Part shown: positions 1-64,000 of the stretch, one piece after another
Layout of the letters: every line of letters starts with the position of its first letter
Numbering within the stretch: position 1 is the stretch's first letter
From: Clostridia bacterium
GTDB taxonomy: Bacteria > Bacillota > Clostridia > TANB77 > UBA1234
Direction of reading: 5' to 3'
NCBI GenBank assembly: GCA_017462965.1
Contig: JAFTQC010000022.1
Location: forward strand, 96,242 to 160,241
Length of the DNA: 64,000 nt
Position numbers and translations under genes: made by a program
Notes under the pieces: model-generated
The model's database searches: none
Told to the model about the DNA's origin: nothing
Seen by the model: only the letters and a program-made list of their open reading frames with translations

Positions 1-357
1 ACGGTATTATAAATTTTTTGAATATCTGAAACTTTAATATCAACCAACTTTTTATCATGAATAGGGAGTAGGTAGTTGTTGAAAATAGTGTCATAGTCTC
101 TTAAAGTATCTTCAGATAGATTCTTTAGGTTGGCTCGCATTTCTTTGTAAGAATGAAACCAATCTTTAAATATAATAGAATCATTTTTTGATGTAAGACC
201 TTTTTCATGCTTGTATATAAACTCTGTCATTTGTTTCTCTAGTTCTTTTTTATCCTTGTTGTAAAGCCATTTTCGCTGTTCTTTGCCGTTTGAATCTCTA
301 CCTAAATAGACAATTGCAGCCCAACGATCTTTATATTTTCTAATATGACCTCGCATA
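1..357 (-). CDS. int: Phage tyrosine integrase, N-terminal part (gene continues past window start)
   Basis: My translation of minus strand from ATG at 355-357: MRGHIRKYKDRWAAIVYLGRDSNGKEQRKWLYNKDKKELEKQMTEFIY..., typical integrase N-terminal arm-binding domain; RBS aggagg upstream. Confidence 0.75.
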
Positions 358-462
358 TAATACCTCCTTTAAGTAAACGTTTGTTCCACTTGAAGAAGGC
401 ACAAAATTACTGTAAAATTAAGGCATCTTTCAAGTGATTTTTCATTTGTAATTAGAGAAGAG

Positions 463-498
463 ATAACGAACATCTTGGCGGGTGGCGTTATCTTTTTT
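463..498. terminator. Stem-loop gataacg...cgttatc followed by T-run
   Basis: 7-bp inverted repeat plus tttttt at 493-498. Confidence 0.35.
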
Positions 499-541
499 AT
501 TGTTTTTATTTATGTAGTAGAATATAATAATCATAAAGGAG

Positions 542-754
542 ATGATTATTATGAAAAGTAAATTTTTGTATTATTTTACTAAAATAAATACTTATGTTTT
601 TATAACGTGTCTTCTTTATTACATTCAAAAATTTATTATAAATATCTTTTTGAAAATTCCAGAAAACTTATTGCTAGAAGTTATTTATTTTGCTTTAGCT
701 CTCTTGTTTATAAAAAAGCATGTAATAATTGATTCTCCATATTTAAAAGATTAG
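542..754 (+). CDS. Small hydrophobic hypothetical protein
   Basis: ORF with aggag RBS; AT-rich, weak. Confidence 0.3.
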   Translation: MIIMKSKFLYYFTKINTYVFITCLLYYIQKFIINIFLKIPENLLLEVIYFALALLFIKKHVIIDSPYLKD

Positions 755-1827
755 TTAGTTATATCATCGATGGAAATTTGATTTTCATCGATTTTTTTAT
801 TTGGAGTTGTGCGTTCTTCATAAGGTGCATAAGCTTTTAAAATTTCTTTGTGTTTCTTTAAATCATTTTTTGATTTTAAAATTTCTTGATTATTTTGATT
901 TTTTTCTTTTATAAATTCTAATATTGAGCCAGCTAATCCTTTAGTATCAATATTAAATTTTACAGTTCCAAGTAATTCTAAATTAAATTTGGCACCAAAA
1001 AGAGCTAAAGATATTGCACCTAATACTAGGCCTCCTCCAGTAGCATACCCAATAAATTCAATTGGTCCTGGAGATTGTACATTTAATCTTAAATCTATAT
1101 CATTTTTATCATAAGATGACTCTGTTATGGTGTTGAATACGTCTAGAATACTTAATACTGAAGAAATAAAACTAATAATACTAGTTGCTGGAATGTTTGC
1201 GGTTGTTGTCACATCATATACTACATGAACTAAATCGTCTTTCACAAAAATAGGAGAGAGGGTTCTATCTATATAGTTACTGTATGCACAAGCATCGCTA
1301 ATTGCAGCATGTGAACACATTAGTTTGTATAAATATGGATCTAATAAATCTCTTTTTACAATTTTAATCCAATTTACGTTACGTCTTCTGTTATAAGTAC
1401 ATTCTGGATATGTGGATTCTTCTTGAAAATCTATTTTCTTTTCATATGGATATACAACATCATCAATTAATTCTCCAAAGGCAATTTGAAATGAATTTTC
1501 ACTAGGTATTAGAACAATATCACCAGGACGCATTTCATAAGTAAATCTCATTATTTGATTATAAATTGCACCTGGTCTTTTTTCTTTTTCTTCTTCATAG
1601 AGTTTTGCTATTTCTTCTAATCTTTCTTTTTCAGGCATTTGAGAATATACATTTATATCTTCAATTTTATCCCAGCCTAATGCTATATAGTTATTAAAAA
1701 GAAAATCTTCAAAAAATTTTCCACTTTCAGTTCTTACTAACCAATATTTTCTATTCTTATCAATTATAGGTATGTTAAGTAATTGACATATTAGTTGCAG
1801 TTCTTGTAATTCTTTTTCTTGCATCAT
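751..1827 (-). CDS. Hypothetical protein: N-terminal soluble domain (EVE/PUA-like motifs YWLV...GW...PGD) plus two C-terminal TM helices; candidate superinfection-exclusion/abortive-infection protein
   Basis: 358-aa ORF between integrase and repressor; hydrophobic segments IPATSIISFISSVLSILDVF and IEFIGYATGGGLVLGAISLALFGAKF. Confidence 0.6.
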   Translation of the reverse strand: MMQEKELQELQLICQLLNIPIIDKNRKYWLVRTESGKFFEDFLFNNYIALGWDKIEDINVYSQMPEKERLEEIAKLYEEEKEKRPGAIYNQIMRFTYEMRPGDIVLIPSENSFQIAFGELIDDVVYPYEKKIDFQEESTYPECTYNRRRNVNWIKIVKRDLLDPYLYKLMCSHAAISDACAYSNYIDRTLSPIFVKDDLVHVVYDVTTTANIPATSIISFISSVLSILDVFNTITESSYDKNDIDLRLNVQSPGPIEFIGYATGGGLVLGAISLALFGAKFNLELLGTVKFNIDTKGLAGSILEFIKEKNQNNQEILKSKNDLKKHKEILKAYAPYEERTTPNKKIDENQISIDDITN

Positions 1828-1886
1828 TTCGTTCCTTTCAAACTTTGTTTAGTTCTTTGGTAAATTAATTCATGTTAATATAAATG

Positions 1887-2756
1887 TTATTCGTTAATAA
1901 ATGTATTTGTCTCACGCAATTCATAATTTTCTGTTTTTTCAATGCAAAAATCTCTAAATAATATTCCTGTTGCAAGAGCATCAGATAAAGCACGATGAGC
2001 GTTATCTCTATATAAATTTGCATATTCACAGACAGTAGTAAGTTTATAGTTTTTTATATAATCTGGATTTATAACTTTTCGAGCTAGTTCTAAAACATCA
2101 TAAAATTTTCGTTTTTCAGAAAATAAATCTAAATTATTTACATATAAAAATTTCAAATCAAATTCTAAATTATACCCAACAATGTTAAATCCTTTTATAA
2201 ATTCTGAAAATGAATCAATTACTTCTGAGATATTAGGACAATTCTGTAGCATTTCATTAGTTATATTGTTAATCTTTGTTACTTCTTCTGAAATTTCTTT
2301 TTTAGGTTTTACTAAGGTCGTCATATATTCTGTTGGAGCATAGTTTTTGAATTTAATGGCAGATATTTCAATGATATCATCATTTTTAGATGATAAACCC
2401 GTTGTCTCAACATCTAACACTATAAAATCTTTAAATATTTGTTTAGAAGTTTTTTTAGTTATTTGTGAAAATTTATATTCAGGTATCTCTTTTAATATTT
2501 TTTTAATATAATCAGTGTTATTTTTGATATTGACAGTTTTGATGTCCATGGCATTTAGAGTATTATTGAACGAAAGCTTTATCTCTTCAATTCTTTGTTT
2601 TCTTTTTTCTTGATATTCTTTTTCTTGTTTTTGCTGTTCTGTTTTCGAATCCTTTTTTGACTTATGAACAATATAGATTATTATGCTTATTATTAAAAGT
2701 AAAAAAACAAAATCCATTACACCTGATTCTCCTCCTAAAAGTATATTTTTATTCAA
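1887..2756 (-). CDS. DnaQ-like DEDDh 3'-5' exonuclease with N-terminal TM anchor and coiled coil
   Basis: Motifs VLDVETTGL (Exo I), ...HRALSDA (Exo III); N-terminal FVFLLLIISIIIYIV. Confidence 0.7.
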   Translation of the reverse strand: MNKNILLGGESGVMDFVFLLLIISIIIYIVHKSKKDSKTEQQKQEKEYQEKRKQRIEEIKLSFNNTLNAMDIKTVNIKNNTDYIKKILKEIPEYKFSQITKKTSKQIFKDFIVLDVETTGLSSKNDDIIEISAIKFKNYAPTEYMTTLVKPKKEISEEVTKINNITNEMLQNCPNISEVIDSFSEFIKGFNIVGYNLEFDLKFLYVNNLDLFSEKRKFYDVLELARKVINPDYIKNYKLTTVCEYANLYRDNAHRALSDALATGILFRDFCIEKTENYELRETNTFINE

Positions 2757-3423
2757 ATATTTTGCTAATTCTAGCTTCTACAACTTTACCAATAATCTTA
2801 AAATTACAAGTATTGTCTAATTTTCTGGGTGGGTAATAAGAATTAAAAGCAACTAAATCTATGTGATCATCATATTTAACAATCTTTTTTACAGTTGCTT
2901 CTTCACCATCTATTAAAACAATTCCAATTTGCCCATTTTCTACATCATTTTGCTGGTGAACTATAACAATATCATTGTCATAAAGTACTGGTTGCATACT
3001 ATCGCCAGTAACTTTTAATGCAAAATAGTTTTCTGGGTCTGATACATCTTTATCTAAATAGATATATCCTATAAAATTTTCTTCCACTAAGTAGTTATAT
3101 CCAGCTTTTACTGTTCCTAAAAGAGGGAAGACTTTTTTGGAGTCGATTGTTGTTTTAAATTGTTCTTTATATTTTTCTTCATTCAGATAGATTAATTGAT
3201 CATCATCTAATTTTTTCATTAAAACATCTATATCCATATCCATAGCGTTTGCTAAGGCTTTTAATGTTTCAATACTGGGACTAATAGGTTTATTAGTAGA
3301 AGGGTTTATGTTTTTTTCGAGCATATGAATGTAGCTTCTACTAGTTCCTATTTTGTTTGCAAAATCCTGAAGGGATAAGTTGTGTTCGTCTCTATATTCT
3401 TTTATAATTTCTCCTAAATTCAT
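2749..3423 (-). CDS. CI-like phage repressor (XRE HTH + S24 LexA-like peptidase)
   Basis: MNLGEIIKEYRDEHNLSLQDFANKIG HTH; GDSMQP and K-containing S24 motifs; RBS aggagg; start chosen at internal ATG 3423. Confidence 0.85.
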   Translation of the reverse strand: MNLGEIIKEYRDEHNLSLQDFANKIGTSRSYIHMLEKNINPSTNKPISPSIETLKALANAMDMDIDVLMKKLDDDQLIYLNEEKYKEQFKTTIDSKKVFPLLGTVKAGYNYLVEENFIGYIYLDKDVSDPENYFALKVTGDSMQPVLYDNDIVIVHQQNDVENGQIGIVLIDGEEATVKKIVKYDDHIDLVAFNSYYPPRKLDNTCNFKIIGKVVEARISKIFE

Positions 3424-3439
3424 AGTAATTCCTCCTTTC

Positions 3440-3550
3440 TTACAGTAACATTGTACAATATATTTTACAAAAAAACAATAATTTTTGTAAAATATACTTG
3501 ACACAAAAAAACGATAATGCTATATTGTATTTGTACAGTAAATAGAACAA
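3440..3550. promoter_or_regulatory. Divergent cI/cro promoter-operator region
   Basis: Repeated TGTACAGTAA operator motif at 3440-3461 and 3532-3550; ttgaca(3498-3503)-17nt-tatatt(3521-3526) for cro. Confidence 0.6.
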
Positions 3551-3567
3551 ACAAAGGAGTGATATGA

Positions 3568-3759
3568 ATGAAGAATCGAGTTAAGGAATTTAGAGAACAA
3601 CAAGGAATGACACAAGAAGAATTGGCTGAAAAGTCTGGAATTTCAAGAACTACAATTTCAGGATTTGAAAATGGTACTATAGAAATAACAACTAATACAA
3701 CTATGGATAAAATTTCTAAAGCGTTGGGAAAGAAGACAAAAACTGTATTTTTTTTATAA
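3568..3759 (+). CDS. Cro-like XRE-family HTH regulator
   Basis: EFREQQGMTQEELAEKSGISRTTISGFENG; RBS aaaggag. Confidence 0.8.
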   Translation: MKNRVKEFREQQGMTQEELAEKSGISRTTISGFENGTIEITTNTTMDKISKALGKKTKTVFFL

Positions 3760-3763
3760 TCTG

Positions 3764-3781
3764 TGTACAGTAAATAGAACA
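3764..3781. promoter_or_regulatory. Third copy of 18-nt operator TGTACAGTAAATAGAACA
   Basis: Exact repeat of 3532-3549 located just downstream of cro, upstream of ttgaca(3803-3808). Confidence 0.5.
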
Positions 3782-3883
3782 CAATGAAGGCATAAAACAA
3801 TCTTGACAAACAAAAACCTGTTTCTACTAATAGGAAAATTGTAGAAATCTTATGGGAGAAAGTAAAAGAAAAGGGGTGATGAA

Positions 3884-4102
3884 ATGGATGGCAAAAAAAT
3901 CTTAAGAATAAATGAAGCAGCGCAATACTTAGGAGTTAATGAATCAACTTTGCGAACTGCTGCCAAAAACAATGAAATACCGTTTAGGAAATTTTCAAAC
4001 AAATATTATTTTAGTCTAACGGCTCTTGAGATTTGGGCTGGTGGACTAGACGTAAAAACAGAATTTGCGAAAGCTTTAGCAATACAATTACAAAATGCTT
4101 AG
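3884..4102 (+). CDS. Excisionase/MerR-like HTH DNA-binding protein
   Basis: INEAAQYLGVNESTLRTAAKNNEIPFRKFSNKYYF resembles excisionase-family HTH. Confidence 0.5.
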   Translation: MDGKKILRINEAAQYLGVNESTLRTAAKNNEIPFRKFSNKYYFSLTALEIWAGGLDVKTEFAKALAIQLQNA

Positions 4103-4117
4103 AAGGAGGTTTTACAA

Positions 4118-4378
4118 ATGAAAATAGTTAATAAGAAAAGATTTATAACGTTTATAATGACAAATTTAACAATTTTAGTTTTACTGTTTAATGTTTGTTT
4201 AGCAAAAACAGAAACTGTAACGGAAGATTATACAGTTGCAGCAGGTGATACACTTTGGTCTATCGCTTGTGAAAATGCTGAAACTGATATTAGAGAGTAC
4301 ATATATGAATTGAGAGAAATAAACAACTTAAACGATTGTATGATCTATCCAGGTCAAACAATAAAAATTATCAAATAG
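4118..4378 (+). CDS. Secreted LysM-domain protein
   Basis: N-terminal hydrophobic segment; YTVAAGDTLWSIA...IYPGQTIKI LysM. Confidence 0.6.
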   Translation: MKIVNKKRFITFIMTNLTILVLLFNVCLAKTETVTEDYTVAAGDTLWSIACENAETDIREYIYELREINNLNDCMIYPGQTIKIIK

Positions 4379-4394
4379 GAAGGAGTGAAAATTT

Positions 4395-4697
4395 ATGATG
4401 GAAGAAAAGTATGTAAAAGATATGTTAGAAGATATTAAAAATTTAGCTTTAAATGAGAATACAAAAGGAATTGTAGCAATGTGCGAAAACGAAATTGAAA
4501 TGATTGAGAAGCGTACATTAAAACAAGAGGTTACTGATGCAGTTAAATTGATTGAAGATGCAAAATATGAAATCACAAGACTTAGACATGATGATACAGA
4601 TGATTTATATAATCTTTTGAATAGCGCAAGTAAATTTTTAAGAAATTTAGCAATAAAAATAGAACCAAACACAACCACTGGAAATGAGAATGTTTAG
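4395..4697 (+). CDS. Hypothetical phage protein
   Basis: ORF with RBS ggaaggag. Confidence 0.5.
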   Translation: MMEEKYVKDMLEDIKNLALNENTKGIVAMCENEIEMIEKRTLKQEVTDAVKLIEDAKYEITRLRHDDTDDLYNLLNSASKFLRNLAIKIEPNTTTGNENV

Positions 4698-4773
4698 TTC
4701 CACAAAAATACTTATATAAATATTTTATATAAGTATCTTAACATAATTCAAAAATCAAATCAAGGAGGATGTT

Positions 4774-5172
4774 ATGAATAAAGTTGTTTTGATGGGGCGC
4801 TTGGCTAGAGACCCTGAGGTTAGATATACAAATACCAATAACACACTTGTATCATCTTTTCCATTAGCAGTTAATAGAAAATTTGCAAAACAGGGAGAAG
4901 ACAGGCAAGCTGACTTTATTAATATTGTTGCATGGGACAAGACTGGTGAATTTTGCAGTAAATATTTTAAAAAAGGTCAACAGGTTGCTGTGATTGGAAG
5001 AATACAAACAAGAAATTACGATGATAAAGATGGTAAAAAAGTCTATGTGACAGAGGTTATTGCTGAAGAAGCATATTTTGCTGAAAATAAAAAGGATTTA
5101 GTAAACAACGCTGGACCTTTTGATAATACAAATACAGCAGCTGCTATAACAGATGATGATTTACCATTTTAA
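4774..5172 (+). CDS. ssb: Single-stranded DNA-binding protein
   Basis: MNKVVLMGRLARDPEVRYT... OB-fold; acidic C-terminal DDDLPF tail. Confidence 0.9.
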   Translation: MNKVVLMGRLARDPEVRYTNTNNTLVSSFPLAVNRKFAKQGEDRQADFINIVAWDKTGEFCSKYFKKGQQVAVIGRIQTRNYDDKDGKKVYVTEVIAEEAYFAENKKDLVNNAGPFDNTNTAAAITDDDLPF

Positions 5173-5262
5173 TAAACATATTCAATATAAAAGAGCGTAG
5201 AAGCAAGTCAGGGCTACGATTAACTTGTTCTATGCTCTTTTATTTTATTAAGGCGGTGGAGA

Positions 5263-6096
5263 ATGGCTATATTTAGGAATGTACACATTTCTTTTTGGGA
5301 AGATTCAAAAGTTCAAGAAGAAATGGACAAAGATGAAAGGTACTTTTTTCTCTATCTTTTAACGAATCCTCACACTAGTCAAATAGGTTGTTATGAAATA
5401 ACAATTAGGCAGATGGAATACGAAACGGGGTTAGATAAAAGTGAAATTGAACGATACATAGAGAGATTTGAAAATGAACTTGGAATTATAGAATATTCAA
5501 AAACGACAAAGGAACTTTTAATAAAAAATTGGTATAAATACAATTTTAACAAAAGTCCAAAAATGTTTTCACATATAAAAAAAGAAATACAAAATATAAA
5601 AAATATACCATTTAAAAACTATATAGATACCATATCTATACCCTATATATACGGTAACGCAATAAGAATAATAAAAGAACAAGAAAAAGAAGAAGAACAA
5701 GAAGAATCAAAGAATCAAAATGGTGACAGTTGTGTTGACGGCTTTTTGGAAGATTCGAATTGTGCTGATAAAGTTTTTATGTTTTATGAGCAAAACATTG
5801 GGACTGTAAGCCCATACACATATGAATTATTAAATAGCTATCGTGTTGATGGATTTAATGATGAGATATTGATTTATGCGCTGCAACTTGCTGTAAATGC
5901 AAATGCTAAAAATAATAATTACATAAAAGCTATTTTGAATAATTGGAAGAAGTCAAATGTGAAAACGTTAATTGATGCACAGAATGAGAATAAAAAGAAA
6001 AATATAGATGTTTTGAGAAAAAAAGAAAAACCTAACAATGCATATGAAGCAAAAGAAATTGGCAATGAGGATCTTAGTAAATTTTATTTAAACTGA
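5263..6096 (+). CDS. Phage replisome organiser / DnaD-domain replication protein
   Basis: N-terminal replisome-organiser-like region; C-terminal DnaD-like segment YEQNIGTVSPYTYELLNSY...AIL NNWKK. Confidence 0.7.
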   Translation: MAIFRNVHISFWEDSKVQEEMDKDERYFFLYLLTNPHTSQIGCYEITIRQMEYETGLDKSEIERYIERFENELGIIEYSKTTKELLIKNWYKYNFNKSPKMFSHIKKEIQNIKNIPFKNYIDTISIPYIYGNAIRIIKEQEKEEEQEESKNQNGDSCVDGFLEDSNCADKVFMFYEQNIGTVSPYTYELLNSYRVDGFNDEILIYALQLAVNANAKNNNYIKAILNNWKKSNVKTLIDAQNENKKKNIDVLRKKEKPNNAYEAKEIGNEDLSKFYLN

Positions 6097-6162
6097 GGTT
6101 GACTTTTAAATGTTTTTGAATTAATCAAGGCTATAAAAAATATGTAAAGGGGTGTAGTACGA

Positions 6163-6483
6163 ATGATAAGTAATGAATGTAGAAGGGATTCGAACGAATC
6201 TGTTAATAAAAACAAGAGATATATGCAAATAAGAGAAATATTAAAAGATGGTAGAGAGATGTCAGCAAAAGAAGTAGCAGTGGAAATGTACAGAAGGGGT
6301 TATACAGATTCAAATGAGAGAAATTATTCAGCACCAAGGCTTACAGAACTTGAAACGATTCATAGATTAGTAAAAATAGTTAGAAAAAAGAGATGTCAAT
6401 ATACGGGAAAATCTGTTTCTGTATATAAATTAATTGATAATAAAGAAAAATGGGAGCAAATTAAATTAAATATGGAGGCATAA
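6163..6483 (+). CDS. Hypothetical phage protein (possible wHTH); true start may be 6223
   Basis: ORF track. Confidence 0.4.
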   Translation: MISNECRRDSNESVNKNKRYMQIREILKDGREMSAKEVAVEMYRRGYTDSNERNYSAPRLTELETIHRLVKIVRKKRCQYTGKSVSVYKLIDNKEKWEQIKLNMEA

Positions 6484-6720
6484 AATGGATGGTTTAAAAA
6501 TATTTGCTGTAATACTTGTAAGTTATTTTGCATCAATTGGTATTTACTTCACACTTCTCAGAATTTGGCTGACTATTGATGCTAACAAGAGAATAAGACA
6601 ATTAAAACGAGGAAGAAGGGAGCAATTAAAATGGAAGGAATAATAATAACAGCAATAATATGCGTAACTATAATAATTTTAGCTGATTAATATTAACAAA
6701 AGAAAGTAGTGTGATTAGGA

Positions 6721-7290
6721 TGAACTACGTTGAACCGATTAGAGATAAAAATTTGATAGATGATATGTGTACATATTTAAAAAATAAAAATAAACGTGAT
6801 TGTATTTTATTTATGTGCGGAATCTACATTCGGGCTTAGAGTTTCTGATTTGCTTTTGTTCAAAGTAAAAGATTTGAAGAAACGTAGACAGATCTCAATT
6901 AGAGAAAAGAAAACAGGAAAGCAGAAAATATTTAATATACCTGATGAATTTTATTCTATTCTAAATCAATATTTGGATACAAGGAATGATGATGAGTATC
7001 TTTTTAAAAGTAGGCAAGGAAATAAAGCAATTACAAGGGCGCGAGCATATCAAATTTTAAACAAGGCTGGGAAACATTTTAATTTAGAAAATATAGGAAC
7101 TCATACAATGCGAAAAACTTTTCGGATATTGGTATTACAAAACGTATAACGATATTGTAGGGCTTATGCAAATTTTAAATCATTCCAGCGAAGCAATTAC
7201 TAAAAGATATATTGGAATTGAGCAAGAAGAATTAAATAGAAAACAGAAGAAATTTAAACTGATTGATAAATTTAATTGGGAGGTAGGTTA
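6721..7290 (+). pseudogene. Small phage tyrosine recombinase (integrase-like) disrupted by two 1-nt frame shifts
   Basis: Three consecutive frames: 6721-6840 MNYVEPIRDKNLIDDMCTYLKNKNKRDCILFMCGIYIRA*, 6796-7149 ...GLRVSDLLLFKVKDL...HTMRKTF..., 7150-7290 GYWYYKTYNDIVGLMQILNHSSEAITKRYIGI (box II with catalytic Y); shifts at cggg (~6835) and ctttt (~7120). Confidence 0.65.
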
Positions 7291-7291
7291 A

Positions 7292-7621
7292 ATGAACATA
7301 GCAGAAGCAGAGAAAATAATTAAAAATAGTTTTCTTTTTAAAGATGCAAACGAACATATACAGCTAAAAGAAGCTATTAGCATAGTATTACAAGCATTAG
7401 AAAACAGCATAAGCAAAGACAATATAAAAGAGAAAATAGAAGAGCAAACAAAAAGAATAGATAAGTTACTAGAAGATGTGGTTGATAAAAGTATAGGTTG
7501 TATAAATGTATCGTATTTAAGTAAAAAAGAAAAAGAAGAGGTAATAAATAAACGTAACTGTTTGCTAGTTCAAAAAGCAACATTGCAACAAGTAAAAGAA
7601 GAACTACTAAAAGGAGAGTAA
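7292..7621 (+). CDS. Hypothetical phage protein
   Basis: ORF with RBS gggagg. Confidence 0.5.
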   Translation: MNIAEAEKIIKNSFLFKDANEHIQLKEAISIVLQALENSISKDNIKEKIEEQTKRIDKLLEDVVDKSIGCINVSYLSKKEKEEVINKRNCLLVQKATLQQVKEELLKGE

Positions 7622-7625
7622 AACA

Positions 7626-7865
7626 ATGGAAGAACTTAAACAACAAATAAAAAACGAAATTTTAATAGAATTAGGCTCGTGTATATCTGTTATACAAGAC
7701 ATTTTAATTGAAAATGGTTTAGTTACAGATAAAGAAATTGCACAAAAAATAAAAACTAAAAAAGAATTATATGAGGACGTAAAAAACAAAATTGAAAAAT
7801 TAAGCAGAGAACAAAGAGAAGAACTTATAAAAGAATTGGAAGGGCGATGTATATGGAAGAAATAA
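7626..7865 (+). CDS. Hypothetical phage protein
   Basis: ORF track. Confidence 0.45.
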   Translation: MEELKQQIKNEILIELGSCISVIQDILIENGLVTDKEIAQKIKTKKELYEDVKNKIEKLSREQREELIKELEGRCIWKK

Positions 7866-8173
7866 AAGTTGGAGAGTATGTGAGAACTGAACATGACGGA
7901 ATAGGTAAAATATTAGAAGTTAGATACATGCCATTAAGATATGTCTATGACGTAGTTGGAAACATTGCATTTACAGAGGATATAACAAAACACAGCTTCA
8001 ACATAATAGACTTGCTTGAAAAAAGGGATATAGCAACCTTTAAATTCAGAGGCTTAACAGTAACTAAACTGTTAAGTGAAGAAGATATTGCAGATTTAAA
8101 AAGTGGAGAATTAAAGCTTGTAAATGTGTTAACGCACGAACAATTTGAATCTATGAAGTATGAGGTGAAATGA
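7847..8173 (+). CDS. Hypothetical phage protein
   Basis: ORF track. Confidence 0.45.
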   Translation: MYMEEIKVGEYVRTEHDGIGKILEVRYMPLRYVYDVVGNIAFTEDITKHSFNIIDLLEKRDIATFKFRGLTVTKLLSEEDIADLKSGELKLVNVLTHEQFESMKYEVK

Positions 8174-8637
8174 AAATGAACGTAATTTTTTTAGATGTAG
8201 ATGGTGTATTAAATAATAAAGAACATATATTGAAGCTTGTTGAGTTACTAGGAAAAGAACAATATTTTCAATTACATAGAGATTTAGGTGAAATGCCTTT
8301 TGATTATCAAAGTTGTATGCTTCTACATGGATTAATTAATAAAACGGGTGCAGAAATCGTTTTATCAAGTACTTGGAGGTTAAGTCCAAAACATATAGAA
8401 GTATTAGAAAAATATACAGACTTAAAAATAAAAGATAAAACACCTAGATTAAATACTATTCGTGGTGAAGAGATAAAACAGTATTTAGAAGGACATAAAG
8501 AAATAACAAACTATGTAATTATAGATGATGATTCAGATATGCTAGAAGAACAAAAAAGTCACTTTGTAAAAGTTGATACAAAGAAAGGTCTTACAATGGC
8601 AGAGATAGTCGAATGTGAAAGAATATTATCATTATGA
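8170..8637 (+). CDS. HAD-superfamily hydrolase (5'(3')-deoxyribonucleotidase-like)
   Basis: Motif I FLDVDGVLN; VIIDDDSDM motif. Confidence 0.55.
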   Translation: MKMNVIFLDVDGVLNNKEHILKLVELLGKEQYFQLHRDLGEMPFDYQSCMLLHGLINKTGAEIVLSSTWRLSPKHIEVLEKYTDLKIKDKTPRLNTIRGEEIKQYLEGHKEITNYVIIDDDSDMLEEQKSHFVKVDTKKGLTMAEIVECERILSL

Positions 8638-8647
8638 GGTGATATAG

Positions 8648-8980
8648 ATGGAAGAAGATATAAAGATATTAGAAAATAAATTAAAGCAATGGGAACCATA
8701 TAAAAACACAAAATTTCCAACACCAATAGAAAAAGAGATACAAAAAGAGAACCGAGCTATAGAAAACTTACTAAACAAATACAGAGAACAAGAAAAAACA
8801 ATAGAACTTGCTTTAGATTGTTTATCAGTATGGGCTATGTGTGCAGATGATGAAGGTTGTTTTTGTACTGTAAAAGGGAAAGAGTGTAATGTAGTAGCTA
8901 ATGAAATTGAGGGGCAAGAACATACTACTTGTAAAGAATGTTTAATAGATTATTTTAAAAAGAAAGCTAGAGGTGAGTAA
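8648..8980 (+). CDS. Hypothetical phage protein (Cys-rich C-terminus)
   Basis: ORF track. Confidence 0.45.
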   Translation: MEEDIKILENKLKQWEPYKNTKFPTPIEKEIQKENRAIENLLNKYREQEKTIELALDCLSVWAMCADDEGCFCTVKGKECNVVANEIEGQEHTTCKECLIDYFKKKARGE

Positions 8981-9179
8981 TATGAATAAGGAATTTTTAA
9001 AACATAGATTAGAAATGGTGACAAAGCAAATACAAATATATAAAACAAATGCTATTGAAAGTATTGAAAAAGAAGAAATGATACCAGCAACATGTGATTT
9101 GCTTATTATGAGAGATTTGAAGGAACAACAATTATTACTAAAACAAATAGTAGAAAGCGAGGGGCAAAGCAATGAGTGA
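8973..9179 (+). CDS. Hypothetical phage protein
   Basis: ORF track. Confidence 0.4.
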   Translation: MSNMNKEFLKHRLEMVTKQIQIYKTNAIESIEKEEMIPATCDLLIMRDLKEQQLLLKQIVESEGQSNE

Positions 9180-9405
9180 AGCAGATAAGATGTTTGAAGA
9201 GTTAGGATATAAGAAATACGAAAATTATGAAAAAACTAGAGAAATATTTATATGCAAAGGTATAGATAAAATTGTTTTTGATAAAGAATATAAGTATTTT
9301 ACTACTTCAATAATTAATGATGGATATTATGAACTTATTAAGCGTGTGAAAATCAAAGAACTAAAAGCAATAAATAAAAAATGTGAGGAATTGGGGTGGA
9401 TATAA
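9172..9405 (+). CDS. Hypothetical phage protein
   Basis: ORF track. Confidence 0.4.
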   Translation: MSEADKMFEELGYKKYENYEKTREIFICKGIDKIVFDKEYKYFTTSIINDGYYELIKRVKIKELKAINKKCEELGWI

Positions 9406-9668
9406 TGTTAAAGATTAACCATGATATAGATTTGAAAGAGCTTGCTAAAAAATATGATTTCATTTATTGCAGTAATTGGAGAGAACCATACGAAGATGAC
9501 AATTACGGCGATTTAGTTTATAAAGACTCATTATATATAAACTGGAGAGAAGATATACTTCTACCTAGGGGAGCGATTACAGTTAGACAATACGGAGATA
9601 TTGATGAGGCTATCGACAAGTTATACGAACTAATCCAAGCAGGTTTAGTAGAAAAAGTAGAGGAGTGA
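9396..9668 (+). CDS. Hypothetical phage protein
   Basis: ORF track. Confidence 0.4.
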   Translation: MDIMLKINHDIDLKELAKKYDFIYCSNWREPYEDDNYGDLVYKDSLYINWREDILLPRGAITVRQYGDIDEAIDKLYELIQAGLVEKVEE

Positions 9669-9837
9669 TAATGTGGGTGGCAAATACGAAGTAAGGTATT
9701 ACAGCAATACTGATTTAGCACAGCAATTGAATAATGGAATAGAAACCATGTATACAAACAATTGGTTTGAATTTATATGGGTAAGACTAACAAAGAAAGT
9801 CATATATTATAGAGTTTTTGTAGAGGAGTGATAAACA

Positions 9838-10002
9838 ATGAAAATATTAAAGAGATTGTTTTGCAAACATGAAGATGAACTAGTAAAGAAAGTTGAGCCG
9901 TTCGCTTGTATAAGTGGAGTGCAAACATATAAAAGATGTAAGAAATGTGGAAGAATAAAAGAACATATTTTCATGCAGTACGAAGGGATGGGATGGAAAT
10001 AA
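9838..10002 (+). CDS. Small Cys-rich (zinc-ribbon-like) protein, 54 aa
   Basis: My translation MKILKRLFCKHEDELVKKVEPFACISGVQTYKRCKKCGRIKEHIFMQYEGMGWK; RBS agaggagtgataa. Confidence 0.35.
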   Translation: MKILKRLFCKHEDELVKKVEPFACISGVQTYKRCKKCGRIKEHIFMQYEGMGWK

Positions 10003-10418
10003 TGACAAATAGACAATGGTTAATGGAACAAATGCAAAATATGAGTGATGAAGAGTTAGCAAAGAAGATACCTATTGATTTTAAAGATTTAGGGTGTTGG
10101 ACATTGAAGTGTGAACATATAAATTGTTTAAACTGTAGAGTTAACTGGCTAAAATCAGAACACAAAGAACCAATAAAACTATCAGATGCAGAAAGAGTAA
10201 TACTTGAGAATGTAGATAAAGACTATGAATGGATTTGCAGAGATAAAAACGGATATTTGAATGTTTATATTGGTAAACCTACAAAAAACGAAAAAGCACA
10301 AATATGGGCATGGCATACAGATTATAGAGGGATTGCCGCATTTCCAAATCTATTCCAATTTATAAAATGGGAAGATCCAGAGCCATATAATATAGAGGAA
10401 CTTTTGAAAGGAAAATAA
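10002..10418 (+). CDS. Hypothetical phage protein (Cys-containing); track ORF 9945-10418, start chosen at MTNRQW
   Basis: ORF track; RBS gggatgggatgg. Confidence 0.45.
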   Translation: MTNRQWLMEQMQNMSDEELAKKIPIDFKDLGCWTLKCEHINCLNCRVNWLKSEHKEPIKLSDAERVILENVDKDYEWICRDKNGYLNVYIGKPTKNEKAQIWAWHTDYRGIAAFPNLFQFIKWEDPEPYNIEELLKGK

Positions 10419-10420
10419 GT

Positions 10421-10618
10421 ATGGAGAAATTATATTTAAGATACAGTCTTTTATTGATGATATATCAATTTGCAGAAGAAAAAAATGAGAGATTATATAC
10501 AAATTCGATAAGTGCATTAGAAAACGCTTTTGATGCTGTGCAAATAAATAATGGTATTTCAAAAGATATAGTTTGGAACAAAATTGAAGAAATAGAAAAA
10601 ATATTAGAATATAAATAA
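10421..10618 (+). CDS. Hypothetical phage protein
   Basis: ORF track. Confidence 0.4.
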   Translation: MEKLYLRYSLLLMIYQFAEEKNERLYTNSISALENAFDAVQINNGISKDIVWNKIEEIEKILEYK

Positions 10619-10773
10619 TTTTTGTGTATGAGTTATCTTCAAATAAAAACTGTAAAACTCAAAAATAAAAATAAATAAAAAGCTATAAATATCAAGCTAA
10701 AAAATGTATGCATGAGTTTTACACAATATAAGATATGGAAAACTCAAAGAAATAAATTAGGAGGAAAAATAAG

Positions 10774-11223
10774 ATGAGAAAATTTGAAAAAGTAAGCAGA
10801 ATAAAAGAAGATATAAAATTACCTGAAAGAGCTACAGAAAAAAGTGCGGGGTATGATTTCTTTGCCATTGAAGATGTTGAAATTCCACCTTACAAATTAG
10901 GTGATAAACCATTCAACGTAGCCACAGGAATAAAAATTCAAATGTTAGATGATGAATCTTTAGAATTGCTAAATCGTAGTAGCAATCCAGAAAAGAAAAA
11001 TTTAGTAATACCACAATCACTAGGATTAATTGATGCAGATTACTATAATAACACTAAAAATGAAGGTGAAGTATTTTTTTCTTTTTACAATCTGAACACT
11101 CAATCTGTGTCAATTAAAAAAGGTGAAAAATTAGGGCAAGGTGTTTTTAGAAAATATCTTATTGTAGACAACGATAATGCTAAAGGTATTAGGCAAGGTG
11201 GGTTTGGAAGCACAGGAAAATAG
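10774..11223 (+). CDS. dut: dUTP diphosphatase
   Basis: dUTPase motifs SAGYDFFA, GLIDADYY, RQGGFGSTGK; RBS aggagg. Confidence 0.85.
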   Translation: MRKFEKVSRIKEDIKLPERATEKSAGYDFFAIEDVEIPPYKLGDKPFNVATGIKIQMLDDESLELLNRSSNPEKKNLVIPQSLGLIDADYYNNTKNEGEVFFSFYNLNTQSVSIKKGEKLGQGVFRKYLIVDNDNAKGIRQGGFGSTGK

Positions 11224-11230
11224 AAAGGAT

Positions 11231-11665
11231 GATATACATATGATGACGGGAAGTGAATTTAAAAATAAAATAAAAAATTATATAGACATTGTTCGTGGTA
11301 TTAGAGATTTAAATGAGCGAATAAAGAAATTAGAAACAACTTCTAAAATTGTTAAAGATAGCGTAAAAGGTTCATCGAATGAATATCCTTTTATTCAAAA
11401 AACTTGTGTTGTAGAAGGCATGGAGAGAAATGAGAGGTTGAAGCGAAAGAAAAAAATTTTAAAGAAAAAGCAAAAGGAGTTAGAAATAGTAAAAGATGAA
11501 TTAGAATTATATATAAATACAGAGATTAAGGAAGAACGAATAAGACAGATACTAGAATATAAATATATTGACGGATTTAGTTGGGTTAAGATTGCATTTA
11601 AAATGAAAGCTACTTCGGAAGAGTCTGTTAGAAAAGAACTTGAGAGATTTTTAAAGAAATTGTAA
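11231..11665 (+). CDS. Putative phage late-gene transcriptional activator (sigma-region-4-like/ArpU-like)
   Basis: C-terminal ...IRQILEYKYIDGFSWVKIAFKMKATSEESVRKELERFLKKL; position immediately upstream of packaging genes; RBS aaaggatg. Confidence 0.5.
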   Translation, partial: DIHMMTGSEFKNKIKNYIDIVRGIRDLNERIKKLETTSKIVKDSVKGSSNEYPFIQKTCVVEGMERNERLKRKKKILKKKQKELEIVKDELELYINTEIKEERIRQILEYKYIDGFSWVKIAFKMKATSEESVRKELERFLKKL

Positions 11666-11746
11666 GTTTGTCCGTTTTGTCCGCTTCTGTGTGTTAAATT
11701 GATATTGTAAGTAACTGGCATTAAGTATTATAATAAAAACCTTTTT

Positions 11747-11780
11747 AAAGACTAGCTAGAGCAGAGCTAGTCTCTTTTTT
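11747..11780 (+). terminator. Rho-independent terminator
   Basis: agactagct-agagcag-agctagtct followed by ctttttt. Confidence 0.7.
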
Positions 11781-11905
11781 ATGGCAAGTTAATCTAGAAA
11801 GTCTAGAGCTTCCCTGCTAAGGAATGCGTACATGGTGTTGTATGTAGTGCAAGTCTACAGCTTGTCGCCATTTTAATTAATAAAAAATCAAAGGAGAGAA
11901 AAAGT

Positions 11906-12166
11906 ATGATAAAAATAAAATGCATAATGAACTATAGAGATGCTATAACAAGGGAATTAAGAGAGTACGGAAATGAATATATAGAATCAAACGAAAGAGC
12001 AAAAGAAATTATTAGTAAAGGATATGCTGTTTTTGTTGAAGAAATAATGGAAGATGCAACTACTGAAGAGATAATTGAAACTATAACTACTGAGGAGATA
12101 ATAGAAGATGCAACAGTGAAAGTAGAAATGGAAACAGCGAGAAAGAAAACAAATGCAAAGAAATAA
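11906..12166 (+). CDS. Hypothetical phage protein with internal tandem TTEEIIE repeats
   Basis: ORF track; RBS aaaggagag. Confidence 0.45.
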   Translation: MIKIKCIMNYRDAITRELREYGNEYIESNERAKEIISKGYAVFVEEIMEDATTEEIIETITTEEIIEDATVKVEMETARKKTNAKK

Positions 12167-12449
12167 TAAAGAAGTAGCAGATTTTTATAATAGTCCTGCT
12201 TGGAAGAAAACAAGAAAAGCATATAAGTTATATCGAATGAATCTTTGCGAACGATGCAACGGGATTGGTTATTACGTACATCATAAAAAATATATAACGG
12301 CTAACAATGTACATGATTCAAATATAACTTTGAACTTTGAAAATTTAGAATTGCTTTGCAAATATTGTCATAATAAAGAACATTTTGAACAAGAGTTAGG
12401 TTATGAATTTGACGAAGATGGTCAACTACGCCCCCCTATTGAGGGTTAA
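12153..12449 (+). CDS. HNH endonuclease (packaging-associated)
   Basis: CERCNG...HHKKYI...N...CKYCHNKEH HNH/zinc motif; directly upstream of terminase. Confidence 0.8.
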   Translation: MQRNNKEVADFYNSPAWKKTRKAYKLYRMNLCERCNGIGYYVHHKKYITANNVHDSNITLNFENLELLCKYCHNKEHFEQELGYEFDEDGQLRPPIEG

Positions 12450-12536
12450 AAATTATTGATTGGGATATCGGTGTAAGGGGCTTCAAAAAATACGCAGGGA
12501 ATTTTTGCATAACCCCCCTAGAAAGGAAGTGAAAAA

Positions 12537-12875
12537 ATGGCGAAGAAAATTGCGTATAAAGATTTAAAAGTTATAGAGAAAACATTTAAGGAAGTAGATA
12601 CGGATAAAAGCAAATTAGCTTTGTCATTAATTGATGAAGCTTACTTTTTAGGCGAAACACTGAGCAAATTGAAAAAGAAAATTTTAAAAGATGGAGTTGT
12701 AACTGAAATGTGTCGAGGCAGTTATTCTATTGATAGAGAAAACCCTGCATTGAAAAGTTATAATGCTTCATTAAAAAATTATCAAGCTTTATTAAAACAA
12801 ATTACAGATTTGCTTCCACCTGAAATTGAAATTCCTAAGGATGATGGATTTGACAGCTTCGGGGATGATGCTTAA
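12537..12875 (+). CDS. terS: Terminase small subunit (P27-like)
   Basis: Size, position between HNH and TerL, RBS aaaggaag. Confidence 0.65.
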   Translation: MAKKIAYKDLKVIEKTFKEVDTDKSKLALSLIDEAYFLGETLSKLKKKILKDGVVTEMCRGSYSIDRENPALKSYNASLKNYQALLKQITDLLPPEIEIPKDDGFDSFGDDA

Positions 12876-14575
12876 TGACATATATTGAAGAATATTATAA
12901 TTTTCTATTAGATAATCCTGAAAAAGCTTGCCATAAAGTTTTAACTGTCTATAAGAAACTTGTTGAAGATATAAAGAATCCTAAACAAGTTTCTTTTTTT
13001 AATAAAATCACAGAATCAAATGAAACGCATACTTTTATTTTTAATGAAAAACGTGGTAATAAACCAATAGAATTTATCGAAAGATTTTGCAAGCATTCGA
13101 AAGGTAAATGGGCTGGACGACCTGTTGAATTAGAATTATTTCAAAAAGCTTTTATACAAGCATTATTTGGCTTTATAGATAAAGATACAGGAATAAGAAA
13201 ATATAAAAAAGGTGCTCTGTTTATTGGACGTAAAAATGGTAAATCAACCATGGATAGTGGCCTTGCAAACTACATGCTTACTAAAGACGGTGAAGGCGGT
13301 GCAGAGGTTTATTCTGTGGCTACTAAAAAAGACCAAGCAAAGGTTGTATGGGACGAATGCAAGAGGATGATAAAAAAATCACCTGCACTCAATAAGCGAA
13401 TTAGATGTCTGGTTGGAGGTATTTTTTATGATGAAACAGAGAGCTTTTTGAAAGCACTTGCATCTGACAGTAATTCTTTAGATGGTTTGAATGCACATTT
13501 TGTAGTTGCAGATGAAGTTCATGCTTGGAAGGATAAAAATTTATTAGATGTTATGTATGATTCGATGTCTGCACGCGAACAACCGATGTTATTAGAAACG
13601 TCGACAATGGGAACTATAAGAGAATCTGTTTTTGATAATGAATATGAGTATTTTTCCGAAATAATTAAGGGGTATGAAGGATTAAGCGATATCGTAGATG
13701 AAACGGTTTTACCTGTTATATATGAGTTAGACAGTCCTGATGAATGGCAAGATGAGAGAAAATGGTATAAAGCAAATCCAGGGCTTGGAACAATAAAGAA
13801 AATAAAGGATTTACGAGATAAGGTAAACAGAGCAAAAAATAATCCTAACGAACTTCTTAATTTGCTTTGTAAAGATTTTAATATTAGGCAAAATGGACAA
13901 GACAAATGGTTAAGTTATGAAATAGCAAATAATGAAGCCGTATATGAAATGAAAGATATTCAAGATACGTATGCTGTTGCAGGTGTAGATTTATCAAGTA
14001 CTACAGACTTAACTTGTGCGACTATTTTAATATTTAAGAACGGTATTAAATATGTTTTGCAGCAATATTTTATCGCTGAAGCAAATCTGCAAAAGAAAAT
14101 TCAAGATGATAAGATTCCATATGATATTTGGGAAAAGAAAGGACTGGTTACATTATGTGAAGGCGCAAAAATTAATTATACAGACGTAACAGAATGGTTT
14201 AATCGTATGCATAATGATTATGAGATTTCAGCAATGTATGTAGGCTATGATCCGTGGAACTCTCAATATTGGGTTGAGGAAATGAAAGCATATGGTTATA
14301 ACATGATTGAAATTCGTCAAGGTGCAAAAACGATGTCAAATCCTATGAAAGAACTATATGCAGATTTGTCGGAGAAAAAAGTTAATTATAATAATAATCC
14401 GATATTAAAGTGGTGTTTAACAAATACATCAGTTAAACGTGATGAGAATGATAATATAAGACCTGTAAAAGGACATCAGCAACGTGCACGTATTGACGGT
14501 ACAGTTTCGCTTATAATTGCGTATTGCGTATTAGCTGAAAAATACACAGATTACATGAATTTAATGGAGGAATAA
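12875..14575 (+). CDS. terL: Terminase large subunit
   Basis: 566 aa; ATPase region ...GRKNGKST..., VVADEVH Walker B-like, C-terminal nuclease region; synteny. Confidence 0.85.
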   Translation: MTYIEEYYNFLLDNPEKACHKVLTVYKKLVEDIKNPKQVSFFNKITESNETHTFIFNEKRGNKPIEFIERFCKHSKGKWAGRPVELELFQKAFIQALFGFIDKDTGIRKYKKGALFIGRKNGKSTMDSGLANYMLTKDGEGGAEVYSVATKKDQAKVVWDECKRMIKKSPALNKRIRCLVGGIFYDETESFLKALASDSNSLDGLNAHFVVADEVHAWKDKNLLDVMYDSMSAREQPMLLETSTMGTIRESVFDNEYEYFSEIIKGYEGLSDIVDETVLPVIYELDSPDEWQDERKWYKANPGLGTIKKIKDLRDKVNRAKNNPNELLNLLCKDFNIRQNGQDKWLSYEIANNEAVYEMKDIQDTYAVAGVDLSSTTDLTCATILIFKNGIKYVLQQYFIAEANLQKKIQDDKIPYDIWEKKGLVTLCEGAKINYTDVTEWFNRMHNDYEISAMYVGYDPWNSQYWVEEMKAYGYNMIEIRQGAKTMSNPMKELYADLSEKKVNYNNNPILKWCLTNTSVKRDENDNIRPVKGHQQRARIDGTVSLIIAYCVLAEKYTDYMNLMEE

Positions 14576-14577
14576 GG

Positions 14578-15774
14578 ATGAAAGAAAAAAGAAGCTTATT
14601 CAATTTTATATTTGGAAAGAAAGATAAAAACCAAAATTTACATCAAGCATATTTGCAATTATTGAATGGATATAATCCACATTTTAGTACATATGGAACT
14701 GATACATATGATAGTAAAGTTGCAAGACAGTGTATTGATAGAATTGCTACTCATTGTGCAAAATTGCTGCCTAAACACATTAAAGATACTGTGAGTAATA
14801 ACATTAAAGGTGATATCAATTATATGCTAGGGAATCAACCTAATCCATTAATGTCAACATTCGATTTTATATATAAGATAATTTCAATGTTATATACAGA
14901 TTCAAATGCTTTTGTATATATAGCAAAAGACAAAAATGGGTATATAACAGGTTTCTATCCTGTATTAGCACTAAATTACGATTTGCTTCAAGATAATGAT
15001 GGAATTATTTATTTACAATTTAAGTTTGTAAACGGACAAACATATACAATTCCTTATTTAGAGTTAATACACTTAAGATTGTTTTTTAATAAACATGATG
15101 TATTTGGAAGTCATAATAAAGTTTTAAAAACGGATTTAGAAACGGCACATACTGCATCAGAAGGAATTAAGAATGCAATTAAAAGCTCGAATAATTTAAA
15201 AGGTATCATAAAATTTACAAATTCTATGTTAAAAGATAAAGATATTAAAGCAAGTAAAGATGCTTTTGTAAAAGACTTTTTAAGTTTGGAAAATGAAAGT
15301 GGAATAGCAGGTTTAGATGCTAAAGCAGAGTTTCAAGAAGTAAACATGAAACCTATTACACTAGATAAAGAACAATTGGCACAAGTAAATTATAATATAT
15401 TCGATTATTTTGGAATATCCGAGAATATTGTAAGAAATAAATTTACATCAGAAGAATGGAATGCTTTTTATGAAGGTGTAATAGAACCAAGAGCAATTCA
15501 AATGAGTTATGCATTTACAAATAAGATATTTAATTATCAGGCGCGTAAAGATGGACATAGAATTATATTTTCAACTAATAGGCTTCAATATGCAAAGATA
15601 GAAAGTAAAATAAGTTTATTGAAAGAAGCTGGAGCGTTAGGATTATTAACTAAGGATGAGGCAAGGGAAATAATAGATTTACATCCATTAGGCGGAGAAG
15701 AAGGAGCTAAAATAATTCAATCATTAAATAATATAGATAGTTCAATAGCAAATCAATATCAAGGAGGGAATTAA
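14578..15774 (+). CDS. Portal protein (HK97 family)
   Basis: 398 aa immediately after TerL; synteny. Confidence 0.8.
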   Translation: MKEKRSLFNFIFGKKDKNQNLHQAYLQLLNGYNPHFSTYGTDTYDSKVARQCIDRIATHCAKLLPKHIKDTVSNNIKGDINYMLGNQPNPLMSTFDFIYKIISMLYTDSNAFVYIAKDKNGYITGFYPVLALNYDLLQDNDGIIYLQFKFVNGQTYTIPYLELIHLRLFFNKHDVFGSHNKVLKTDLETAHTASEGIKNAIKSSNNLKGIIKFTNSMLKDKDIKASKDAFVKDFLSLENESGIAGLDAKAEFQEVNMKPITLDKEQLAQVNYNIFDYFGISENIVRNKFTSEEWNAFYEGVIEPRAIQMSYAFTNKIFNYQARKDGHRIIFSTNRLQYAKIESKISLLKEAGALGLLTKDEAREIIDLHPLGGEEGAKIIQSLNNIDSSIANQYQGGN

Positions 15775-15775
15775 G

Positions 15776-16345
15776 ATGGAGAAAGCCATTAAGGAAGTAA
15801 GATTAGCAGAAGTGAGAGCTTTGGAAGAAAATGAAAGTAATGAGATGATAGTAGAAGGATATGCCGTTGTATTTAATCAAGTAACAGATTTAGGATGGTG
15901 TAAGGAAATAATTGATAGAAATGCTTTCAATGGTGCTGATATGAAAGATTGTGTATTAAAATACAATCATAATGATAGCTTTTTAATTTTAGCAAGGACA
16001 AGAAATAAAAGCTTAGAATTAAGTATTGATGATCATGGTTTAAAAATTAGGGCAAAATTAATTGATACTACAAATAATAAAGACGTTTATAAGATGATAA
16101 AAGAAGGATTATTAGACAAAATGAGCTTTGCATTTACTGTTGCAGAAAGAAGTTGGGATTATGAAACTGATACAAGAACGGTATTAAGAATTGCAAAACT
16201 ATATGATGTTTCAGTTGTAGATATTCCAGCATATGATAACACAGAAATATATGCAAGAAGCAAAGAAGAATACGAAAATGAAAAAAGAGAATATGAAGAG
16301 TTGAAATTAGAAAAACAAAAAATGAAGTTATTATTAAGTTTATAA
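15776..16345 (+). CDS. Prohead protease (HK97 family)
   Basis: 189 aa between portal and capsid genes. Confidence 0.75.
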   Translation: MEKAIKEVRLAEVRALEENESNEMIVEGYAVVFNQVTDLGWCKEIIDRNAFNGADMKDCVLKYNHNDSFLILARTRNKSLELSIDDHGLKIRAKLIDTTNNKDVYKMIKEGLLDKMSFAFTVAERSWDYETDTRTVLRIAKLYDVSVVDIPAYDNTEIYARSKEEYENEKREYEELKLEKQKMKLLLSL

Positions 16346-16459
16346 TCTCGAACAAAGACTGGTGGTATAACTGGTCTTTTTTAGTGCGGTAGAGCCTGAA
16401 TAGAGAATTTATAAAAGCGGTGGTATAACTGTTAAAAAGAAAAAAGGAGGAAATGAAAA

Positions 16460-17641
16460 ATGACTTTAAAACAAATTGAAGAAAGAAAAGCAGAACTTCA
16501 AAATAAAATTAGTGAAGCTAAATCTAAAGAAGAACTAGAAGAATTAAGAACACAAATAGAAGCTATTAATAAAGAGATTCCTGAAGAAGAAATCACAAAG
16601 GAAGAAGAAAGAAATTTAATAGCTGATACAGAAGAATTAGAAAAAAGAAATATAAAAAATTTAAAAATATTTAAGGAGGAAGAAAAAATGGAAGAAAGAA
16701 AATACACAATAGCTGATAAAGAATATAGAAGTGCATGGGCTAAAAAATTAATGGGATTAAGTGAAGATAAATTCACAGAAGAAGAAAAAAGAGCATTAGG
16801 AGATGCTGTTACAACAACAGATACAACATTTGTTCCATCAGCAGAGGGAACACAAGGAATTAATAATGGTGGGTTATTTATTCCAACTTCTGTAAGAACA
16901 GAGTTGTTAGAAATAATTGAAAAACAATCACCAATATTTAGAGATATAAGAAAATTACAAGTTGCAGGAAATGTTGATTTGCCTTATTTATTTAAAGCTG
17001 ATGATGCTGAATGGTATGCAGAAGTAACAGATACAAAGAACGAAGGTGCAGAATATAAAAATCTTCAATTAACAGGTTGGGAATTGGCAAAAGATGTAGT
17101 AGTTACATGGAAATTAGAAGAAATGTCAACAGAAAGTTTTATAGCATTTATTCTTGAAGAATTAGCTAATAAGATGGGTAAAGCATTAGTTAATGCTATT
17201 ATTTACGGCGATGGTGAAAATAAACCTACTGGAATAACACATGGTTTATCTGCTATCACAACAGGAGAAACTCCAGTTGATAATATCATTAATACTTACA
17301 AATCATTACCAGAAGATTCAAGAGTTGGTGCTAAAGCCTATATTTCAACAGGAGTTAATATTGAAATAGTAGGTTACAAAGATAAAAACGGAAATTATCC
17401 ATTCTTACAAGGTATGTCAACAAACAACTTAGTTTCTATCGAGCAAGATCCATATTTGAAAAATAATGATGTAGTAGTCGGCAATCCAAGATATTACATA
17501 CTAAACGAAGTAACACCAATTAGAGTTGAGAAAGAAAGAACTGTAAAAGGTAGAAAAACAACTTATGGTGGATATGCAATTTATGATGGTAAAGCTAAAC
17601 CAAATGCATTTGCATATGGTCAATATACACCAACAGTTTAG
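16460..17641 (+). CDS. Major capsid protein (HK97 fold), N-terminal delta/scaffold-like coiled coil
   Basis: 393 aa, charged coiled-coil N-terminus then capsid body; RBS aaggagg. Confidence 0.8.
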   Translation: MTLKQIEERKAELQNKISEAKSKEELEELRTQIEAINKEIPEEEITKEEERNLIADTEELEKRNIKNLKIFKEEEKMEERKYTIADKEYRSAWAKKLMGLSEDKFTEEEKRALGDAVTTTDTTFVPSAEGTQGINNGGLFIPTSVRTELLEIIEKQSPIFRDIRKLQVAGNVDLPYLFKADDAEWYAEVTDTKNEGAEYKNLQLTGWELAKDVVVTWKLEEMSTESFIAFILEELANKMGKALVNAIIYGDGENKPTGITHGLSAITTGETPVDNIINTYKSLPEDSRVGAKAYISTGVNIEIVGYKDKNGNYPFLQGMSTNNLVSIEQDPYLKNNDVVVGNPRYYILNEVTPIRVEKERTVKGRKTTYGGYAIYDGKAKPNAFAYGQYTPTV

Positions 17642-17666
17642 TTGGTAAAAGGAGAGTGTAATTGAT

Positions 17667-17960
17667 ATGGAAAATTTATTAAGTCTAGCAAAAGAAACAT
17701 TAGGAATTGTGTCATCTGCAACAGCAAAAGATGTATCCTTAAGAATGCTTATTAACTCAGCTATTGCTGATATAAAAAGAGCAGGAATTAAAATAGACAC
17801 ATCTAAAACAGATGATTTAATCAAAAATACAATAATGCTATATGTAAAAGCTAATTTTGGAATTTCAAATCCAGATGATAAGGCGAAATACTTTGAGGCA
17901 TATCAATTACACATCGCCAAATTAAGTCTTTCAGAAGATTATAAGGAGGCTAAACCATGA
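17667..17960 (+). CDS. Head-tail connector (gp6-like)
   Basis: Size/position after capsid. Confidence 0.6.
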   Translation: MENLLSLAKETLGIVSSATAKDVSLRMLINSAIADIKRAGIKIDTSKTDDLIKNTIMLYVKANFGISNPDDKAKYFEAYQLHIAKLSLSEDYKEAKP

Positions 17961-18268
17961 TTGATGTTACATGTAAGTTAGTTACACAGAATTATGAAAC
18001 TGATTCTGTAGGTAATCAATTATTAAGAAATTCTTTTATAGAAATCCCAATAATTGAAGTTCAAGATGTATATCAAAGTGAATTTTATAATGCATCTCAG
18101 CAAGGGTTGAAGCCAACTTTAAGATTACTGATTAGTGATTTAAACTATAGCGATGAAGAAGAACTTGAATACATGGGAAAAAGATATACAGTTATTCGTG
18201 TAGATAAGGTTGACAATGAAAGTGTTGCTCTTGTGTGTGAGAAAAGAGTTGGTGTAAATGCAAGTTGA
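17957..18268 (+). CDS. Head closure protein
   Basis: Size/position. Confidence 0.55.
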   Translation: MIDVTCKLVTQNYETDSVGNQLLRNSFIEIPIIEVQDVYQSEFYNASQQGLKPTLRLLISDLNYSDEEELEYMGKRYTVIRVDKVDNESVALVCEKRVGVNAS

Positions 18269-18635
18269 TAAATTAAGCAATGCCATTAACGAAGTATTAG
18301 AAGAATATTCTGATGAAATTACTGAAAAAGTAAAGAAAGTTATTGATAATGTTGCAAAAGAAACGAACCAAGTGATTAAAAATCATATAAGTTTTAAAGA
18401 AAGAACAGGAGAGTATATTAAGCATTTTAAAATTAAAAAGGCTTATGAGGATAAATTTAACAAACGTCTTATTTGGCATGTGGCGAGTCCTGAATACAGG
18501 CTTAGTCATTTGCTTGAATATGGGCATGCTAATAAAAATGGGGGAAGGACTCGAGCCTTTCCTCATATTCGTTATGGTGAAGAATTTGCAAAACAAAATC
18601 TTGAAAAAGAAATAAAGGAGGCAATTGAAAAGTGA
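18258..18635 (+). CDS. Tail component (HK97 gp10-like)
   Basis: Size/position. Confidence 0.5.
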   Translation: MQVDKLSNAINEVLEEYSDEITEKVKKVIDNVAKETNQVIKNHISFKERTGEYIKHFKIKKAYEDKFNKRLIWHVASPEYRLSHLLEYGHANKNGGRTRAFPHIRYGEEFAKQNLEKEIKEAIEK

Positions 18636-18946
18636 ATGAATTAAAAACTATTTTAGAACAATTAGATTATCCTGTTGCATATGATCATTTTAATACACCA
18701 ACAGTTCCCCCTTTTATTGTTTTTCGAAGATATGCAAGTAATAATTTTTTTGCTGATGGCGGAGTTTATAAAAAAATCAATAACATTTATGTTGAACTTT
18801 ACACAGATAAGAAAGACATTGAAATAGAAAATGCATTAGAGAAATTGTTTGATGAAAATCAAATTGTTTATAATGTTGAATCTGAAACATTTATTTCAGA
18901 AGAAAATGTATATGAAATAATTTATGAAATTAATAAGGAGGATTAA
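18632..18946 (+). CDS. Tail completion/terminator-like protein
   Basis: Size/position. Confidence 0.45.
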   Translation: MNELKTILEQLDYPVAYDHFNTPTVPPFIVFRRYASNNFFADGGVYKKINNIYVELYTDKKDIEIENALEKLFDENQIVYNVESETFISEENVYEIIYEINKED

Positions 18947-18949
18947 AAA

Positions 18950-19507
18950 ATGCAAAAAGTTAAATTTGGATTTAAAAATGCGTATTATGCAAAAATTACA
19001 GAAGCAGATGGAACTATTACATACGGAACACCTGTAAAATTAAATGGCGCAGTAAGTATGAGTTTAGCTGCTGCTGGAGAATTAGTACAATTTTACGCAG
19101 ATGATGGTTTGTATTTTAGCGACAATTCTAATAATGGTTATGATGGTACTTTGGAGTTAGCTTTAGTTCCAGATGATTTCAAAACGGATATATTAGGTGA
19201 AACATTAGATACAAATAAAGTGCTTATTGAAAATGCAATAGGTGTAAGTAATCCATTTGCATTATTATGTGAGTTCACGACAGATAATGGCGCTAAAAAG
19301 TTTGCTTTTTATAATTGTATTGCATCAAGACCAGAGCTTGCAGCAACAACCAAAGGTGAAACAAAAGAAGTTTCAACAGAAACATTAAATTTAACAATTA
19401 GACCTAACAAAGAGGGCTTGGTAAAAGTCTCAACAACAGACCAAACATCAACTGAGGTAGTTAATAAATGGTATACGGAAGTTTATAAACCGGTTGTAGA
19501 AGGATAA
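18950..19507 (+). CDS. Major tail protein
   Basis: 185 aa directly upstream of chaperone/TMP; RBS aaggagg. Confidence 0.7.
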   Translation: MQKVKFGFKNAYYAKITEADGTITYGTPVKLNGAVSMSLAAAGELVQFYADDGLYFSDNSNNGYDGTLELALVPDDFKTDILGETLDTNKVLIENAIGVSNPFALLCEFTTDNGAKKFAFYNCIASRPELAATTKGETKEVSTETLNLTIRPNKEGLVKVSTTDQTSTEVVNKWYTEVYKPVVEG

Positions 19508-19527
19508 ATTTATGGAGGTAAAAAGTT

Positions 19528-19896
19528 ATGGAGAAAGTTTTAAATATTAGCAATAAGGATATAAGAATGAAATCAACAGCAGGCACTTTAATGCGCTATA
19601 GAAATAACTTTGGAAGAGATTTAATTAAAGATATGGTACATTTACAAAATAAGCTAAAAAAAGTAACAGCTGGGGAAGAACAATTTCAAATTATTGAATT
19701 AGATATGTTTGAAAAAATTGCGTGGAGTATGGCTAAAACGGCTGATAATACAATACCGGATATTGAACATTGGCTAGATAATTTTGAAACTTTTGACATA
19801 ATGAAAGTGCTTCCTGAGATTATGCAATTACTTGTTGATAATTTACAACAAGAAAATGAATCAAAAAAAAAGTTAGCAGAACTAATAAACAAATAA
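19528..19896 (+). CDS. Tail assembly chaperone (G-like)
   Basis: Position between major tail and TMP; A9 slippery run near 3' end. Confidence 0.7.
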   Translation: MEKVLNISNKDIRMKSTAGTLMRYRNNFGRDLIKDMVHLQNKLKKVTAGEEQFQIIELDMFEKIAWSMAKTADNTIPDIEHWLDNFETFDIMKVLPEIMQLLVDNLQQENESKKKLAELINK

Positions 19897-20060
19897 ATGC
19901 GAGTATGATTATTTTACGAGCATTAAAAATGGGAATGAGCCTAGCGGATTTAGATGAAATCACGCTAGGCTTTATTCTTGATTTGATTGAACAAAACAAT
20001 ATCGAGGTTCGCGAAGATGATGAAATAGAAGCGACTATTGAAATGTTAGATAGATTTTAA
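19528..20060 (+). CDS. Tail assembly chaperone -1 frameshift product (GT-like)
   Basis: A-run 19863-19871; -1 frame open from 19860 to TAA 20058-20060 (…KKKVSRTNKQINASMIILRALKMGMSLADLDEITLGFILDLIEQNNIEVREDDEIEATIEMLDRF). Confidence 0.6.
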
Positions 20061-20073
20061 GGGAGGGAAAATA

Positions 20074-22261
20074 ATGGCTGAAATAAAAGGAATTACTGTC
20101 CAAATTGGACGGGGATACAACAGGTCTTGATAAAGCCCTTAAAGATACAAATAAAGAAATAAATACAACTCAAAAAGAGTTAAAAGAAGTTGAAAGACTT
20201 CTTAAATTAGATCCTAAAAATACAGAGTTATTAGCACAAAAACAAGAACTATTAGGAAAACAAATTGAACAAACTAAAACTAAAGTTACAGCATTAAAAG
20301 ATGCTCAAAAAAACGCGGATAATCAAATGAAAAATGGAGTGGAAATTTCTCAAACGCAGTATAGAAAATTGCAAAGAGAGATTGCTGCATCAGAAAATAG
20401 CATAGAGAAACTATCAAGCGAAGCTAAAAAATCAGAAGGTATCTTTGAAAATCTTGGTACTACTTTTTCAAAAGTAGGAAATGGAATGAAGTCTGTTGCT
20501 AGTTCTATTGGAAAGGGAATTGCATCAATAGGGGCCACGGCTGGCGCAGCAGTTACAGGAATAATAGCACTTGAACAGTCTACTAGGGAATATAGAAGTG
20601 ATTTGTCTAAATTAGAAACCAATACAAATCAAGCGGGGTTAAATTTTGGAAAAATGCAAGACAATTTAACTTCCTTGGTTGCAATAACAGATGAAACTGA
20701 CAGCTCAATTGAAGCACTTTCAAATTTGATGCAAACAGGTTTTGATGACGCAGGAATTGAGAAAACGCTAGATAGTTTGAGTGGTGCAATAATTGCATTT
20801 CCAGATACTTTGAAAATTGAAAGTTTAGCTGATGGCCTTCAAGAAACTTTAGCTACAGGAAAAGCAACAGGACAATTTGCTGAATTATTAGAACGTTCTG
20901 GAATGAGTTTAGATACTTTTAATGCAGGACTTGAAAAAGCAACTGAAAATGGAAAACAACAAGAATATGTATTAGAACAATTAGCAAAAACAGGAATGGC
21001 AGAAGTAAATAAGGCTTATAGAGAGGCAAATGTTAACCTATTAACTATAAAAGAAGCTCAGCAAGAATTTAATAATTCAATGGCTACATTAAGTACGATA
21101 ATGGAACCAGCTATTGCAAGTATAATGAGCTTTGGTGCAGAACTTTTAAATATTTTAACTAGTGCTTATGAAAGTGGAGGATTAGAAGGTTTAGTAGTAG
21201 CGATAGGAGATGTGCTTAATAGAATAGTGACTAAAATTGTTGAAAGTATGCCTAAGATAATAGAAATGGGAATGCAAATAATACAGGGCTTGCTCAATGG
21301 TATACAGCAAAATTTACCTCAAATAATGAGTTCAGCAGTAGAAATGATTAGTATATTTGTTAAGGCCGTTTTAGATATGTTACCTCAAATTATTGAAGTT
21401 GGAATGACAATAATAGCCCAGTTACTTATTGGAATTGCTGAGCAAATGCCAGAATTAGTTCCAGCAATAGTTGAATGTGTTTTGTTAATTGTTGAAACAA
21501 TACTTGATAATATAGATCAATTAATAGATGCTGGCTTACAAATTCTAATGGCATTAATTCAAGGTATTATAAATTCATTGCCATTAATAATTGAGAAATT
21601 ACCAGTAATAGTAACGCAAATATTTGAAGTAATAAACAACAATTTGCCTATTATTATTGAAGCTGGAATAACTATTTTATTAATGTTAATTCAAGGAATA
21701 ATAGAAACAATTCCAGAATTAGTAAAAGCAATTCCTCAAATTGTAACATCAATTGTAGATGGATTTAAGAAATTTTTTAGTACAATTTCTGATATTGGTA
21801 AAAACATCGTAGAAGGAATATGGGAAGGTATGAAAAACGCGAAGGATTGGTTGATTGAAAAAATACAAGAATTATGTTCTAATGCGTTAGGTGCTATAAA
21901 AAGATTCTTTGGAATTGAATCTCCTTCAAAAGTAATGAGAGATGAAGTTGGTAAATATTTGGCAGAAGGTATTGGTGTTGGATTTAATAGTAAAATGCCA
22001 AGTGTAATTGAAGCGATGAAAGAAAAACTTGCAACTGTGACAAGTGCTTTGAGTACAGAATTAAATTTTGCTGAAATACCACAAATTGAAGGAAATAAAA
22101 TAATAAGTGAAAATAGTTATGTGACCAAAAATTATACAAACACAATTGAAACAATTAGGCAACCAAGTAATATCGAATTAAGCTTAAATGGTATGAAATT
22201 TGCAAGAGCAATTATTCCTTCTCTAGATGAAGAATATGTGAGAATGGGGGTTAAGGTATGA
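20074..22261 (+). CDS. Tape measure protein; first 12 codons (MAEIKGITVQIG) are in a different frame from the rest (frame shift near 20107-20111)
   Basis: ATG 20074 + RBS gggaggg gives MAEIKGITVQIGRGYNRS*; main ORF from 20105 (DGDTTGLDKALKD...) 718 aa, coiled-coil and hydrophobic-repeat rich. Confidence 0.8.
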
Positions 22262-22632
22262 TTATAATTGACGGGCAAACTTTTGATGTTGGAATAACTA
22301 AAATAACAAGAAAAGCAAGTCAATCAGCAGAAAGTTTAGGGACCACACTTGATGGCAAAAAGCATTATGATGTAAAAGGCACTTATTATGATTATGATGT
22401 GACTTTTAATACCCGTGCGATGAATGTGGTGGCTTACGATAGACTTTATGAATTAATTACAGAACCTGTTGAACATCATACAGTTACTATTCCTTATGGA
22501 CAAAGTACAATAACATTTTTAGCAAGAACTAAAGTTGGAAATGATACTTTAAAATTTAATTATACAAATGCTAAAAAATGGGGAGGATTTACAGTAACAT
22601 TTGAAAGTTTAGAACCTCAAAGGGAGGTATAA
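22258..22632 (+). CDS. Tail protein (short distal-tail-like)
   Basis: Position directly after TMP. Confidence 0.45.
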   Translation: MIIIDGQTFDVGITKITRKASQSAESLGTTLDGKKHYDVKGTYYDYDVTFNTRAMNVVAYDRLYELITEPVEHHTVTIPYGQSTITFLARTKVGNDTLKFNYTNAKKWGGFTVTFESLEPQREV

Positions 22633-22635
22633 ATA

Positions 22636-24204
22636 ATGTTAAAAATTGTATATGAAAATATTCCGACAGGTTCAATGCAAGGAAGTTCTACTGATATAAA
22701 CTATAAACAACCTTTTTTGAATATGGCGGATTTTAAAATTGAAAGGAAGGTACATAAATATGCAACGTTAGAACATAATTTTTGGATTTTAAACGGAACA
22801 TTCCCGAATTTTCCAGATGTGCCAACTAATTTAGGATATATGAGTACAATAATGTCTGATGAAAATGGAAATTTTGAAAATGAAATTGTTATAACAAGAG
22901 ATTATGATGCAAATTATACCGCTCCTGGTTTAATGATTGAATTTGATTCAAATACAAACAACTATGCTAAAAATATGAATGTTAAATGGTATAGAGACAA
23001 TGAATTACTTTCAGAAAAAGACTATGTTGTGGATAATGCAATATATTTTTGTAACAACCAAGTTATAGCCTTTAATAAAGTTGTAGTGACTATAACATCA
23101 ATAAATAATGCATATAGATTTTTAAAAATTTTTAATATTAGTGATGGAATAATTAGAACATTTTTTCAAGATGAATTAGAAAATGTAGATATTTTGGAAG
23201 AAATATCTACAAAAAATGAAACATTGAGTATTAATAATACTTCTGTAAATATTATTAATAAAAATGATATAGGGATATTATTTCAAAGAACATTGCCATT
23301 CAAAGTATATAGAGATGATACTTTGTATGGCTGTTTTTTTATTGATACTTCTAGTAGTAATACAAAAAAGACTTTCTATACAATTAGTGCTAATGATTAT
23401 ATTGGTTTATTAGAATACCAAATGCATTTAGGAGGAATGTATTTTAATATTACAGTTTCTGATTTAATAACAGATATATTAGGTGACATTCCTTATGAAT
23501 TAGATGAAAGTATTAAAAATAAAACTATTACAGGATATCTGCCAATTCAAACAAAACGTGAAGCGTTAAGGCAGGTTGTATTTTCAATTGGAGGAATGGT
23601 GGATTCTTCGAGAAGTGAAAAATTAATAATTAAACCTTTATCGAATGAAATTGATTCTTATTTAGGAAATGACAGGATTGTAAATGTAAAAACGACTGAA
23701 TTAGCGATAACAACAGTAATAGAACTAAATACTCACAAGTATAAAATTAATTCAGAAGAAACGGAATTATTTAATGATACATTAAGTGGAACAACTTATT
23801 TAACATTTTCAAGCCCGATGCATGACCTGAAAATTACCGGTGGAACTATTTTAAATAGTGGAACTAATTATGCTACAATTCAAGCGAATGGATCAGTAAT
23901 ATTGACGGGACAAGGTTATGATGATGTGGTTGAAACTATCAAAAAAACAAATTCGGCTACTTCAACAACAGATTTAGAAAAGGTGGAAACTCATGAAACA
24001 ACTCTAAACTGCAATTCAAATGAATTATTAGATTCGTTAAAATTTGTTAAATCTAATGTGGACATTACTTTTAGAATGATTACAGAAAAAGTTGGAGATT
24101 TAATTGATATTAATGGAACTGTTTGTAGAATTAAATCATTAAGTTTTTCTGCAGAACAAAAAAATATATATGCTAGCTCGAAAATGGAGGTGTATGATGG
24201 ATAG
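22636..24204 (+). CDS. Tail-associated protein (Tal/prophage-tail-like)
   Basis: 522 aa after distal tail gene. Confidence 0.5.
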   Translation: MLKIVYENIPTGSMQGSSTDINYKQPFLNMADFKIERKVHKYATLEHNFWILNGTFPNFPDVPTNLGYMSTIMSDENGNFENEIVITRDYDANYTAPGLMIEFDSNTNNYAKNMNVKWYRDNELLSEKDYVVDNAIYFCNNQVIAFNKVVVTITSINNAYRFLKIFNISDGIIRTFFQDELENVDILEEISTKNETLSINNTSVNIINKNDIGILFQRTLPFKVYRDDTLYGCFFIDTSSSNTKKTFYTISANDYIGLLEYQMHLGGMYFNITVSDLITDILGDIPYELDESIKNKTITGYLPIQTKREALRQVVFSIGGMVDSSRSEKLIIKPLSNEIDSYLGNDRIVNVKTTELAITTVIELNTHKYKINSEETELFNDTLSGTTYLTFSSPMHDLKITGGTILNSGTNYATIQANGSVILTGQGYDDVVETIKKTNSATSTTDLEKVETHETTLNCNSNELLDSLKFVKSNVDITFRMITEKVGDLIDINGTVCRIKSLSFSAEQKNIYASSKMEVYDG

Positions 24205-24736
24205 TCTAATTTTCGATAGAACACAATCAGATATAACTAATTTAACTTCAAAAGGATACTATAACCATACTGATTTAAACAGAATTGAACAATGGTGCAA
24301 TTATTTGGCTGGAGTTCTTAACAATTATAATTATATTGTTAATATCACAACAAAAACAAATTGGACAATGTTGGATTTACCAACACAATCAAAAATCGAA
24401 CGAATAAGAAAAAACATAAATACGCTTAAACAAGCGTATTTTTCTTTTACTAAAATTCCATCGAATTTAGATTACATGACTTGCCAAAAAGCGAATGATA
24501 TTGAAAAAATATTACACGAAATAGATTACATTCTGATGTGGATGGAAAACAATTTTGTATATTCGGGTGTCGCCAATTGTGGACAAACTCGAACATGGCA
24601 ACAAAGGTTTAGAAGAATAAATAGTTACATTGTTCCTAGAACATGGCGACAATTAACTCAAGAATATTGGAATGAATTTGCTGAAAGTGATACATGGGAA
24701 GGAGTGACTACAATTGCAGAAAACTACGAATTATAA
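24197..24736 (+). CDS. Hypothetical tail/baseplate protein
   Basis: ORF track (start at MMDSLIF, RBS ggaggtg). Confidence 0.45.
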   Translation: MDSLIFDRTQSDITNLTSKGYYNHTDLNRIEQWCNYLAGVLNNYNYIVNITTKTNWTMLDLPTQSKIERIRKNINTLKQAYFSFTKIPSNLDYMTCQKANDIEKILHEIDYILMWMENNFVYSGVANCGQTRTWQQRFRRINSYIVPRTWRQLTQEYWNEFAESDTWEGVTTIAENYEL

Positions 24737-25346
24737 TTTAAATAAAATAGAGGTTGAAGATGCGGTCGAAGAGAGCATAATAGCTCTTGGAGAAAATGCT
24801 GAAAAAATAGACGGTTTAATAAAAAATGCAGAGGAATTGTTTATAGCAACATATGGCACGACTACTTTTGCACAAATTCAAACCGCGGTAAATGAAGGGA
24901 AAATAATATTGTTGGATTATGGTGGAAGCCACAGACTTCAACTTACATACATAAGTGCAGAACAATTTAATTTCGCTGGTTTTGTTGATGCAAGCAATAC
25001 TTTATTCAATGCCGTTTGTAAATCAACAAACGAATGGCTTTTAGAGTCAAAAGAAGTGGGTGCTGGAGGAAATGGCAATATACTAACATTTGAGAATATA
25101 ACAGTTACGACTACCGAGTGGGTTGAAGATACAACATATGAAGAATTTGGTTATAAAGCAGATATCCCATGTACAGGAGTAACAGATGACTTCTTTTCTG
25201 ATGTTGTTTTTGGTGTTTCAGAAGCAACAAGCGGAAATTATGCACCAATTAGTTTGACTGGCGCTGGAACAGTAACAATATATGCAGTAGAAGCTCCCGA
25301 AAGCACTATAACAATACCTACTATAATTTGCAGTAAGGGGGCTTGA
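24714..25346 (+). CDS. Hypothetical tail/baseplate protein
   Basis: ORF track. Confidence 0.45.
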   Translation: MQKTTNYNLNKIEVEDAVEESIIALGENAEKIDGLIKNAEELFIATYGTTTFAQIQTAVNEGKIILLDYGGSHRLQLTYISAEQFNFAGFVDASNTLFNAVCKSTNEWLLESKEVGAGGNGNILTFENITVTTTEWVEDTTYEEFGYKADIPCTGVTDDFFSDVVFGVSEATSGNYAPISLTGAGTVTIYAVEAPESTITIPTIICSKGA

Positions 25347-25348
25347 TT

Positions 25349-25924
25349 ATGCTTGGGAAAACTAATGTGAAAGTTAAGCCAAATGCGAAAAAGCCTCCAA
25401 TAGATTACGTGGAATATATAGAGAGTTCGGGAACTCAATATATTGATACTGGAATAATACCTAAGATTGATTATACGGTAGAAGCTGAATTTCAAGCAAC
25501 AGAAGCTACTGGTTCAGGAGAAGGTTGGCTTTTTGCTACGTGGGATAATTCTGCCGGTTTTAGAGTTGGAATAGTTAGAAATATGTTTAGTAATTCAAAC
25601 ATAACAGTTAATGCAAATGGAACTTCCGTGACATATTCGCAAACATCAATATTACAATACACACGTGTAACCGCTAAGGCTACCTCCGACAGAGCTTATT
25701 CATTATATTTGTTTTCTCAACACGAATCGACTGGAGCAACTCATACCTCAATGAGTAAATACAAACTTTATTTGCTAAAAATTTACGATAGTGGCGGTTC
25801 TCTTGTTCGAGATTTCAAGCCATGCAAAGACGAAAACGGAGTTTATTGTTTATATGATGAAGTGTCTAAAACATATTTCTATAATCAAGGAACAGGAAAC
25901 TTCACAGGAGGTGCAAGTTTATGA
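25349..25924 (+). CDS. Putative tail fibre/receptor-binding protein, paralog 1
   Basis: Shares N-terminal IDYVEYIESSGTQYIDTG and C-terminal VRDFKPCKD.NG.YCLYDEVSKTYFYN..GTG motifs with next gene; RBS aagggggc. Confidence 0.55.
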   Translation: MLGKTNVKVKPNAKKPPIDYVEYIESSGTQYIDTGIIPKIDYTVEAEFQATEATGSGEGWLFATWDNSAGFRVGIVRNMFSNSNITVNANGTSVTYSQTSILQYTRVTAKATSDRAYSLYLFSQHESTGATHTSMSKYKLYLLKIYDSGGSLVRDFKPCKDENGVYCLYDEVSKTYFYNQGTGNFTGGASL

Positions 25925-26478
25925 TAGGTCAAACAAATGCGATTGAGAAAGTGAATGCAGGTATAGATTATGTAGAATATATTCAATCATCGGGGACTCA
26001 ATATATAAATACTGGTTTGAAGCCAACGCAAAACACAAGAATTGTATGTGAGGTTGTTGATTTTGCAAGCAAAGGTGCTATTTTTGGCGTGGATAACGGG
26101 TGGTTAACACAAAGTTATACTGTTTTCCCAAACATTTCAGCATTTGGCACAGCCTCTTATGACATCTCAAATTATGTGTCTAATGGTACAATCGATTTTA
26201 GTAAAAATGGATTGATACATAACGGAAGTACTGTTTGGACACCATCAACAAGCGACTTTACAAGTTTATACGAATTGACACTATTTGCGTTAAATAGAAG
26301 TGGAGCGACAAGAGAATTGGGTAGTGGTAAATTAAAATATTTGCAATATTATGAAGCGGATGTTTTAGTACGTGATTTTAAACCTTGTAAAGATAAAAAT
26401 GGAACATATTGTTTATATGACGAAGTATCTAAAACATATTTCTATAATGCAGGTACAGGAAGTTTTATTGGAGGGTGA
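25921..26478 (+). CDS. Putative tail fibre/receptor-binding protein, paralog 2
   Basis: As above; RBS acaggaggtg. Confidence 0.55.
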   Translation: MIGQTNAIEKVNAGIDYVEYIQSSGTQYINTGLKPTQNTRIVCEVVDFASKGAIFGVDNGWLTQSYTVFPNISAFGTASYDISNYVSNGTIDFSKNGLIHNGSTVWTPSTSDFTSLYELTLFALNRSGATRELGSGKLKYLQYYEADVLVRDFKPCKDKNGTYCLYDEVSKTYFYNAGTGSFIGG

Positions 26479-27329
26479 TAAGAATGATAGAAGTAAAAGA
26501 TGAAATTTTAGGCGGAGAAGCGCGATACAGAATAATTGATAGTTCTGGGAATATTGTACATGCTGATGTAAATATTGAGATGATAACGCCTGTGCAACAA
26601 GAAGGGACACCAATCAACAAGGCTCTTTTTGATAGCATTAAAAGCGGAAATGATTTGGTTCAAACATATAGTGAGATTAATCCGATTATAAGCAACGGTT
26701 ATAATTACATAACGTTAAAAAATTCAATTACTAAATACGAAAAAGGACAAAGAGTTTTGATTGATACAACGATTAAACCAACATATTTTAATACATCAAT
26801 AATTCCTAAGTTTTCTAATACGGGAACGATGGAAGGCTTTACGTTATCAAATAGTACTTACGTTACGGATCCTCAAAAGGCATTTGATGGTGATTCGGAA
26901 ACGTATTCGACGATAGGTGCTGCTAGTGGAACAGAAGAAATTAGTTTAACATTTCCTTACAAAATTAAACCTACTAAAATCAAAGTTAAAGCGTTTAACA
27001 ATTCGTTTAATGTTTATGGCTATACAGATTCAACAACTAGTATTGTTTTAGCGTCAGCTAGTAGCACTGGCGATGAAGAAATTTACGAAATTGTTAATAG
27101 TGAGTTTGTTGAAAAAATTCGTATTATAGCAAATGATTATAGAATGAGCATGCGAGTTTATAATTTAGAAATAATAGAAGGTGAAGCGTATATGTTTAAT
27201 ACAAAATTGTATACATATATTAATATCAACAACTTAGGCAATGTTTTAATAGATAAACTTCTTGAACAAAATAAAAAATATGAGCTTGTATATGATGGAA
27301 CAATGTTTATCGCAACGGAGGTGGCTTAG
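26475..27329 (+). CDS. Tail fibre-associated protein with possible discoidin/F5-8-type-C-like domain
   Basis: 284 aa; segment DGDSETYSTIGAASGTEEISLTF... Confidence 0.4.
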   Translation: MIRMIEVKDEILGGEARYRIIDSSGNIVHADVNIEMITPVQQEGTPINKALFDSIKSGNDLVQTYSEINPIISNGYNYITLKNSITKYEKGQRVLIDTTIKPTYFNTSIIPKFSNTGTMEGFTLSNSTYVTDPQKAFDGDSETYSTIGAASGTEEISLTFPYKIKPTKIKVKAFNNSFNVYGYTDSTTSIVLASASSTGDEEIYEIVNSEFVEKIRIIANDYRMSMRVYNLEIIEGEAYMFNTKLYTYININNLGNVLIDKLLEQNKKYELVYDGTMFIATEVA

Positions 27330-27624
27330 AATGAATAATTATTTCAAATTACAGGATATTGAAAAACAGGAAGTGCCACATCAATATGGCTACAAAGCTG
27401 TGCTCGTCGAAGATAAAATAAACGAAATTGGATTTTATAGGTTAGAAAAAACAGAGGAATTAAAAGAGATAGAAAGTCTTAAACAAAAACTGTTAGATAC
27501 AGATTATCAAGCTATTAAATTTGGAGAAGGTCAAATTTCAGAGGAAGAATATACCCCTATTAAAGAAAAGAGACAAGCTTGGCGCGATAGAATAAACGAG
27601 CTTGAAGCTGAGCTGGAGGTGTAG
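27330..27624 (+). CDS. Hypothetical phage protein
   Basis: ATG 27330 (MNNYFKLQDIEK...) within track ORF 27262-27624. Confidence 0.45.
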
Positions 27625-27629
27625 TCTGA

Positions 27630-27883
27630 TGGAAAATAACTCTGAATTTAAGTTTGAAATTGAGGTGATTGAAAGACTAGTAAAAATTGAACAAAAATTA
27701 GATGACTACAAAGATATACAAAATACATCTCGTGAAGCAGATCACAGAAGTAAAACCAATGAAGAAAGAATAGAAGCGTTAGAAGATAGAAATAAATGGC
27801 TTTCAAGAACAATGATAGGTGCGATAATTTGTGAAATAATTGGATTAGGATTTTTAATTTTTCAAAACGGATTAGGAGGTTGA
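27630..27883 (+). CDS. XhlA-like lysis-associated membrane protein
   Basis: Coiled-coil N-terminus, C-terminal TM MIGAIICEIIGLGFLIF; precedes holin. Confidence 0.6.
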
Positions 27884-28089
27884 ATATTATGAAACAAAAT
27901 AGATTTAAAAGTAAAGTTGTATGGGCATCTATATTAGGTGCTCTTTTTTTATTATATAACGCAATAGCAGCTGAAATGGGATGGCCAACAATTGAAGATG
28001 GTACATTTAATACACTAGTTAATTCTGTGCTAAGTATATTAGTAGGTTTTGGTATTTTAAATAATCCAACAAGTACAGATAAGTTCTAA
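27880..28089 (+). CDS. Holin (small, two TM)
   Basis: 69 aa, two hydrophobic helices, between XhlA-like and endolysin. Confidence 0.7.
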   Translation: MNIMKQNRFKSKVVWASILGALFLLYNAIAAEMGWPTIEDGTFNTLVNSVLSILVGFGILNNPTSTDKF

Positions 28090-28102
28090 GGGAGTGATGT
28101 CT

Positions 28103-28754
28103 ATGAAAACAAATCTACGGATTAGTTGAATATTGTAAGGAACAGCTAGGCTTACCTTATTGGTGGGGTACATTTGGTCAAGTTGCAACGGAAGGTTTGC
28201 TAAGGCAAAAATCAGCACAATATCCTTCATATTACAAAGATGATGATTTCAAGACACAATATGGGAAACGAGTTCACGATTGTGTTGGACTTATTAAAGG
28301 GTACATGTGGTGTGATACGCCTAAATCTACACCCAAATATAATGTTGCTCAAGATAAGAACGTGTCAGGTATGTTAAATTGCTGTTCAAAATATGGCAAT
28401 ATTGGAACAATGCCAAATGTAAAAGGTGTATTAGTATTCATGAGTGGACATGTTGGTATTTATATTGGCGATGGTAAAGTTATAGAAGCTCGAGGCCATA
28501 AATACGGCGTTGTAGAAACAAACCTTGCAGATAGAGGATGGACCAAATGGGGAATGTTAGATTGGATAGATTATGTAGTTGAAAAGGAGATTGAATTGTT
28601 CAAAGAAGGCGATGAATTAAAAGCACTTGATTATTTAGTGGAAACTGGAAGAATTTTGGACAAAGAACAAGCATTAAGAAAAATGGAAATAATCAAAAAT
28701 GAAAATTGGACATATATTAAATGGGCTAACGATGTTAAAGCATTATTGAACTAA
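28103..28754 (+). CDS. Endolysin, NlpC/P60-family peptidase; N-terminus frame-shifted (A4 run at 28106-28109)
   Basis: RBS agggag; MKTN in frame 2 then (-1 nt) KQIYGLVEYCKEQLGLPYWWGTFGQ...HDCVGLIKGY...GHVGIYIGDG NlpC/P60 Cys/His motifs in frame 0. Confidence 0.7.
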
Positions 28755-28761
28755 AAACGGC

Positions 28762-29850
28762 TTGCGAGAATCTTTTAAAATCGATTTTTTTATAGGTGGT
28801 GATATAAGTTTGAATAAAGAAGAATTTGAGTTTCTAGGTATAACAAAATTTCATGAAGCGGGTTATAGAGGTCAAGGAATAATAATATGTTCAAAAGAGA
28901 ACATCATCGAGGGAATATTCGATGATGTTTTTTGTTTAGAATATGAAAAGCCTGATGAATGGTCGCGTCATGGAACAACTGTGATGGATTATATAAGACA
29001 AGTAGCACCTGAAGCTACAAAATGGGCTATAGAAACACAAGGAACTACAAAGAATGGTGTTTTATATAGTAAAGGTATGGATTACTTGCAGAAAAATGCG
29101 CCTGATATTCTAACAACTTCATTTTTCAAAAGTAGTGATATAAAAGAACCTAAAAAAAGCTTATATACGCAGTTATATGATAAAGGATGCTTTTTGATTC
29201 TATCTGCAGGAAATAAAGATGAAGAAATAGAAAAACTTGCAGAAGGTGATATGTGGAAAGCGGTTGGAGCATGTAGATTTAATAATGGAAAGCTAAAAGT
29301 AGAAAAAGATTATGCTGCTGGTCCTGAAATGGATTTTGTGAGTTTGCACAACTTATATTCTATGTGGGATGAATCAAAGCATAAGGGTACATCTTTTTCA
29401 GCTCCATTGTTTGCAGGGATGTGTGCTTTGGTTCAATGTTTCTTTTTGAAAAAAACAGGTAAAAAGTTATCTCACAAAAAAATGTTGAAATTCGTGATAG
29501 ACAATTGTCTAGATCTAGAAGATGAAGGTCGAGACCACAAAACTGGTCACGGTCTTTTTATTTTGCCTGACCCAGCAAATATAGATATTTCAAAATATTG
29601 TGAAGATTATGAAGAAAGTGGTGAAGAAGATATGCCTAAATATAACACTTTAGCTGAAGTCCCAGAATGGGGAAAGTCAACAGTTGAGAAATTAATCAAT
29701 AAAGGTGCTTTAAAAGGTGATGAAAACGGGAATTTAAATATTTCAGAAGAATTGCTGAGAACTTTTGTTATTCACGATAGATTAGGAATTTATGATTTAG
29801 TACTCTCTACAGAAAACTCTGCAGAGTCTGCAGAGAACGTTGCAGAATAA
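28762..29850 (+). CDS. Subtilase (S8)-like peptidase domain protein
   Basis: HGTTVMDY (His motif) and GTSFSAPLFAGMCAL (Ser motif); canonical Asp motif not obvious. Confidence 0.55.
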   Translation: MRESFKIDFFIGGDISLNKEEFEFLGITKFHEAGYRGQGIIICSKENIIEGIFDDVFCLEYEKPDEWSRHGTTVMDYIRQVAPEATKWAIETQGTTKNGVLYSKGMDYLQKNAPDILTTSFFKSSDIKEPKKSLYTQLYDKGCFLILSAGNKDEEIEKLAEGDMWKAVGACRFNNGKLKVEKDYAAGPEMDFVSLHNLYSMWDESKHKGTSFSAPLFAGMCALVQCFFLKKTGKKLSHKKMLKFVIDNCLDLEDEGRDHKTGHGLFILPDPANIDISKYCEDYEESGEEDMPKYNTLAEVPEWGKSTVEKLINKGALKGDENGNLNISEELLRTFVIHDRLGIYDLVLSTENSAESAENVAE

Positions 29851-29917
29851 TTTGTGATATACAAAAACTCACGTTTGTACAAACCGTTTGTAATCATAAT
29901 TTTTGTACAAACGAATA

Positions 29918-29951
29918 CGCCTTGAAATATAGATTTTTCAAGGCGTATGGT
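29918..29951. terminator. Strong stem-loop atacgccttgaaa/tttcaaggcgtat
   Basis: 13-bp inverted repeat between S8-like gene end and tmRNA 3' end. Confidence 0.6.
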
Positions 29952-29967
29952 GAGTTATATTATTTTT

Positions 29968-30331
29968 TGGTGGAGATGAGGAGAATCGAACTCCTGTCCG
30001 AAAATTCTTCCACATGAACCTCTCCGAGTGCAGTTTATCTTTTTAGATTCCCAAAGGTTAAACGCCGACAAACAGGCTTTTAATTTTGGTAACTTTATAA
30101 ATACCCACTATCTCAAAGTTTTGATAGTTTTGTTTCCACTTTAGATGACGCTTGTTCTTAATGAAAGTGGCACAAAAAGACAAACGTAGCCGCAACTAGG
30201 CAGCTAAAGCAACTTTATTGTTGTTAATTATTTATAATTCTCACATTTTTTAGATGGCCAAGTGAGAATCCATCACTCGCTATTCATCCTTCTAAATATC
30301 CGTCGAAACCTTTACATCCCCGTGTTTAGAA
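29968..30331 (-). ncRNA. ssrA: tmRNA (SsrA)
   Basis: Minus-strand 5' GGGGATGTAAAGGTTTCGACGGATA..., tag reading frame ending ...VALAA-stop (GTT GCT TTA GCT GCC TAG), 3' T-arm/acceptor GGAGTTCGATTCTCCTCATCTCCACCA; promoter TTGCAA-N17-TTATAAT upstream. Confidence 0.9.
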
Positions 30332-30544
30332 AGCAAGCTTATTATAACAAAATTTGTGGATAATTGCAATTTTTTTATATACACTTTTTGTACTTTATGT
30401 TATAATGTTTTTGGTAGAATGAAATATGCCTATAATGCTACGGCTATAAGCAATATACGTTTTGATAAATATACTTTTGGATATATAACATTTATAATAT
30501 TTTAAACTATATATTTTAAATAAAACCTTACGGAGGTAACCATT

Positions 30545-31288
30545 ATGAGTGCCGATAGAGCTCTTTTAATAAAAGGTATGTTATCTAGAAAAAAAGATAA
30601 AATCAAAGAGAAAAAAAGATTGAAATTTTTATGTTTTGTTATGTGCTTGACACTTGTTTTTGCGGCGTGTGTATATACTTATGCTGAAGAAACAGTAGTT
30701 GATTATAACCAAAAAACAGTTGTCTTACATGAAGATATTAAGAAAGTTGAATCTGAACAAAAAATAATTGAAGAAGAAAAAAAGGCGATTGAAGAGGAAA
30801 AACAAAATATAGAAGAAAGAGTTGAAGAATTAGTTATTACTGCTGAACAACTTGCTAAAAATAATCAAAGTATAATTGAAGAAAATATGCGCCTTCAAGA
30901 TACTTTGAAATTGGCGGCTTCTGTTGGAATAACTCCACAAAATTTTGATGATGCAGAAAAAGCTGATACAGTTGTTGATTATAGCAAACTTCAATATATT
31001 GGTGAATTTGAAGGAACTGCATACACTCCAAGTCCAGAAGAGTGTAGTAATAATTTAGGTTTTACAGCTTCAGGAAAACCTATTGTTGCTGGAGTTTCAA
31101 TTGCAGTTGATACTAATTATTGGAAGCTTGGCACAGAGTTTTATATAGAAGGTCTTGGCTATGTTGTGGCTATGGATACAGGCAATGCAGTAAAAGGAAA
31201 ATATAGATTTGACTATGCGGTTTTTGATAAAGATTTTGCATGGGAACTTGGAAGAAGAGATTGGAAGGTATATAAAGTTATCGAATAA
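30545..31288 (+). CDS. 3D-domain (MltA-like) cell-wall protein with N-terminal TM and coiled coil
   Basis: C-terminal GTAYTPSPEEC...ASGKPIVAGVSIAVD...GYVVAMDTG 3D domain; -10 tgttataat upstream. Confidence 0.7.
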   Translation: MSADRALLIKGMLSRKKDKIKEKKRLKFLCFVMCLTLVFAACVYTYAEETVVDYNQKTVVLHEDIKKVESEQKIIEEEKKAIEEEKQNIEERVEELVITAEQLAKNNQSIIEENMRLQDTLKLAASVGITPQNFDDAEKADTVVDYSKLQYIGEFEGTAYTPSPEECSNNLGFTASGKPIVAGVSIAVDTNYWKLGTEFYIEGLGYVVAMDTGNAVKGKYRFDYAVFDKDFAWELGRRDWKVYKVIE

Positions 31289-31315
31289 TATTTATAAAAT
31301 AAATTTAGATTTTAT

Positions 31316-31360
31316 AAAGTGCTTAAGTGATAAGAAATTAATTCATTAAGCACTTTTAAA
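31316..31360 (+). terminator. Rho-independent terminator
   Basis: aaagtgcttaa...ttaagcacttt stem then T-run. Confidence 0.65.
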
Positions 31361-31394
31361 TGCAAAAATAAAAGAGAAATGGAGGGATTTATAT

Positions 31395-32342
31395 ATGATG
31401 AAAATATATAAAACAGTAGATGAACAAGGACTATTTAGAGAGACGACGAAACTGGAACGAGGTTGTTGGATAAATCTCGTGAATCCCACCACTCAAGAAA
31501 TAAATACAATTGCAAATAGTGTTGGTGTTATGGAAGATTTCTTGCGCTATCCTTTGGACCAAGAAGAAAGAGCCAGAATTGATATTGAAGATGATCAAAC
31601 TCTTATACTTATTGACTTGCCAATAGCTGAAAAAAGTGAAGATGGCATAAATGGTTTTTCAACAATTCCGCTTGGTATGATAGTTGTTAGAGATGATTAT
31701 TTCATTACAGTATGTACACAAGATACGCCAATTATAAATGATTTTGTGGAATGTAGGGTTAAAAATTTCTTTACATTTAAAAAGACAAGATTCATTTTGC
31801 AAATATTGCTTAAGAATGCTACATACTACTTAAGATATTTAAAATATATTAATCGTGAGACTGATAAAGCAGAACATAAACTTCAAAAAACTATGAAGAA
31901 TCGTGAGCTTATCAAACTTTTAGAATTAGAAAACAGCTTGGTTTATTTCACTACATCTTTGAAATCTAATGAAATAGTTATGGAAAAGTTGCTTCGTACA
32001 AAATGTATCAAGATGTATGAAGAGGATGAAGATATACTAGAGGATGCTATCGTCGAGAACAGACAGGCTATTGAGATGGGCACTATTTATAGAGACATTT
32101 TGAATGGAACGATGGAAGCGTATGCATCAATTATTTCAAACAATTTGAACTTGGTGATGAAATTTTTAGCATCAGTTACAATCGTAATGTCAATTCCTAC
32201 GATAATTGGTGGACTTTGGGGCATGAATGTAAAGGGGCTTCCTTTCGCGGAAAGTCCTTATGGATTTTGGATTGTGCTTGGATTTACAGGTTTAGTTTCT
32301 TTTGTTTCATGGTTGATATTAAAAAAGAAAGACATGTTTTAA
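31395..32342 (+). CDS. corA: CorA-family Mg2+/Co2+ transporter
   Basis: GMN motif (LWGMNVKGLPF) and two C-terminal TM helices. Confidence 0.85.
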   Translation: MMKIYKTVDEQGLFRETTKLERGCWINLVNPTTQEINTIANSVGVMEDFLRYPLDQEERARIDIEDDQTLILIDLPIAEKSEDGINGFSTIPLGMIVVRDDYFITVCTQDTPIINDFVECRVKNFFTFKKTRFILQILLKNATYYLRYLKYINRETDKAEHKLQKTMKNRELIKLLELENSLVYFTTSLKSNEIVMEKLLRTKCIKMYEEDEDILEDAIVENRQAIEMGTIYRDILNGTMEAYASIISNNLNLVMKFLASVTIVMSIPTIIGGLWGMNVKGLPFAESPYGFWIVLGFTGLVSFVSWLILKKKDMF

Positions 32343-32357
32343 TAGAGGGATTGAAAG

Positions 32358-32879
32358 ATGAAATATATTTTTGTTTCTGATATTCATGGAAATGTTGAAA
32401 AATTTAGAGAAGTTATCCGCATTTTTAAAGAAGAAAATGCGGATAAACTTGTTTTTTTGGGTGATACATCTTCTGAATATAGTAAAACTTCGGATGAAGA
32501 AATTGCGGATATTTTGAATAGTATGAAAAGAGATGTTCATGTTATACGTGGAAATTGTGATACTAGAAGATTTGAAGAATTGTTAGAATTTGAAATGTAT
32601 GGTTTAGATAATTTATATGTTAATGGAAAATTTGTGACGATTACACATGGCCATTATTATAATATGTACAGTTTGCCTGAAAATTGTGGAGACATCTTTA
32701 TTCAGGGACATACTCATGTTCCAATTCTTCAAGTGATAGATGGTAGAATATTCTCAAATCCTGGTTCAGTCAGCAGGCCAAGAGGAGTAGACTTAAGGTG
32801 TTATATATTGATTGATGAAGAAAAAATATATCTGAAAACTTTGGATGGAAAAGTAGTAAAAAAATTGGAATTGAGCTAG
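32358..32879 (+). CDS. YfcE-like metallophosphoesterase
   Basis: MKYIFVSDIHGN, GDT, GNCD, GHTH motifs. Confidence 0.8.
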   Translation: MKYIFVSDIHGNVEKFREVIRIFKEENADKLVFLGDTSSEYSKTSDEEIADILNSMKRDVHVIRGNCDTRRFEELLEFEMYGLDNLYVNGKFVTITHGHYYNMYSLPENCGDIFIQGHTHVPILQVIDGRIFSNPGSVSRPRGVDLRCYILIDEEKIYLKTLDGKVVKKLELS

Positions 32880-32938
32880 CAAGAGGGACGCCCCTTTTTG
32901 TGAAAATATTTCACAAAAAGGGGCGTCCCTCTTGCTGG
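32876..32938. repeat. Perfect ~57-bp palindrome of GGGACGCCCC family
   Basis: gcaagagggacgcccctttttgtgaaa-ata-tttcacaaaaaggggcgtccctcttgc. Confidence 0.85.
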
Positions 32939-32967
32939 AAAAAGGAACCGTCCCAATTTCCAAATTT

Positions 32968-33375
32968 TTAGTTCACGAAAAAGTTGAGGACTCTGATGAA
33001 TTCATCTTTGTCGTCGAGTCCGATTTCGGTGGAACACACGAAATGGACGGGTTTGTCAGTGCAAAGGTTGGGAAGGTCTTCTTCGAGCGCGGAAAAAAGA
33101 ATTTGCTGGGATGTGCGAATGGGACCACCGACTCGCCTTTGACTTGCGGGGGTGGGATCTTCTTCATATTTCGGCTCCATCATCTGTACGAGTTCTTCTT
33201 TGGAGTCAAGTTCGCTCAGGAACTGCCGAAGGATGCCACTCATTCGCTTAAGCTCCGGACCGCGTGCGGAGTACGTGTAGTCACCCATGTGTCCCCAAAA
33301 GCCAGAACGCTCGCGAGTGATTGCGAAGAGAAACTGGTACTTGGGAGTGTTTGTAGGTTTGTCGAACCATGCCAT
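32968..33375 (-). CDS. Hypothetical protein (GC-rich gene)
   Basis: 135-aa ORF, GC-rich codons; plus-strand overlapping ORF judged spurious. Confidence 0.45.
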   Translation of the reverse strand: MAWFDKPTNTPKYQFLFAITRERSGFWGHMGDYTYSARGPELKRMSGILRQFLSELDSKEELVQMMEPKYEEDPTPASQRRVGGPIRTSQQILFSALEEDLPNLCTDKPVHFVCSTEIGLDDKDEFIRVLNFFVN

Positions 33376-33421
33376 AATATCACCTCATTTAATTTGATGT
33401 CGAAGAGTGTTTGAAGATGCG

Positions 33422-34210
33422 TTAAACAGTGAAGTAACGTCCTTCATCGAGAGCTATAGTGTTGCCGAAAACCTTAGATGCTTCGCGAACGTATTTGTTC
33501 ACATCTTCTTCGGGCCAGAAGTGAGTCAGTGCCAGCTTTTTGACACCAGCTTGGAGTGCAATCGTGGCGGCTTGCTTTGCGGTCAAATGGTTATTGATTT
33601 CAGGGTAACCATAGGATTCGAGCAGGCTTGATTCGCAGATGAGCAGGTCAGCTCCTTTTGCAAAGTCTGCAATCTTGTCTTTTGCAGCGAAAGAAGTGTC
33701 GCTTGTATAGACGAGTGACGAATTCTTGGATTGGACTTTGACTGCAAATGTGAGAATATTGTGCTCTGTTGTGCAGAACGTAAGTGTGAGATTGCCAAGC
33801 TCTATTTTGGTATCCTCGGTTAGAGGATGGTATTTGGCAAAAGCGTTTTGCTCAGTGCAGATATCCCGAGAAATCGAGATAGGGGAAGCTGGTAGATAGA
33901 TGTCAAGAGGCTTCTTGAGTCGCCCAAGCTTGTGAAAAACGTATGACGCATACTGGAAGATGAAGATATCGTTGTAGTGATCTCGGTGCAGGTGAGAAAG
34001 GACAATGGTTAATCCATCAAGAGAATCTGGAAATTTCAGATTATTGTGGATTCCACTGCCGCAATCAAGCAGAATCTTTGTTTGTCCATCCCTGACAAGA
34101 AATCCAGGGCAATGATGGGCACCAGTACTGTATGGGGATTGAGTGCCAAGAACTTTAAGCTGCATGAGATAATTCCTCCCTTTGCTTGTACGTAATTGTA
34201 TACTAATCAT
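33422..34210 (-). CDS. MBL-fold metallo-hydrolase
   Basis: HLHRDHYND (HxHxDH) motif. Confidence 0.75.
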   Translation of the reverse strand: MISIQLRTSKGRNYLMQLKVLGTQSPYSTGAHHCPGFLVRDGQTKILLDCGSGIHNNLKFPDSLDGLTIVLSHLHRDHYNDIFIFQYASYVFHKLGRLKKPLDIYLPASPISISRDICTEQNAFAKYHPLTEDTKIELGNLTLTFCTTEHNILTFAVKVQSKNSSLVYTSDTSFAAKDKIADFAKGADLLICESSLLESYGYPEINNHLTAKQAATIALQAGVKKLALTHFWPEEDVNKYVREASKVFGNTIALDEGRYFTV

Positions 34211-34391
34211 AAAACCAATGTAAGTTCGCAGAAATTATATCAACATAATACCGGTATTTCAACATAATTCACAAATTTTATCGAAAGCTTCCTTAATTTT
34301 ATCAGGATTTTCATCACTCGTATCAAGTGTCCATAAATTTCCTTCGTTATCAGTATTTATAATGTTTTGTGCAAGTTTGATTTTAGAATCG

Positions 34392-35378
34392 TTACCGAAG
34401 TTGACTAGACACACGATGAGAAATTTGTTCTTCTGTTAAACCGCGTAATTTAAGGCGTTCATGCTGTTTTTCTTCATTAACTGTCATAATCAAAATATTA
34501 TTATTACTATAGTGGAGAAGCCCTTTTTCAAGGAGTAGAGCAGCATTAATTAGAATTATTCCTTTTTTATTGTACATTTCTCGGCGCATACGTTCTTCAA
34601 GTGGATTTTGCATAAGTTCGTCTAATTGTGCTAATTTTTCTGGGTCATTAAAAACAATTTCTCCAAGAATTTTTCTGTTTATACTACCGTCAGGATTTCT
34701 GATGGCTTCGCCAAATTTCTTTACAATAGTTTCTCTAAGCTCAACATATTTTGGTTCTTTAAGTGTACTTAAAATATCATGTGAAATTTTATCTAAATCA
34801 ATGTTATGAACTTCGATTCCTTTTGCTTTTCCAAGTTCTACAAATTTCTCTGTTACATAAGATTTGCCAGAACCTATAGTTCCAGTAACTGAGATTATAT
34901 ATTGTCCAAGCATTTTTTCTTCTAATTTTTGTTTAACATGCATTGGTACAAATGAAATAAGTTTTCCTTGTTCTTTTGTCATTGCTTTTACAACACTAGA
35001 GCTTACGTGAGAAAATTCTGGTGCAGTAAAAAGAGGAATTGTTTCAAATTGCATTCCTTGACTTTTTTGAGCAAGGTGAAGTGTATATTCATCATTCAAA
35101 TCTTTAGAATTTCTGATCCCTCTAATAACAACATCAATGTTATTTTCATAGACAAAATCAACAAGTAATCCGGTGTAACTAACAACTTTTATATTAGGCA
35201 AATGCTTAGTGCAATGTTTTACCATGTCTAATCTTTCTTCAAGTGTAAAAGTATATTTTTTTTCGGGATTGACGCCAATTCCTATAGTTAAATTAGGGAA
35301 CAAACGATAAGCTCGCTCAATTAAGTCAAGATGTCCTCTGGTAATTGGGTCACCAGAAAATGCATAAAGTGCGTTCAT
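34392..35378 (-). CDS. Bifunctional phosphopantetheine adenylyltransferase / dephospho-CoA kinase (CoaD-CoaE fusion)
   Basis: N-terminal MNALYAFSGDPITRGHLDLI (PPAT H/TxGH motif); C-terminal GTIGSGKSYV P-loop of CoaE. Confidence 0.75.
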   Translation of the reverse strand: MNALYAFSGDPITRGHLDLIERAYRLFPNLTIGIGVNPEKKYTFTLEERLDMVKHCTKHLPNIKVVSYTGLLVDFVYENNIDVVIRGIRNSKDLNDEYTLHLAQKSQGMQFETIPLFTAPEFSHVSSSVVKAMTKEQGKLISFVPMHVKQKLEEKMLGQYIISVTGTIGSGKSYVTEKFVELGKAKGIEVHNIDLDKISHDILSTLKEPKYVELRETIVKKFGEAIRNPDGSINRKILGEIVFNDPEKLAQLDELMQNPLEERMRREMYNKKGIILINAALLLEKGLLHYSNNNILIMTVNEEKQHERLKLRGLTEEQISHRVSSQLR

Positions 35379-35419
35379 AAAATCACTCCTTTCAACAGCC
35401 TTAATTATAGCACAAAATT

Positions 35420-35575
35420 TTGTACAAAGGGACGGGGCTTTTTTCGGGACAAAGGGACGGTTCTTTTGTCCTTTTTTTATAAAAAATAATTAGTAAATAT
35501 TGAGTAATAAAAAAGGACAAAAGAACCGTCCCTTTGTCCCGAAAGAGAACCGTTCTCTTGTCCTTTTTTTATTTA
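35420..35575. repeat. Compound inverted repeat: two GGACAAAGGGACGGTTCTTTTGTCC hairpin arms around AT-rich core
   Basis: Left arm 35441-35466 is exact reverse complement of 35508-35533. Confidence 0.8.
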
Positions 35576-35579
35576 GCAA

Positions 35580-36230
35580 TTATCTTGCACGGAGCAAAAT
35601 GAATTGCGTTCTGGCTTCATCCAAGATTTGGTTGAAGTTTTTGTCCAGTCGTTCTTGCGTTTGCTCGAACTGATAGAAGCATTCGCCCATTGTCGCGTGG
35701 TGCTTAGCGGTGATTTCTTGAAGTACAGGATTATTTCTGAGTTTCTCGGATGCGTTTTCGAAAGTGCAGGTAAGGTCGCGATCATAGTAAAGGGCCATCA
35801 GATTTGCATCGAGTTTGTCGCACATGTAGGCAAATTGTGCTTCAGGTGTTTCGTGCCCATCGAATTCGAGAATAAGCTTTTCGTATTCTTCTGCTTTGAG
35901 AAGGGGAGAAAGAAGCTTGTGTACGGCTTGATGTCCGCTATCAAGCTTGTCCTCGGCAGATACACCGTCAAACGGGGTGATATCAGAAATGAGGATTTCT
36001 TCGAGTTCGTGTACAGCAAGCATAAGAATTACTTTTCGAAGGTCGATGGAGTATTCGAATTCGGAGTCGATTGCAATTGCAAGCATGCATGTGCTGAAAA
36101 TGTGTTCAGCAACGCTTTCAAGACGTTCGTGTGAGACGTTCCACTGTTTCCAACCGCTTCGTACGAGCGTTTTGAGGTTGTTGGTAAGATAGTAGAAATC
36201 AAGTACAGTTTTGCTGCTATGATTGTTCAT
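35580..36230 (-). CDS. HD-domain hydrolase (YfbR-like 5'-deoxynucleotidase family)
   Basis: AEHIFSTCMLAI...LMLAVHELEEILISDITPFD HD motif. Confidence 0.65.
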   Translation of the reverse strand: MNNHSSKTVLDFYYLTNNLKTLVRSGWKQWNVSHERLESVAEHIFSTCMLAIAIDSEFEYSIDLRKVILMLAVHELEEILISDITPFDGVSAEDKLDSGHQAVHKLLSPLLKAEEYEKLILEFDGHETPEAQFAYMCDKLDANLMALYYDRDLTCTFENASEKLRNNPVLQEITAKHHATMGECFYQFEQTQERLDKNFNQILDEARTQFILLRAR

Positions 36231-36326
36231 GAAGATCCCTCCTATTGAAAAGTCGTCTGGATATTAAAGAATCTTTTAATTGTCAAGTAATTATAATTGC
36301 TAAAAAAATAAAAGTCAATAAAAATG

Positions 36327-36357
36327 CACTTTAAGAGATGTCCCCAAAGTGCATAAA
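36327..36357 (-). terminator. Stem-loop atgcacttt...aaagtgcat
   Basis: 9-bp inverted repeat downstream of 36364 gene, T-run on minus strand. Confidence 0.5.
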
Positions 36358-36363
36358 TTTGAT

Positions 36364-36603
36364 TTAAAATTCTTGGTTTTCGATACCGTTTATTTGAACA
36401 TATATTAATCTGTAACTATCGTTTTTGCTCCAAATGCATGAGTTTATGCCAGGCTCCATTTTCCAATCTTTTAATTCTTGTGAAAGGGCATCACATCTTG
36501 ATTTATAGTAAGCAAGAGCTTCATCTTTATTTGATTCAAACGATTTTTCTGCTATTGTATTTTTTGTATCTTTTTCAATTACTGTATAAGTTAAGTTATC
36601 CAT
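36364..36603 (-). CDS. Hypothetical small protein
   Basis: ORF with RBS aaaggagg. Confidence 0.5.
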   Translation of the reverse strand: MDNLTYTVIEKDTKNTIAEKSFESNKDEALAYYKSRCDALSQELKDWKMEPGINSCIWSKNDSYRLIYVQINGIENQEF

Positions 36604-36727
36604 TAAAAATCCTCCTTTTAAAGAATATTGTATATGATAAGAAAATGAAGTTCAATTAGAATATTTTGGCGAAAAAAAGGCCCTTGGTACGACCACCTAT
36701 AGTGTGATCGCGCCGAGGGCTTACGAG

Positions 36728-37276
36728 TTACGCAAATTCGCTGAACCGCCAGAGCAGGGAATGCTTCAGCGGTACGATTTTGGTAACAATGGACCCAAGT
36801 ACCACCCCGCAGACCAGGGTAGAGAGGCCCAACATGATGGGGAAGAACCAGCCAGATCCGTGCTGGAGTTCCATCCAGGGATGAGAAGAGCTCCAGGACC
36901 AGGTCATCCATGAACCATCCCATGCTTTGATACACAGGATGCGCTCTGTGGTCTTACCTTCGTCGATCCAGTACCCAGCGGGAAGCTGATCAGTCGCATC
37001 CGGATTTGCCAGAATGATTTCTGCAGCATTGTGCAGTCCAGCATACGTGTCCGGATAGAGGGCGGTCAGAGCATCGCTCAGGAACGGGAAGCCCAGAAGC
37101 ATCATGCACACAAACCATGCAATGATGGTGTTGAAGATTTTCCGATGAAAGTGAAATTTCATGAAAAATTCATGACGCTCGCTTCGGGTCATCTGAGCAA
37201 GATAGATTTCGTCGCGTTCTTTCTTGGTCAGAGCGGGAGTAGAGGGATAGCGGACGTACTTGGGGTTGGTGGTCAT
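36728..37276 (-). CDS. Hypothetical membrane protein (GC-rich)
   Basis: 182 aa, three hydrophobic helices; RBS aaggaggtt. Confidence 0.55.
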   Translation of the reverse strand: MTTNPKYVRYPSTPALTKKERDEIYLAQMTRSERHEFFMKFHFHRKIFNTIIAWFVCMMLLGFPFLSDALTALYPDTYAGLHNAAEIILANPDATDQLPAGYWIDEGKTTERILCIKAWDGSWMTWSWSSSHPWMELQHGSGWFFPIMLGLSTLVCGVVLGSIVTKIVPLKHSLLWRFSEFA

Positions 37277-37343
37277 ATAGGGAACCTCCTTAAAAAAATG
37301 ATTTTAGGGTTTACACTTATATGTTAACATAAAAATGGCAAAA

Positions 37344-37420
37344 AAGCAATTCATCAAGAGGGACGCCCCTTTTTGTGAAAATTTTTCACAAAAAGGGGCG
37401 TCCCTCTTGATGAATTGCTT
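37344..37420. repeat. 77-bp near-perfect palindrome of GGGACGCCCC family
   Basis: aagcaattcatcaagagggacgcccctttttgtgaaaa / ttttcacaaaaaggggcgtccctcttgatgaattgctt. Confidence 0.85.
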
Positions 37421-38561
37421 ATTTACTTAATCGCTCGTTTACGTTTTCTCTTAGAAGCGTGTAGATAACTGATGTTACAGGTACGCCTAGAAGCATTCCG
37501 ACAAGTCCAAATAGGCTGCCGCCAACGCTGACTGCAACAAGAACCCAAATGCCAGGAAGGCCGATCATGTCGCCTACAACTTTAGGGTAAATTAAATTTG
37601 TCTCAACTTGTTGAAGGATAAGTACAAAAATAATAAATGTGATTACTTTAATTGGCTCTACAGATACTATTAAGATTGCACCAATGATAATTCCTATAAA
37701 TGCACCAACTACAGGGATTAAAGCTGTAACGCCGACAAAAACACCAACTGTAACGGCATAAGGAATTTTCAAAATTAACATTCCAAGAACACAAAGAAGT
37801 CCTAAAATTGTAGCTTCAATGCATTGCACAGAGAAGAATGTTGAAAATGTATTTTTAGTCAAATTAGAAATTTTTGTGATTCTCTTATACCATTTAGGGC
37901 TAAGATATGCTTTAAATAGTCGATCAAATTGGTTTAAAAGTTTTTCTTTGCTTACTAAAATGTAGGCTGCAAAAACGATTGAAATAATAGAATCAATTAT
38001 TACTCCAAATGTTGCTCCGACAAATGAAACAGAAGAGCTAAGAACACCTGATACTACTTTGAGAAGGTCATTTTTTATAGTATCTGGATTAATTTCGATA
38101 TTTGCTAGAACTTCTTCAATAAATTTACCTGTTTCATCAGAATTTTGTAAGTAAAGCTGAACTTTTTCGGCGTAGTATGGCACTTTTTCAATTAATAATT
38201 TGATTACATTTATAAGTTCTGGAACAACCAATGTAACTATTCCAAACAAAATAAACGCTATAAAAATAAGTGATAAAATTAATGATAAAGCGCGTGCGAG
38301 TTTTTTATTTAGCTGAAATTCTTTACCTGTTTTCTTATTTTTCCTAGTTTTAAGCAATCTTTTTTCAATTGCTGCCATAGGAATGTTAATAATAAAAGCA
38401 AGGAATCCACCTAAAATAAATGGAGAAATAATTTCGATAAAGTTGTTTAGGAATCCCATTACGATATCGACATTGCTTACACCCCAAAAAATAATTGCTG
38501 CAAAAAGTACAATTTTAAAAATTCTTTTTAAATCATCTTTGTTTTTTTCCAAGATGTTCAC
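37419..38561 (-). CDS. AI-2E family transporter (PerM/YhhT-like)
   Basis: 380 aa polytopic membrane protein with characteristic AI-2E topology and C-terminal GLPG...VLL region. Confidence 0.7.
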   Translation of the reverse strand: MNILEKNKDDLKRIFKIVLFAAIIFWGVSNVDIVMGFLNNFIEIISPFILGGFLAFIINIPMAAIEKRLLKTRKNKKTGKEFQLNKKLARALSLILSLIFIAFILFGIVTLVVPELINVIKLLIEKVPYYAEKVQLYLQNSDETGKFIEEVLANIEINPDTIKNDLLKVVSGVLSSSVSFVGATFGVIIDSIISIVFAAYILVSKEKLLNQFDRLFKAYLSPKWYKRITKISNLTKNTFSTFFSVQCIEATILGLLCVLGMLILKIPYAVTVGVFVGVTALIPVVGAFIGIIIGAILIVSVEPIKVITFIIFVLILQQVETNLIYPKVVGDMIGLPGIWVLVAVSVGGSLFGLVGMLLGVPVTSVIYTLLRENVNERLSK

Positions 38562-38594
38562 ATCCTTTCATATGGTAGTATTATACAATAATTT

Positions 38595-38795
38595 TATCAA
38601 GAGGGACAGCCCTTTTTTGAGAAATGCATCAACAGGGACAGCCCTTTTTGAGAGAGTGCATCATCAACGGGGACAGCCCTTTTTGATAAACAAGTAAAAA
38701 TAATTTGCACCATTATTAATATTTACATTTATCAAAAAGGGCTGTCCCCGTTGATGATGCACTCTCTCAAAAAGGGCTGTCCCTCCTGATACGTT
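38595..38795. repeat. Compound MITE-like inverted repeat of GGGACAGCCC family (~63-bp arms, ~40-nt AT-rich centre) plus extra solo unit
   Basis: Arms 38625-38690 and 38731-38795 complementary with 2 mismatches. Confidence 0.8.
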
Positions 38796-38871
38796 TGTCG
38801 AAAAATAGCGAGCAAAAGTGATTGAAATTTGGCATAAATGCTAGTAAACTGGAACAGTCGCGCAAATAAAG

Positions 38872-39567
38872 TTGAGAAGAGGCCGTGAGTTGGAGACTAT
38901 AAAAAGTTTGAAACTGAAAATTGAACAATTAGAGTCACAAAATAAAGTTTTGTTAAATATGTATGAAAGTGTTAGAGAGTTTAAGCATGATTACGGGAAT
39001 TTCATCCAGATTCTCGATGGTTACAGTAAGATGAATAGTATGGATGGTGTTAAGAAGTTGTGTAATAAAGCAAAGCTAATTTATAAGGATGTTAATAATA
39101 TGGGAATGCTTACACCTGAACTTATAAATAATCCTGTAATTTATAATATTATTGTGAGTAAATTTTTTACTGCGAAGGACTTTGGTATAAATATTAATTT
39201 AGAAGCTGCTATTGATTTCGAAAGTATAGAAGATAAGATTTCCGGAGAGGATTTTTTGTATATATTTACAGAACTTTTAGATAATGCAATTGAATCGGCA
39301 AAGTTTAGTGATAAGAAAGAGATTAATATTACTTTTTCGGAAGATATTAGTCAAAATTGTATATATGTAATAATTGAAAATACGTATAAAGTAGATGAAT
39401 TGAATTTAGATAAAATATATGAAAAAGGGTACACTACGAGAAGTGAGAAGAGCAAAGAACATGGATTTGGGCTTTGGAATGTTAAAAAGATTCTGAAACG
39501 TTCGGATAGTCTGGAGTTGTATACTTCGAAGGGAGATATGTTTATTCAAGAGATAAAAATAAAGTGA
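38872..39567 (+). CDS. GHKL/HPK10-type histidine-kinase ATPase fragment lacking a membrane sensor domain
   Basis: H-box FKHDYGNF; N-box ELLDNAIES; G-box GFGLWNV. Confidence 0.6.
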   Translation: MRRGRELETIKSLKLKIEQLESQNKVLLNMYESVREFKHDYGNFIQILDGYSKMNSMDGVKKLCNKAKLIYKDVNNMGMLTPELINNPVIYNIIVSKFFTAKDFGININLEAAIDFESIEDKISGEDFLYIFTELLDNAIESAKFSDKKEINITFSEDISQNCIYVIIENTYKVDELNLDKIYEKGYTTRSEKSKEHGFGLWNVKKILKRSDSLELYTSKGDMFIQEIKIK

Positions 39568-39641
39568 ATATATTTTTGTTGTGCGCAGAAAATTATAATG
39601 CTAAAATATTTTTGAAGAAAATTTTTTAGGAGGTTATTTGA

Positions 39642-40796
39642 ATGGCTAATAGATTTATTTTAAATGAAACATCTTATTTTGGAAGAGGTGCTAGAGAGGT
39701 TCTTAGCACAGAGATTAAAAATAGAGGATTCAACAAAGTTCTTGTTGTTACTGATAAAACTTTACTTGAATGTGGAGTTGCTGGAAAGGTTACAGCAAAG
39801 CTTGATAATGCAGGGATTGCATATGATGTGTTTGCTGAATTAAAGCCAAACCCAACTGTTAAAAATGTACAAGATGGTGTTGAAGCTTGTAAAAATTCTG
39901 GAGCGGATGTTATTGTTACTGTTGGTGGCGGTTCTGCAATCGATACTGCAAAAGGTATTTCTATTATAATGACAAATCCAGAACATGCTGATGTTGTTTC
40001 TTTAAATGGTGTTGTTGAGACTAAAAATCATGGTCTTCCTATAATTGCGCTTCCTACAACAGCTGGTACTGCGGCAGAAGTTACAATTAACTATGTTATA
40101 ACAGATGAGGAAAGAGATGTTAAAATGGTTTGTATCGATCCACATGACATTCCTGTTCTTGCAATTGTTGATACTGAATTAATGGAGACTATGCCAAAAT
40201 CAATTGCTGCTGCAACTGGTCTTGATGCGTTGACACATGCCATTGAAGGATATATCACAAAAGGTGCAAACTTGATGTCAGATATGTTCCATATGAAAGC
40301 GATTCAATTAATATTCGAGAATTTACCTGCTGCGGTAAACGAAAAGAATCCAGAAGCTGTTGAAAAAATGGGATATGCTCAATATATTGCTGGTATGGGC
40401 TTTTCAAATGTTGGTCTTGGAATAGTTCATTCACTTGCGCACCAACTTGGTGCTGTTTATGATACTCCTCATGGAATTGCAAACGCAATATTGCTTCCTT
40501 ACGTAATGGAATTTAACGGAGAAGTTTGCTATGAAAGATTTAGAGAAATTTTGTTAGGGCTTGGAATTACAGAAGCTAAAGAAATGAATAAAGAAGAATT
40601 AATTGCAAGAATGGTTTCTGAAATTAGAGAGCTTTCTGCAAAAGTTGGTGTTACACAAACTGTTTCAGAGGTTGGTGGAAAAGAAGAAGATTTAGACATG
40701 CTTGCAGAAAAAGCATTTGTAGACCCTTGCTATGGAGGAAATCCTAGAACAGCAAGCGTTGAAGATTTGAAAAACTTATATAAAGCTGCTATGTAA
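39642..40796 (+). CDS. Iron-containing alcohol dehydrogenase
   Basis: GGGSAIDTAKG motif, His-rich metal site HAIEGY...HSLAHQLG. Confidence 0.85.
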   Translation: MANRFILNETSYFGRGAREVLSTEIKNRGFNKVLVVTDKTLLECGVAGKVTAKLDNAGIAYDVFAELKPNPTVKNVQDGVEACKNSGADVIVTVGGGSAIDTAKGISIIMTNPEHADVVSLNGVVETKNHGLPIIALPTTAGTAAEVTINYVITDEERDVKMVCIDPHDIPVLAIVDTELMETMPKSIAAATGLDALTHAIEGYITKGANLMSDMFHMKAIQLIFENLPAAVNEKNPEAVEKMGYAQYIAGMGFSNVGLGIVHSLAHQLGAVYDTPHGIANAILLPYVMEFNGEVCYERFREILLGLGITEAKEMNKEELIARMVSEIRELSAKVGVTQTVSEVGGKEEDLDMLAEKAFVDPCYGGNPRTASVEDLKNLYKAAM

Positions 40797-40862
40797 TAAA
40801 AAAAGGACAAGGGGCGTCCCCATTGCTAAAAAAGAGGCTAGCCTACAAATAGGCTAGCCTTT
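40797..40862. repeat. GGACAAGGGGCGTCCCC unit plus self-complementary aggctagcct x2 hairpin
   Basis: aggctagcct-acaaat-aggctagcct between convergent genes. Confidence 0.7.
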
Positions 40863-40868
40863 GAAGTG

Positions 40869-41693
40869 TCAGGGTTCGCTGGTAATTTTGAATGTGATGA
40901 CGTGTCCCAGCATGGAGGGGAGAGCGGCCATAAAGCTATCAAGTATGGCGTCTATTCCGCCATTTTCGACTTTTTCTTCCATGCTTTCGAAGTTTTTGAT
41001 TGCTTCAATTGACAATTGTAATTGCTCGTCTGTGGGTGTAGAGAGGATTAGGTACTGCAGTCCTCTGTGAACTTGGTATTTTGTGCAAAGGAAGCAGAAA
41101 AGTAGCAAGATGGCTAAACCAATTGGATATGCTAGTGTGTTCGAACCACCAAAAAGTGCGTAAATGATACACAAAGTTACACCGTAGATGAGCTTGAGAA
41201 ACATTGAGTTTGAACCACAATGCTTGGAAATCCTTGAAGAGTTTTTTACTTCTTCGAGTGTCGGAATTCGCTGGAGCTTGGCGTACGCACTGATTACCAT
41301 GTGTTCTGCAGAGTGAAATTGTGAAACTTTATAGAACGGACTTGATTTCCGCTTGTACATGTACCAAACTCGGAAGAATGACAGCAGATTTGGCAGTGCG
41401 AAAAAAGTGAAGAAGAGTGAGATAAAAAACTCGTGTATGCTGGCAGAAAGGATTCCAAGAATGATGATTAATCCACTCAATAGAATCTGTAATTTCGTTT
41501 CAGAAAACTTGAATGTTTTCTTGATTTTTGACTGTTCGATTCCACGGAGAAACTGTATCGGTGCTGTTATGCTACATATTTCGTTTTGTTCGTTGAAGTA
41601 CGTTTTTACCCCCATTCCCTGAACTGTATTGGAGTGAAAAATGATTCCATCCCGGTTGGACTCGGCTTCTTGGACGTGTTTATTGTTCGCCAT
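40869..41693 (-). CDS. Membrane protein, DUF1385 (YqhQ)-like
   Basis: 274 aa with several TM helices and HSAEHM motif; assignment tentative. Confidence 0.45.
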   Translation of the reverse strand: MANNKHVQEAESNRDGIIFHSNTVQGMGVKTYFNEQNEICSITAPIQFLRGIEQSKIKKTFKFSETKLQILLSGLIIILGILSASIHEFFISLFFTFFALPNLLSFFRVWYMYKRKSSPFYKVSQFHSAEHMVISAYAKLQRIPTLEEVKNSSRISKHCGSNSMFLKLIYGVTLCIIYALFGGSNTLAYPIGLAILLLFCFLCTKYQVHRGLQYLILSTPTDEQLQLSIEAIKNFESMEEKVENGGIDAILDSFMAALPSMLGHVITFKITSEP

Positions 41694-41796
41694 AACAAGT
41701 CTCCTTTTTCAAGATTTTTTACCAATAGAGTATACAACAATTTACATAAAAATTCAACAAGAAAGCACCTGAGGACATCCCCAAGTGCTTTCTTTT

Positions 41797-42567
41797 TTAT
41801 ACTCCTTTCTCGAGTGCAAGTTCATACACCCATTCCCAGAAGAAATCTTCCAGGAAGACAAGTGGTGCTTGTCCATGGGACCAATTCCCAACCATGTAGG
41901 CGTTTTTGGTTATGCCATCTGTGACTTGACATCTTTTTGCGTATTTGCTTTTGGAAATATCGAGGTCGAACAGATTGCTGAAGTCAGAACGCCTGTGAAT
42001 GCTGTCGTTTTCACCGTAAGCGACAAAACAATTTTTTGTGAATTGAAGCTTAGATGATTCGGCAGGTTTGTTTCCTGAAATGAAGACGTATCCGTCTAGA
42101 TACGGATTTTCAGCAATTGCAACTTTGTATGCTGCAATGGCGCCGTTTGAGTGTCCTGCAAGAAGTAGCAAAGCATCAGGAAATTTATCGTGGATGTCTT
42201 TTATGACATTGGACAAATCCTTTTGTTGCTTGCGAAATTGAGCGTTGCCACGGGATTGCGGACAGATTATGAGGACTTCATCAGTCATTTGCAAAGTATT
42301 TTCCTTTGCGTATTTCAGTGGATGGTTGACTTTTGACATTACCCAGAGGTCGTTTATGTTACTGCCGCCATTGTTTCCATCGCCGTGAAGGTAAATGATT
42401 ACAATGTTTGGTGTAACGATGTCGTCTTCTGGATAAATCCATGCTTGGTTCCAAGGATTGCTACGTTTTTCAACTACAGTGATTGCTTTTGCTGGACACA
42501 AAGTGGCAGAAAAAAGAATCACTGTTACTGTAAAACATAGCAAGCACCGCATGAAAATAGATTTCAT
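41797..42567 (-). CDS. Secreted alpha/beta-hydrolase esterase
   Basis: Signal peptide; GHSNGA nucleophile elbow. Confidence 0.7.
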   Translation of the reverse strand: MKSIFMRCLLCFTVTVILFSATLCPAKAITVVEKRSNPWNQAWIYPEDDIVTPNIVIIYLHGDGNNGGSNINDLWVMSKVNHPLKYAKENTLQMTDEVLIICPQSRGNAQFRKQQKDLSNVIKDIHDKFPDALLLLAGHSNGAIAAYKVAIAENPYLDGYVFISGNKPAESSKLQFTKNCFVAYGENDSIHRRSDFSNLFDLDISKSKYAKRCQVTDGITKNAYMVGNWSHGQAPLVFLEDFFWEWVYELALEKGV

Positions 42568-42630
42568 GGAAAATGGTAACCTCCTTTTTGCGAATTTACA
42601 TAATTATACCACAAAATCTGTAAAAAGGGA

Positions 42631-42663
42631 ATCGTCCATTTAACGGACGTCTCTCGTGGATGA
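42631..42663. repeat. GACGGACGTC-type palindromic unit
   Basis: atcgtccatttaacggacgtctctcgtggatga; related copies at 49360-49390 and 57430-57463. Confidence 0.7.
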
Positions 42664-42763
42664 AAATTATGTTTACTTTAGCAAGATGCTGTGATATAAT
42701 CCTGCATGGTAAATATCCCTGATATACAGACGTTTTCTACACTAAGAATGTCAATTTTAGGAG

Positions 42764-44398
42764 GTGCAGTATGTGAATCTGAACAATGCAGTCGCAGTTA
42801 AACGGTTGGTTCCGAAAAGCTATCATTTCGATGGCTACAATGAGCTCAATCGTCAGAATTCCCGGGACAAGCCATTTTTCAGTCAGAACACAGTGAGTTT
42901 CGGTGAACGGTACTATCTTCACATAAGACCGTGGGCCGATGAGATTGTATTCCTGGATTTCGAGAGTCCTTGCGGATTTGGACGGATTGCGTTCGAGTCT
43001 TATCATCTCAGTCTTGATGAGTTTGTCAGCAAGCTTACTAAGGCGGTACAGGATGATGCGGACTTCATAACGTTCGAAATTCCGGTGAGGTACAGAGAAC
43101 GGAAGATTTGCGGTGGTTGTGGAACTGAAAACGAGGCATGTATGATGCTTCTGAAGACTAAGCCCAAAAGCGTCATGGCAGCGGTTTCTTTCGACATGGA
43201 TGAGGTAAAATATGCCCTGGCTAGATACCATGGCATTGTAGCTAACAACGAACCAATTAGAGGAGGAATTAACATGAAGGGCAAGAAGAACTTTTTCGGC
43301 ATGAATTTCGAGTTTGGTCGTTCTCGTGACATCAACCTGGCCTCTACGCTGATGGGCGTCGCGGTGCGCAACAGTGCGAGTGGCAATTGGTATGTCTTTG
43401 ATTCTGCGAACAACACCCGGAAGAACCTGGCCAATCTGAAGATGGGCAATTTCCCTGTTTTCCTGTTGCCGGTTGCGCAGCTCTCCGTCGGTGATCTGAC
43501 GAAGATCGACGGTCAGTACTACTACGTTCAGGAGAAGAAGCCGAACAATTCCATGGTGCTGGTGAGCGCGGCCGACGGCTTTGTCCGCGAGATGATTCCG
43601 GAGCAGGGCCTTATTCCTGGCATGAGTATCCATACCAAGGTGGTTGCGTTCGACATCAATTCCATGACGAATCCTTCTTCGAAGGAGAACATGGGTGGCA
43701 GTGTTCTGGCGGCCATGTGCATGATGGGCTGGGCTGATGGCGGCAAGCATGAATTTTCTCTGGACAACATTCAGGATGATTCTTTCAATGGTCTCGGTGC
43801 CTGCCTGCCCATGTTGATGGCGGCGAATAACGGTGGCGATTTCGGCAGTCTTTTCAAGAGTGCCGACGGTAGCCTGAATCTGACGACTCTGATGATGCTG
43901 GGCTCCGATTCTGGTGGAAATGATATGGACAACATGATGCAGCTCGTGGTTCTACAGCAGTTGCTTGGCGGTGGCCAGGGCGGCATGCCGAATATCCTCG
44001 GTCAGAATGTTGTGGTTCCTGGCGCTCCTGTTACTCCTGTAGCTTCGGCTGGCGAGGTATCTGCTGATGAAGTCGAATGCGAGAAGTGTGGCCAGAGCTA
44101 TCCGGCGGGTACGAATTTCTGCCCCAAGTGCGGAGGTAAGACGGCATCCAAGATTACTGTTTGCCGGGCCTGCGGTGCTACGCTCATGAAGGGTGCATCA
44201 TTCTGCCATAAGTGCGGTACCAAGGCTACGCTGACGGTGTGCAGCAAGTGCAATCGCGTTCTGGGCCCCGATGAGCTGTTCTGCATGAATTGTGGTACGA
44301 AGGCCGGCGAAAAGGCTGAGGATACGAATCCCGTCAAAGCATGTGGAGAGCATCCCAAGCTTCCGGAAGTGATCGAATCCGAGCCCTGCAACGGCTGA
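42764..44398 (+). CDS. GC-rich hypothetical protein with C-terminal array of zinc-ribbon motifs
   Basis: C-terminus CEKCG..FCPKCG, CRACG..FCHKCG, CSKCN..FCMNCG; GTG start (42764 or 42773) with aggagg RBS. Confidence 0.65.
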   Translation: MQYVNLNNAVAVKRLVPKSYHFDGYNELNRQNSRDKPFFSQNTVSFGERYYLHIRPWADEIVFLDFESPCGFGRIAFESYHLSLDEFVSKLTKAVQDDADFITFEIPVRYRERKICGGCGTENEACMMLLKTKPKSVMAAVSFDMDEVKYALARYHGIVANNEPIRGGINMKGKKNFFGMNFEFGRSRDINLASTLMGVAVRNSASGNWYVFDSANNTRKNLANLKMGNFPVFLLPVAQLSVGDLTKIDGQYYYVQEKKPNNSMVLVSAADGFVREMIPEQGLIPGMSIHTKVVAFDINSMTNPSSKENMGGSVLAAMCMMGWADGGKHEFSLDNIQDDSFNGLGACLPMLMAANNGGDFGSLFKSADGSLNLTTLMMLGSDSGGNDMDNMMQLVVLQQLLGGGQGGMPNILGQNVVVPGAPVTPVASAGEVSADEVECEKCGQSYPAGTNFCPKCGGKTASKITVCRACGATLMKGASFCHKCGTKATLTVCSKCNRVLGPDELFCMNCGTKAGEKAEDTNPVKACGEHPKLPEVIESEPCNG

Positions 44399-44435
44399 GC
44401 AACAATGGCTTCACATGAAGTAGAGGTGAGTTACG

Positions 44436-44714
44436 ATGGGGCTTAACATCCGCAAACGAGTCCTCATTCATGAGGAAGTGGTTCATAGATGCAAATCTTG
44501 CAACGTCATATTTGGCAAAGATGCTTTGTTTTGCTCTCAATGTGGTAAACCGCTCGAAAAAGAGAAAACAAAAATCTATGCTAATTACGGCAAAAAAGGA
44601 CTTACATCTCTTAGCTATGTCTCGCCTGACGGCACAACGTTCAACACTAAAGGAAAGCTCACTCAAAAAATCGCAGACGGCGTTTCATACACAACGAACA
44701 TGAACAAATCCTGA
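44436..44714 (+). CDS. Small zinc-ribbon protein
   Basis: CKSCN...FCSQCG motif. Confidence 0.55.
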   Translation: MGLNIRKRVLIHEEVVHRCKSCNVIFGKDALFCSQCGKPLEKEKTKIYANYGKKGLTSLSYVSPDGTTFNTKGKLTQKIADGVSYTTNMNKS

Positions 44715-44728
44715 TAATTCAGGACAAC

Positions 44729-44770
44729 AAAAAATGGACAAGGGGACGGTTCTCTTGTCCATTTTTTTTA
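44729..44770 (+). terminator. Rho-independent terminator (repeat-family hairpin)
   Basis: aaaaatggacaag-gggacggttct-cttgtccatttttttt. Confidence 0.7.
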
Positions 44771-44912
44771 GCAAGAGGCAGCAAGAGGGAACGTCATCAA
44801 CGGGGACAGCCCTTTTTGATAAACATAAACATTAATAAAAGTGTAAATTATTTTTACTTATTTATCAAAAAGGGCTGTCCCCGTTGATGACGTTCCCTCT
44901 TGCTGCCTCTTG
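44771..44912. repeat. Compound MITE-like inverted repeat of GGGACAGCCC family (52-bp perfect arms, 37-nt AT-rich centre)
   Basis: 44771-44823 exact reverse complement of 44861-44912. Confidence 0.85.
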
Positions 44913-44980
44913 ATGATTCCGTCTCCATGTCCCAAAAAGGAGCGTCCCTCTTGCTGAAAAAGGAAACGCTCCAATTTGTC

Positions 44981-46204
44981 TTAATACGTGAGCTGCTGGA
45001 TTGTATCTAGCTTTTTTAGCTCGTGCACCAAAATTGATTGGGCGAGCTGGTGAAAGGTGTTAAGTGAAGTGTTTGGAAGGCTTTTCAAAGCCCTTTGCCT
45101 GTAGTAGTATAGAGTGTCATTTACTATTTGATCGAGGCAGGTGAATGTAACGTTCACAGTATGCGGAATCGAAATACCGTTGAGGTGCAACAAATCCTTG
45201 TTTATTGCAGAGGCGAGCAGGTCAAAGTCCAAGTATCCGAATCTAATGGAGCCTTGGAATTTATTGTGAACATTTGTAGGGTCATATACTTTGGCATAAG
45301 GCTTGCCCAAAACTTCTCGAGGGAACGGGCCTGCGCCATGGCGGGTGAGATAGCACCTGCTCATGTAGTAAAGATCCATTTGTCCTTGATAACTCATATC
45401 TGTCAAGCTTTTGAGCACATTTTGAACGCCGGTGTTTGATGTTGTTACGTGAGGAAAGAACTCTTGATTATTCTGATCCAAAAGGAGTCCTTGAGCACCT
45501 TCGAACACGACATCATTGAAACGTGAGAAAATTTCGTTTCCTCGAATGCTTACATTTGCCAAAAATTCTTGCGCGAAGAATGAGAAAAATTCCCAATTCA
45601 TTTGATCACCAAAAGCATCTTGAAATTCTTCTGGTAAATCACATAACTCGAGGCCATATTCTTCGTGAAGACGCTTGGGCACGTATTCATTGCGAATCGC
45701 AGAAAATTTTCTCTGAAGAGTTGCAAACGAGAATAAATCGGTAACTGTAATTTTGAAGTCATCGATTGAGCTTCTTATTACAGTTTCGTTGATTCCTAAG
45801 CCGCAACTACCGTGACGATTTGTACCGCGCATTGTCTCAACAGCTTGATTAATATAGATATCCCAAGGTGTTGTCACGATGGCATCGGGATGTACGAAAA
45901 CATTAGGATGGAGCTCAAATTTTTTCTGAAGCTCACTAAGTTCCATACAAAAAGCCATTGGATTAACTATAAAATCTTCTGAGAGATATGTTTTGGCACC
46001 ATTGAAAGAACCAGATCCAAAGTGGCTGAAAGCATGGCGCTTTCCGTCTTTGGAAATCGCTGTATGCGAAGCTTGTGCTCCACCATTGAACCTAACATTC
46101 AATGTATTGTTGTTGCAAAATCGGCTAGTCATGTGGCCTTTACCTTCGTCGCCCCATAAACTTCCGATTACAACAGAGCATTTGTCCAAGAAACTCACCA
46201 CCAT
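44981..46204 (-). CDS. Divergent adenylosuccinate synthetase (PurA)-like enzyme
   Basis: PurA motifs GSLWGDEGKGH, VFEGAQGLLLD...HVTTSNTG, YLTRHGAGPFP; GC-rich. Confidence 0.75.
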   Translation of the reverse strand: MVVSFLDKCSVVIGSLWGDEGKGHMTSRFCNNNTLNVRFNGGAQASHTAISKDGKRHAFSHFGSGSFNGAKTYLSEDFIVNPMAFCMELSELQKKFELHPNVFVHPDAIVTTPWDIYINQAVETMRGTNRHGSCGLGINETVIRSSIDDFKITVTDLFSFATLQRKFSAIRNEYVPKRLHEEYGLELCDLPEEFQDAFGDQMNWEFFSFFAQEFLANVSIRGNEIFSRFNDVVFEGAQGLLLDQNNQEFFPHVTTSNTGVQNVLKSLTDMSYQGQMDLYYMSRCYLTRHGAGPFPREVLGKPYAKVYDPTNVHNKFQGSIRFGYLDFDLLASAINKDLLHLNGISIPHTVNVTFTCLDQIVNDTLYYYRQRALKSLPNTSLNTFHQLAQSILVHELKKLDTIQQLTY

Positions 46205-46211
46205 TCAATTT

Positions 46212-46268
46212 AGAAATTGGGACGGTCCCTTTTTCCAATTTGGAAAATAGAACCGTCCCAAATTCCAA
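46212..46268. repeat. GGAAATTGGGACGGTCC-type imperfect palindrome inside operon intergenic gap
   Basis: ggaaattgggacggt ... accgtcccaaattcc. Confidence 0.65.
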
Positions 46269-46272
46269 TTAT

Positions 46273-47232
46273 TTAGAAGACGTCAATAGGATGATCATTC
46301 TTCTTATTGGATGCGTCAGTGCTTACGGTTTCTTCGTGATACCGCAGTGCATCACGGACAATGCCTTTGGCACGTTCGCCTTGAATCAGGTCGATTGCCT
46401 CAGTTTTGCTAAGGCCTTCGTACATCTTGATGATTGTAGTGACGAGTTCAGGCATGAACTTGTGGTCGGAAAGGTCGCATGCGTGGCCTTTCATGAGCCT
46501 GCGCCATTCGGAAACTGTGCGCTCAGGATGGTGAGTGTAATAGTTGCCGTGCAGGATGATGTGGTAACAGTAGAACTTCTCCGATGCCATCTCAAGGCAG
46601 TCAGAAGCTGTTACGAGACGTACCGGATGAGGGTCGTTCTTACCAAACACGCTGCGAATCTCCCTGTCCGTCAGGTGGGGCGTGGGACATTCATCACCAA
46701 AAGTGAAGAGAAAACCTTTTTCGCCGCGCTTGTCGACACAGTCCATCTTGATGAACTTGCCAGCGAAGTACCACGGCAGGATGTAGCTTTCGTAGTGGTT
46801 GCCACCACCGCCTTCTTCGAGATAAATTTTCTCGAGCTGTTCGAGGATTCTGATGTCGGCCTCAAACTGAGTGACTTGAAGCGGTGCTTCGTCGTAGCCA
46901 GCAACGTCACCGACGCCCATGAACATGATGTGGGGATCGAAGTTGACGCTGTTATAAATGAGATTGGTCAGACGCGGGAACTCGGTTTTCACGAGACTGA
47001 GCAGGAATCGTGACATGGAACCAGTCACGTCCTCAGCAAAAATGATGCCGCGAGAATTCGGGCTTGTTGCAGAGTCACATGCTTCGCGAGGAAGCTTCAT
47101 TTGTGCCGGATCGAACAGGGGATGCATTTTGGTTTCCTTGAAAACCTGATTTGCAGTCATGACCCTGTCGATGGAACGAGATGCGTAAAAGTTCTTCATG
47201 TCGGAATGAGAAATTCGACCTCCACCACCCAT
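46273..47232 (-). CDS. von Willebrand factor A (vWA) domain protein
   Basis: MIDAS motif DVTGSMS (DxSGS). Confidence 0.65.
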   Translation of the reverse strand: MGGGGRISHSDMKNFYASRSIDRVMTANQVFKETKMHPLFDPAQMKLPREACDSATSPNSRGIIFAEDVTGSMSRFLLSLVKTEFPRLTNLIYNSVNFDPHIMFMGVGDVAGYDEAPLQVTQFEADIRILEQLEKIYLEEGGGGNHYESYILPWYFAGKFIKMDCVDKRGEKGFLFTFGDECPTPHLTDREIRSVFGKNDPHPVRLVTASDCLEMASEKFYCYHIILHGNYYTHHPERTVSEWRRLMKGHACDLSDHKFMPELVTTIIKMYEGLSKTEAIDLIQGERAKGIVRDALRYHEETVSTDASNKKNDHPIDVF

Positions 47233-47256
47233 AAAAAATTCCTCCTTAGATGGTAA

Positions 47257-48309
47257 TTATTTTATCGAAATGTCCAGCGGGACAAATCTTCGTGAGGGGA
47301 AACTTTGGCTTAAAACCTCGTCGTAGATTCCAAATTGCTCGTATGCATTTTTTTCTACAGAAGACGAGTTAAGCCAAGTTGCAAGTGGCTCTGGGACATC
47401 AGTTCTGAAATGTGCACCATTCGGATCACCAAGCAATTCGCGTGCAATACGTTTGATTGCAAGCGAATCAACAGCAAAGTTAGAAAAACCATGCTCCTTG
47501 ACGGATGCAGGGGCAATGTCAAGAATTTCTTTTGGCATCCCTTTGATTTGCTCGTCTGTCCATGTCGAAAAGAACCATCCGCCATACACACCGACAATTC
47601 TGATGTCGTCGAGAGTAACCTTTTGGCCATTTTCAACGAAGTTGCCAGGAGCGAAAAAGAGATTGTCGATTGTGATTGCGTTGTGTGTAATCCCGATGAG
47701 ATCAAGATAACACGCAAAGTAATGAAGCCTTGTGAGAATGGATGTGACAACTTCTGCGCTCAAACTTCCGCCGCAATACTCCAAAATTTCCCGGAGGGGA
47801 TAAATTTTGTTTTTGGGCTTTTTGAGGATGATTGCAAAATCGCCATCTTCGCATTCAAAGTGGCTTGCGAGCTTGGGAAGAGAGTACTTGACTTTATCCC
47901 AAATTTCCTTGGAAATCTTGGTAAAGCTGGATGCTTTCTGAATGTAATTTTCGTAGTATTCTTTGTATTCACTGTGTACCACGAAAATGATGTTCGCATC
48001 AGAAACATACATCGTACCAAGCTTACTGTCGTAGAAGTTGTAGATATTGTAAGAACAATCTGATTGTCCATCCTTTGAAACAAGTTGCAATGTAGATTCA
48101 TGATCCGGGGCCTCAAGCAATTCCAAGGCTTTTCTATAGAGTTGAATGACTTTTTGGCTTGCCATGAAGTGTTTGACTGTATTGTATGGAGCTGGTTTAA
48201 AGAGCTCCAGATACTCGTCGCGCTGCATTTCAAGCGTATCCAAGTTCAGCTCAAATAGTTGCCGTGGAGACGTTGCTCTTATGACTTCATCAGCCGTTTT
48301 GAGTTTCAT
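47257..48309 (-). CDS. Hypothetical protein, possibly kinase-like fold
   Basis: 350 aa; 24-nt gap to vWA gene; segment LDLIGITHNAITIDNLFF weakly reminiscent of kinase catalytic loops; no confident family. Confidence 0.55.
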   Translation of the reverse strand: MKLKTADEVIRATSPRQLFELNLDTLEMQRDEYLELFKPAPYNTVKHFMASQKVIQLYRKALELLEAPDHESTLQLVSKDGQSDCSYNIYNFYDSKLGTMYVSDANIIFVVHSEYKEYYENYIQKASSFTKISKEIWDKVKYSLPKLASHFECEDGDFAIILKKPKNKIYPLREILEYCGGSLSAEVVTSILTRLHYFACYLDLIGITHNAITIDNLFFAPGNFVENGQKVTLDDIRIVGVYGGWFFSTWTDEQIKGMPKEILDIAPASVKEHGFSNFAVDSLAIKRIARELLGDPNGAHFRTDVPEPLATWLNSSSVEKNAYEQFGIYDEVLSQSFPSRRFVPLDISIK

Positions 48310-48422
48310 GTCATCACACCTTTCTAAAATTGGTCGTAAAATTATCGTGAACCGTGTGAAAAACCGATTAAATTAACATAAAATATATACCATAAAAAGC
48401 GTGCTGAGTCAAGTAGCAAGCT

Positions 48423-48446
48423 AGCAAGAGGGACGCCCCTCTTGCT
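48423..48446. repeat. Short GGGACGCCCC hairpin
   Basis: agcaagagggacgcccctcttgct. Confidence 0.7.
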
Positions 48447-48455
48447 AGAAAAAAA

Positions 48456-48490
48456 GCACCCCACACGTATTTGTGCGGGGTGCAGTAGTA
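48456..48490 (-). terminator. Stem-loop gcaccccacacg...cgtgtggggtgc with T-run on minus strand
   Basis: Perfect inverted repeat then aaaaaaa (plus) downstream of 48497 gene. Confidence 0.65.
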
Positions 48491-48496
48491 GAATAG

Positions 48497-49264
48497 TTAT
48501 TCTTCTTTTTCGGCTTCGGTAGCTTCAGCAGGCACATCAGAGACTACGAGATGTTCCATGGCGTATTTCACGCCTTCGACATAGCCTTGGCTGTGACCTT
48601 CGTCGAAACCGTATTCATACGTATCATCCATACCCTGGCCAAAGCCGGCTGTACGTCCTTCGACGTAACCTTCGTCGTATCCTTTCTTAAAACCGGCATC
48701 ATATGCCTCTTTCTCACGAGCAGCATCAGGATGCTTTTCGGCATCTTCCTTGGAGATATTGAATATTGCCATATTCTTCGTGGTGGTATACTCCTCGCAA
48801 AGGGATTTGATGCGATTTACTACATATTTGATGCCTTTGATGATCAGGAAAAGAATGCCGTAGAAGATGTAGTAGAGCAGAATAGTAGAAATGGCCAATA
48901 CAGTTACAAAAGCAGCATAGTACGAGAACATGCCCTTATCAGACTCAAAGTGATACGTTCCGTCGGGATTGAGCGTTGCTGTAGCACTTTCAAATGTGCT
49001 GCGAGCGTTGAGTTCCACGACAGAACCCTCCATCTCCAGAGTGTAGCGCGAGGTGTCGATGCCGACAGCAGGATTCTCGATGTACTCCCTGAGCTCGTTC
49101 TCACAAGCAAGGACTCCTTCATCAGTAGAAGGATAGACATTGCTGATGCAGAAAGAAAAAGAGAGGATCAGCGCGAGGCAAAACAAGATAGCTTTTTTGA
49201 GCTGTCCGCTGTACTTATGCCCCATGGTCTGAAGCGTCTGAGCGTTAGCCGACCGATTCTTCAT
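48497..49264 (-). CDS. Membrane protein with C-terminal GF.KGYDEGYVEG repeats
   Basis: Signal/TM, internal TM ILLYYIFYGILFLII, repeats AGFKKGYDEGYVEG/YGFDEGHSQGYVEG. Confidence 0.55.
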   Translation of the reverse strand: MKNRSANAQTLQTMGHKYSGQLKKAILFCLALILSFSFCISNVYPSTDEGVLACENELREYIENPAVGIDTSRYTLEMEGSVVELNARSTFESATATLNPDGTYHFESDKGMFSYYAAFVTVLAISTILLYYIFYGILFLIIKGIKYVVNRIKSLCEEYTTTKNMAIFNISKEDAEKHPDAAREKEAYDAGFKKGYDEGYVEGRTAGFGQGMDDTYEYGFDEGHSQGYVEGVKYAMEHLVVSDVPAEATEAEKEE

Positions 49265-49359
49265 AGTTTTCTACCTCCTATTTTCTGGTAGTCGTTTGGG
49301 TTAACATTGAAACACAAAAATATTATCATATAAAAATTATGAAGTCAAATTGCAAATTT

Positions 49360-49425
49360 CGTCCATTTGACGGACGTCCGCCATGGACGAAAAAAAGGAC
49401 AAGAGCCCCGTCCCCTTGTCCTTTT
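49360..49425. repeat. GACGGACGTCC unit followed by GGACAAG-AGCCCCGTCCC-CTTGTCC hairpin
   Basis: Read directly; second hairpin doubles as terminator of 49424 gene. Confidence 0.75.
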
Positions 49426-50500
49426 ATTTTAAAATTGGTTTCAGTAAAAAGTCACGAACTAAAATTAACAGTTTTGCTGAAACGTATGTAAGAGCTATTG
49501 TTATGAGAACCATGATAATCATGTGATAGTCCAAATACATATACATCATCTTGTCGGTGATACTTGAAATCAAATACATTTCAAAAGAGCAAATTGAAAT
49601 TTCTGAAATTATTTTTCCGACAACAGGAATTTTTTTATTCAAATCATAAAATGCTAAAAAGATAAATGTTGCTGTAAGTGCAGTTGGCAAAGCTTCGAAG
49701 CCATTGAAGTTAAACCATGCATATTGCTCTGGTGTAGATAAGATATAGCAAGATAAGCAAGTTAAGCCAAGTGATGTTAATGGCAACAAAATCCTTTGAT
49801 ACAACTTCAAATTTGGTCTATATTCATGAATGTATTTTCCTATAAAAAAGTAGGTTAGAGGATAAGCAATTTGCCAGTAATCTGGCGTAATGTTAAGCCA
49901 CATGTCGTATGCTTTGAATGTTTTTACAACTTGTGGAAGAAATGTCAAAAACGCTAAACTTCCAATCAAAATTTGTTTGTATTTTTTATCTTTTAAATTA
50001 TCATACAAGATATTTAAAAATGGAATCAGCAAGAATAATCCGATGTACATTTCAAAATACCATGCATATCCATTTGCGCTGAAATTCAAAATGTTAATAA
50101 CTGAAAGTCCAATATTAATAGGCGTTTTACTATAAATTGCGGTTGCAATAATTTCTACGATACAAATTGCAACGTAGGAAAAAATCAGAGGAATTATTCC
50201 TTTATAGTATTTTTTTGAAATTTCTTTTTTGTTATTTAAAAATCCGGTAAGTAGCATAAATAGCGGAACTGCGGTCATTGCTAAAAATCTAAAAATCATG
50301 TAAATTGTCCATTTAAAAGATAGTTGGTCTACATTCATCACTCCGCGTAAATTAATGCTATGAGTTATAAAAACAAAAAGAATTGCTAGAACTCTCAAAA
50401 TATCAAGACCTAAGATGCGTTCTTTTTTAGTTTTTGTAGGAACAACGGCCAACTCTTTTTTTAGTTCATCTTTTTCTATAATAGTTGTTTTCAAAAACAT
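49424..50500 (-). CDS. Acyltransferase family 3 membrane protein
   Basis: 358 aa, ~10 TM helices, N-terminal LDILRVLAILFVFITHS. Confidence 0.65.
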   Translation of the reverse strand: MFLKTTIIEKDELKKELAVVPTKTKKERILGLDILRVLAILFVFITHSINLRGVMNVDQLSFKWTIYMIFRFLAMTAVPLFMLLTGFLNNKKEISKKYYKGIIPLIFSYVAICIVEIIATAIYSKTPINIGLSVINILNFSANGYAWYFEMYIGLFLLIPFLNILYDNLKDKKYKQILIGSLAFLTFLPQVVKTFKAYDMWLNITPDYWQIAYPLTYFFIGKYIHEYRPNLKLYQRILLPLTSLGLTCLSCYILSTPEQYAWFNFNGFEALPTALTATFIFLAFYDLNKKIPVVGKIISEISICSFEMYLISSITDKMMYMYLDYHMIIMVLITIALTYVSAKLLILVRDFLLKPILK

Positions 50501-50538
50501 CCCTCCTCCTGCAATCAGTATTTTATCATAATACTACA

Positions 50539-50614
50539 AAAAAGGACAAGGGGACGGGGCTTTTGTCCTTTTTCGTCCCAATTTCCAAAAAAAAGATCAC
50601 CAGTTAAGGTGATC
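50539..50614. repeat. GGACAAGGGGACGGGGC hairpin + partial GTCCCAATTTCC unit + gatcacc hairpin
   Basis: Read directly. Confidence 0.7.
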
Positions 50615-50626
50615 TTGTAGCAATGT

Positions 50627-51289
50627 TCAGCAAGTTTTGTTGTCAGTAATGTCATCATTCGTGTCTGAGTTTTTTGACTCTTCATCAATCTTTTTACCAG
50701 AAGAACTGTAATAAAGATCATAGTATTTTCTACGCCGTTCCTCGAGTCCTATTTTGTTGAGTTGACTCGTGATAAAGAGCAGGAATCCAACTAGTCCTAG
50801 GAATGCAATTCCAACAGCTGGTACGAAGAGAATTAAAGTGAGTTCCCTAAATTCAGAGATATAATTCTCCTCTGTAAAATTTCGTGAAGTAGTTATTTGT
50901 TCGAAATTTGTACCTTCCTGATCAACGGTTACAATCAGATTAATGAAGAAACGTGTGGTTCCGGGGACTGAATAGGTTGATGTGATTTTCCCTTTGGAGA
51001 TGGAACAACTGTAATCGACGTTTTCAGGTAATGCAGAAAAATCAGTTAGAGAGTTGTGCTTAGTTGCATGGGAAATGGCAATTTCTTCGAGTTCCTCGTA
51101 AGCTTCGAATGGATAGAGAATCTCATCCTTTAGATTTACTTCGTAGTGGATGAGTCCGCAAGAAGCAATGATTAGCGCAACAAGCAACCAAGAGATGATT
51201 GAATGTTCAATAAAAATCCAATGTATGTACGAATTGATTTTGTTGAAGAATCCATAGCAGTTCCGGCAGTAGTCTAATGTGATTCGCAT
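50627..51289 (-). CDS. Hypothetical membrane protein (N-terminal Cys pair, two TM)
   Basis: ORF track. Confidence 0.5.
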   Translation of the reverse strand: MRITLDYCRNCYGFFNKINSYIHWIFIEHSIISWLLVALIIASCGLIHYEVNLKDEILYPFEAYEELEEIAISHATKHNSLTDFSALPENVDYSCSISKGKITSTYSVPGTTRFFINLIVTVDQEGTNFEQITTSRNFTEENYISEFRELTLILFVPAVGIAFLGLVGFLLFITSQLNKIGLEERRRKYYDLYYSSSGKKIDEESKNSDTNDDITDNKTC

Positions 51290-51403
51290 AAGTGTATGCC
51301 TCCTTAAAAATTTTTATTTGTCGTCGGGTAGGGCTAATAGAGAAACGTGGAGAACGGTAAAACTGAATTAAATACGTATGAATATTAACATAATTTTAAA
51401 AAG

Positions 51404-51470
51404 CTAGCAATGGGGACAGCCCTTTTTGCTAAAAATTTCAGCAAAAAGGGGCGTCCCTCTTGCAAGATTC
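51404..51470. repeat. Hybrid imperfect palindrome (GGGACAGCCC left / GGGGCGTCCC right)
   Basis: gcaatggggacagccctttttgctaaaa / ttttcagcaaaaaggggcgtccctcttgc. Confidence 0.7.
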
Positions 51471-51491
51471 AAACTTTTGTTCGTGATTTTG

Positions 51492-51520
51492 TTGACAAGA
51501 ACAAACATTTGTGATAGTCT
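51492..51520 (+). promoter_or_regulatory. lexA promoter ttgaca-N17-tagtct with embedded palindrome ACAAACATTTGT
   Basis: Read directly upstream of lexA. Confidence 0.45.
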
Positions 51521-51554
51521 TTTTTCAGAATATAAGGGTTTTGGGAGGAATAGT

Positions 51555-52187
51555 ATGAAAAAAACACAAGCGACTGATAAACAACAAAGGGTGCTTGATT
51601 ATGTTAAAGAACAAATAAAAAAGGATGGATATGCTCCGTCTGTTAGAGAGATTTGTAAAGCTTTAGACTTGAAATCAACTTCAACGGTTCATGGATATTT
51701 AGCTAGACTTGAAAAGAAGGGATTAATTCAAAAGGCTGCATTAAAGCCTAGAACTCTTAGAATTGTTGGTGCTGCCGGCGATGATGAAGAAAAAGGATTC
51801 TACACTTCAAAAGAGATGGTTGATGTGCCAATAGTAGGGAAAGTTACAGCGGGTATGCCAATACTTGCTGTGGAAAATATTGAAGATAGTTTCCCACTTC
51901 CAGTTGATTTTGTTGGAAATTCAGAATCATTCATGCTTAAAGTTAGAGGTGATAGCATGATTGATGCGGGAATATTAGATGGTGACTTGGTTCTTGTAAA
52001 AAAACAAAATACTGCACAAAATGGAGACATTGTTGTTGCTTTGATTGAAGATGAAGCGACGGTTAAAAAATTCTATAAAGAAAAAGGCTTTATTAGACTA
52101 CAACCACAAAACCAATTTATGCAGCCAATACTTGTTCCAACATGTACTATTCTTGGTAAAGTTGCTGGTGTTTTTAGAAAGTTATAA
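51555..52187 (+). CDS. lexA: LexA repressor
   Basis: [17 protein letters not shown]...; S24 motifs VRGDSM and K; RBS gggagg. Confidence 0.85.
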
Positions 52188-52245
52188 AATTGGAAATTGG
52201 GACGGGTCTGTTTTCTAAATGCATTTTTAAGGGACGTTCCAAATG
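52186..52245. repeat. TTGGAAATTGGGACGG unit plus GGGACGTTCC partial
   Basis: Read directly. Confidence 0.55.
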
Positions 52246-52311
52246 TTCATATTTTTTCAGTTAAGTAAAGAAAGAGACGACAAATTAATGTCGTCTCTTT
52301 TTGTAAATGTA

Positions 52312-53424
52312 TCAGAGTTTTTCGTCAGGGATTTCGCTTGCAAGCCGATAGTTGCTGTAATGAATGTCGTTGGTTACATCTTGCAATGCTTTGATGAAAT
52401 CGGGAATCTTGAATTTGGAAGCTTCAGAAGAAAGTTCTACCTCGAGAATAGCGACACCATCCCAGAAGGGATAGATATCGAGTTCGAAGTAGAGATTGTC
52501 GTGAATGAAGCAATAGCGTGTTTTCTGGATTTGACGCTTGCGACAATCACTTTGAACCAGCAAATCAAAGTATTCCTTTGCAGAAATTTTTCGTTCGTTT
52601 TCGATTCGTACGCCTTTGCGAATAGTACGCTTTTCAGTGTAGAAGAAAGTGTAGTCTCCGTCGATGCCGCGCATGCGGAGTCTTCTTTCCAAGCCAGAGC
52701 CATTATCACAAAGGTAGGTCTGAATGATTTCAGATTTGGAAAGATTGACGAACTTAGCAAGCTCATCAATATTCGGTTTCTTGATGAGAAATTTCTTCTC
52801 GATTTCAAGAGGTTCGGGTTTTCCAATGACTGCACAGATTTCAGCTATGAAACGCGTGATCTTCTTGGAAAAGCTGGTGCTGTTGTCGATGATGCGAAGG
52901 TGAGGATGACCCGTCCAGACTTTTTTAAGAGCTCTGTCAGCAGCGATGGCTTCTTCAACATTTTCATATCGAGCCTTGTTGCTCTTCATGTTTGCAATGT
53001 AAGCTTCCTCGGCACCATCAGCTGCAGTAATCATGTGAATCACGGCATCATAACGATTCATGAGAGAGTTAATCGTTTGTCCGTTTCTCCGCAGAATTTC
53101 CTCGACATCTTCAGGAGAGCTGTAAGCAAGTCCGTCAAGCAATCCTCGATCGTAGATGATTATGATGTTCTCGTCTTCGCACTTTTCAGCAGCTTCATTA
53201 AGGATAGCCTCCATATGAAGTTGCGTCCGGAAAAGCATGTCCTGGAATTCCACATTGCGGTATTCACGAAGCTTAATGCCACAGCCATACAGCGTGGTGA
53301 ATGTTTCAGGAGCGATGAATACCTTGAAGCCAAGAGCCGAAAGCTCTGGTTCAACACGTGCGAAAGCAGTTGTTTTACCCGCACACGGTCCGCCTGTAGA
53401 CACAATTCGATAGATTTTTTTCAT
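52312..53424 (-). CDS. P-loop NTPase (NadR/AAA_28-like) fused to CYTH (triphosphate tunnel) domain
   Basis: Walker A GGPCAGKTT, Walker B IIIYDRG; CYTH ExExK EIEKKFLI and Arg-rich strands; start at MKKIYRIV with RBS ggaggg. Confidence 0.6.
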   Translation of the reverse strand: MKKIYRIVSTGGPCAGKTTAFARVEPELSALGFKVFIAPETFTTLYGCGIKLREYRNVEFQDMLFRTQLHMEAILNEAAEKCEDENIIIIYDRGLLDGLAYSSPEDVEEILRRNGQTINSLMNRYDAVIHMITAADGAEEAYIANMKSNKARYENVEEAIAADRALKKVWTGHPHLRIIDNSTSFSKKITRFIAEICAVIGKPEPLEIEKKFLIKKPNIDELAKFVNLSKSEIIQTYLCDNGSGLERRLRMRGIDGDYTFFYTEKRTIRKGVRIENERKISAKEYFDLLVQSDCRKRQIQKTRYCFIHDNLYFELDIYPFWDGVAILEVELSSEASKFKIPDFIKALQDVTNDIHYSNYRLASEIPDEKL

Positions 53425-53543
53425 CGAGGCTTCCCTCCTATAAGAATTATTTGATCCAGCCAAAGTATATCAACCTCAAGGTTAAAAGTAAATATAGGAA
53501 TAAAAAATAAATATTGCCATAAAATAAAACAGAGGTGATGTTA

Positions 53544-53699
53544 TGTCTGAAAAAATTTTTAGGACAAAGGGTAAGGGAATCATAGAAGATGCAACGGAAT
53601 ATGGCGAATTTATAGCAACATTTGATGCTTGGATGACGCCAGAAGAACAAAAAAAGAGAGCACAGCATTTAGAAAATTTGAAGAAAAAAAGAAAATAAG
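53544..53699 (+). CDS. Small hypothetical protein (51 aa)
   Basis: My translation MSEKIFRTKGKGIIEDATEYGEFIATFDAWMTPEEQKKRAQHLENLKKKRK; RBS agaggtga. Confidence 0.35.
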
Positions 53700-53730
53700 A
53701 AGTATTGAATCAACCCCCGGGGAAGGAGTC

Positions 53731-53823
53731 ATCAAGAGGGACAGCCCTTTTTGATAAAGGTAAATGCTAATTAAAGCGCAAATTTTGTTTATTTTTTATC
53801 AAAAAGGGCTGTCCCTCTTGATA
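53731..53823. repeat. Compound inverted repeat of GGGACAGCCC family (28-bp arms, ~36-nt AT-rich centre)
   Basis: atcaagagggacagccctttttgataaa ... tttatcaaaaagggctgtccctcttgat. Confidence 0.8.
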
Positions 53824-53852
53824 GAAAATCCCCGATGGTCGATCAAGAAACT

Positions 53853-54200
53853 TTAGTCACAATCGCATTCTTTGCAATCTGGCTTTAACTCACAGTCAAC
53901 AAACAAATCATCAATATGAGTATCTGCTGAAAAATCGATAGGTATTTCAACTTTCATCTTTTGAACAATAGTAAATTTGCAGTGACAATCATTCATATCT
54001 TTATGGCAATTCTCAGGTCTCTTTAGTGAAATTATTGGATTACCACAACATTCTGTTTTAATCTTTCCAACACAAACATTTGGCGTTGTTGTAACAGGAA
54101 GGCAAATTGTTAAGAATTTTTCGATAATTGAACAACAATTTCTGTCAAAGTCATGTTCGTGATTATGATCATGATGCTCATTTTTGTCATTTTCAAACAT
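53853..54200 (-). CDS. Cys/His-rich small protein (putative metal-binding)
   Basis: HHDHNHEHD and multiple CC/CxC motifs; RBS aaggagg. Confidence 0.5.
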   Translation of the reverse strand: MFENDKNEHHDHNHEHDFDRNCCSIIEKFLTICLPVTTTPNVCVGKIKTECCGNPIISLKRPENCHKDMNDCHCKFTIVQKMKVEIPIDFSADTHIDDLFVDCELKPDCKECDCD

Positions 54201-54389
54201 TAAAAGTTCCTCCTTAAATTTAGAAATATTAAGTTACTAGAATAAAGTTTTATCCCAGTAAATAGGCACATTCTAATAACATGATATGCTGCTCTTCAAA
54301 ATTTGATAACAAAAATAAAAATTTTAAATATAAAAGTTTTGAGGATATGATATAATTGCTGAAAATCTAGGATTTATAAGGAGAACACA

Positions 54390-55877
54390 ATGAAGATATT
54401 ATTAACAACGTTAAATACGAAATATGTACATACGAATATTGCTTTGAAATATTTGTATGAAACGATAAGAGAAAAAGATGTTGCGCTAAAAGAATTTACA
54501 ATTAACGAACCGTTGGGAAAAATTTTAAGAGAGATTGTACGTGAAAATGCTGATGTAATCGCATTTAGTGTGTATTTGTGGAATATTGAAGAAATTTTGA
54601 AGCTTTCTGAGAATATTAAGAAGATATGTCCTGAGGTGAAAATAATTCTTGGTGGTCCCGAAGTTACATACCAAAGTGAAAAGATTTTAAAAGAAAATTT
54701 TTCGGTGGATTTTGTGATTTGTGGTGAAGGTGAAGAAACTTTCCCTAAACTTATTGACTTTGTTGAAGAACCGGATGTTGAAAAGAAAGATTTTTTGAAA
54801 TATGTTTCATACAGGGAAAATAATGAAATTCACGTTGGTGAAATTGGAATTGTTTGCGATACAAATAAAATTCCTAGAATTGCTGAAAAAATAGCCAAAG
54901 ATTATGATGGAAGAATTGTTTATATAGAAACCGTTAGAGGATGTCCATACAATTGTAGCTATTGCCTGTCTTCGACGATTAAAGGAATTCGTCCTTTTGA
55001 TATGGAGCGAGTAAAAGCAGAACTTTTGATTTTGATGAAAGCAGAGGTTAGATTAATTAAATTTGTTGATAGAACGTTTAATTATGATAAAAAACGTGCG
55101 CTTGAAATTTGGAGATTTTTGCTTGAAAACAATATTTCTTCAGAGTTTCATTTTGAAATTTCTGCGCATTTAATTGATGATGAAATTCTAGAGTTTTTTG
55201 ATACTGTTCCGGAAAATACTTTTAGATTGGAAATTGGCGTGCAGTCTACGAATCCTGAAACTATAAAGGCGATAAATAGAAATACAGATTTTGAGGTGAT
55301 TACAAAAGTTACAAAAAGAATCATGGAGAAAAATAATATAACCACTCATCTGGATTTGATTGCAGGACTTCCTTTTGAAGGATATGAAAGATTTAAACAA
55401 TCTTTTAATGATGTGTATAAATTAAGACCGACAGAGCTTCAACTCGGCTTTTTAAAGTTACTTAGCGGATGCCAAATTACGAATGAAAAAGAGCTTTATG
55501 AGTATAAGTATACGAGCTATCCGCCATATGAAATTTTAGAAAATAAATTTATTTCATTCGAAGAAATAACAAAATTGAAAAATGTAGAAGAAATGGTTGA
55601 CGTTTTTTATAATTCTGGAAGATATAAAAATTCATTAAAATTTGCGGAAGAAAAATTTAAAACGCCGTTTGAATTTTATTTTGAACTTTCGGTTTATGCT
55701 GAGAAAAATGGATACATGGAACGAAAAATAAGCGCCGAAGAATGGTTTGACGTCTTAGCAAGATTTTATTTTGAAAATAGATTTGAGGATTATGCAGATT
55801 TTTTAGAAAATCTGAAAAAAGATCATTTTAACAATTTTGGAAATAAGAGAAGAAGAGGATTATTTTTGTTTAAATAA
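54390..55877 (+). CDS. B12-binding-domain radical SAM protein (DUF4080-type C-terminus)
   Basis: CPYNCSYC radical SAM cluster motif; N-terminal B12-binding-like fold. Confidence 0.8.
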   Translation: MKILLTTLNTKYVHTNIALKYLYETIREKDVALKEFTINEPLGKILREIVRENADVIAFSVYLWNIEEILKLSENIKKICPEVKIILGGPEVTYQSEKILKENFSVDFVICGEGEETFPKLIDFVEEPDVEKKDFLKYVSYRENNEIHVGEIGIVCDTNKIPRIAEKIAKDYDGRIVYIETVRGCPYNCSYCLSSTIKGIRPFDMERVKAELLILMKAEVRLIKFVDRTFNYDKKRALEIWRFLLENNISSEFHFEISAHLIDDEILEFFDTVPENTFRLEIGVQSTNPETIKAINRNTDFEVITKVTKRIMEKNNITTHLDLIAGLPFEGYERFKQSFNDVYKLRPTELQLGFLKLLSGCQITNEKELYEYKYTSYPPYEILENKFISFEEITKLKNVEEMVDVFYNSGRYKNSLKFAEEKFKTPFEFYFELSVYAEKNGYMERKISAEEWFDVLARFYFENRFEDYADFLENLKKDHFNNFGNKRRRGLFLFK

Positions 55878-55892
55878 GAGGGACGCCCCTTG
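55867..55892. repeat. Solo half-unit AAGAGGGACGCCCC
   Basis: No inverted partner adjacent. Confidence 0.5.
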
Positions 55893-55969
55893 CTTGAATG
55901 TTTACATAAAACATGATATAATAGATACGGTTTCATACCATTTTGTAAAAGAAAGGACTGTGGTTAGGA

Positions 55970-56779
55970 ATGACGGACAAGTTGGAACTGGTGCGGAAAT
56001 ACCACGAGGAAAATGCTCTCGAGCGTCTTTTTGTTGGGAGCAAGGAACTGGAAATCAAGCTCATGCACATTTGTGGCATGGCGGACATCGCGATGGAAAT
56101 CGCAAGTGTTTACAAGGCAAATTTTGACCGTGAGCTTCTGAAGCTCTGTGCTTTGCACCATGATGACGGTCGAGTGCTGCAGTACAAGTATCTGGGCAAT
56201 TTCAACGACAGGGAGCTTTCCCACAATGAACTCGGAGCTATGGCTCTGAACCAGTGGTGCATCAAGAATAAGATTACGCCGGATAGCGCTATTCATGTGC
56301 TTCGCGACGTGATGATGTATCATGGACGCTTGGCTCTTTGCGAATGCAGAGTCACGTGGGAATCTCGGCCGTATATCGAAATTATCAGTGATGCTGATGA
56401 TATCGAGAATGGCTGCATCGGGGCGGTCGGCTATCTTCTGAATGAATGCCGGACTGATGCAAAGGGGTACAACACTACGCATCCTGAACATTTCGGCAAA
56501 ATCAAGCCGGAGTTGTGGGCATTTTACGAGCTTGGACAGTGGTTCGACAAGATGAAGTACTGTGAAAGCTATGCGGAATACGTACTCTTTGCAGCCACTC
56601 TGGCAATGAAGTCCATCAAGAAGTATGGGTGGATCGCCAAGAAGGCTATGCTGAAGCCCAGCTATGGCTACGCAAGTGCTCTTCAGGGCTACGAAGACAT
56701 TTTCTCGCAGGTGATGTCTTACGAGGATGCCAAGCATGCTATCAATGTTCTGCGCAAGGCATGCACCGTCGAAGAGTAA
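55970..56779 (+). CDS. HD-domain phosphohydrolase (GC-rich)
   Basis: LCALHHDDGR HD motif. Confidence 0.6.
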   Translation: MTDKLELVRKYHEENALERLFVGSKELEIKLMHICGMADIAMEIASVYKANFDRELLKLCALHHDDGRVLQYKYLGNFNDRELSHNELGAMALNQWCIKNKITPDSAIHVLRDVMMYHGRLALCECRVTWESRPYIEIISDADDIENGCIGAVGYLLNECRTDAKGYNTTHPEHFGKIKPELWAFYELGQWFDKMKYCESYAEYVLFAATLAMKSIKKYGWIAKKAMLKPSYGYASALQGYEDIFSQVMSYEDAKHAINVLRKACTVEE

Positions 56780-56881
56780 AAGTCCAATCGGAGAGAGATG
56801 CAATCTGCATCTCTCTTTTTTGTCCCAAAAGCACAAAAAATCCCCCAACACAAGAGCGTGTTGGGGTGCAGAATCACTTGA

Positions 56882-57325
56882 TTAGTGAGGCAACATGACA
56901 AACTTGCGCTTCCCTGAAGGCGTTTTGAACTCTGCGATATGAAGTTCTAAAAGCCCGTTGTTATAAAATACATAGGGAAGATAGCCAGTAATATCATTTT
57001 GTTTGCAGACTTCAGAAATCCACTCGTTGTGGTATCCTTTGCGAAGTGCATCCACAATTTCATGTACGAATATCAAGCCGTTTTCTTCGGCCATTTTTTT
57101 GATTTCGTCAGTGGTGATGAGATTGAATTGCGGTGTAGGTGCGAGCATCCGATAAGACGTTCCTTCAGAAGATTTCTCTTCTAAAATATCGATCACAAGG
57201 TCTGTGCCGTTGAAGTATGCATGCGTGCAGGCATCTTCTTTGCAAAAGCGAGAGTGTTCTGTGCAAATGTTGTTCCAACCGAAAATAACGACCGGTTCGG
57301 TTAAAACATGTTTTTCTATGGCCAT
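56882..57325 (-). CDS. Hypothetical protein
   Basis: 147-aa ORF; RBS aaggaggtc. Confidence 0.5.
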   Translation of the reverse strand: MAIEKHVLTEPVVIFGWNNICTEHSRFCKEDACTHAYFNGTDLVIDILEEKSSEGTSYRMLAPTPQFNLITTDEIKKMAEENGLIFVHEIVDALRKGYHNEWISEVCKQNDITGYLPYVFYNNGLLELHIAEFKTPSGKRKFVMLPH

Positions 57326-57429
57326 TGATAGTGACCTCCTTTGTACAATAAATTCCGTGCAGGCGTAATTTTATCACACTTAACATAATTAATCAAGAAA
57401 AAATAAATGTATGAATTTTATTAAACTAA

Positions 57430-57463
57430 ATCGTCCATTTGACGGACGTCCCTCGTGGACGAT
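57430..57463. repeat. GACGGACGTCC-type palindromic unit
   Basis: atcgtccatttgacggacgtccctcgtggacgat. Confidence 0.7.
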
Positions 57464-57477
57464 TTTATAAAAATATC

Positions 57478-57531
57478 TTGACAATAAATAATTTGGTGAT
57501 AAAATCTGATTAAAGGTCAAAGAAAGTCAAA
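57478..57531 (+). promoter_or_regulatory. ctsR promoter (ttgaca-N16-taaaat) with CtsR operator GGTCAAAGAAAGTCAAA
   Basis: Direct heptad repeat matching CtsR box consensus at 57515-57531. Confidence 0.75.
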
Positions 57532-57550
57532 GTTAAAAAGAGGTGATGTA

Positions 57551-57997
57551 ATGAGATTGTCTGAGGTGATAGAAGAATATATCAAAGCTTTAATTGCTGA
57601 TAGTGATGATTTTGTAGAGTTTGGTAGAAATGAACTAGCTGAATATTTCAATTGCGTGCCATCTCAAATTAACTATGTAATAAGTACGAGATTTAGTCCA
57701 GAAAGAGGTTATTATGTAGAAAGTCGAAGAGGTGGCGGTGGTAATATCAAAATTAAAAGAATAGATATTACTAAAGATCGATACATTATGCATTTAATAA
57801 ATTCTCTTGAAGAAAGTTTATCTCAACAAGAAGCGGGAATAATTATTAATAACTTAATTGATTATAATGTGATAGATAGTAAAACTGCTAAACTTCTTAA
57901 AGTTGCTACAAATGATAAAGTTTTAGGACTTCCTAGAGAATATAGAGATTTAGTTAGGACACGAATTCTGAAGAATATGTTGATAAATTTAATATAA
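57551..57997 (+). CDS. ctsR: Transcriptional repressor CtsR
   Basis: MRLSEVIEEYIKALIADSDD...RRGGGGNIKIKRI. Confidence 0.9.
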   Translation: MRLSEVIEEYIKALIADSDDFVEFGRNELAEYFNCVPSQINYVISTRFSPERGYYVESRRGGGGNIKIKRIDITKDRYIMHLINSLEESLSQQEAGIIINNLIDYNVIDSKTAKLLKVATNDKVLGLPREYRDLVRTRILKNMLINLI

Positions 57998-58005
57998 GTA
58001 GGAGA

Positions 58006-58557
58006 GTGATTTTTATGAAATGTCAAAATTGTGGAGAACACGAGGCAAATATTAAGTATATGCAAATGATAAATGGAGAAAAAGATGAGATGTATCTTTG
58101 TGAAAAATGTGCAAAGGATATGAAAATTGATATGAATTTTGATATGCATTTTGGATTTAATAATATCTTTTCTTCGTTATTTGGTGGAGAAACTATTGTA
58201 AAACCAGTTGAGCTTTCTGATGAGCTTTCTTGTGACGTTTGTGGAATGAAATATGATGATTTTGCTACAATCGGAATGCTTGGTTGTGAAAATTGTTATA
58301 AAGTTTTTAACAGACGTTTAGATAATGTTATTAAAAGACTTCATGGAAGCAACCGTCATGTTGAATTATCTCATCATCAAAGACCTAAAGTTAACAGAAA
58401 GAAAGATGCTAATAAAGATGTTAAATCAGAAATTGCCAAGCTTAAAGAAGAAATTGAAAAATGCATTAAAGTTGAGGATTACGAGCAAGCTGCGATACTA
58501 AGAGATAAAATAAAAATTTTAGAAAAGTCATTGGATGAAAGAGAAAGAGGTGAATAA
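58006..58557 (+). CDS. mcsA: McsA (zinc-finger/UVR-domain activator of McsB)
   Basis: CQNCGEHEA...CEKCA and CDVCG...CENCY zinc fingers; UVR motif YEQAAILRDKIKILEK. Confidence 0.85.
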   Translation: MIFMKCQNCGEHEANIKYMQMINGEKDEMYLCEKCAKDMKIDMNFDMHFGFNNIFSSLFGGETIVKPVELSDELSCDVCGMKYDDFATIGMLGCENCYKVFNRRLDNVIKRLHGSNRHVELSHHQRPKVNRKKDANKDVKSEIAKLKEEIEKCIKVEDYEQAAILRDKIKILEKSLDERERGE

Positions 58558-58559
58558 GC

Positions 58560-59561
58560 ATGAGTTGGTATTTTGAAAATGGTCCAGAATCAGATGTCGT
58601 AGTTAGTACAAGAATTAGATTTGCGAGAAATTTGAAAGGATATAAATTTACGTCAGTAGCTGATGAAACAGAACTTAAAAGGGTTTTAGAAAATTTTAAA
58701 GGAAATGGAATGGTTTCAGGACTTCAATACATTAAGCTTGATGATTTAGATGAACTTATGAGAATGAGCTTAGTTGAAAAACATATAATTAGTAGAGATA
58801 TGCTAAAACAAAAAGATGCTGCTGTTTTACTTAATACAGCAGAAGATGTTTGCGTAATGCTAAATGAAGAGGACCATATACGAATTCAAGTTTTAAAACC
58901 TGGATTAGAATTAGAGCAAGCATTAAACGATGCACAAAAAATAGATGATGAAATTGATGAAAAATTAGAATATGCATATAGTGATTTGTATGGTTTCTTG
59001 ACAACTTGTCCAACTAATCTTGGAACAGGTCTTAGAGCATCGGTAATGTTACATTTGCCAGCGCTTAGAATGACAGGAAAAATTGGAAAAGTTATAGATG
59101 TTATTAATAAGGTAAATATAAACGTTAGAGGTGTATACGGTGAAGGAACTGATGCAATTGGAGATATGTATCAAGTTTCGAATAAAATAAGTTTAGGATT
59201 AACAAACTTGGAAATAATTAATAATGTTAAGTCAGTTGTATATAAATTGATAGAACAAGAAAGAAATGCACGTGAATTTTTAAAGTCAAGAGGAATTGAA
59301 TTTGAAGACAAACTTTACAGAGATTTTGGTGCATTATCATGCGCTAAAAAACTTACTTATGCCGAATGTGCAAAGTTAATTTCAATGGTTAAACTTGGCG
59401 TTTCAATGGGAATTATAACAGAAATTGATTCGAGAAAAATCAACGAAATCAACGTCGTTTCAAAATCGGCAACACTTCAAAAATGCATAAAAGAAACTGT
59501 AAGTGCTAAAGAATTAGACATAAAGCGAGCAGAGTTGATACAGAAAATAATACAGAGGTAA
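58560..59561 (+). CDS. mcsB: Protein-arginine kinase McsB
   Basis: Phosphagen-kinase-like CPTNLGTGLRASV motif; operon context. Confidence 0.85.
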   Translation: MSWYFENGPESDVVVSTRIRFARNLKGYKFTSVADETELKRVLENFKGNGMVSGLQYIKLDDLDELMRMSLVEKHIISRDMLKQKDAAVLLNTAEDVCVMLNEEDHIRIQVLKPGLELEQALNDAQKIDDEIDEKLEYAYSDLYGFLTTCPTNLGTGLRASVMLHLPALRMTGKIGKVIDVINKVNINVRGVYGEGTDAIGDMYQVSNKISLGLTNLEIINNVKSVVYKLIEQERNAREFLKSRGIEFEDKLYRDFGALSCAKKLTYAECAKLISMVKLGVSMGIITEIDSRKINEINVVSKSATLQKCIKETVSAKELDIKRAELIQKIIQR

Positions 59562-59566
59562 ATTCG

Positions 59567-59603
59567 AAAAAAGGACAAAAGCCCCGTCCCCTTGTCCTTT
59601 TTT
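59567..59603 (+). terminator. Rho-independent terminator (repeat-family hairpin)
   Basis: aaaaaaggacaa-aagccccgtcccc-ttgtcctttttt. Confidence 0.6.
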
Positions 59604-59620
59604 CAAAAAGGAGGTTTGGT

Positions 59621-62047
59621 ATGGTTTATAAGTTTACGAATAGAGCTGAGAGAGCGATTGCGCTGGCGCAGGAGGTTGCAGGCGAGTTTGGTCACAATTA
59701 TGTAGGGACTGAGCATCTGCTTTGTGGTCTTGTAAGAGAAGGAACTGGACTTGCGTATAAGGTTCTTGAAGAGCAAAATGTAACTGAAGAAAAAATAGAA
59801 GAGTTGATAGAAGAGTTGATTGGTAGAGATGAGCCTTTAAGTATTCCGCCTGATGGATTTACTCCAAGGACGAAACGAGTTTTTGAAACGAGTTTTATCG
59901 AAGCTAAAAGACTGAATAATAATTTTATTGGTACAGAACATCTACTTCTTGGAATTTTAAAAGAAGGGGATAGCGTAGCTTCTAGAATTATTGCAGAACT
60001 TGGTGTTGATATTCAAAAACTATTTTCGACTTTAATAAAAATGCTAACAGACGAAAAGAGTGGTAATACAATAACTCACAAGAAGAATCCTAATAATCAA
60101 ACTCCAACATTAAATCAATTTGGAAAAGATTTGACCTTTGAGGCAAGTGAGGGAAAACTTGATCCGATAATTGGAAGAGAAGAAGAAATTGATAGAATTA
60201 TTCAAATTTTGAGTAGAAGAACAAAGAATAATCCTTGTTTGATTGGTGAACCTGGTGTTGGTAAAACAGCTGTGGTAGAAGGACTTGCTGAAAAAGTTGT
60301 TGCTGGAGAAGTTCCTGAAAATTTGAAAAATAAAAGAGTAGTAACGTTAGATATTTCTTCAATTGTGGCTGGCGCAAAGTATAGAGGAGACTTTGAAGAA
60401 CGACTAAAGAAGTGCCTTCAAGAAATAAAAAAAGCTGGCAATGTAGTTTTATTTATTGATGAAATTCATACGATTGTTGGTGCTGGTGCTGCAGAAGGGG
60501 CAATTGATGCTGCTAATATTTTAAAGCCTTTACTTGCAAGAGCTGAGATTCAGGTGATTGGTGCAACAACTTTAAATGAGTATAGAAAATACATTGAGAA
60601 GGATGCGGCTTTGGAAAGAAGGTTTCAACCAGTATTAGTTGGCGAACCGACTACAGAAGAGGCAATTCAAATTTTGGCTGGAATAAGGGATAAATACGAA
60701 GCGCACCATAAAGTGAAAATAACGGATGATGCTATAAAAGCTGCGGTTGAGTTATCTTCAAGATATGTTAATGATAGATATTTGCCAGATAAGGCAATCG
60801 ATTTGATGGATGAAGCTGCATCAAGAGTGAAATTGCAATCTCTTACTGCTCCAAAAGAAGTTAAGAAAATTGAAGAAAAAATTGCTGAAATTGTAAAAGA
60901 AAAAGAGGATGCAATAAACACTCAAAACTTTGAAAAAGCTGCAAAACTTAGAGATAAAGAGCAAAAAGAAAAGGAAAAATTAGAAAAAGTAAAATTAGAA
61001 TGGACTCAAAAAAATCAAATTGCGACAACTAATGTTACTGAAAATGAAATTGCAGAAGTGATTTCAAAATGGACCAATATTCCGGTAAATAAACTTACTG
61101 AAGCTGAAACTGCAAAACTTAAGAATTTAGAGGAAGAACTTCATAAAAGAGTAATTGGTCAAGAGGTTGCAATCACTGCAGTTAGTAAGGCTGTAAGAAG
61201 AGGAAGAGTTGGACTTAAAGATCCAAAGAGACCGATTGGTTCATTTATTTTCCTTGGACCAACAGGTGTTGGTAAAACTGAAACTTGTAAAGCGCTTGCA
61301 GAATGTTTATTTGGCGATGAAAATTCGATGATAAGAGTTGATATGTCCGAGTACATGGAGAAGCATACAGTTGCAAAGCTTATAGGTTCACCTCCTGGAT
61401 ATGTTGGCTATGAAGAGGGTGGTCAATTAACGGAGAAAGTTAGAAGAAAACCTTATGCGGTAATTTTATTTGATGAAATTGAAAAAGCGCATCCAGATGT
61501 ATTCAATATATTACTTCAAATCTTGGAAGACGGACGATTAACTGATTCTCAAGGAAGACTTGTTGATTTTAAAAATACAGTTATAATTATGACGTCAAAT
61601 GTAGGAGCAAGAAACATTACAGAGCAAAAAACAATAGGTTTTAATAATGCGGAAAATAAAGAAAAAAATTATGAGCAAATAAAAAATGATGTAATGTCAG
61701 AATTGAAAAAAGCCTTCAGACCAGAATTTTTGAACAGGGTTGATGAATTAATAGTATTCAAGCCTTTGGATGAAATGGAAATAGAGAAAATTGTAGAGAT
61801 AATGATAAGAAATTCTACAGGAAGACTAGCTGAAAGAAACATTACTATTGAAGTTACAGATGCAATGAAAAAACACATTGCTAAAAAAGGATTTGATCCA
61901 GCATATGGCGCAAGACCGCTTAGAAGAGCGATACAATCACTAATTGAAGACACATTAGCAGAAGAAATTTTGGATGGAAAAGTTCAAAATGGAAACAATG
62001 TGGTGATAGATTTTGTGGATGAAAAAGTCAGTGTGAAAGTAAAATAA
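59621..62047 (+). CDS. clpC: ATP-dependent Clp protease ATP-binding subunit ClpC
   Basis: Two AAA+ modules (GEPGVGKT twice), N-terminal Clp repeats, UVR-like linker. Confidence 0.95.
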
Positions 62048-62102
62048 AATTGGAAATTGGGACGGTTCCTTTTTGGGAGAGGGACCGTCCCAATTTCCAA
62101 AA
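62048..62102 (+). terminator. Rho-independent terminator (repeat-family hairpin)
   Basis: ttggaaattgggacggttcc...ggaccgtcccaatttccaa. Confidence 0.65.
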
Positions 62103-62187
62103 TCGTTTTGCCTCTTGTTTTAAAATTTTCATATATATGATACTATAATTATGGAATAAAAAATATTATAGAGAGGATATATGTGAA

Positions 62188-64000
62188 TATGAATGGAAAA
62201 AAGCTAATTATAGGATTGTTAGTTGTTGTGATTGTATTGTTAGCAGGCAATTTGTATTTCTTAATAAAAGGTCAGAATGGTTTTGAAAATAATTTGCCAA
62301 TAAATAATTCTGGTGATGTTATAAATTCTGAGAATAATGAAAATTCGGGAGATTATAAAGAATCTGGGGATGCAGAGTTTGTTGAGAGTGGTGAAATCGC
62401 ACCATCAGTTATAGAAAAAGAAGAAGTCGAAATAATTCCTGAAGAGGTTGAAATGCCGATAAATGGGGAATACGATGTTATAGTTTTTGGTGCGGAACCT
62501 GAAGGAATTGTTACAGCAATTTCAGCTGCAAGAAATAATTTAGATGTGTTATTGGTGGAAAAGAGAGATGGCCCTGGCGGGCTTATGACGTATGCTATGC
62601 TTAACACAATTGATATGAATCAAAATGTGTATGGAGAACTTTTAAGCCAGGGTATTTTTGAAGAGTTTTATGAAAAAATCGGTAATAACGAATCGTTTGA
62701 TGTTGAACTTGCGAAGGATGCTTTTGAAGATATGCTTGATGATGAAGAAAATATTACAGTGATGTATGAGGTTGAAGAATACACGGTTGGTTCTACTGGA
62801 ACTGAGATTGAGTATGCGATGATTGATGGTGAAAAGTATGTTGCAAAAGCGTATATTGATTGTACTCAAGATGCTGATATAACGGTAGCTGCAGGTGCTG
62901 AATATGTTGTTGGTTGGGAAGATGTAAATGAAAAAAATAGAATCATGTCGGCTACTTTAGTTATACATATGGACAATGTTGATTGGGATAAAGCTTGCGA
63001 AACGATTAGAGTTGAGGCTAGACCAAATACAGGGTATTCTGACGACAGCATTTGGGCGTTTGGAAATATTACAGAGACGTATGTTCCGAAGCAAACTAAT
63101 ATGAGATTAAAAGCTTTAAACATAGGAAAGCAAAATGATGGAAGTGTTCTTATAAATTCGCTTCAAATAATAAATGCAAATATGCTTGATGAAGATGCAA
63201 AGGAGAGAGCATATAAGAAATGTGTAAAAGAAGCTGAATATGTAGCTGAATTTTTAAAGGCGAATGTTCCAGGGTTTGAAAAGTCAAAATTAGTTGGTGT
63301 TGCACCGGAGCTTTATGTCAGAGAAACTAGACATATAATAGGTGAATATAGACTTACAGTAAAGGATATATTAGAATCAACAACTTTTACAAATACTATA
63401 GGACACGCTTGTTATCCAATTGATGTTCAAACAACTAGTATTTATGATTATGGATACATAATTGGTGCGCCTATACAATATTCAATTCCAATGGGAACAA
63501 TAATTCCAAAAGGATTTACGAATCTACTTACAATAGGACGTTCTGGATCATACACTTCAATTGCAGCAGGTTCTGCAAGAGTAATACCTACAGGAATGAC
63601 ACTTGGAGAGGCAGCTGGAATAATAGCTGCGGTATCGATTGAAAAGAATATAGATTTTCAAGAAATTCTGAAAAATATATCTACTACGAAGGACATTCAA
63701 AAAAGAATGACAATGCAAGGAATGTACTTAAATAAAGAATCTAAGCCAGTTGTAGACGTCGATGGAAGGTATTATGATTTCATAATAGAAATGTGTGAGA
63801 AGGGAATATTAAGTTTGGGATATGATAATAAATTCAATCCAGAAGAGACAATGTCAGAGAGGGAGTTTATAGTATTTCTTCAAACATATTTAAAGAGAAG
63901 TTTTATTGCTGAGGAATATTGGAAGACGGAACATATAAACTTGCTTGATGCTAGTGAAGAACCAATTACACCGAATAGAGCAAGAGAAATTATGGCGGAT
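62188..64000 (+). CDS. FAD-dependent oxidoreductase-family protein with N-terminal TM anchor (partial, continues past window end)
   Basis: MNGKKLIIGLLVVVIVLLAG TM; DVIVFGAEPEGIVTAISAA dinucleotide-binding motif; open to window end. Confidence 0.6.

Follow-up and report, generated by a model that had tools for sequence, protein, structure and literature searches.

The window analysed here, a 64,000-nt stretch of DNA from a Clostridia bacterium, begins in a lysogeny module whose minus-strand genes run in the order repressor, DEDDh exonuclease, gene A and integrase, with a small plus-strand gene (gene B) lying between gene A and the integrase. The coordinates of all features are listed in Table 1. 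An earlier note on this DNA had placed gene A between the integrase and the repressor; this holds, and two further genes, the exonuclease and gene B, share the interval. The integrase is complete in locus L003, where it is a 371-aa Phage_integrase protein.

Table 1. Features of the gene A/gene B locus and of two comparison loci; coordinates are those of the window unless another locus is named.
Feature	Coordinates	Strand	Remarks
Tyrosine integrase, 5' part	1..355	-	Gene start at ~355; remainder beyond the window edge
Gene B, 67-aa two-TM protein (MKSKFLYY...SPYLKD)	551..754	+	ORF, convergent with gene A
Gene A, DUF8426/PHROG_10226 protein, 358 aa	751..1827	-	PUA-like and ACT-like domains, one TM helix, charged helical tail
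Gene A, post-TM region, aa 282-358	754..984	-	AF2 model
Terminator-like hairpin and T-run	766..802	+	Just past the gene B stop, within the last codons of gene A
Gene A, sole conserved hydrophobic TM-like helix, aa 258-281	985..1056	-	Ends in near-invariant G278-G279
Gene A, small beta-beta-alpha-beta-beta (ACT/ferredoxin-like) domain, aa 191-262	1042..1257	-	Holds the helix at ~212-235
Gene A, K-x-N-V-Q-S-P-G-P-I-E motif, aa 247-257	1057..1089	-	Immediately before the TM helix
Gene A, PUA-like (EVE/YTH-type) reader domain, aa ~20-190	1258..1770	-	Invariant R32, F95, D103
DEDDh/RNase_T 3'-5' exonuclease with N-terminal TM anchor	1887..2756	-	Between repressor and gene A
CI/LexA-type repressor	2749..3504	-	HTH_3 and Peptidase_S24; upstream of gene A, same orientation
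Cro-like gene	3568..3759	divergent from repressor	ORF
TM-less branch of the family with multi-TM gene	L123 4001..5811; L124 2617..4380	same strand	Two loci

A full-length tmRNA gene was found at 29968..30321 on the minus strand (Rfam, 164 bits; ARAGORN), and its ARAGORN tag peptide, GIYKVTKIKSLFVGV, looks atypical. The 21 nt at the 3' terminus of the tmRNA, TTGGTGGAGATGAGGAGAATC (29967..29987), recur in the same orientation just past the integrase in L003 (10501..11000). This repeat is probably the att core, and the element is probably a ~31-kb prophage integrated in ssrA. G+C content climbs from ~0.29 to 0.35-0.46 beyond ~32 kb (32000..64000), as would be expected if the host chromosome resumes to the right of the prophage.

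The ORF that the earlier note had assigned to gene A is present, encodes 358 aa with the motifs quoted there, and carries an RBS-like sequence, GAAAGGAA, 5' of its ATG. The surrounding DNA has a G+C content of 27%, at which an ORF of this length is unexpected by chance. Conservation likewise indicates that gene A is real: it has 73 homologue clusters (28-100% identity), a full-length match to PHROG 10226, a family of unknown function (E 2.4e-79; aa 16-336 aligned to profile positions 10-313 of 369), and a family defined by its C-terminal module (C-module), for which a search of 1.84 billion representatives returned 739 proteins at E <= 1e-3 (clusters at 50% identity). An identical protein, MBQ8298630.1, is deposited from a Clostridia MAG. 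In precomputed annotation, PF28530 (DUF8426) is assigned to P0001, which is identical to the gene A product, and to all 73 homologues. The gene A product is thus already classified as a member of DUF8426 and PHROG 10226; its association with gene B, described below, is newly found. We found no description in the literature of the DUF8426/PF28530 family or of an architecture combining an EVE/PUA domain with a TM helix, and a BFVD fold search returned a single full-length viral relative, uncharacterised, and no annotated match. Homologues of gene A occur in 16 of 50,697 deposited phage genomes, a patchy distribution as expected of an accessory (moron-like) gene.

The earlier note had proposed that the N-terminal half resembles EVE/PUA-like sensors of modified nucleic acids and had recommended a structure prediction for this part. 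The AF2 model, built on 65 homologues (mean pLDDT 88, pTM 0.86), gave the N-domain a PUA-like pseudo-barrel fold, and its best fold matches were modified-base readers, including readers of type IV restriction. At the sequence level, no Pfam EVE, YTH, ASCH or PUA model matched the gene A product at E <= 1, and when 33 diverse N-domains were compared with the same four families, only two touched PUA (E 0.14). Similarly, searches of PDB sequences with the protein, the full alignment and half-alignments gave no real match, only chance ones such as canavalin and HutB. As modelled, then, the gene A product joins EVE and YTH by fold only: the confident model supports the proposal at the level of fold, and membership of EVE, YTH or ASCH by sequence was not borne out. 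W29 is present in 99% of N-domain sequences, alongside the three invariant residues given in Table 1, and the motifs of the family in this domain are YWLVRTxSG, NQIxRF and GDIVLIPS. We infer that the ligand of the PUA-like domain is a modified nucleic acid or nucleotide.

The C-module includes the small ACT-like domain, which ends in the QSPG motif; S252 and G254 of this motif are invariant across 197 sequences. Across 155 family proteins, the segment corresponding to aa 258-281 is free of charged residues over a median length of 22 aa, at a median KD of 2.05; KD reaches at least 1.6 in 97% of 126 representatives. The earlier note had described two strongly hydrophobic helices and suggested a topology prediction. 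Only aa 258-281 is hydrophobic family-wide; the other candidate, aa 212-235, is hydrophobic in the gene A product and its close relatives only and is modelled at pLDDT > 90 as the helix of the beta-beta-alpha-beta-beta domain. The two-helix description was accordingly replaced by a single conserved TM segment. In the model, this helix leads into a ~72-aa Lys/Glu-rich tail, made up first of an amphipathic beta-hairpin or linker, then of a long helix rich in Lys and Glu (aa ~298-330), and lastly of a disordered end. The nucleic-acid-reader domain and the lack of a signal peptide in the gene A product argue for an N-in orientation; an excess of K+R after the helix (2.6 per 15 aa, vs 1.5 before it, across the family) speaks to the contrary. 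Given the compact packing of the AF2 model (again, pTM 0.86), the TM helix of the resting protein might be shielded, or might lie at the periphery. The only fold matches of the C-module were to ACT/ferredoxin-like domains, with none to a known pore or effector, and Pfam, NCBIfam and PADLOC detected neither a nuclease (HNH, PD-(D/E)xK, GIY-YIG) nor a McrBC-type NTPase in the gene A product.

The ORF of gene B extends over 542..754, with the likely start ATG at 551 and an AAAGGAG RBS 9 nt ahead of it. Genes A and B are arranged tail-to-tail, their stop codons overlapping by 4 nt (751-754). The gene B product is deposited as MBQ8298629.1, annotated as hypothetical, and matches no Pfam, PHROG or PADLOC family. 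Small two-TM ORFs occupy the same place in phage IPP63, Paenibacillus, Veillonella, a metagenomic element and Ulvibacterium. We assembled 117 loci in which gene A is complete (28 drawn from GTDB genomes, 80 from IMG/VR and the others collected earlier) and scored convergent hydrophobic ORFs of 45-110 aa ending within 60 nt of the gene A stop. Such an ORF lay downstream of gene A in 60 of 80 non-redundant loci with room for one; among the remaining long ORFs of the same loci the frequency was 21 of 245 (odds ratio 32; Fisher p = 5e-30). Single-linkage clustering with phmmer joined 101 ORFs from 100 loci, comprising 67 distinct sequences, into one family. When an HMM of this family was run against the 4804 ORFs of at least 40 aa from all loci, it recovered 110 adjacent-downstream ORFs in 101 of the 117 loci, and its one further match in a locus carrying gene A overlapped the 3' end of that gene. 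The control frequency and the specificity of the HMM for the adjacent-downstream position led us to reject the possibility that gene B is a chance ORF of AT-rich DNA.

Proteins of the gene B family are 62-77 aa long with two TM helices. Gene B is convergent with gene A in Clostridia, most Bacilli and Negativicutes, where the 4-nt stop/stop overlap is the commonest geometry; among 89 convergent pairs, 36 overlap and 39 lie within 20 nt. It is co-directional in 13 loci, from Bacteroidota and a few Firmicutes (some Bacilli). Its retention across phyla and orientations indicates that gene B is a real gene, functionally tied to gene A. The pneumococcal version is present on at least 1000 contigs. 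The unit is thus made up of two genes; the earlier note, which had envisaged sensor and effector in one polypeptide, overlooked the conserved two-TM partner. We also considered gene B as a class II holin and rejected this, as it has no Pfam or PHROG match and lies at the integrase end instead of in a lysis cassette. The co-directional partner in Ulvibacterium marinum (L005, 8996..9214) is named 'DUF2798 domain-containing protein' by UniRef; a Pfam scan of this protein gave no DUF2798 match at E <= 1.

The terminator-like hairpin past the gene B stop has a predicted folding energy of -11.4 kcal/mol with a z-score of only -1.45, which is not significantly better than shuffled sequences. It includes a perfect 12-bp palindrome, ATCGATGGAAAT/ATTTTCATCGAT (766..792), that encodes IDENQISID in gene A. 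A second hairpin, GATAACG...CGTTATC followed by a T-run, was seen by eye on the plus strand at 460..500, between the integrase start and gene B, and may be a terminator or insulator. Promoter-like sites were no more frequent than in shuffled sequence. The co-orientation of gene A with the repressor suggests that it is expressed in the lysogen.

The position of the pair was compared across its hosts. Gene A homologues lie between a repressor (or ImmA/HTH) gene and an integrase in the Streptococcus phage IPP63, the satellite Javan462, a Clostridia MAG and another Firmicute. In Veillonella the homologue adjoins Bro-N and integrase genes, and in Paenibacillus it lies past the holin-amidase cassette, at a prophage end. 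Bacteroidota homologues are found in variable islands, which hold nSTAND-metallophosphatase, HipA and patatin-TPR genes in Ulvibacterium and HNH, Fic and IS66 genes in Echinicola. Overall, a tyrosine integrase is encoded within 1.5 kb downstream of gene A in 57 of the 117 loci (median distance 428 nt), on the same strand in 55 of the 57. The DEDDh exonuclease of the window matches the PADLOC DEDDh (Cas-associated) model and candidate PDC-S48. It was rejected as a conserved partner of gene A, being found in 5 of 117 loci, and could represent a further accessory or defence gene, independent of the A-B pair. In Sporomusa ovata (L023/L076), a related exonuclease lies immediately upstream of the gene A homologue.

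The earlier note had also suggested a search of defence databases. PADLOC returned four PDC-S02 models over aa 27-163/189 of the gene A product (best E 4.9e-20), and no other match; the alignment is confined to the N-domain and ends near profile position 131 of 324. PDC-S02 was put forward as a defence candidate by guilt-by-embedding (10.1101/2024.09.26.614923). A true member, P0094 (E 4.7e-139, profile positions 1-343 of 346), has a DUF8426-type N-domain followed by a Mrr_cat nuclease at aa 189-301; Pfam found no Mrr_cat in the gene A product. The two proteins share a homologous N-terminal PUA-like domain, a similar size (~330 aa) and defence-associated contexts, and differ in the C-terminal half, which is the Mrr_cat nuclease in PDC-S02 and, in the gene A product, the ACT-like domain, TM helix and tail, with the two-TM partner in addition. 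Since it has no nuclease, the gene A product is neither PDC-S02 nor a type IV restriction enzyme.

Searching with the N-domain only gave one protein from the single sequence and 26 from the alignment, including the Mrr_cat fusion; PF28530 was present in all of the 26 but one short fragment. The family also has a TM-less branch (P0088, P0071; ~317 aa) that ends in an acidic ...YDDYEFP tail. In this branch the next gene on the same strand encodes a protein of 263-284 aa with a soluble N-domain and several TM segments, which matches no known family. The sensor N-domain thus occurs in three arrangements, with a nuclease or a TM helix in the same polypeptide or with a multi-TM protein encoded by a separate gene, and two of the three are membrane-based. 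Fusion of the same N-domain to the Mrr nuclease in PDC-S02 indicates that the effector is swappable. We found no other sensor attached to the C-module: among the best 142 new representatives, all that were long enough carried the DUF8426 N-domain, and the C-module-only matches were short fragments. Modularity is thus established for the N-domain only.

Taken together, the reader-like fold, the Mrr_cat fusion, the conserved TM helix, the linkage to gene B across Clostridia, Bacilli, Negativicutes and Bacteroidota, and the mobile-element contexts argue for a role in defence. Our leading reading, held at a little short of an even chance, is that genes A and B together make up a defence module carried by prophages, whose PUA-like sensor responds to modified nucleic acid or nucleotide and acts via the membrane. 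Genes A and B would be an accessory cassette of temperate phages and satellites, carried beside the integrase. In a lysogen, protein A would be made along with the repressor and reside at the membrane with protein B, its PUA-like domain in the cytoplasm. Upon infection by a second phage, the PUA-like pocket would bind a modified base, whether this is part of the invading nucleic acid or has been set free as a modified nucleotide during infection, and the signal would reach the TM helix of protein A by way of the ACT-like/QSPG hinge. Proteins A and B might then compromise the membrane, causing abortive infection, or block DNA entry. Weakly against a defence role, one PDC-S02 representative was not protective in E. 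coli B against T4, T5 or T7 (10.1101/2024.09.26.614923).

Among the alternatives, the most probable is superinfection exclusion without killing, in which protein A, tethered with protein B at the inner face of the membrane, would bind the injection machinery or the DNA of an entering phage, whether or not this is modified. In temperate phages, Sie-type proteins act in this way, blocking genome entry while the cell survives. The combination of a membrane anchor with a nucleic-acid-reader fold would suit such a role, as would the site in the lysogeny module, which is typical of sie genes, and the lack of a recognisable toxic or enzymatic effector domain in the gene A product. However, the Sie proteins known to date show no homology to it, searches of PADLOC and PHROG matched no exclusion family, and the sensor-nuclease fusion of PDC-S02 fits sensing inside the cell better than a block at entry. 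On balance, we regard exclusion of this kind as unlikely.

The pair could instead serve the phage itself, sensing the nucleotide or RNA state of the host to tune lysogeny, induction or lysis timing, with no antiphage role. The position of gene A downstream of the repressor in the same orientation and the holin-like size and two TM helices of gene B fit this idea, and PUA-like domains are also found in RNA-binding housekeeping proteins (PMC12871103). It is nevertheless improbable: the pair also occurs past the lysis cassette, in satellites without lysis genes and in non-prophage Bacteroidota islands with defence-type neighbours, and its spread among related phages is patchy and moron-like (the 16 of 50,697 phage records).

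An addiction or toxin-antitoxin-like locus, in which gene B or the TM helix of gene A would be a membrane toxin neutralised by its partner or by the convergent overlapping transcript and would stabilise the prophage, was likewise weighed. The way in which the two genes meet tail-to-tail in most Firmicutes loci, their 3' ends overlapping, and the RBS of gene B together with the terminator-like hairpin inside the 3' end of gene A, resemble the convergent overlapping geometry of prophage type I TA loci; but gene B is on the same strand in 13 loci, so that antisense control is not a feature of the family, its 62-77 aa with two TM helices are unlike typical type I toxins, and a conserved 190-aa reader domain with invariant residues would be left unexplained, all of which makes this reading quite improbable.

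Returning to the reading of genes A and B as a membrane-acting defence module, we compared it with known systems. Lambda RexA/RexB is a two-gene module of the immunity region, co-oriented with the repressor, that pairs a cytoplasmic nucleic-acid-responsive sensor with a membrane protein. It excludes phages by membrane depolarisation; RexB has four TM helices and RexA is soluble. Functionally, the A-B pair would be most like RexAB, with no detectable homology; it differs in that sensor A has its own TM helix and partner B is a two-TM mini-protein that is usually convergent. Cap15 (CBASS), PycTM (Pycsar) and Cam1 (type III CRISPR) join a ligand-binding soluble domain to TM helices that disrupt the membrane once activated. 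The effectors of these systems sense cyclic (oligo)nucleotides made by a separate enzyme. A sensor domain with linked TM segments is likewise present here, as the one TM helix of protein A (97% of 126) and the two-TM partner B (101/117 loci), whereas the A-B loci have no linked signal-producing gene, the sensor is a PUA-like reader, and the proteins are not homologous.

Type IV readers, such as those of the EVE-HNH enzymes VcaM4I/TspA15I and the McrB-N domain of Thermococcus gammatolerans (PMC6765204; PDB 6yex, 6p0g), are PUA-superfamily readers in modification-dependent restriction; by contrast, the gene A product has no nuclease or NTPase and no EVE membership by sequence, and its effector side is predicted to be membrane-embedded. 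PUA-Cal-HAD offers an experimental precedent for the proposed logic: a PUA-like domain senses m6-dAMP and thereby activates a non-nuclease abortive effector (PMC12871103, bioRxiv 2026). The likeness lies in the two-gene organisation and in the linking of a PUA-like sensor to an abortive effector other than a nuclease; the PUA-like family is a different one, with the motifs VWWGWWxKxxExxP and TPxYY, and the effector is a calcineurin-like phosphoesterase with a HAD phosphatase that depletes dNTPs (PMC12871103). PUA-like domains have been reported in fusion with Cal-CE, HEPN, DrHyd, TIR, HNH and McrB, a membrane effector not being among them (PMC12871103), and TM fusions are not described in surveys of EVE contexts. 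The A-B cassette would be a reader-domain sensor with membrane output and a dedicated mini-protein partner.

A more specific reading, possible but doubtful, is restriction-like sensing joined to membrane-acting immunity, in which a modified-base reader is wired to its own TM helix and a two-TM mini-protein and not to a nuclease. At the same doubtful level, prophages and satellites in Firmicutes (pneumococcal prophages among them), Negativicutes and Bacteroidota would thereby encode a module for modification-triggered abortive infection or exclusion. Candidate defence modules exist in large numbers, and the A-B cassette would be one more. Modified-base readers have so far been found to drive nucleases, in type IV restriction, and recently nucleotide-depleting enzymes; if the defence reading is true, they would also drive a membrane effector. 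The two-TM partner alters what needs to be cloned; by itself, gene A may prove inactive or toxic. The same reading, if true, would explain what the large orphan family DUF8426/PHROG 10226 does, which comprises at least 739 clusters at 50% identity and is common in Gram-positive prophages, and would add a further lysogen-encoded barrier for phage therapy, possibly one specific for phages with modified genomes.

Follow-up and report, generated by a model that had tools for sequence, protein, structure and literature searches.

What is a predicted membrane-anchored DEDDh 3'-5' exonuclease doing in the repressor operon of a prophage? The question arises from a 64,000-nucleotide stretch of DNA from a gut Clostridia bacterium (contig JAFTQC010000022.1), referred to here as the window. 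The open reading frame at 1887–2756 exists, as in the original prediction, and lies on the minus strand, but its mechanical start at TTG 2756 has to be replaced by ATG 2717. TTG 2756 overlaps the stop codon of the repressor gene (TAA 2751–2749), lacks a ribosome-binding site and conflicts both with the N-termini of homologues and with the NCBI MAG protein P0001 ('3'-5' exonuclease [Clostridia bacterium]', 276 aa), which is 100% identical to the exonuclease. ATG 2717 occupies a start position common to all close homologues in the alignment and is preceded by a Shine–Dalgarno sequence. On these sequence features we place the biological start of the gene at ATG 2717, and the gene and the segments of its product are laid out as follows.

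1887–2717, minus strand: exonuclease coding sequence, 276 aa plus stop codon (1887–1889), from the open reading frame, ATG, ribosome-binding site, NCBI identity and Pfam.
2729–2736, minus strand: Shine–Dalgarno sequence AGGAGGAG, 11 nt 5' of the exonuclease ATG, read from the sequence.
2664–2711, minus strand: putative hydrophobic membrane anchor FVFLLLIISIIIYIVH, aa 3–18, predicted N-out/C-in from a Kyte–Doolittle scan and charged flanks.
2550–2663, minus strand: charged K/E/Q-rich helical spacer, aa 19–56 (about 38 residues), from composition and the AF2 model.
2427–2549, minus strand: pre-domain segment with the motif (M/I)PEYKFSxITKxT, aa 57–97, from alignment A1 and the model (pLDDT 86–94).
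1932–2426, minus strand: DnaQ-like DEDDh 3'-5' exonuclease domain, aa 98–262, with D102, E104, D187, H241 and D246.
1890–1931, minus strand: C-terminal tail, aa 263–276, disordered in the model (pLDDT <50 for aa 265–276).

The proposal that the protein carries a DnaQ-like 3'-5' exonuclease domain is borne out by a match to Pfam RNase_T (PF00929) over aa 99–253 (E=3.4e-29, 103 bits against a gathering cut-off of 24) and by a complete catalytic set. On alignment, the Exo I motif D-x-E is formed by D102 and E104 in VLDVETTGL, which aligns with the PolC exonuclease domain 2p1j, the Exo II aspartate is D187 in GYNLEFDLKFL, and the Exo III motif H-x4-D of the 'h' subclass is formed by H241 and D246 in HRALSDA; these D-E-D-D-H residues are unchanged in 20/20 TM-anchored homologues and in 120/120 best homologues. 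The AF2 model (pLDDT 90.4) has an RNase H-like fold and matches DnaQ, PolC, DinG, ExoX and RNase T structures with a Foldseek probability of 1.0, the top matches being the S. thermophilus DnaQ domain 8h18, the PolC exonuclease 2p1j, the DinG exonuclease 8zef, epsilon, ExoX and RNase T, and the closest of these all trim DNA ends. All three Exo motifs, the Pfam score and the fold agree in placing the protein within the DEDDh superfamily (RNase_T PF00929), and it is a catalytically intact, and predicted to be an active, DnaQ/PolC-type member.

The N-terminal TM helix that had been proposed is likewise retained, as a hydrophobic stretch at aa 3–18 that recurs in homologues, the call being made on a short segment (15–16 residues) from hydropathy and charge rules. 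Since a TM segment precedes the exonuclease domain in 48 of the 120 close homologues and in 80 of the 150 best representatives (50% identity), we do not regard it as a chance feature. A cleavable signal peptide, which would have spoken against an anchor, was rejected on the charge distribution: K/R residues before the segment are absent in 24 of 25 single-TM homologues and average 3.5 in the 15 residues after it, the reverse of the n-region of a Sec signal peptide. In homologues with a TM2 domain or a pair of TM helices, it is the last helix that the K/R cluster follows. Because the anchor has no K/R before it and a K/R cluster after it, the nuclease should face the cytoplasm; we infer that the anchor inserts N-out/C-in and that the enzyme lies on the cytoplasmic face of the membrane. 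Tethering had been called unusual, but within the subfamily it is the majority state (80 of 150 best representatives with TM segments). In sister proteins encoded at the same genomic position a Zn-ribbon takes the place of the TM anchor (50/120), while others are exo–BRCT proteins, and since so many sisters bear a Zn-ribbon or BRCT instead, a membrane location is not essential to the function of the family, whatever that may be.

A coiled coil had also been suggested between anchor and domain. Its helical part stands, AF2 predicting a single unbroken helix across aa 2–56 (anchor plus spacer), but aa 19–56 do not look like a heptad coiled coil: 61% of the residues are K/R/D/E/Q, the sole hydrophobic residue within aa 19–42 is Y35, and a canonical coiled coil was rejected on this composition. 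In the model this region looks like a charged single-helix spacer, and its length and sequence differ among the aligned homologues. The pre-domain segment (aa 57–97) packs against the exonuclease domain in the AF2 model, and its motif is conserved in alignment A1 as a motif of the subfamily; most representative hits begin aligning to the query at aa 20–50, so that this segment is covered. In the tail, the motif YELRETNTFINE is kept in the closest aligned relatives (P0002, P0004–6 and P0008).

The genetic setting of the exonuclease is given by the following features.

2749–3423, minus strand: CI-like repressor gene (HTH_3 and Peptidase_S24 by Pfam; phrog_4), directly upstream in the same operon.
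3427–3567, no strand: putative promoter/operator region of the divergent cI-like and cro-like genes (consensus matches only).
3568–3759, plus strand: Cro-like HTH gene (Pfam HTH_3, 64 bits), divergent from the repressor operon.
1–357, minus strand: 5' part of a tyrosine integrase gene, running past the left window end, read from the sequence.
29967–29987, no strand: att core TTGGTGGAGATGAGGAGAATC, a 21-bp repeat at the 3' end of ssrA, the right prophage boundary.
751–1827, minus strand: DUF8426/PADLOC PDC-S02-like candidate defence gene, the next gene in the same orientation and variable cargo.

Co-orientation with the CI-like repressor, another element of the original prediction, was confirmed, both genes being on the minus strand; the 31-nt gap between them holds a ribosome-binding site and is without a terminator-like site. 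Promoter-like sites, known as consensus matches only, run from 3491 to 3462 on the minus strand (10/12) and from 3498 to 3526 on the plus strand (11/12, with TG), and the region contains an inverted repeat, ATATTTTACAAAAA / TTTTTGTAAAATAT. The complete integrase gene (371 aa, PF00589) is present in L003, where the exact 21-bp att repeat recurs past the integrase, and the tmRNA (RF00023, 164 bits) occupies 29968–30321 on the minus strand. Within this ~31-kb siphovirus-like prophage, integrated at ssrA, the exonuclease gene comes second in the repressor operon. A related phage (L170) has a Tad2-like gene.

The same order, with a divergent cro, then repressor, exonuclease, no or one variable gene and integrase, was found in 7/7 homologue look-ups, with repressor–exonuclease gaps of 2–41 nt, an adjacency that is partly a sampling effect because the loci were reached via the exonuclease. 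In addition, 12 of 13 non-redundant IMG/VR clusters with a TM-bearing exonuclease have a co-oriented HTH repressor-like gene at most two genes upstream. Considering that the arrangement of repressor followed by exonuclease is conserved in all seven look-ups, expression in the lysogen can soundly be inferred, and the exonuclease gene is probably transcribed there together with the repressor.

Five prophages whose repressors are 58–95% identical (local alignments) are without the exonuclease in the repressor–recombinase interval, which is empty in L176 and L177 and holds two small ORFs in L179/L180, a SAP-domain protein in L181 and a DUF4352 protein in L178. Since such closely related repressors adjoin other cargo or nothing, the exonuclease is an accessory gene. 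IMG/VR gave no match when the repressor from the window was used alone as the query. The gene that follows the exonuclease also differs, being DUF8426/PDC-S02-like here (PADLOC PDC-S02, E=4.9e-20; phrog_10226; PF28530) and elsewhere DUF3800, an M78 peptidase or none. A functional pairing of the exonuclease with the DUF8426/PDC-S02-like gene was rejected, the two being found together only in copies of the same prophage. The PDC-S02-like protein has a hydrophobic C-terminus.

The subfamily comprises 475 representatives (50% identity) at E≤1e-30. We found no characterized member, no isolated phage in INPHARED with a match covering at least 80% of the exonuclease protein, and, in the literature searched, no paper describing a prophage-borne DEDDh exonuclease with a membrane anchor; a scan of genome contigs returned only distant relatives of at most 40% identity from many phyla. 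PADLOC matches of the exonuclease are at domain level only, to the CRISPR-associated DEDDh model (E=6e-39) and to PDC-S48, on which we found no literature. Membership of PDC-S48 was rejected, the match being limited to profile positions 5–175 of 411 (17–179 of 512), which is the exonuclease domain, as it also was for ten diverse relatives. We suggest, as a possibility about which we are doubtful, that the subfamily forms a large, uncharacterized class of single-gene prophage immunity factors in which a DnaQ-type exonuclease in the repressor operon is combined with an interchangeable targeting module (TM anchor, TM2 domain, Zn-ribbon or BRCT), the membrane form then being a bacterial counterpart of TREX1 that would break down invading linear DNA where it enters.

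The best-supported reading of the gene, drawn from its position, the variable-slot evidence and analogy, is that it may encode a lysogen-expressed superinfection-exclusion or defence nuclease attacking the 3' ends of entering DNA, to which we assign a probability of about 0.45. Stationed on the membrane, at the point where foreign DNA comes through, the enzyme would attack free 3' ends before they become protected or the genome has circularized. Such ends could be those of a linear phage genome after injection (3' cohesive or terminally redundant) or of any other DNA that enters. Tethering would raise the local amount of enzyme where DNA enters and, at the same time, may keep a constitutively active exonuclease off chromosomal 3' ends; this is the only explanation offered for how the cell's own DNA ends would be spared. 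The resident phage would escape attack, having its DNA integrated beforehand and, upon induction, the operon turned off. Against this reading, dsDNA with blunt or 5'-overhang ends would meet little resistance from a 3'-5' exonuclease alone, many sister proteins have a Zn-ribbon or BRCT module in place of the anchor, and the only PADLOC matches are at domain level.

With the lactococcal Sie2009-type proteins the exonuclease shares a gene position between integrase and repressor, co-oriented with the latter (in the window and in 7/7 look-ups); its own N-terminal hydrophobic segment, with positive-inside flanks, predicts an anchor by hydropathy and charge rules. The integrase–repressor interval of Gram-positive temperate phages is known to encode such membrane-associated Sie proteins, which are lysogen-expressed and sit at the membrane by a hydrophobic N-terminus, but the Sie2009-type proteins are small and non-enzymatic and block DNA injection (PMC7693887). 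No match of the exonuclease to a Sie-annotated PHROG was found. Another precedent is Mpr of M. smegmatis, a 3'-5' DNA exonuclease with a membrane anchor: phage resistance is lost in its nuclease-dead mutants, and it has been proposed to attack the injected linear genome (PMC12596739). Mpr is an analogy and not a relative, since its nuclease region is unlike known nucleases, it needs a DUF4352 domain and it is chromosomal (PMC12596739); a protein with that domain fills the cI–integrase slot in L178, as noted above. AbiP of Lactococcus and PdpSau of S. aureus prophages, anti-phage proteins of Gram-positive mobile elements, likewise combine an N-terminal TM helix with a cytoplasmic nucleic-acid-binding domain, but this is an OB-fold binder acting by abortive infection, and pdpSau is linked to lysis genes and not to a repressor (PMC10127798). 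Together with Mpr they are functional precedents that further counter the view of tethering as unusual (PMC12596739; PMC10127798). The Pseudomonas phage Fc02 gene olg1/sie1, put forward as a 'DEDDh' precedent, was set aside as weak, its 7.9 kDa product being too small for a DEDDh domain.

Two further systems extend the comparison. Mammalian TREX1, a further functional precedent for a membrane-tethered exonuclease, is a DEDDh 3'-5' DNA exonuclease with a single TM tether that clears foreign or misplaced cytosolic DNA; it differs in being eukaryotic and in being fixed to the ER by its C-terminal tail, and the homology is at superfamily level only. Old, an exonuclease encoded by prophage P2, is made in the lysogen and keeps out another phage, but it belongs to the OLD family (ATPase plus Toprim), is soluble and has another polarity and mechanism.

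Homologues of the domain are found among the DnaQ/PolC-type enzymes (Pol III epsilon, PolC 2p1j, DinG 8zef and ExoX), which have the same fold and the same DEDDh residues (E values as low as 5e-25 in a PDB sequence search; Foldseek identity 22–38%). Unlike these, the exonuclease does not belong to a polymerase or helicase, is without the epsilon C-terminal segment and falls under the equivalog cut-offs; its N-terminus bears a predicted membrane anchor, and its gene lies in the immunity operon of a prophage. The CRISPR-associated DEDDh proteins (Cas2-DnaQ 8h18; Cas2-DEDDh 8fy9/8fyc) include the top structural match, 8h18 (Foldseek E=5e-14, target-normalized TM-score 0.83), and like them the exonuclease would be a stand-alone trimmer of DNA 3' ends in an immunity context. 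In contrast to them, it has no Cas2 domain or fusion and no cas neighbours, adjoining instead the CI-like repressor and the DUF8426 gene, and its anchor, spacer and pre-domain motif are lacking in the CRISPR forms.

Among the alternatives, the one that survives best, although we think it unlikely, is an abortive-infection effector, in which the anchored nuclease would be inactive or harmless at the membrane until infection and would then degrade the 3' ends of host or phage DNA or RNA, so that the cell is killed or arrested and entry itself is not blocked. AbiP and PdpSau have the same layout and act in this way (PMC10127798), the neighbouring gene encodes a PDC-S02-like candidate defence protein, and the exonuclease gene itself lies in a variable accessory slot. 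The protein, however, has neither a conserved sensor or regulatory domain nor an antitoxin-like partner (the next gene varies), its intact catalytic residues imply constitutive activity, and a distributive DnaQ-type exonuclease is unlikely to be a killer alone.

It is rather improbable that the exonuclease modulates the lysogeny switch, that is, that by trimming 3' ssDNA it lowers the RecA- or ImmA-activating signal and stabilizes lysogeny against spurious induction. ssDNA 3'-5' exonucleases do limit SOS induction in E. coli, the linkage to the repressor is tight (gaps of 2–41 nt, 7/7 look-ups), and in L171 the exonuclease gene is flanked on one side by an ImmR-like HTH gene and on the other by a gene for an ImmA-like M78 peptidase. 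The absence of the gene beside repressors that are 58–95% identical nevertheless places it outside the core switch; it pairs with S24, short-HTH and ImmR-type repressors alike, and the tether would hold the enzyme off the nucleoid, where inducing ssDNA arises.

The original prediction also raised the degradation of nucleotide signals, and in this form, or as a counter-defence that destroys linear oligonucleotide messengers or defence-made ssDNA (retron msDNA, DRT cDNA), we find the idea weak and give it little credence. Since DEDDh enzymes require a free 3'-OH, cyclic messengers would be poor substrates and their degradation is unlikely; the nearest structures are trimmers of long DNA substrates and not Orn/NrnC-type dinucleases, and the BRCT and Zn-ribbon modules of the sister proteins suggest polymeric DNA. 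Dedicated di- and oligonucleotidases do occur among DEDD enzymes, and mobile elements encode some of these (PMC11706625). The DEDDy diDNases carried by such elements were set aside, since they belong to another subclass. The PADLOC 'DEDDh, CRISPR-associated' match (E=6e-39) would also fit, but it covers the exonuclease domain only and there are no adjacent cas genes; and while the Tad2-like gene of L170 indicates that related phages do encode counter-defences, the exonuclease gene lies in a lysogenic operon and not in an early lytic one.

A barrier to natural transformation or conjugation, in which the tethered exonuclease would degrade incoming ssDNA and guard the prophage from deletion through recombination with prophage-free DNA, is wholly speculative and in our view very improbable. 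Transforming ssDNA enters 3' end first, and a 3'-5' polarity and the predicted position on the cytoplasmic face would suit ssDNA leaving an uptake channel, as would the probable co-expression with the repressor in the lysogen; no sign of host competence and no link to a com gene was seen.

Finally, the names given by the databases point to replication: phrog_192 and phrog_14632 are called 'DNA polymerase III epsilon' and 'DNA polymerase exonuclease subunit', GenBank phage homologues carry DNA polymerase annotations, and the match to the 'dnaq' domain model of NCBIfam, TIGR00573, reaches 98.9 bits (cut-off 71.5). A proofreading subunit can nonetheless be dismissed as hardly credible, given that all epsilon/PolC equivalog models are far under their cut-offs (TIGR01406, 80.1 vs 222.7; PRK05711, 82.3 vs 196; PRK06310, 89.5 vs 236; PRK06807, 140.6 vs 335), that the protein stops 30 residues past Exo III (D246) without an epsilon-type C-terminal polymerase-binding segment, that the annotated prophage genes include a DnaD-like organizer and an SSB but no polymerase, that the gene sits in the lysogeny module, apart from the replication genes and on the other strand from them, and that anchoring to the membrane is incompatible with a role in the replisome.

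Lysogen-expressed genes of temperate phages shape the entry of other phages and mobile elements into a bacterium, and the known exclusion genes of the Gram-positive integrase–repressor interval encode small non-enzymatic membrane proteins, whereas here the interval encodes a predicted anchored DNA exonuclease, of an architecture that is common yet goes under no annotation other than 'DNA polymerase III epsilon' and '3'-5' exonuclease'. If the exonuclease degrades incoming DNA, an enzymatic mechanism acting at the entry site would join superinfection exclusion, a frequent mis-annotation in gut phage genomes would be explained, and a compact single-gene system would have been found in which to study the aiming of a non-specific nuclease at foreign DNA by location alone. 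If it does not, the gene still belongs to a well-defined accessory family. Should the wider class suggested above be real, hundreds of gut Clostridia prophages would carry a nuclease-based exclusion that is absent from current defence catalogues.

We find that the left half of the window is a prophage whose immunity operon carries, as cargo, a predicted membrane-tethered DnaQ-type exonuclease. The genes that frame it are:

5' end at 357 and running off the window, minus strand: integrase (the full gene is present in L003, a locus with a copy of the prophage)
751–1827, minus strand: DUF8426 gene, similar to PADLOC PDC-S02
2749–3423, minus strand: CI-like repressor, with Pfam HTH_3 and Peptidase_S24 domains
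29968–30321, minus strand: genuine tmRNA gene (Rfam RF00023, 164 bits)

Integrase, DUF8426 gene, exonuclease and repressor lie in that order on the minus strand; Cro-like and Xis-like HTH genes occupy the opposite strand, with replication-organiser, SSB, terminase, portal, capsid and tape-measure genes beyond them. Because the 3'-terminal 21 bp of the tmRNA gene (TTGGTGGAGATGAGGAGAATC on the plus strand, the site starting at 29967) are repeated exactly past the integrase (L003:11647–11667), the prophage is about 31 kb long and integrated in ssrA, its integrase at the end away from the tmRNA gene.

The open reading frame of the original prediction (1887–2756) is returned by an ORF scan of the window, on the minus strand, with a mechanical start: the TTG at 2756 overlaps the TAA (2751–2749) that ends the upstream repressor gene. 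Since the true start, ATG at 2717, has a ribosome-binding site 11 nt upstream (AGGAGGAG, 2736–2729), gives a 276-aa product 100% identical to an NCBI MAG protein (P0001, '3'-5' exonuclease [Clostridia bacterium]') and holds the same position in all close homologues (alignment A1, of 20 membrane-anchored homologues), the feature is real but 39 nt shorter.

Pfam RNase_T (PF00929) matches aa 99–253 (E=3.4e-29, 103 bits against a cut-off of 24), PHROG families 192 and 14632 cover almost the whole length, and the domain-level 'dnaq' model is the only NCBIfam model above cut-off, the epsilon, PolC and DinG equivalog models scoring far below theirs. The catalytic residues expected of a DnaQ-like domain are borne out by alignment as D102, E104, D187, H241 and D246, unchanged in 20/20 membrane-anchored homologues (A1) and in 120/120 best database matches. 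In the AlphaFold2 model (input A1, mean pLDDT 90.4) a single unbroken helix (aa 2–56) is followed by a segment packed on the catalytic domain (aa 57–97), which carries the subfamily motif (M/I)PEYKFSxITKxT, and then by the exonuclease fold. Foldseek against the PDB, with sequence search, places DNA-end-trimming enzymes at the top (S. thermophilus DnaQ domain, 8h18; PolC exonuclease domain, 2p1j; S. aureus DinG exonuclease, 8zef; epsilon; ExoX; RNase T). In BFVD a single structural match spans nearly the full length; it comes from an uncultured gut siphovirus and is labelled 'DNA polymerase III subunit alpha'. The protein is a genuine DEDDh superfamily member with a complete DnaQ-type catalytic domain. 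The pre-domain motif (aa 77–92; 2442–2489, minus strand) is common to TM, Zn-ribbon and short forms, and the C-terminal tail YELRETNTFINE (aa 265–276; 1890–1925, minus strand) is disordered in the model, yet conserved; both may be partner- or substrate-binding elements. A homologue only 57% identical still has the tail.

A hydropathy scan identifies a hydrophobic segment at the extreme N-terminus (aa 3–18, FVFLLLIISIIIYIVH); the anchor is called solely from hydropathy and charge rules, on a short stretch of 15–16 residues. No K/R precedes the segment in 24/25 single-segment homologues, whereas the 15 residues past it contain a mean of 3.5 K/R (25 homologues) and most segments run directly into K/R; where a homologue has two TM helices or a TM2 domain, the positive cluster likewise comes after the last helix. 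In a Sec signal peptide the charges are arranged the other way round, and a cleavable signal peptide is therefore not supported. By the positive-inside rule the anchor should lie N-out/C-in and leave the nuclease in the cytoplasm, in keeping with the TM anchor first proposed. The coiled coil proposed behind it is not supported as such, Y35 being the one hydrophobic residue in aa 19–42; with 61% K/R/D/E/Q, aa 19–56 look like a charged single-helix spacer, a region differing in length and sequence between homologues (A1).

Membrane tethering had been considered unusual. Searching 1.84 billion representatives (50% identity) exhaustively with HMMER, we obtained 475 proteins at E<=1e-30; one or more TM segments are predicted ahead of the exonuclease domain in 80 of the best 150, and 34 of these 150 have a CxxC Zn-ribbon, the remainder having another N-terminal module or none. 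Of the 120 nearest 90%-identity clusters, 48 are TM forms, 50 Zn-ribbon forms and 22 other, and IMG/VR relatives at the same genomic position also include exo-BRCT, 2TM-exo-BRCT and TM2-exo-BRCT forms. The family joins a constant catalytic domain to an interchangeable accessory module, and since all these modules occur, tethering is predicted to be common in the subfamily and not obligatory for family function. Polymeric DNA is the substrate suggested by the BRCT and Zn-ribbon modules.

Co-orientation with cI, the remaining structural claim, holds: repressor and exonuclease share the minus strand, separated by 31 nt that contain the ribosome-binding site and no terminator-like site. Look-ups of the contigs encoding seven homologues (40–100% identity; single-TM, multi-TM and Zn-ribbon forms) gave the same order in 7/7, namely a divergent cro-like gene, repressor, exonuclease, zero or one variable gene and integrase, with repressor–exonuclease gaps of 2–41 nt. 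The repressor is of S24 type in 5/7, this window included, and a short HTH protein in L172; because the exonuclease of L171 (4621–7415) is preceded by an ImmR-like HTH repressor gene and followed first by an ImmA-like Peptidase_M78 gene and then by integrase, it is inserted within an immR-immA-int type operon. Across 53 non-redundant exonuclease clusters from IMG/VR and other fetched loci, a co-oriented HTH gene lies at most two genes upstream in 32 (in 12/13 of the TM-bearing clusters, an upstream HTH gene) and an integrase at most three genes downstream in at least 23, a lower bound given that many contigs stop there. The exonuclease belongs to the repressor operon, and this conserved order gives good grounds to expect that both genes are expressed together in the lysogen.

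Loci found through the exonuclease are unable to show its dispensability, and we therefore searched separately from the repressor, looking up five relatives (58–95% identity in local alignments). Their repressor–recombinase intervals contain:

L176, L177: nothing
L178:4745–5326: 193-aa DUF4352 protein (repressor 59% identical)
L179/L180: two small ORFs
L181: 352-aa SAP-domain protein

The gene after the exonuclease varies too (DUF8426 in the window; elsewhere DUF3800, an M78 peptidase, a 106-aa ORF or nothing). The repressor–integrase interval is thus a variable cargo slot, of which the exonuclease is one alternative, accessory occupant. In lactococcal phages the same interval encodes membrane-associated Sie proteins (PMC7693887).

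Other genes of the prophage deserve mention. The 358-aa DUF8426 protein (phrog_10226), hydrophobic over a stretch close to the C-terminus, aligns with PDC-S02, a PADLOC candidate single-gene system, across the first 130 profile positions (E=4.9e-20); it adjoins the exonuclease only in copies of the same prophage and probably represents a further defence-type cargo gene, independent of the first. Convergent with it is a very hydrophobic 70-aa ORF (542–754, plus strand; unmatched in PHROG; L003 has a 67-aa gene call there), past which a hairpin and T-run (766–802) form the sole terminator-like site within the first 4.2 kb. The early rightward operon encodes, between the Xis-like HTH gene and SSB, an 86-aa LysM-domain protein with a hydrophobic N-terminus (4118–4378, plus strand), an unusual location for a peptidoglycan-binding module; the gene keeps this position in related prophages (L006:3792–4058 and L181:3084–3359). 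Two frameshifts split a small tyrosine-recombinase-like gene of the early operon (6720–7279, plus strand) over three frames, its pieces 78–89% identical to an intact 186-aa homologue (L170:150–710); no gene is called at the corresponding place in L003, and the split reflects either gene decay or a fault in the assembly. In L170, whose prophage has a TM-anchored exonuclease, a Tad2-like 78-aa protein (PF11195, anti-Thoeris sponge family; 3644–3880) adjoins the cro-like gene.

No isolated phage in INPHARED has a protein covering at least 80% of the exonuclease; cultured-phage matches are to the exonuclease domain alone and are annotated DNA polymerase or epsilon. PADLOC matches, to the CRISPR-associated DEDDh model and to PDC-S48 (positions 5–175 of 411), are domain-level only. 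The protein is neither CRISPR-associated nor a PDC-S48 member, and it is no epsilon subunit. We found no published study on a membrane-anchored DEDDh exonuclease of such architecture.

Tentatively, at a probability of about 45%, we propose that a lysogen-made, membrane-held exonuclease destroys the free 3' ends of entering DNA. Hanging from the cytoplasmic face of the membrane, it would attack these ends during entry, ahead of circularisation or end protection; the tether would gather it at entry sites, away from chromosomal 3' ends, and the resident phage genome, being integrated, would escape exposure. Mammalian TREX1 and the P2 Old exonuclease are functional precedents; the Fc02 olg1 'DEDDh' exclusion protein, at just 7.9 kDa, is a weak one. 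In M. smegmatis phage resistance depends on Mpr, a 3'-5' DNA exonuclease anchored in the membrane, which needs its DUF4352 domain for this (PMC12596739); the L178 slot protein has the same domain. AbiP and PdpSau are anti-phage proteins that have an N-terminal anchor and bind nucleic acid (PMC10127798).

That the protein is instead an abortive-infection effector seems unlikely. A damper of the induction signal is less likely again, weakened by the membrane tether and by repressor relatives whose slot lacks the exonuclease. We doubt still more a degrader of linear signals or defence-made ssDNA: cyclic messengers offer no 3'-OH and the closest structures are DNA trimmers. An anti-transformation barrier is very improbable, and a replication proofreader scarcely credible, given that no polymerase was found among the annotated prophage genes, and given the gene's place in the wrong module and on the wrong strand, the failed equivalog scores and the anchor.

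The initial observation is therefore confirmed with corrections, and its interpretation, a role in exclusion or anti-defence, partly supported. Prophage exclusion genes and nuclease-based defence are already-known kinds, so that the concept has precedents; the exonuclease type is widespread, and is a good candidate that is cheap to test.

Follow-up and report, generated by a model that had tools for sequence, protein, structure and literature searches.

A probable REPIN/BIME-type doublet of hairpin repeats between an HD-domain gene and coaDE in a Clostridia bacterium

REP, BIME and REPIN sequences, together with the RAYT (TnpA-REP) transposases, were reportedly described in Proteobacteria by Nunvar in 2010, by Bertels and Rainey in 2011 and by Ton-Hoang in 2012, and to our knowledge nearly all work on REP and REPIN sequences and on the domesticated transposases that go with them has been done in that group. 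In the IS200/IS605 elements and for the E. coli TnpA-REP, the transposase reads a hairpin on single-stranded DNA. A REPIN is an extragenic, palindromic element of about 100 bp that consists of two inverted REPs and a variable spacer (bioRxiv 10.1101/2021.07.10.451892). Quentin et al. 2018 (PMC6006769) equate TnpA-Y1 subclass 2.1 with the Group 1 of Bertels, tabulate its motif features in their Table 1, and state that their survey detected no REP-like sequences near subclass 2.1 genes. RAYT Group 1 is reported from Clostridia by Bertels et al. 2017 (PMC5581495). The TIRYTs, as outlined by Di Nocera et al. 2013 (PMC3733652), are encoded by genes flanked at a fixed distance by inverted repeats, some of which share GGGGWSAS. 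In the literature consulted (PMC3733652, PMC6006769), the TIR families are only moderately abundant and occur in a few species, mainly Proteobacteria and Acidobacteria, and some form dimers and clusters (PMC3733652). The CGTC REPs of Di Nocera et al. 2013 (PMC3733652) are described as having an unpaired end tag, an 8-9 bp stem that starts with AT pairs, a loop of 4-5 nt and a CCA tail, with no associated transposase.

The locus studied here lies in a stretch of 64,000 nt from a Clostridia bacterium (GCA_017462965.1, JAFTQC010000022.1:96242-160241), which we refer to as the window. Positions 35420-35575 hold four related units with the layout [U1>][U2>]-spacer-[<U3][<U4]. A first-pass annotation had placed a compound repeat here between coaDE and an HD gene, and the neighbors are as it proposed: a gene for an HD_3/YfbR-like phosphohydrolase upstream on the sense strand (35580-36230, minus strand; PF13023, E = 1e-28) and a CoaD-CoaE fusion gene downstream (34392-35378, minus strand; PF01467 and PF01121), both of which are context and lie outside the element. 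The sequence GGACAAAGGGACGGTTCTTTTGTCC occupies 35447-35471 on the plus strand (U2) and its exact reverse complement occupies 35515-35539 (U3), which bears out the proposal that two hairpin copies are inverted around an AT-rich core. The 40-nt core given there corresponds to the gap between the ends of the inner units, which measures 43 nt. The perfect arms reach further than the annotation had them, 36 nt each (35442-35477 and 35509-35544), and leave an AT-rich spacer of 31 nt (35478-35508, TATAAAAAATAATTAGTAAATATTGAGTAAT) in a palindrome of 103 nt (35442-35544). Each perfect arm comprises the unit, T/A runs and 5 further bases. On the plus strand the left arm reads U2 and then a T run and is terminator-like, and on the minus strand the right arm, which holds U3, reads GGACAAAGGGACGGTTCTTTTGTCC and then T6. 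The spacer is unique to this locus: neither the rest of the window nor the fetched loci contain it again.

Two degenerate units that the first-pass annotation had left unresolved flank the palindrome, and with them the outer arms reach 66 nt at 80% complementarity. U1 (GTACAAAGGGACGGGGCTTTTTTCG, 35422-35446, plus strand) belongs to family D1 and is 80% identical to U2; its 5' arm and GGGACGG core are intact. U4 (35539-35570, minus strand, reading A7-GGACAAGAGAACGGTTCTCTTTC; unit proper 35539-35563) has a core mutated to AGAACGG and lies 9 nt past the HD stop codon. In both, the 3' arm is shortened and runs straight into the 5' end of its inner neighbor, U2 and U3 respectively, such that perfect inner arms stand against degenerate, 3'-truncated outer units. 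Directly downstream of U1 on the sense strand is TGCTATAAT (35404-35412, minus strand), read from the sequence as the extended -10 element of a predicted coaDE promoter.

In its hairpin form the 25-nt unit makes 12 pairs around a CGG loop, a number of which are G-T pairs, and each arm is itself a hairpin, as the annotation had stated. RNA folding of the two strands, which it had suggested as a check, gave z = -11.8 and -10.8, and the single-stranded DNA fold (-47.8 kcal/mol) has z = -9.5, in each case with 0 of 200 shuffled controls equally good. As RNA, the unit hairpin is worth -13.6 kcal/mol on the GGGACGG strand and -7.1 kcal/mol on the complement; in these models it is stable on the GGGACGG strand only. 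With perfect 36-nt arms and this fold, cruciform extrusion by 35420-35575 would be physically plausible.

Taking this anatomy together with the dispersal, transposase linkage and turnover described below, we consider it likely that 35422-35570 is a REP doublet of the REPIN/BIME type, a non-autonomous element mobilized through hairpins on single-stranded DNA that doubles as a terminator. The nested symmetry had been taken as a sign that one repeat inserted into another or that the element transposed replicatively. The general idea holds up, since units form a dispersed intergenic family, are linked to a Y1/HUH gene in other genomes and turn over between species. The argument from nesting does not: a REPIN or BIME is built of two inverted palindromic REPs, and hairpin arms belong to that design and are alone no evidence of nested insertion. 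The data show the anatomy, that the doublet belongs to the family, the confinement of the units to intergenic DNA, their order, their link to a transposase in other genomes and their turnover between related species. We infer that this copy moves, that its own genome encodes the transposase, which strand is used and where it is cut, and that the units act as terminators.

The unit is no chance match. Allowing up to 3 mismatches, the 25-mer occurs 5 times in the window against 0.00 expected, and GGGACG occurs 26 times against 4.8 expected. Across the 33.5 kb of chromosome at 30545-64000 there are 35 GGGAC(A)G cores, all 35 between genes and spread over 18 of 32 intergenic regions, which include co-directional, convergent and divergent gene pairs; the prophage half of the window (30.5 kb, left) has 1 core only, and the sequence of this genome that was examined amounts to the window plus about 8 kb. 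When opposite units share an intergenic region of the window, the order is always '+ then -'. Many units have an A run before the hairpin and a T run after it. The sub-types differ in their 'handle' (GGACAAG..CTTGTCC, TTGGAAATT.., AGCAAGAG..), and one design is kept throughout. Whole doublets also recur with their spacers: a 58-nt palindromic element is present three times (32880-32937, 37352-37412 and 51402-51463) and a 97-nt palindromic element three times (38661-38757, 44794-44890 and 53728-53822), with 84-96% identity between copies. At the gathering threshold, Rfam returned nothing in the window but the tmRNA elsewhere in it, and at a relaxed threshold it returned only generic hairpin (miRNA precursor) models far below their cut-offs. 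Literature searches with unit sequence strings gave only chance matches in eukaryotic papers.

Several smaller observations concern the units and their surroundings. Differences between copies of the 58-nt and 97-nt elements are mirrored in both arms (AGCAAGAG..CTCTTGCT versus ATCAAGAG..CTCTTGAT). The divergent promoter region at 38600-38800 holds three direct units (..GGGACAGCCCTTTTTGA..), an AT-rich spacer and two inverted units. A unit at 59573-59597 fills the 59-nt gap between mcsB and clpC in the ctsR-mcsA-mcsB-clpC cluster, with the weaker hairpin on the sense strand (-15.1 versus -20.8 kcal/mol). Tandem 'handle' words with a period of ~10 nt precede the unit core (AGCAAGAGGC AGCAAGAGGG..; GCAGGAGTCAGCAAGAGGCAACAGGAGGCGGCAGGAG..) at 44770-44795 of the window and at 1770-1840 of a contig from a close relative (L033). 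A separate recurring word, CGTCCATTTGACGGACGTCC..TGGACG, which forms the hairpin CGTCCGT..ATGGACG, is intergenic and sometimes lies beside main units (42633-42649, 49360-49392 and 57431-57466, and about 1730-1750 in L033). The prophage-like block on the plus strand, about 5000-29900, adjoins the tmRNA gene (29968-30321, minus strand); in a sister species (L002) the tmRNA is directly followed by chromosomal genes and the prophage is absent.

The unit is also found far beyond this genome. A metagenome scan with GGGACGGTTCTYTTGTCC gave at least 120 loci, with 149 hits among the loci listed, where a pattern of this length would be expected to match some tens of times by chance in a collection of that size (an estimate), and the contigs of the listed loci range from 24 to 71% GC. 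A large share of the hits, 114 of 149, also carry the 5' arm, a part of the unit outside the search pattern. An inverted partner follows 7-62 nt downstream in 78 of 149 hits and lies upstream in 0, and identity to U2 over 25-27 nt is found at more than 15 loci. Unrelated contigs (L052, L075, L090, L112, L133 and L144) show the same fusion of a truncated to a full unit as U1/U2 and U4/U3, in which a unit that lacks its last GTCC(C) runs into the 5' end of a complete unit, often on both arms; this junction may mark a cut-and-join site. The two arms of a doublet agree at 6.58 of 9 positions, compared with 4.57 for shuffled partners. This similarity would fit unit-wise replication of doublets and lineage-specific variants alike and is given little weight.

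To find proteins shared by these loci, all ORFs of the 120 loci were clustered, and a transposase was then sought by profile search. The largest shared ORF family is a protein of about 250 aa that matches Y1_Tnp (PF01797, E = 1e-11 to 1e-17), and by profile it is encoded in 11 of the 120 loci listed. Its sole NCBIfam hit is the REP-associated tyrosine transposase (RAYT) model, below the cut-off of that model, and its best PDB profile match is the E. coli TnpA-REP 4ER8, a weak one (E = 0.083); a single-sequence PDB search with the transposase found nothing. Inverted flanks are seen at L053, L069, L071, L096/L105/L120/L130, L168 and L171-173. Wherever both flanks are visible, GGGACGGTTC is on the left (upstream) and GAACCGTCCC on the right (downstream) irrespective of the orientation of the gene; the gene-less doublets have their ends in this orientation too.

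A reciprocal test started from the protein. A search with the transposase gave at least 6,429 clusters, some with the JGI name 'REP element-mobilizing transposase RayT' and others named 'transposase' at NCBI in Clostridia, Oscillospiraceae, Butyrivibrio, Tepidanaerobacter and C. aceticum. Three homologues were chosen regardless of their flanks, from Clostridium aceticum, a Clostridia MAG and Tepidanaerobacter. In 3/3 homologues GGGACGGTTCT precedes the start codon by about 75 nt, and in 2/3 the inverted copy comes right after the stop codon. Among viral contigs, a core flanked the homologue in 1 of 5 loci, a sample too small and too divergent to count. The stems vary by genome (GGACAA/TTGTCC, GAGTCA/TGACTC, ACACA/TGTG) while the apex GGGA-CGG-TTCT is constant, which is as expected of a transposase recognition element. 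The protein has the motifs NHVH, FQ and Y[IV]HxNP (YIHxNP) and a C-terminal HTH (HTH_23) in a length of about 240-250 aa; judged by these features, it fits the type variously called RAYT Group 1, TnpA-Y1 subclass 2.1 or 'TIRYT'. Profile searches of the 64-kb window and of the loci from the same and sister species found no Y1 transposase gene. The transposase-linked loci of the metagenome scan all have 44-66% GC, higher than this genome, and C. aceticum (34% GC), the one genome of low GC in which the gene is seen, shows few dispersed units close by. The window sub-types GGGACGCCCC and GGGACAGCCC have only GGGAC(A)G in common with the transposase-linked apex.

Set beside the described systems, the family is closest to REP and REPIN sequences, with which it shares short imperfect palindromes, extragenic location next to gene 3' ends, high local density, a predominance of doublets of about 100 nt in which inverted units enclose a variable spacer, and, in other genomes, inverted units that bracket a Y1/HUH gene in a REPtron-like arrangement. 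It departs from classical REPs in four respects. The conserved motif is the hairpin apex GGGA-CGG-TTCT rather than a 5' GTAG tag, and since no unit examined had a GTAG tag beside it, the family is not a canonical GTAG-REP; T/A runs give the units the look of terminators; the linked transposase is the longer subclass 2.1/Group 1 protein with an HTH tail rather than one of Group 2/3; and classical REPs are lineage-specific, whereas this unit is common to genomes of very different GC. The protein shares with the TIRYT/subclass 2.1 group the motifs NHVH, FQ and YIHxNP, an HTH_23-like tail at the C-terminus and a size of some 250 aa. The window variant GGGGACAG fits the TIR motif GGGGWSAS exactly, and GGGGACGG is off at one position. 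Compared with the TIR families, which could be set against ours by description only, the units here are self-complementary hairpins, reach a very high density in a Clostridia genome and conserve an 11-nt apex across many genomes. As in CGTC-tagged REPs, head-to-head dimers predominate and CGTC is present, in the reverse strand of the core (CCGTCCC); that assignment was rejected, as the CGTC here is part of the hairpin apex, the stem measures 11-12 bp, a CCA tail is absent and the units go with a transposase. The ends of IS200/IS605 elements and PATEs likewise go with a Y1/HUH fold and have imperfect hairpins that are probably read on one strand, but here there is no TnpB partner, a single hairpin, inverted, makes up both ends where those elements have a left and a right end of their own, and the transposase belongs to the RAYT branch and not to IS200 proper. 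Readings of the structure as a CRISPR array or an attC site were rejected.

A comparison of orthologous sites shows that the family is not static. The strains of this species are nearly clonal: exact-protein look-ups recovered contigs from other samples that are 100% identical to the window, and no strain-level empty site was seen. The sister species L002, whose CoaDE is 89% identical, keeps the coaDE promoter TGCTATAAT and has a single unit, compared with four in the window, at the exact position of U1 and at the same 19-nt distance from TGCTATAAT; judged by position, U1 is the ortholog of that unit. U2-U4 are absent from L002, and its upstream gene is different. In the relatives L033 and L034 (HD protein 84% identical, same upstream gene), the context of the HD stop codon is kept, the sequence then diverges immediately, and the contigs go on with different units of the same family and end inside repeats; U4 does not follow the HD gene in L033, the close relative. 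Synteny with these relatives is only partial at this locus. Three further orthologous sites hold different family members in L002 and in the window, and where the window has the 190-nt compound palindrome (38600-38790), L002 has about 45 unrelated nt between well-conserved flanks, a case that resembles an empty site. Over 13 kb of orthologous sequence, about 14 cores in the window compare with 4 GGGACGG matches in L002. More distant homologues of the HD gene (L035-L039) have other neighbors and ordinary terminators and are uninformative for this locus. The site differences in L002 and in L033/L034 show turnover of the family between species, with members that appear, disappear or give way to others over the time in which species diverge. 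The search for empty sites proposed in the first-pass annotation was thus partly rewarded, in that orthologous sites carry different units or none, although no true empty site was found at this locus. The observation that the annotation had named as refuting, the same sequence at syntenic loci of relatives, was not made.

A mechanism for the REP doublet can be outlined by analogy with the characterized Y1/HUH systems. The transposase would recognize the hairpin on single-stranded DNA, and the GGGACGG strand is suggested as the active one because the G-T pairs keep the stem intact. The enzyme would cut and rejoin at the hairpin, and '+ then -' doublets that lack a transposase gene would be copied in trans to new intergenic sites, with new copies often landing next to or into existing units. 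At 35420-35575, a young perfect doublet (35442-35544) would sit between two older, truncated units; the perfect inner arms and the diverged outer units, one of them orthologous to that of L002, indicate such a two-stage history. The young doublet could have arrived by insertion beside the older units or could have formed by local inverted duplication or conversion, and it is the unique spacer that keeps the latter option in play.

The local route is the strongest of the alternatives, although we regard it as unlikely. It accepts that the units belong to the family and holds that the doublet arose in place, either from an existing unit that was duplicated together with its T run in inverted orientation, by template switching or snap-back synthesis at the hairpin, or by conversion between arms, with no insertion by a transposase. 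The 31-nt spacer is unique, the arms are perfect over 36 nt, which is 5 nt beyond the unit, and no target-site duplication is visible. Hairpin-templated copying would also give symmetric arms of truncated plus full units, as recur in L133 and L052. That doublets can spread as units is indicated, however, by the 58-nt and 97-nt elements, which recur with their spacers at 84-96% identity, and the '+ then -' order, which is kept strictly, is also that of the ends on either side of the transposase gene.

Transcription termination could be a second property of the doublet. Like intrinsic terminators, the units combine a GC-containing hairpin with a T run, and a terminator scan picks out several of them, including a minus-strand site at 35540-35514 and, on the plus strand, U2. 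U3 is probably the intrinsic terminator of the HD gene, located just upstream of the coaDE promoter: its hairpin of 12 pairs followed by T6 is the sole terminator-like site there, which makes it the likely end of the HD transcript, and the pattern scan found no other terminator between the HD stop codon and the coaDE promoter. An account based on termination alone, in which a bidirectional pair of intrinsic terminators was selected in place and the similarity of the hairpins is convergence, seems quite improbable to us. It would agree with the inner units scoring as terminators, one per strand, with the A run before and the T run after the hairpin in many units, and with the strand asymmetry caused by G-U pairs, which is as expected of selection at the RNA level. 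Against it, there is no plus-strand gene for U2 to terminate, the units are linked to a transposase, and 25-27 nt of identity across genomes of 24-71% GC cannot be convergence. What is conserved here is the unit sequence and not the shape alone, and units are also present where no transcript need end. Divergent promoter regions have units as well (at 38.6, 51.4 and 57.4 kb), and several units lie beside ordinary, unique terminators, both of which suggest that termination is a by-product and not the raison d'etre of the family.

The position of the structure directly upstream of the coaDE promoter, with U1 abutting the -10 element, would suit a regulatory element of coaDE, whether it acts as an attenuator, as a small RNA or as an operator palindrome for a specific regulator. 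We hold this to be very improbable, since no Rfam family rises above noise, with generic hairpin models only, the same units lie beside functionally unrelated genes in 18 intergenic regions, and relatives keep the promoter and not the doublet. Readings of the structure as a riboswitch or attenuator were rejected. Least probable of all is a classical MITE, derived from an insertion sequence with a DDE transposase and carrying TIRs and a target-site duplication: a non-coding palindrome of roughly 100 nt with inverted ends would look the part, but the borders of 35442-35544 and those of the element at 38.6 kb show neither direct repeats nor a target-site duplication, and the only recurrent neighboring transposase is of the Y1/HUH type.

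Returning to the REPIN/BIME reading, what may be new about the family is how densely it populates a Clostridia genome, that its units are self-complementary and carry T runs, and that its apex motif is kept across phyla. We tentatively raise the possibility, which we would put somewhat below an even chance, that subclass 2.1/Group 1 transposases have cognate REP/REPIN populations, from which four corollaries would follow. The recognition hairpin would keep the apex GGGA-CGG-TTCT in different phyla and over a GC range of 24% to 71%; some gut Clostridia would carry the units at extreme density, with more than half of intergenic regions occupied; the hairpin-plus-T-run modules would be portable and act as mobile bidirectional terminators; and the truncated/full junction would mark the cut-and-join site of the transposase inside the 3' arm. 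If the family is as it appears, this large RAYT group of Clostridia, so far described with no cognate repeats, would gain a DNA partner with an invariant 11-nt hairpin apex, a Gram-positive gut genome would have more than half of its intergenic regions colonized, and a selfish element that supplies ready-made terminators would be suggested. In practical terms, the repeats also account for assembly breaks, as in L033 and L034, and for spurious calls of small ORFs.

Some features of the neighboring genes were recorded in passing. The CoaE frame of the fusion ends with ..SSQLR-stop, and the +1 frame runs on for about 45 residues (FGNDSKIKLAQNII..NLWTLDTS..) that resemble the normal C-terminus of dephospho-CoA kinase (window 34392-34414 and 34259-34414, minus strand; 6960-7130 in L002). 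The frame arrangement around CAA CTT CGG TAA is conserved in this sister species, and the sequence may reflect a programmed +1 frameshift or a split gene. Downstream of coaDE, a gene with a metallo-beta-lactamase fold (33422-34165, minus strand) has a precomputed hit to Anti-Pycsar Apyc1 (PF23023); it is chromosomal and not in the prophage. The closest CoaD-CoaE fusions outside the lineage (L003-L011) are 44-56% identical and are labeled as candidate-phyla-radiation bacteria, Spirochaetes MAGs and archaeal MAGs, which is odd for a Clostridia gene.

What the first reader, a model, noticed from the sequence alone, without database searches (positions are those of the whole stretch)
42764..49264. 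Compositionally foreign GC-rich island (and several smaller ones) in an AT-rich chromosome
By eye, codon third positions at 42.9-44.4 kb and 45.0-49.2 kb are dominated by G and C (ccg/ggc/gcg codons), whereas the neighbours (acyltransferase, clpC, phage genes) are AT-rich. Smaller GC-rich patches occur at 32.97-34.2, 35.6-37.3, 52.3-53.4 and 55.97-57.3 kb. Each is bordered by the palindromic repeats. The pattern suggests repeated horizontal acquisition, perhaps mediated by the repeats.
Basis: seen in the sequence. Interest (0 to 1): 0.55.

Follow-up and report, generated by a model that had tools for sequence, protein, structure and literature searches.

The report
Foreign GC-rich gene islets in Clostridia
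A low-GC gut-type Clostridia chromosome carries fifteen GC-rich genes that were acquired from elsewhere and are slowly drifting towards host composition; this is ordinary horizontal transfer, except that the largest block holds an uncharacterised kinase-like/vWA/PurA-like gene trio that is also conserved in hundreds of large phages.

Summary
Fifteen genes in seven patches between 32.97 and 57.33 kb have third-codon-position GC (GC3) of 0.41-0.63. Twenty-nine native and prophage genes have 0.12-0.28, and the two sets do not overlap. The main island actually runs 40,869-49,264.

A foreign origin is supported. Codon usage is unrelated to the host's. Content varies among sister species and within one of them. 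A substitution model mostly shows decay from an ancestral GC3 of about 0.6 towards the host value.

Acquisition happened more than once, and before the sister species split. No donor was identified.

The palindromic repeats are a clade-specific family of small hairpin elements that look like terminators. They border 9 of 10 island edges but also fill 9 of 15 other spacers. They insert alone between core genes, and no recombinase gene is present. A role in capture is therefore not supported.

The island core, 42,764-48,309, is a conserved five-gene module:
- a protein with a J-domain-like N-terminus and a kinase fold;
- a vWA protein;
- a PurA-type ligase;
- two zinc-ribbon proteins on the opposite strand.

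The first three genes occur in the same order in Cluster C mycobacteriophages and in many metagenomic contigs, including large viral ones; the vWA and PurA-like genes are also adjacent in Rhizobium and Vibrio phages. I found no published function for them.

The parts
32968..33375 (-). GC-rich ORF of 135 aa, no family match
   Evidence: GC3 0.57. No hit in Pfam, NCBIfam, PADLOC or PHROGs.
33422..34210 (-). GC-rich metallo-beta-lactamase-fold hydrolase, similar to RNase Z and to cyclic-nucleotide phosphodiesterases
   Evidence: GC3 0.45. PF12706 at 1.4e-15. NF041851 scores 103 bits, below its cut-off of 400.
35580..36230 (-). GC-rich HD_3 / YfbR-like nucleotidase
   Evidence: GC3 0.48. PF13023 at 1.2e-28.
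36728..37276 (-). GC-rich ORF of 182 aa, no family match
   Evidence: GC3 0.63, the highest in the window.
40869..41693 (-). DUF1385-like protein; true left end of the main island
   Evidence: GC3 0.47. PF07136. Orthologues in L004 (81% aa) and L027 (66%).
41797..42567 (-). Alpha/beta-hydrolase-like protein with a hydrophobic N-terminus that may be a signal peptide
   Evidence: GC3 0.41. Weak Abhydrolase_5 and Hydrolase_4 hits. Truncated in L004; three tandem paralogues in L003.
42764..44398 (+). Module gene 5: 544-aa protein with an unknown N-terminal domain and C-terminal double zinc ribbons
   Evidence: GC3 0.61. PF12773 DZR. Conserved opposite the trio in Clostridial loci L024-L038, L152. 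Only a fragment remains in L004.
44436..44714 (+). Module gene 4: 92-aa zinc-ribbon protein
   Evidence: GC3 0.44. Weak zinc-ribbon hits. A 90-92-aa partner gene is present in every five-gene locus.
44981..46204 (-). Module gene 3: PurA-type (adenylosuccinate synthetase family) ligase with a divergent C-terminus
   Evidence: PF00709 at 150.7 bits over profile positions 1-314 of 416. TIGR00184 scores 124.8, below its cut-off of 395; PurZ scores 40.9, below 300. phrog_1211 at 1.4e-58. The GDEGKG, SHT, FEGAQG, VTTSN and TRHGAGPFP motifs align to solved PurA structures.
46273..47232 (-). Module gene 2: vWA-fold protein with a MIDAS-like D68-x-T-G-S72 motif
   Evidence: AlphaFold2 model pLDDT 86.9. 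Foldseek hits to integrin I domains and the NorD vWA domain. phrog_2971 at 2.6e-33. D68, G71 and S72 are invariant in 37 homologues.
47257..48309 (-). Module gene 1: J-domain-like N-terminus followed by a protein-kinase fold; probably catalytically atypical
   Evidence: AlphaFold2 model pLDDT 88.4. Foldseek hits to PknA, PknB, PknI and the J-PKAc chimera. Distant homologues carry PF00226 DnaJ. The sequence reads HNA where kinases have HRD, and GGW where they have DFG (read by eye).
48497..49264 (-). GC-rich 255-aa protein; right end of the main island
   Evidence: GC3 0.52. 73% aa identity to the L004 orthologue.
52312..53463 (-). GC-rich protein with an AAA_28 NTPase domain fused to a C-terminal domain resembling the solved proteins 2fbl and 3typ
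   Evidence: GC3 0.46. PF13521. The C-terminus matches PDB 2fbl and 3typ. Orthologues sit at the same locus with GC3 0.40 in L004 and 0.23 in L003.
55970..56779 (+). GC-rich HD-domain protein of 269 aa
   Evidence: GC3 0.61. PF01966. Reduced to a fragment of about 200 nt in L004 and absent from L003.
56882..57325 (-). GC-rich ORF of 147 aa
   Evidence: GC3 0.45. 82% aa identity in L004; absent from L003.
32878..32963 (.). Palindromic repeat cluster: an A-type inverted doublet plus one C-type unit
   Evidence: The 58-nt doublet is 97% identical to the one at 37355-37412 (family D2).
44731..44955 (.). Repeat cluster between the two converging operons of the module: B-type, A-type doublet, A-type
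   Evidence: The B-type copy has a counterpart at the same position in L027 (3542-3576).
49359..49425 (.). D-type and B-type repeat units at the right border of the main island
59568..59602 (.). B-type repeat inserted between the core genes mcsB and clpC
   Evidence: The spacer is 59 nt in the window and 21 nt in L004. This shows that the repeats insert on their own.

Best explanation
The GC-rich patches are horizontally acquired accessory genes. They entered the chromosome of a low-GC Clostridia lineage in several events, from sources with GC3 of at least about 0.6. At least some acquisitions predate the split of the window species from its sister species (L004/L150-151 and L027).

Since then the genes have been inherited vertically under purifying selection. 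Their synonymous sites have been eroding towards the host's AT-rich equilibrium. Some lineages are deleting them.

Shown:
- the atypical composition and codon usage;
- the patchy presence across and within species;
- the same five-gene module in unrelated genomic contexts in other Clostridia.

Inferred:
- the direction and timing of transfer;
- the composition of the donor.

The palindromic repeats are a separate layer. They are a clade-specific family of small hairpin elements, resembling terminators, that settle in intergenic spacers whatever genes lie on either side.
For: Composition and codon usage.

Synteny:
- L004 (core proteins 90-99% identical) keeps DUF1385, unk255, AAA_28 and unk147. 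It has a 5.3-kb deletion from inside ZnR544 to unk255, and only a ~200-nt remnant of HD269 remains.
- L150/L151 belong to the same species as L004 (LexA 100%, acyltransferase 99%). They carry the intact module plus an intact flotillin gene.
- L027 (Fe-ADH 98% identical) has the intact module.
- L003 lacks everything except AAA_28 and the hydrolase paralogues.

Selection: dN/dS (ratio of protein-changing to silent substitutions) is 0.04-0.17 for island genes.

Substitution rate: the proportion of differing synonymous sites is 0.41-0.73 in island genes and 0.29-0.50 in core genes. A higher rate is expected when AT-biased mutation acts on GC-rich sequence.

Two-state non-stationary maximum-likelihood model on synonymous third positions:
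- Core genes have an equilibrium GC3 of 0.11-0.17.
- AAA_28 has an ancestral GC3 of 0.66 decaying to 0.11, with branch lengths like those of the core.
- The kinase-vWA-PurA operon, at fourfold sites, has an ancestral 0.66 and an equilibrium of 0.09. Stationarity is rejected (2dlnL 11.7).
- A second, independent clade (L035/36/37) has an ancestral 0.59-0.62 and an equilibrium of 0.04-0.20. Stationarity is rejected (2dlnL 44.5 and 14.4), while the flanking genes are stationary at 0.07-0.11.

Mobility: at least six different chromosomal contexts.

No intrinsic constraint: in non-Clostridial contigs, several of them viral, the trio's GC3 equals that of its background.
Against: No donor was found. 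The closest homologues outside the clade (about 65% identical; L152, L153) are themselves in AT-rich hosts.

In all ten AT-rich Clostridial loci examined, the module lies above the flanking genes in GC3, with the same rank order among its genes. This needs either recurrent import or some gene-specific pressure.

The two zinc-ribbon genes of the window clade show no decay. Their fitted equilibrium is 0.77-0.78, and a host-like equilibrium is rejected (2dlnL 29-36).

The model has only two states, uses a three-taxon star tree and assumes one process on all branches.

No mobility gene or direct-repeat scar marks any patch.
Confidence: 0.75

Rival explanations
1. The palindromic repeats capture or mobilise the GC-rich genes as cassettes. 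In this view the repeats act as recombination sites, like integron attC sites, or as the terminal inverted repeats of non-autonomous elements.
For: Nine of ten borders between native and GC-rich genes carry a repeat.

In L003 the empty rSAM|ctsR spacer holds a D-type inverted pair. Its two arms resemble the sequences on either side of HD269+unk147 in the window.

Nearly identical 58-nt doublets flank 32.9-37.4 kb.

A B-type unit sits at the junction of the L004 deletion.
Against: Nine of fifteen other spacers of at least 50 nt also carry repeats (Fisher p = 0.18).

Presence or absence of a repeat changes without any change in gene content, at McsB|ClpC, LexA|AAA_28 and unk147|ctsR.

The L004 islets lack bordering repeats.

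The two borders of most patches carry different repeat families.

The 32.9-37.4 kb segment flanked by the doublets includes the native coaDE gene.

No integrase, RAYT or transposase gene is present in the window.
Confidence: 0.1
2. The genes are not foreign. Their GC-rich synonymous sites are maintained in place, by selection on codon usage or mRNA, or by biased gene conversion at a recombination hotspot.
For: The module lies above its background in all ten AT-rich Clostridial loci, with the same rank order of genes.

ZnR92 and ZnR544 look stationary or rising in the window clade. ZnR544 also has a core-like proportion of differing synonymous sites, 0.41-0.49.
Against: Decay from about 0.6 towards the host equilibrium fits AAA_28, the trio, and both parts of the module in the second clade. 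Stationarity is rejected in each case.

In AT-rich phage-like contigs the trio is at or below its background.

The genes are dispensable and unevenly distributed.
Confidence: 0.1
3. The patches are remnants of one or more decayed prophages of a higher-GC phage. The foreign genes came in as phage cargo.
For: The PurA-like, vWA, AAA_28 C-terminal, HD_3 and unk255 proteins all hit PHROG phage-protein families.

The trio is common in large phages.

The region lies next to a tmRNA gene that already hosts a prophage.
Against: No structural, replication or integrase phage genes lie among the patches.

The patches are interleaved with core genes such as coaDE, lexA and ctsR-clpC.

The nearest relatives of the module (50-66% identity) are chromosomal Clostridial copies, whereas phage copies are only 31-45% identical.
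Confidence: 0.15
4. The mosaic is an artefact of metagenome assembly or binning.
For: The source is a metagenome-assembled genome.
Against: The same junctions occur in an independent ENA assembly (L001, 100% identical proteins). They also occur in L004, L027, L150 and L151, which come from other samples. Composition switches at gene boundaries within single contigs.
Confidence: 0.01

Closest known systems
Genomic islands or islets acquired by horizontal transfer, followed by amelioration (the Lawrence and Ochman model; from my own knowledge)
   Same: Atypical GC3 and codon usage. Patchy distribution among close relatives. Faster synonymous change. Modelled decay towards the host equilibrium.
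   Different: The foreign DNA is GC-richer than the host, whereas foreign DNA is usually AT-richer. It is split into seven one- to eight-gene islets interleaved with core genes. No integrase, no insertion at a tRNA gene and no direct-repeat scar is present. The donor is unidentified.
REP / REPIN / MITE-like intergenic palindromic elements, such as the REPINs of Pseudomonas and E. coli and the Correia elements of Neisseria (from my own knowledge)
   Same: Imperfect palindromes of 21-35 nt. Strictly intergenic. Often arranged as inverted doublets. Several related families. Presence or absence differs between sister genomes. Hairpin followed by a T-run, as in terminators.
   Different: Found here in a low-GC Clostridia clade. 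No RAYT-type transposase was seen in the 64 kb. No Rfam family matches. Genome-wide copy number is unknown.
PurA (adenylosuccinate synthetase) and the phage enzyme PurZ
   Same: PF00709 domain. The GDEGKG P-loop, the catalytic His and the IMP-binding FEGAQG and VTSSN-type motifs are conserved.
   Different: Scores fall far below the NCBIfam cut-offs for both PurA and PurZ. The last 70-90 residues do not align to PurA. The protein keeps the PurA-type Asp where PurZ has Ser (residue named in bioRxiv 10.1101/2025.10.22.683976). It is always paired with a vWA protein, and usually also with a kinase-fold protein.
TerY-P type triads: vWA protein, Ser/Thr kinase and phosphatase (Anantharaman, Iyer and Aravind 2012; from my own knowledge, not tested)
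   Same: A vWA protein encoded next to a protein with a kinase fold, in bacteria and phages.
   Different: There is no PP2C phosphatase. The third partner is a PurA-type ligase. The kinase appears to lack the HRD and DFG aspartates and carries a J-like N-terminus.

Membership tests
Horizontally acquired genomic island | Base composition and codon usage unlike the host's | tested here: met
   GC3 is 0.41-0.63 against 0.12-0.28. Codon-usage correlation with native genes is 0.28 or less, against 0.90 between native and prophage genes.
Horizontally acquired genomic island | Patchy presence among close relatives | tested here: met
   L003 lacks most of the genes. L004 has deleted or truncated the module and HD269. 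L150/L151, of the same species as L004, have the module intact.
Horizontally acquired genomic island | Mobility genes (integrase or transposase), insertion at a tRNA or tmRNA gene, flanking direct repeats | tested here: not met
   No such Pfam domain occurs in any ORF of 30-64 kb. The tmRNA gene at 29,968-30,321 is 2.6 kb away and its 3' end faces the prophage. No flanking direct repeats were found.
Horizontally acquired genomic island | An identifiable donor lineage with matching composition | tested here: not met
   The best homologues outside the clade are 50-66% identical and lie in AT-rich hosts.
REP / REPIN-like elements | Short imperfect palindromes confined to intergenic DNA, often as inverted doublets | tested here: met
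   Thirty sites, all in spacers or touching a stop codon. Doublets lie at 32880-32937, 37355-37409, 51408-51462, 53731-53822 and 44803-44881.
REP / REPIN-like elements | A cognate RAYT (IS200/IS605-like) transposase and hundreds of copies per genome | not testable with these tools
   Only 64 kb plus about 8 kb of the genome is available, and no such gene lies in it.
Adenylosuccinate synthetase PurA (equivalog) | Score above the NCBIfam TIGR00184 cut-off | tested here: not met
   124.8 bits against a cut-off of 395.55. The Pfam match ends at profile position 314 of 416.
Adenylosuccinate synthetase PurA (equivalog) | Catalytic P-loop Asp and Lys, catalytic His, and IMP-binding motifs | tested here: met
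   The GDEGKG, SHT, FEGAQG, VTTSN and TRHGAGPFP motifs align to 3ue9 and 6bs7.
PurZ (2-aminoadenine pathway) | Score above the NF038379 cut-off, and Ser in place of the P-loop Asp | tested here: not met
   40.9 bits against a cut-off of 300. The protein has Asp in GDEGKG. The residue criterion comes from bioRxiv 10.1101/2025.10.22.683976.
vWA domain | Rossmann-like vWA fold with a MIDAS DxSxS motif | tested here: met
   Foldseek probability 1.0 to integrin I domains and NorD vWA; TM-score up to 0.65 when normalised by target length. D68, G71 and S72 are invariant, and T70 stands in for the first Ser.
Active Ser/Thr protein kinase | HRD catalytic Asp and DFG Asp | tested here: inconclusive
   The fold matches PknA, PknB and PknI. 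The family consensus reads H-N-G/A and G-G-W at the expected places. This was read by eye, not from a structural superposition.
J domain (Hsp70 co-chaperone) | Pfam DnaJ match and an HPD tripeptide | tested here: not met
   The window protein has no Pfam hit. It reads KPA where HPD would be expected. Only the distant homologues P0338 and P0341 carry PF00226, weakly.

The most novel reading that the evidence does not exclude
The core of the island is the Clostridial, chromosomal form of an undescribed three-gene system: a J-like kinase-fold protein, a vWA/MIDAS protein and a PurA-type ligase with a new C-terminus. In Clostridia two zinc-ribbon proteins are added.

The trio keeps its gene order in Cluster C mycobacteriophages (the vWA gene is found in about 200 mycobacteriophage records) and in hundreds of metagenomic contigs, some of them large viral ones; in Rhizobium and Vibrio jumbo phages only the vWA and PurA-like pair was detected.

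It could be a new purine-nucleotide-based system in phage-host conflict. Two possibilities are rebuilding AMP-type nucleotides from IMP-type products of deaminase defences, or making a modified nucleotide or a nucleotidylated protein. The Clostridial version would then be repeatedly imported into AT-rich hosts, which would explain its persistent GC excess.
Probability: 0.3. Interest if true: 0.7.

Novelty: new member of a known kind. Interest (0 to 1): 0.4.

Why it matters
As a compositional finding it is a clean, well-controlled example of horizontal gene gain, amelioration and loss at gene scale in an uncultured gut-type Clostridia lineage. It is useful but not surprising.

What it leads to may matter more. 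It exposes a widely distributed, strongly conserved gene trio shared by large phages and Clostridia. All three folds are recognisable, yet I found no published function. The ligase is testable in vitro, and the trio is testable genetically in Cluster C mycobacteriophages.

It also documents a family of small palindromic mobile elements that is specific to one Clostridia clade.

Tried and rejected
Searches that found nothing useful:
- An exact look-up of the PurA-like protein found no record.
- PADLOC gave no defence-system match for ten island proteins.
- IMG/VR scans found no relative of HD269. For the PurA-like protein they found only relatives 25-29% identical.
- Rfam has no family for the repeats. 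The only hit in 30-64 kb is tmRNA.
- A PDB sequence search for ZnR544 found nothing.
- Eight literature searches found no paper on the kinase/vWA/PurA-like trio.

Analyses set aside:
- Parsimony polarisation of GC-to-AT against AT-to-GC changes showed an AT-to-GC excess even in core genes. This is the known parsimony bias in AT-rich sequence. I replaced it with the maximum-likelihood model.
- Three-taxon sets containing both L004 and L150 are in effect two-taxon comparisons and cannot give direction.
- My first rough calculation suggested the island genes were too GC-rich to have decayed since the species split. The model showed that the branches are short enough.
- Replacement by divergent alleles through recombination was considered as a cause of the high synonymous divergence. 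It was rejected because the relative distances among the three species are the same for all module genes, and because the rate excess is about what AT-biased mutation predicts.

Full report
OBSERVATION.

The window has 34% GC. A 27-kb prophage and the core genes sit at 25-33%. Between 32.97 and 57.33 kb there are sharp blocks of 41-56% GC whose edges fall at gene boundaries.

Fifteen ORFs have GC3 (G+C at third codon positions) of 0.41-0.63. Twenty-nine native or prophage ORFs have 0.12-0.28. The ranges do not overlap, Mann-Whitney p = 4e-8, and the lowest island gene is 5 sd above the native mean.

Relative synonymous codon usage correlates at 0.90 between native and prophage genes. Between any GC-rich patch and native genes it correlates at only -0.21 to 0.28. 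The patches are rich in C-ending codons, 0.29-0.35 against 0.08.

The main island actually begins at 40,869.

GENE CONTENT.

- Patch 1: an unknown 135-aa ORF and a metallo-beta-lactamase-fold hydrolase.
- Patch 2: an HD_3 nucleotidase and an unknown 182-aa ORF, separated by an AT-rich stretch with a 79-aa ORF.
- Main island: DUF1385, an alpha/beta-hydrolase-like protein, ZnR544, ZnR92, the PurA-like ligase, a 319-aa protein, a 350-aa protein and a 255-aa protein.
- Further right: an AAA_28 NTPase fused to a domain resembling PDB 2fbl/3typ, then an HD protein and a 147-aa ORF.

The core genes interleaved with these are coaDE, an AI-2E transporter, a histidine kinase, Fe-ADH, an acyltransferase, lexA, a radical-SAM gene (rSAM below) and ctsR-mcsA-mcsB-clpC. 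No integrase or transposase gene is present.

SOURCE AND RELATIVES.

The 350-aa protein is identical to one in an NCBI MAG (metagenome-assembled genome) named 'Clostridia bacterium'. An independent ENA assembly, L001, has the same arrangement. Four relatives were recovered.

- L004, an 'uncultured Eubacteriales' MAG, has core proteins 90-99% identical to the window's. It keeps DUF1385, unk255, AAA_28 and unk147. It has lost 5.3 kb, from inside ZnR544 to unk255, and only a ~200-nt remnant of HD269 remains.
- L150/L151 belong to the same species as L004 (LexA 100%, acyltransferase 99%). They have the intact module plus an intact GC-rich flotillin gene. That gene is a fragment in L004 and is absent from the window.
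- L027 (Fe-ADH 98% identical) has the intact module with the same neighbours.
- L003, more distant (78-91%), has only AAA_28 (GC3 0.23) and three hydrolase paralogues. Its rSAM gene abuts ctsR.

So the genes are accessory. They were gained at different times and are now being lost.

THE MODULE.

The block 42,764-48,309 recurs as [350 aa][319 aa][PurA-like] facing [about 90-aa zinc ribbon][about 520-540-aa zinc ribbon] on the opposite strand. It does so in many Clostridial contigs, at 39-68% identity, in at least six different chromosomal contexts.

The first three genes are far more widespread. At least 559 metagenome stretches encode a relative of the 319-aa protein. Among the 80 loci retrieved (GC 27-73%), the PurA-like and 350-aa genes flank it in the same order wherever the contig is long enough. 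The 319-aa protein is also found in 36 IMG/VR viral contigs, many of 50-455 kb.

In mycobacteriophage JayJay, gp260-262 are annotated 'serine/threonine kinase', hypothetical protein and 'PurA-like adenylosuccinate synthetase', in that order. About 200 mycobacteriophage records hold a relative of the 319-aa gene. In Rhizobium and Vibrio phages the 319-aa and PurA-like genes are adjacent.

AlphaFold2 models give the following.
- The 319-aa protein has a vWA fold (pLDDT 87; hits to integrin I domains and the NorD vWA domain). It has an invariant D-x-T-G-S MIDAS-like motif.
- The 350-aa protein has a three-helix J-like N-terminus followed by a protein-kinase fold (pLDDT 88; hits to PknA/B/I and the J-PKAc chimera). 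It appears to lack the HRD and DFG aspartates.

The PurA-like protein keeps the PurA catalytic and IMP-binding motifs. It fails the PurA and PurZ equivalog cut-offs, and its C-terminus is divergent.

I found no paper on this trio.

IS IT FOREIGN AND AMELIORATING?

Island genes are under purifying selection, with dN/dS of 0.04-0.17. They change faster at synonymous sites than core genes do: the proportion of differing sites is 0.41-0.73 against 0.29-0.50. AT-biased mutation acting on GC-rich DNA predicts such an excess. The relative distances among the three species are the same for every module gene, which argues for vertical descent since their common ancestor.

I fitted a two-state (G/C against A/T) non-stationary maximum-likelihood model to synonymous third positions on three-taxon star trees. 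Results:
- Core genes have an equilibrium GC3 of 0.11-0.17.
- AAA_28 has an ancestral GC3 of 0.66 decaying to 0.11, with branch lengths like the core's. This explains the series 0.46 (window), 0.40 (L004) and 0.23 (L003).
- DUF1385, the hydrolase and the ZnR544 N-terminus together have an ancestral 0.50-0.57.
- The trio, at fourfold sites, has an ancestral 0.66 and an equilibrium of 0.09. Stationarity is rejected.
- An independent clade (L035/36/37) repeats the pattern. Its flanking proteins are up to 99% identical and stationary at 0.07-0.11. Its module has an ancestral 0.59-0.62 decaying to 0.04-0.20.

In AT-rich phage-like contigs the trio is not above its background, so nothing intrinsic to these genes forces high GC3.

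UNEXPLAINED.

- ZnR92 and ZnR544 in the window clade show no decay. Their fitted equilibrium is 0.77-0.78, and a host-like equilibrium is rejected.
- The module exceeds its flanking genes in GC3 in all ten AT-rich Clostridial loci, with the same rank order among its genes.
- The nearest homologues outside the clade are themselves in AT-rich hosts, so no donor is identified.

THE REPEATS.

Four related families (A-D) share a GGGAC-type core. Each unit is a 21-35-nt imperfect palindrome, and units often form inverted doublets. They occupy 30 sites, all between 32.9 and 62.1 kb and all intergenic. None lies in the prophage.

Several score as hairpins followed by a T-run, like intrinsic terminators. 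Rfam has no match.

The families occur only in this clade. L004 has 6 sites, L027 has 4 and L003 has 6. The unrelated Clostridial loci searched have at most one weak match. Three L027 copies sit at the same positions as window copies, so the family predates the species split.

The repeats lie at 9 of 10 island borders, but also in 9 of 15 other spacers of at least 50 nt (p = 0.18). Comparison with L004 shows that single units insert on their own between core genes. One example is the 38 extra nucleotides in the McsB|ClpC spacer. The L004 islets lack bordering repeats.

One site hints at a link. HD269+unk147 lies between sequences that resemble the two arms of the D-type pair found at the empty site in L003. 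The evidence is weak, and the other patches do not show it.

VERDICT.

'Foreign, and acquired more than once' is supported. 'Mediated by the repeats' is not.

The phenomenon is a known kind: horizontally acquired islets that are ameliorating and decaying. The most interesting by-product is the uncharacterised trio of kinase-fold protein, vWA protein and PurA-like ligase, shared with large phages.

Noticed in passing
window 29968-30321 (-), and about 2.7-29.9 kb: A tmRNA gene lies directly next to a prophage of about 27 kb. The prophage includes a CI-like S24/HTH repressor at 2749-3504 and large ORFs up to about 29.9 kb whose codon usage matches the host's (r = 0.90). No integrase domain was found in the ORFs I scanned. 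ARAGORN's predicted tag peptide, GIYKVTKIKSLFVGV, is atypical and may be miscalled.
   Followed up: partly
window 44981-48309; L149 (Mycobacterium phage JayJay gp260-262); L008; L009; L110: A three-gene set with conserved order: a J-like kinase-fold protein, a vWA protein and a PurA-like ligase. It occurs in Cluster C mycobacteriophages and in many metagenomic and viral contigs; in Rhizobium and Vibrio phages only the vWA and PurA-like pair was detected. I found no functional study in the paper library.
   Followed up: partly
window 59621-62047 against L004 14515-16941: clpC is almost identical between the window species and L004. The proportion of differing synonymous sites is 0.09, against 0.3-0.5 for neighbouring core genes. 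This suggests recent recombination between the species or an unusually strong synonymous constraint.
   Followed up: no
L004 3164-5029 against L150 4968-6536: Presence or absence differs within one species. L004 carries a deletion of the module and a fragmented GC-rich flotillin gene. L150/L151 carry both intact. A B-type repeat sits at the deletion junction in L004.
   Followed up: partly
window 59562-59620 against L004 14494-14514: A clean empty-site comparison. The window has 38 extra nucleotides, one B-type palindromic unit, inserted in the A-rich mcsB-clpC spacer just upstream of the clpC ribosome-binding site.
   Followed up: yes
L003 2570-5117: Three tandem paralogues of the alpha/beta-hydrolase-like gene (GC3 0.25-0.35) occupy the place where the window has one copy plus the module.
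   Followed up: no
window 42764-44714: The two zinc-ribbon genes keep or gain GC at synonymous sites in the window clade, while the adjacent operon loses it. ZnR544 also has the lowest synonymous divergence of the island genes.
   Followed up: partly
window about 53543-53698 (+): A conserved 51-aa ORF (MSEKIFRTKGKGI...) lies in the spacer between AAA_28 and the Cys-rich gene. It is also present in L004 and is called as a gene in L001.
   Followed up: no
window 53853-54200 (-): An AT-rich 115-aa protein, rich in Cys and His, with no family match. It is conserved in L003 and L004 next to the radical-SAM gene.
   Followed up: no
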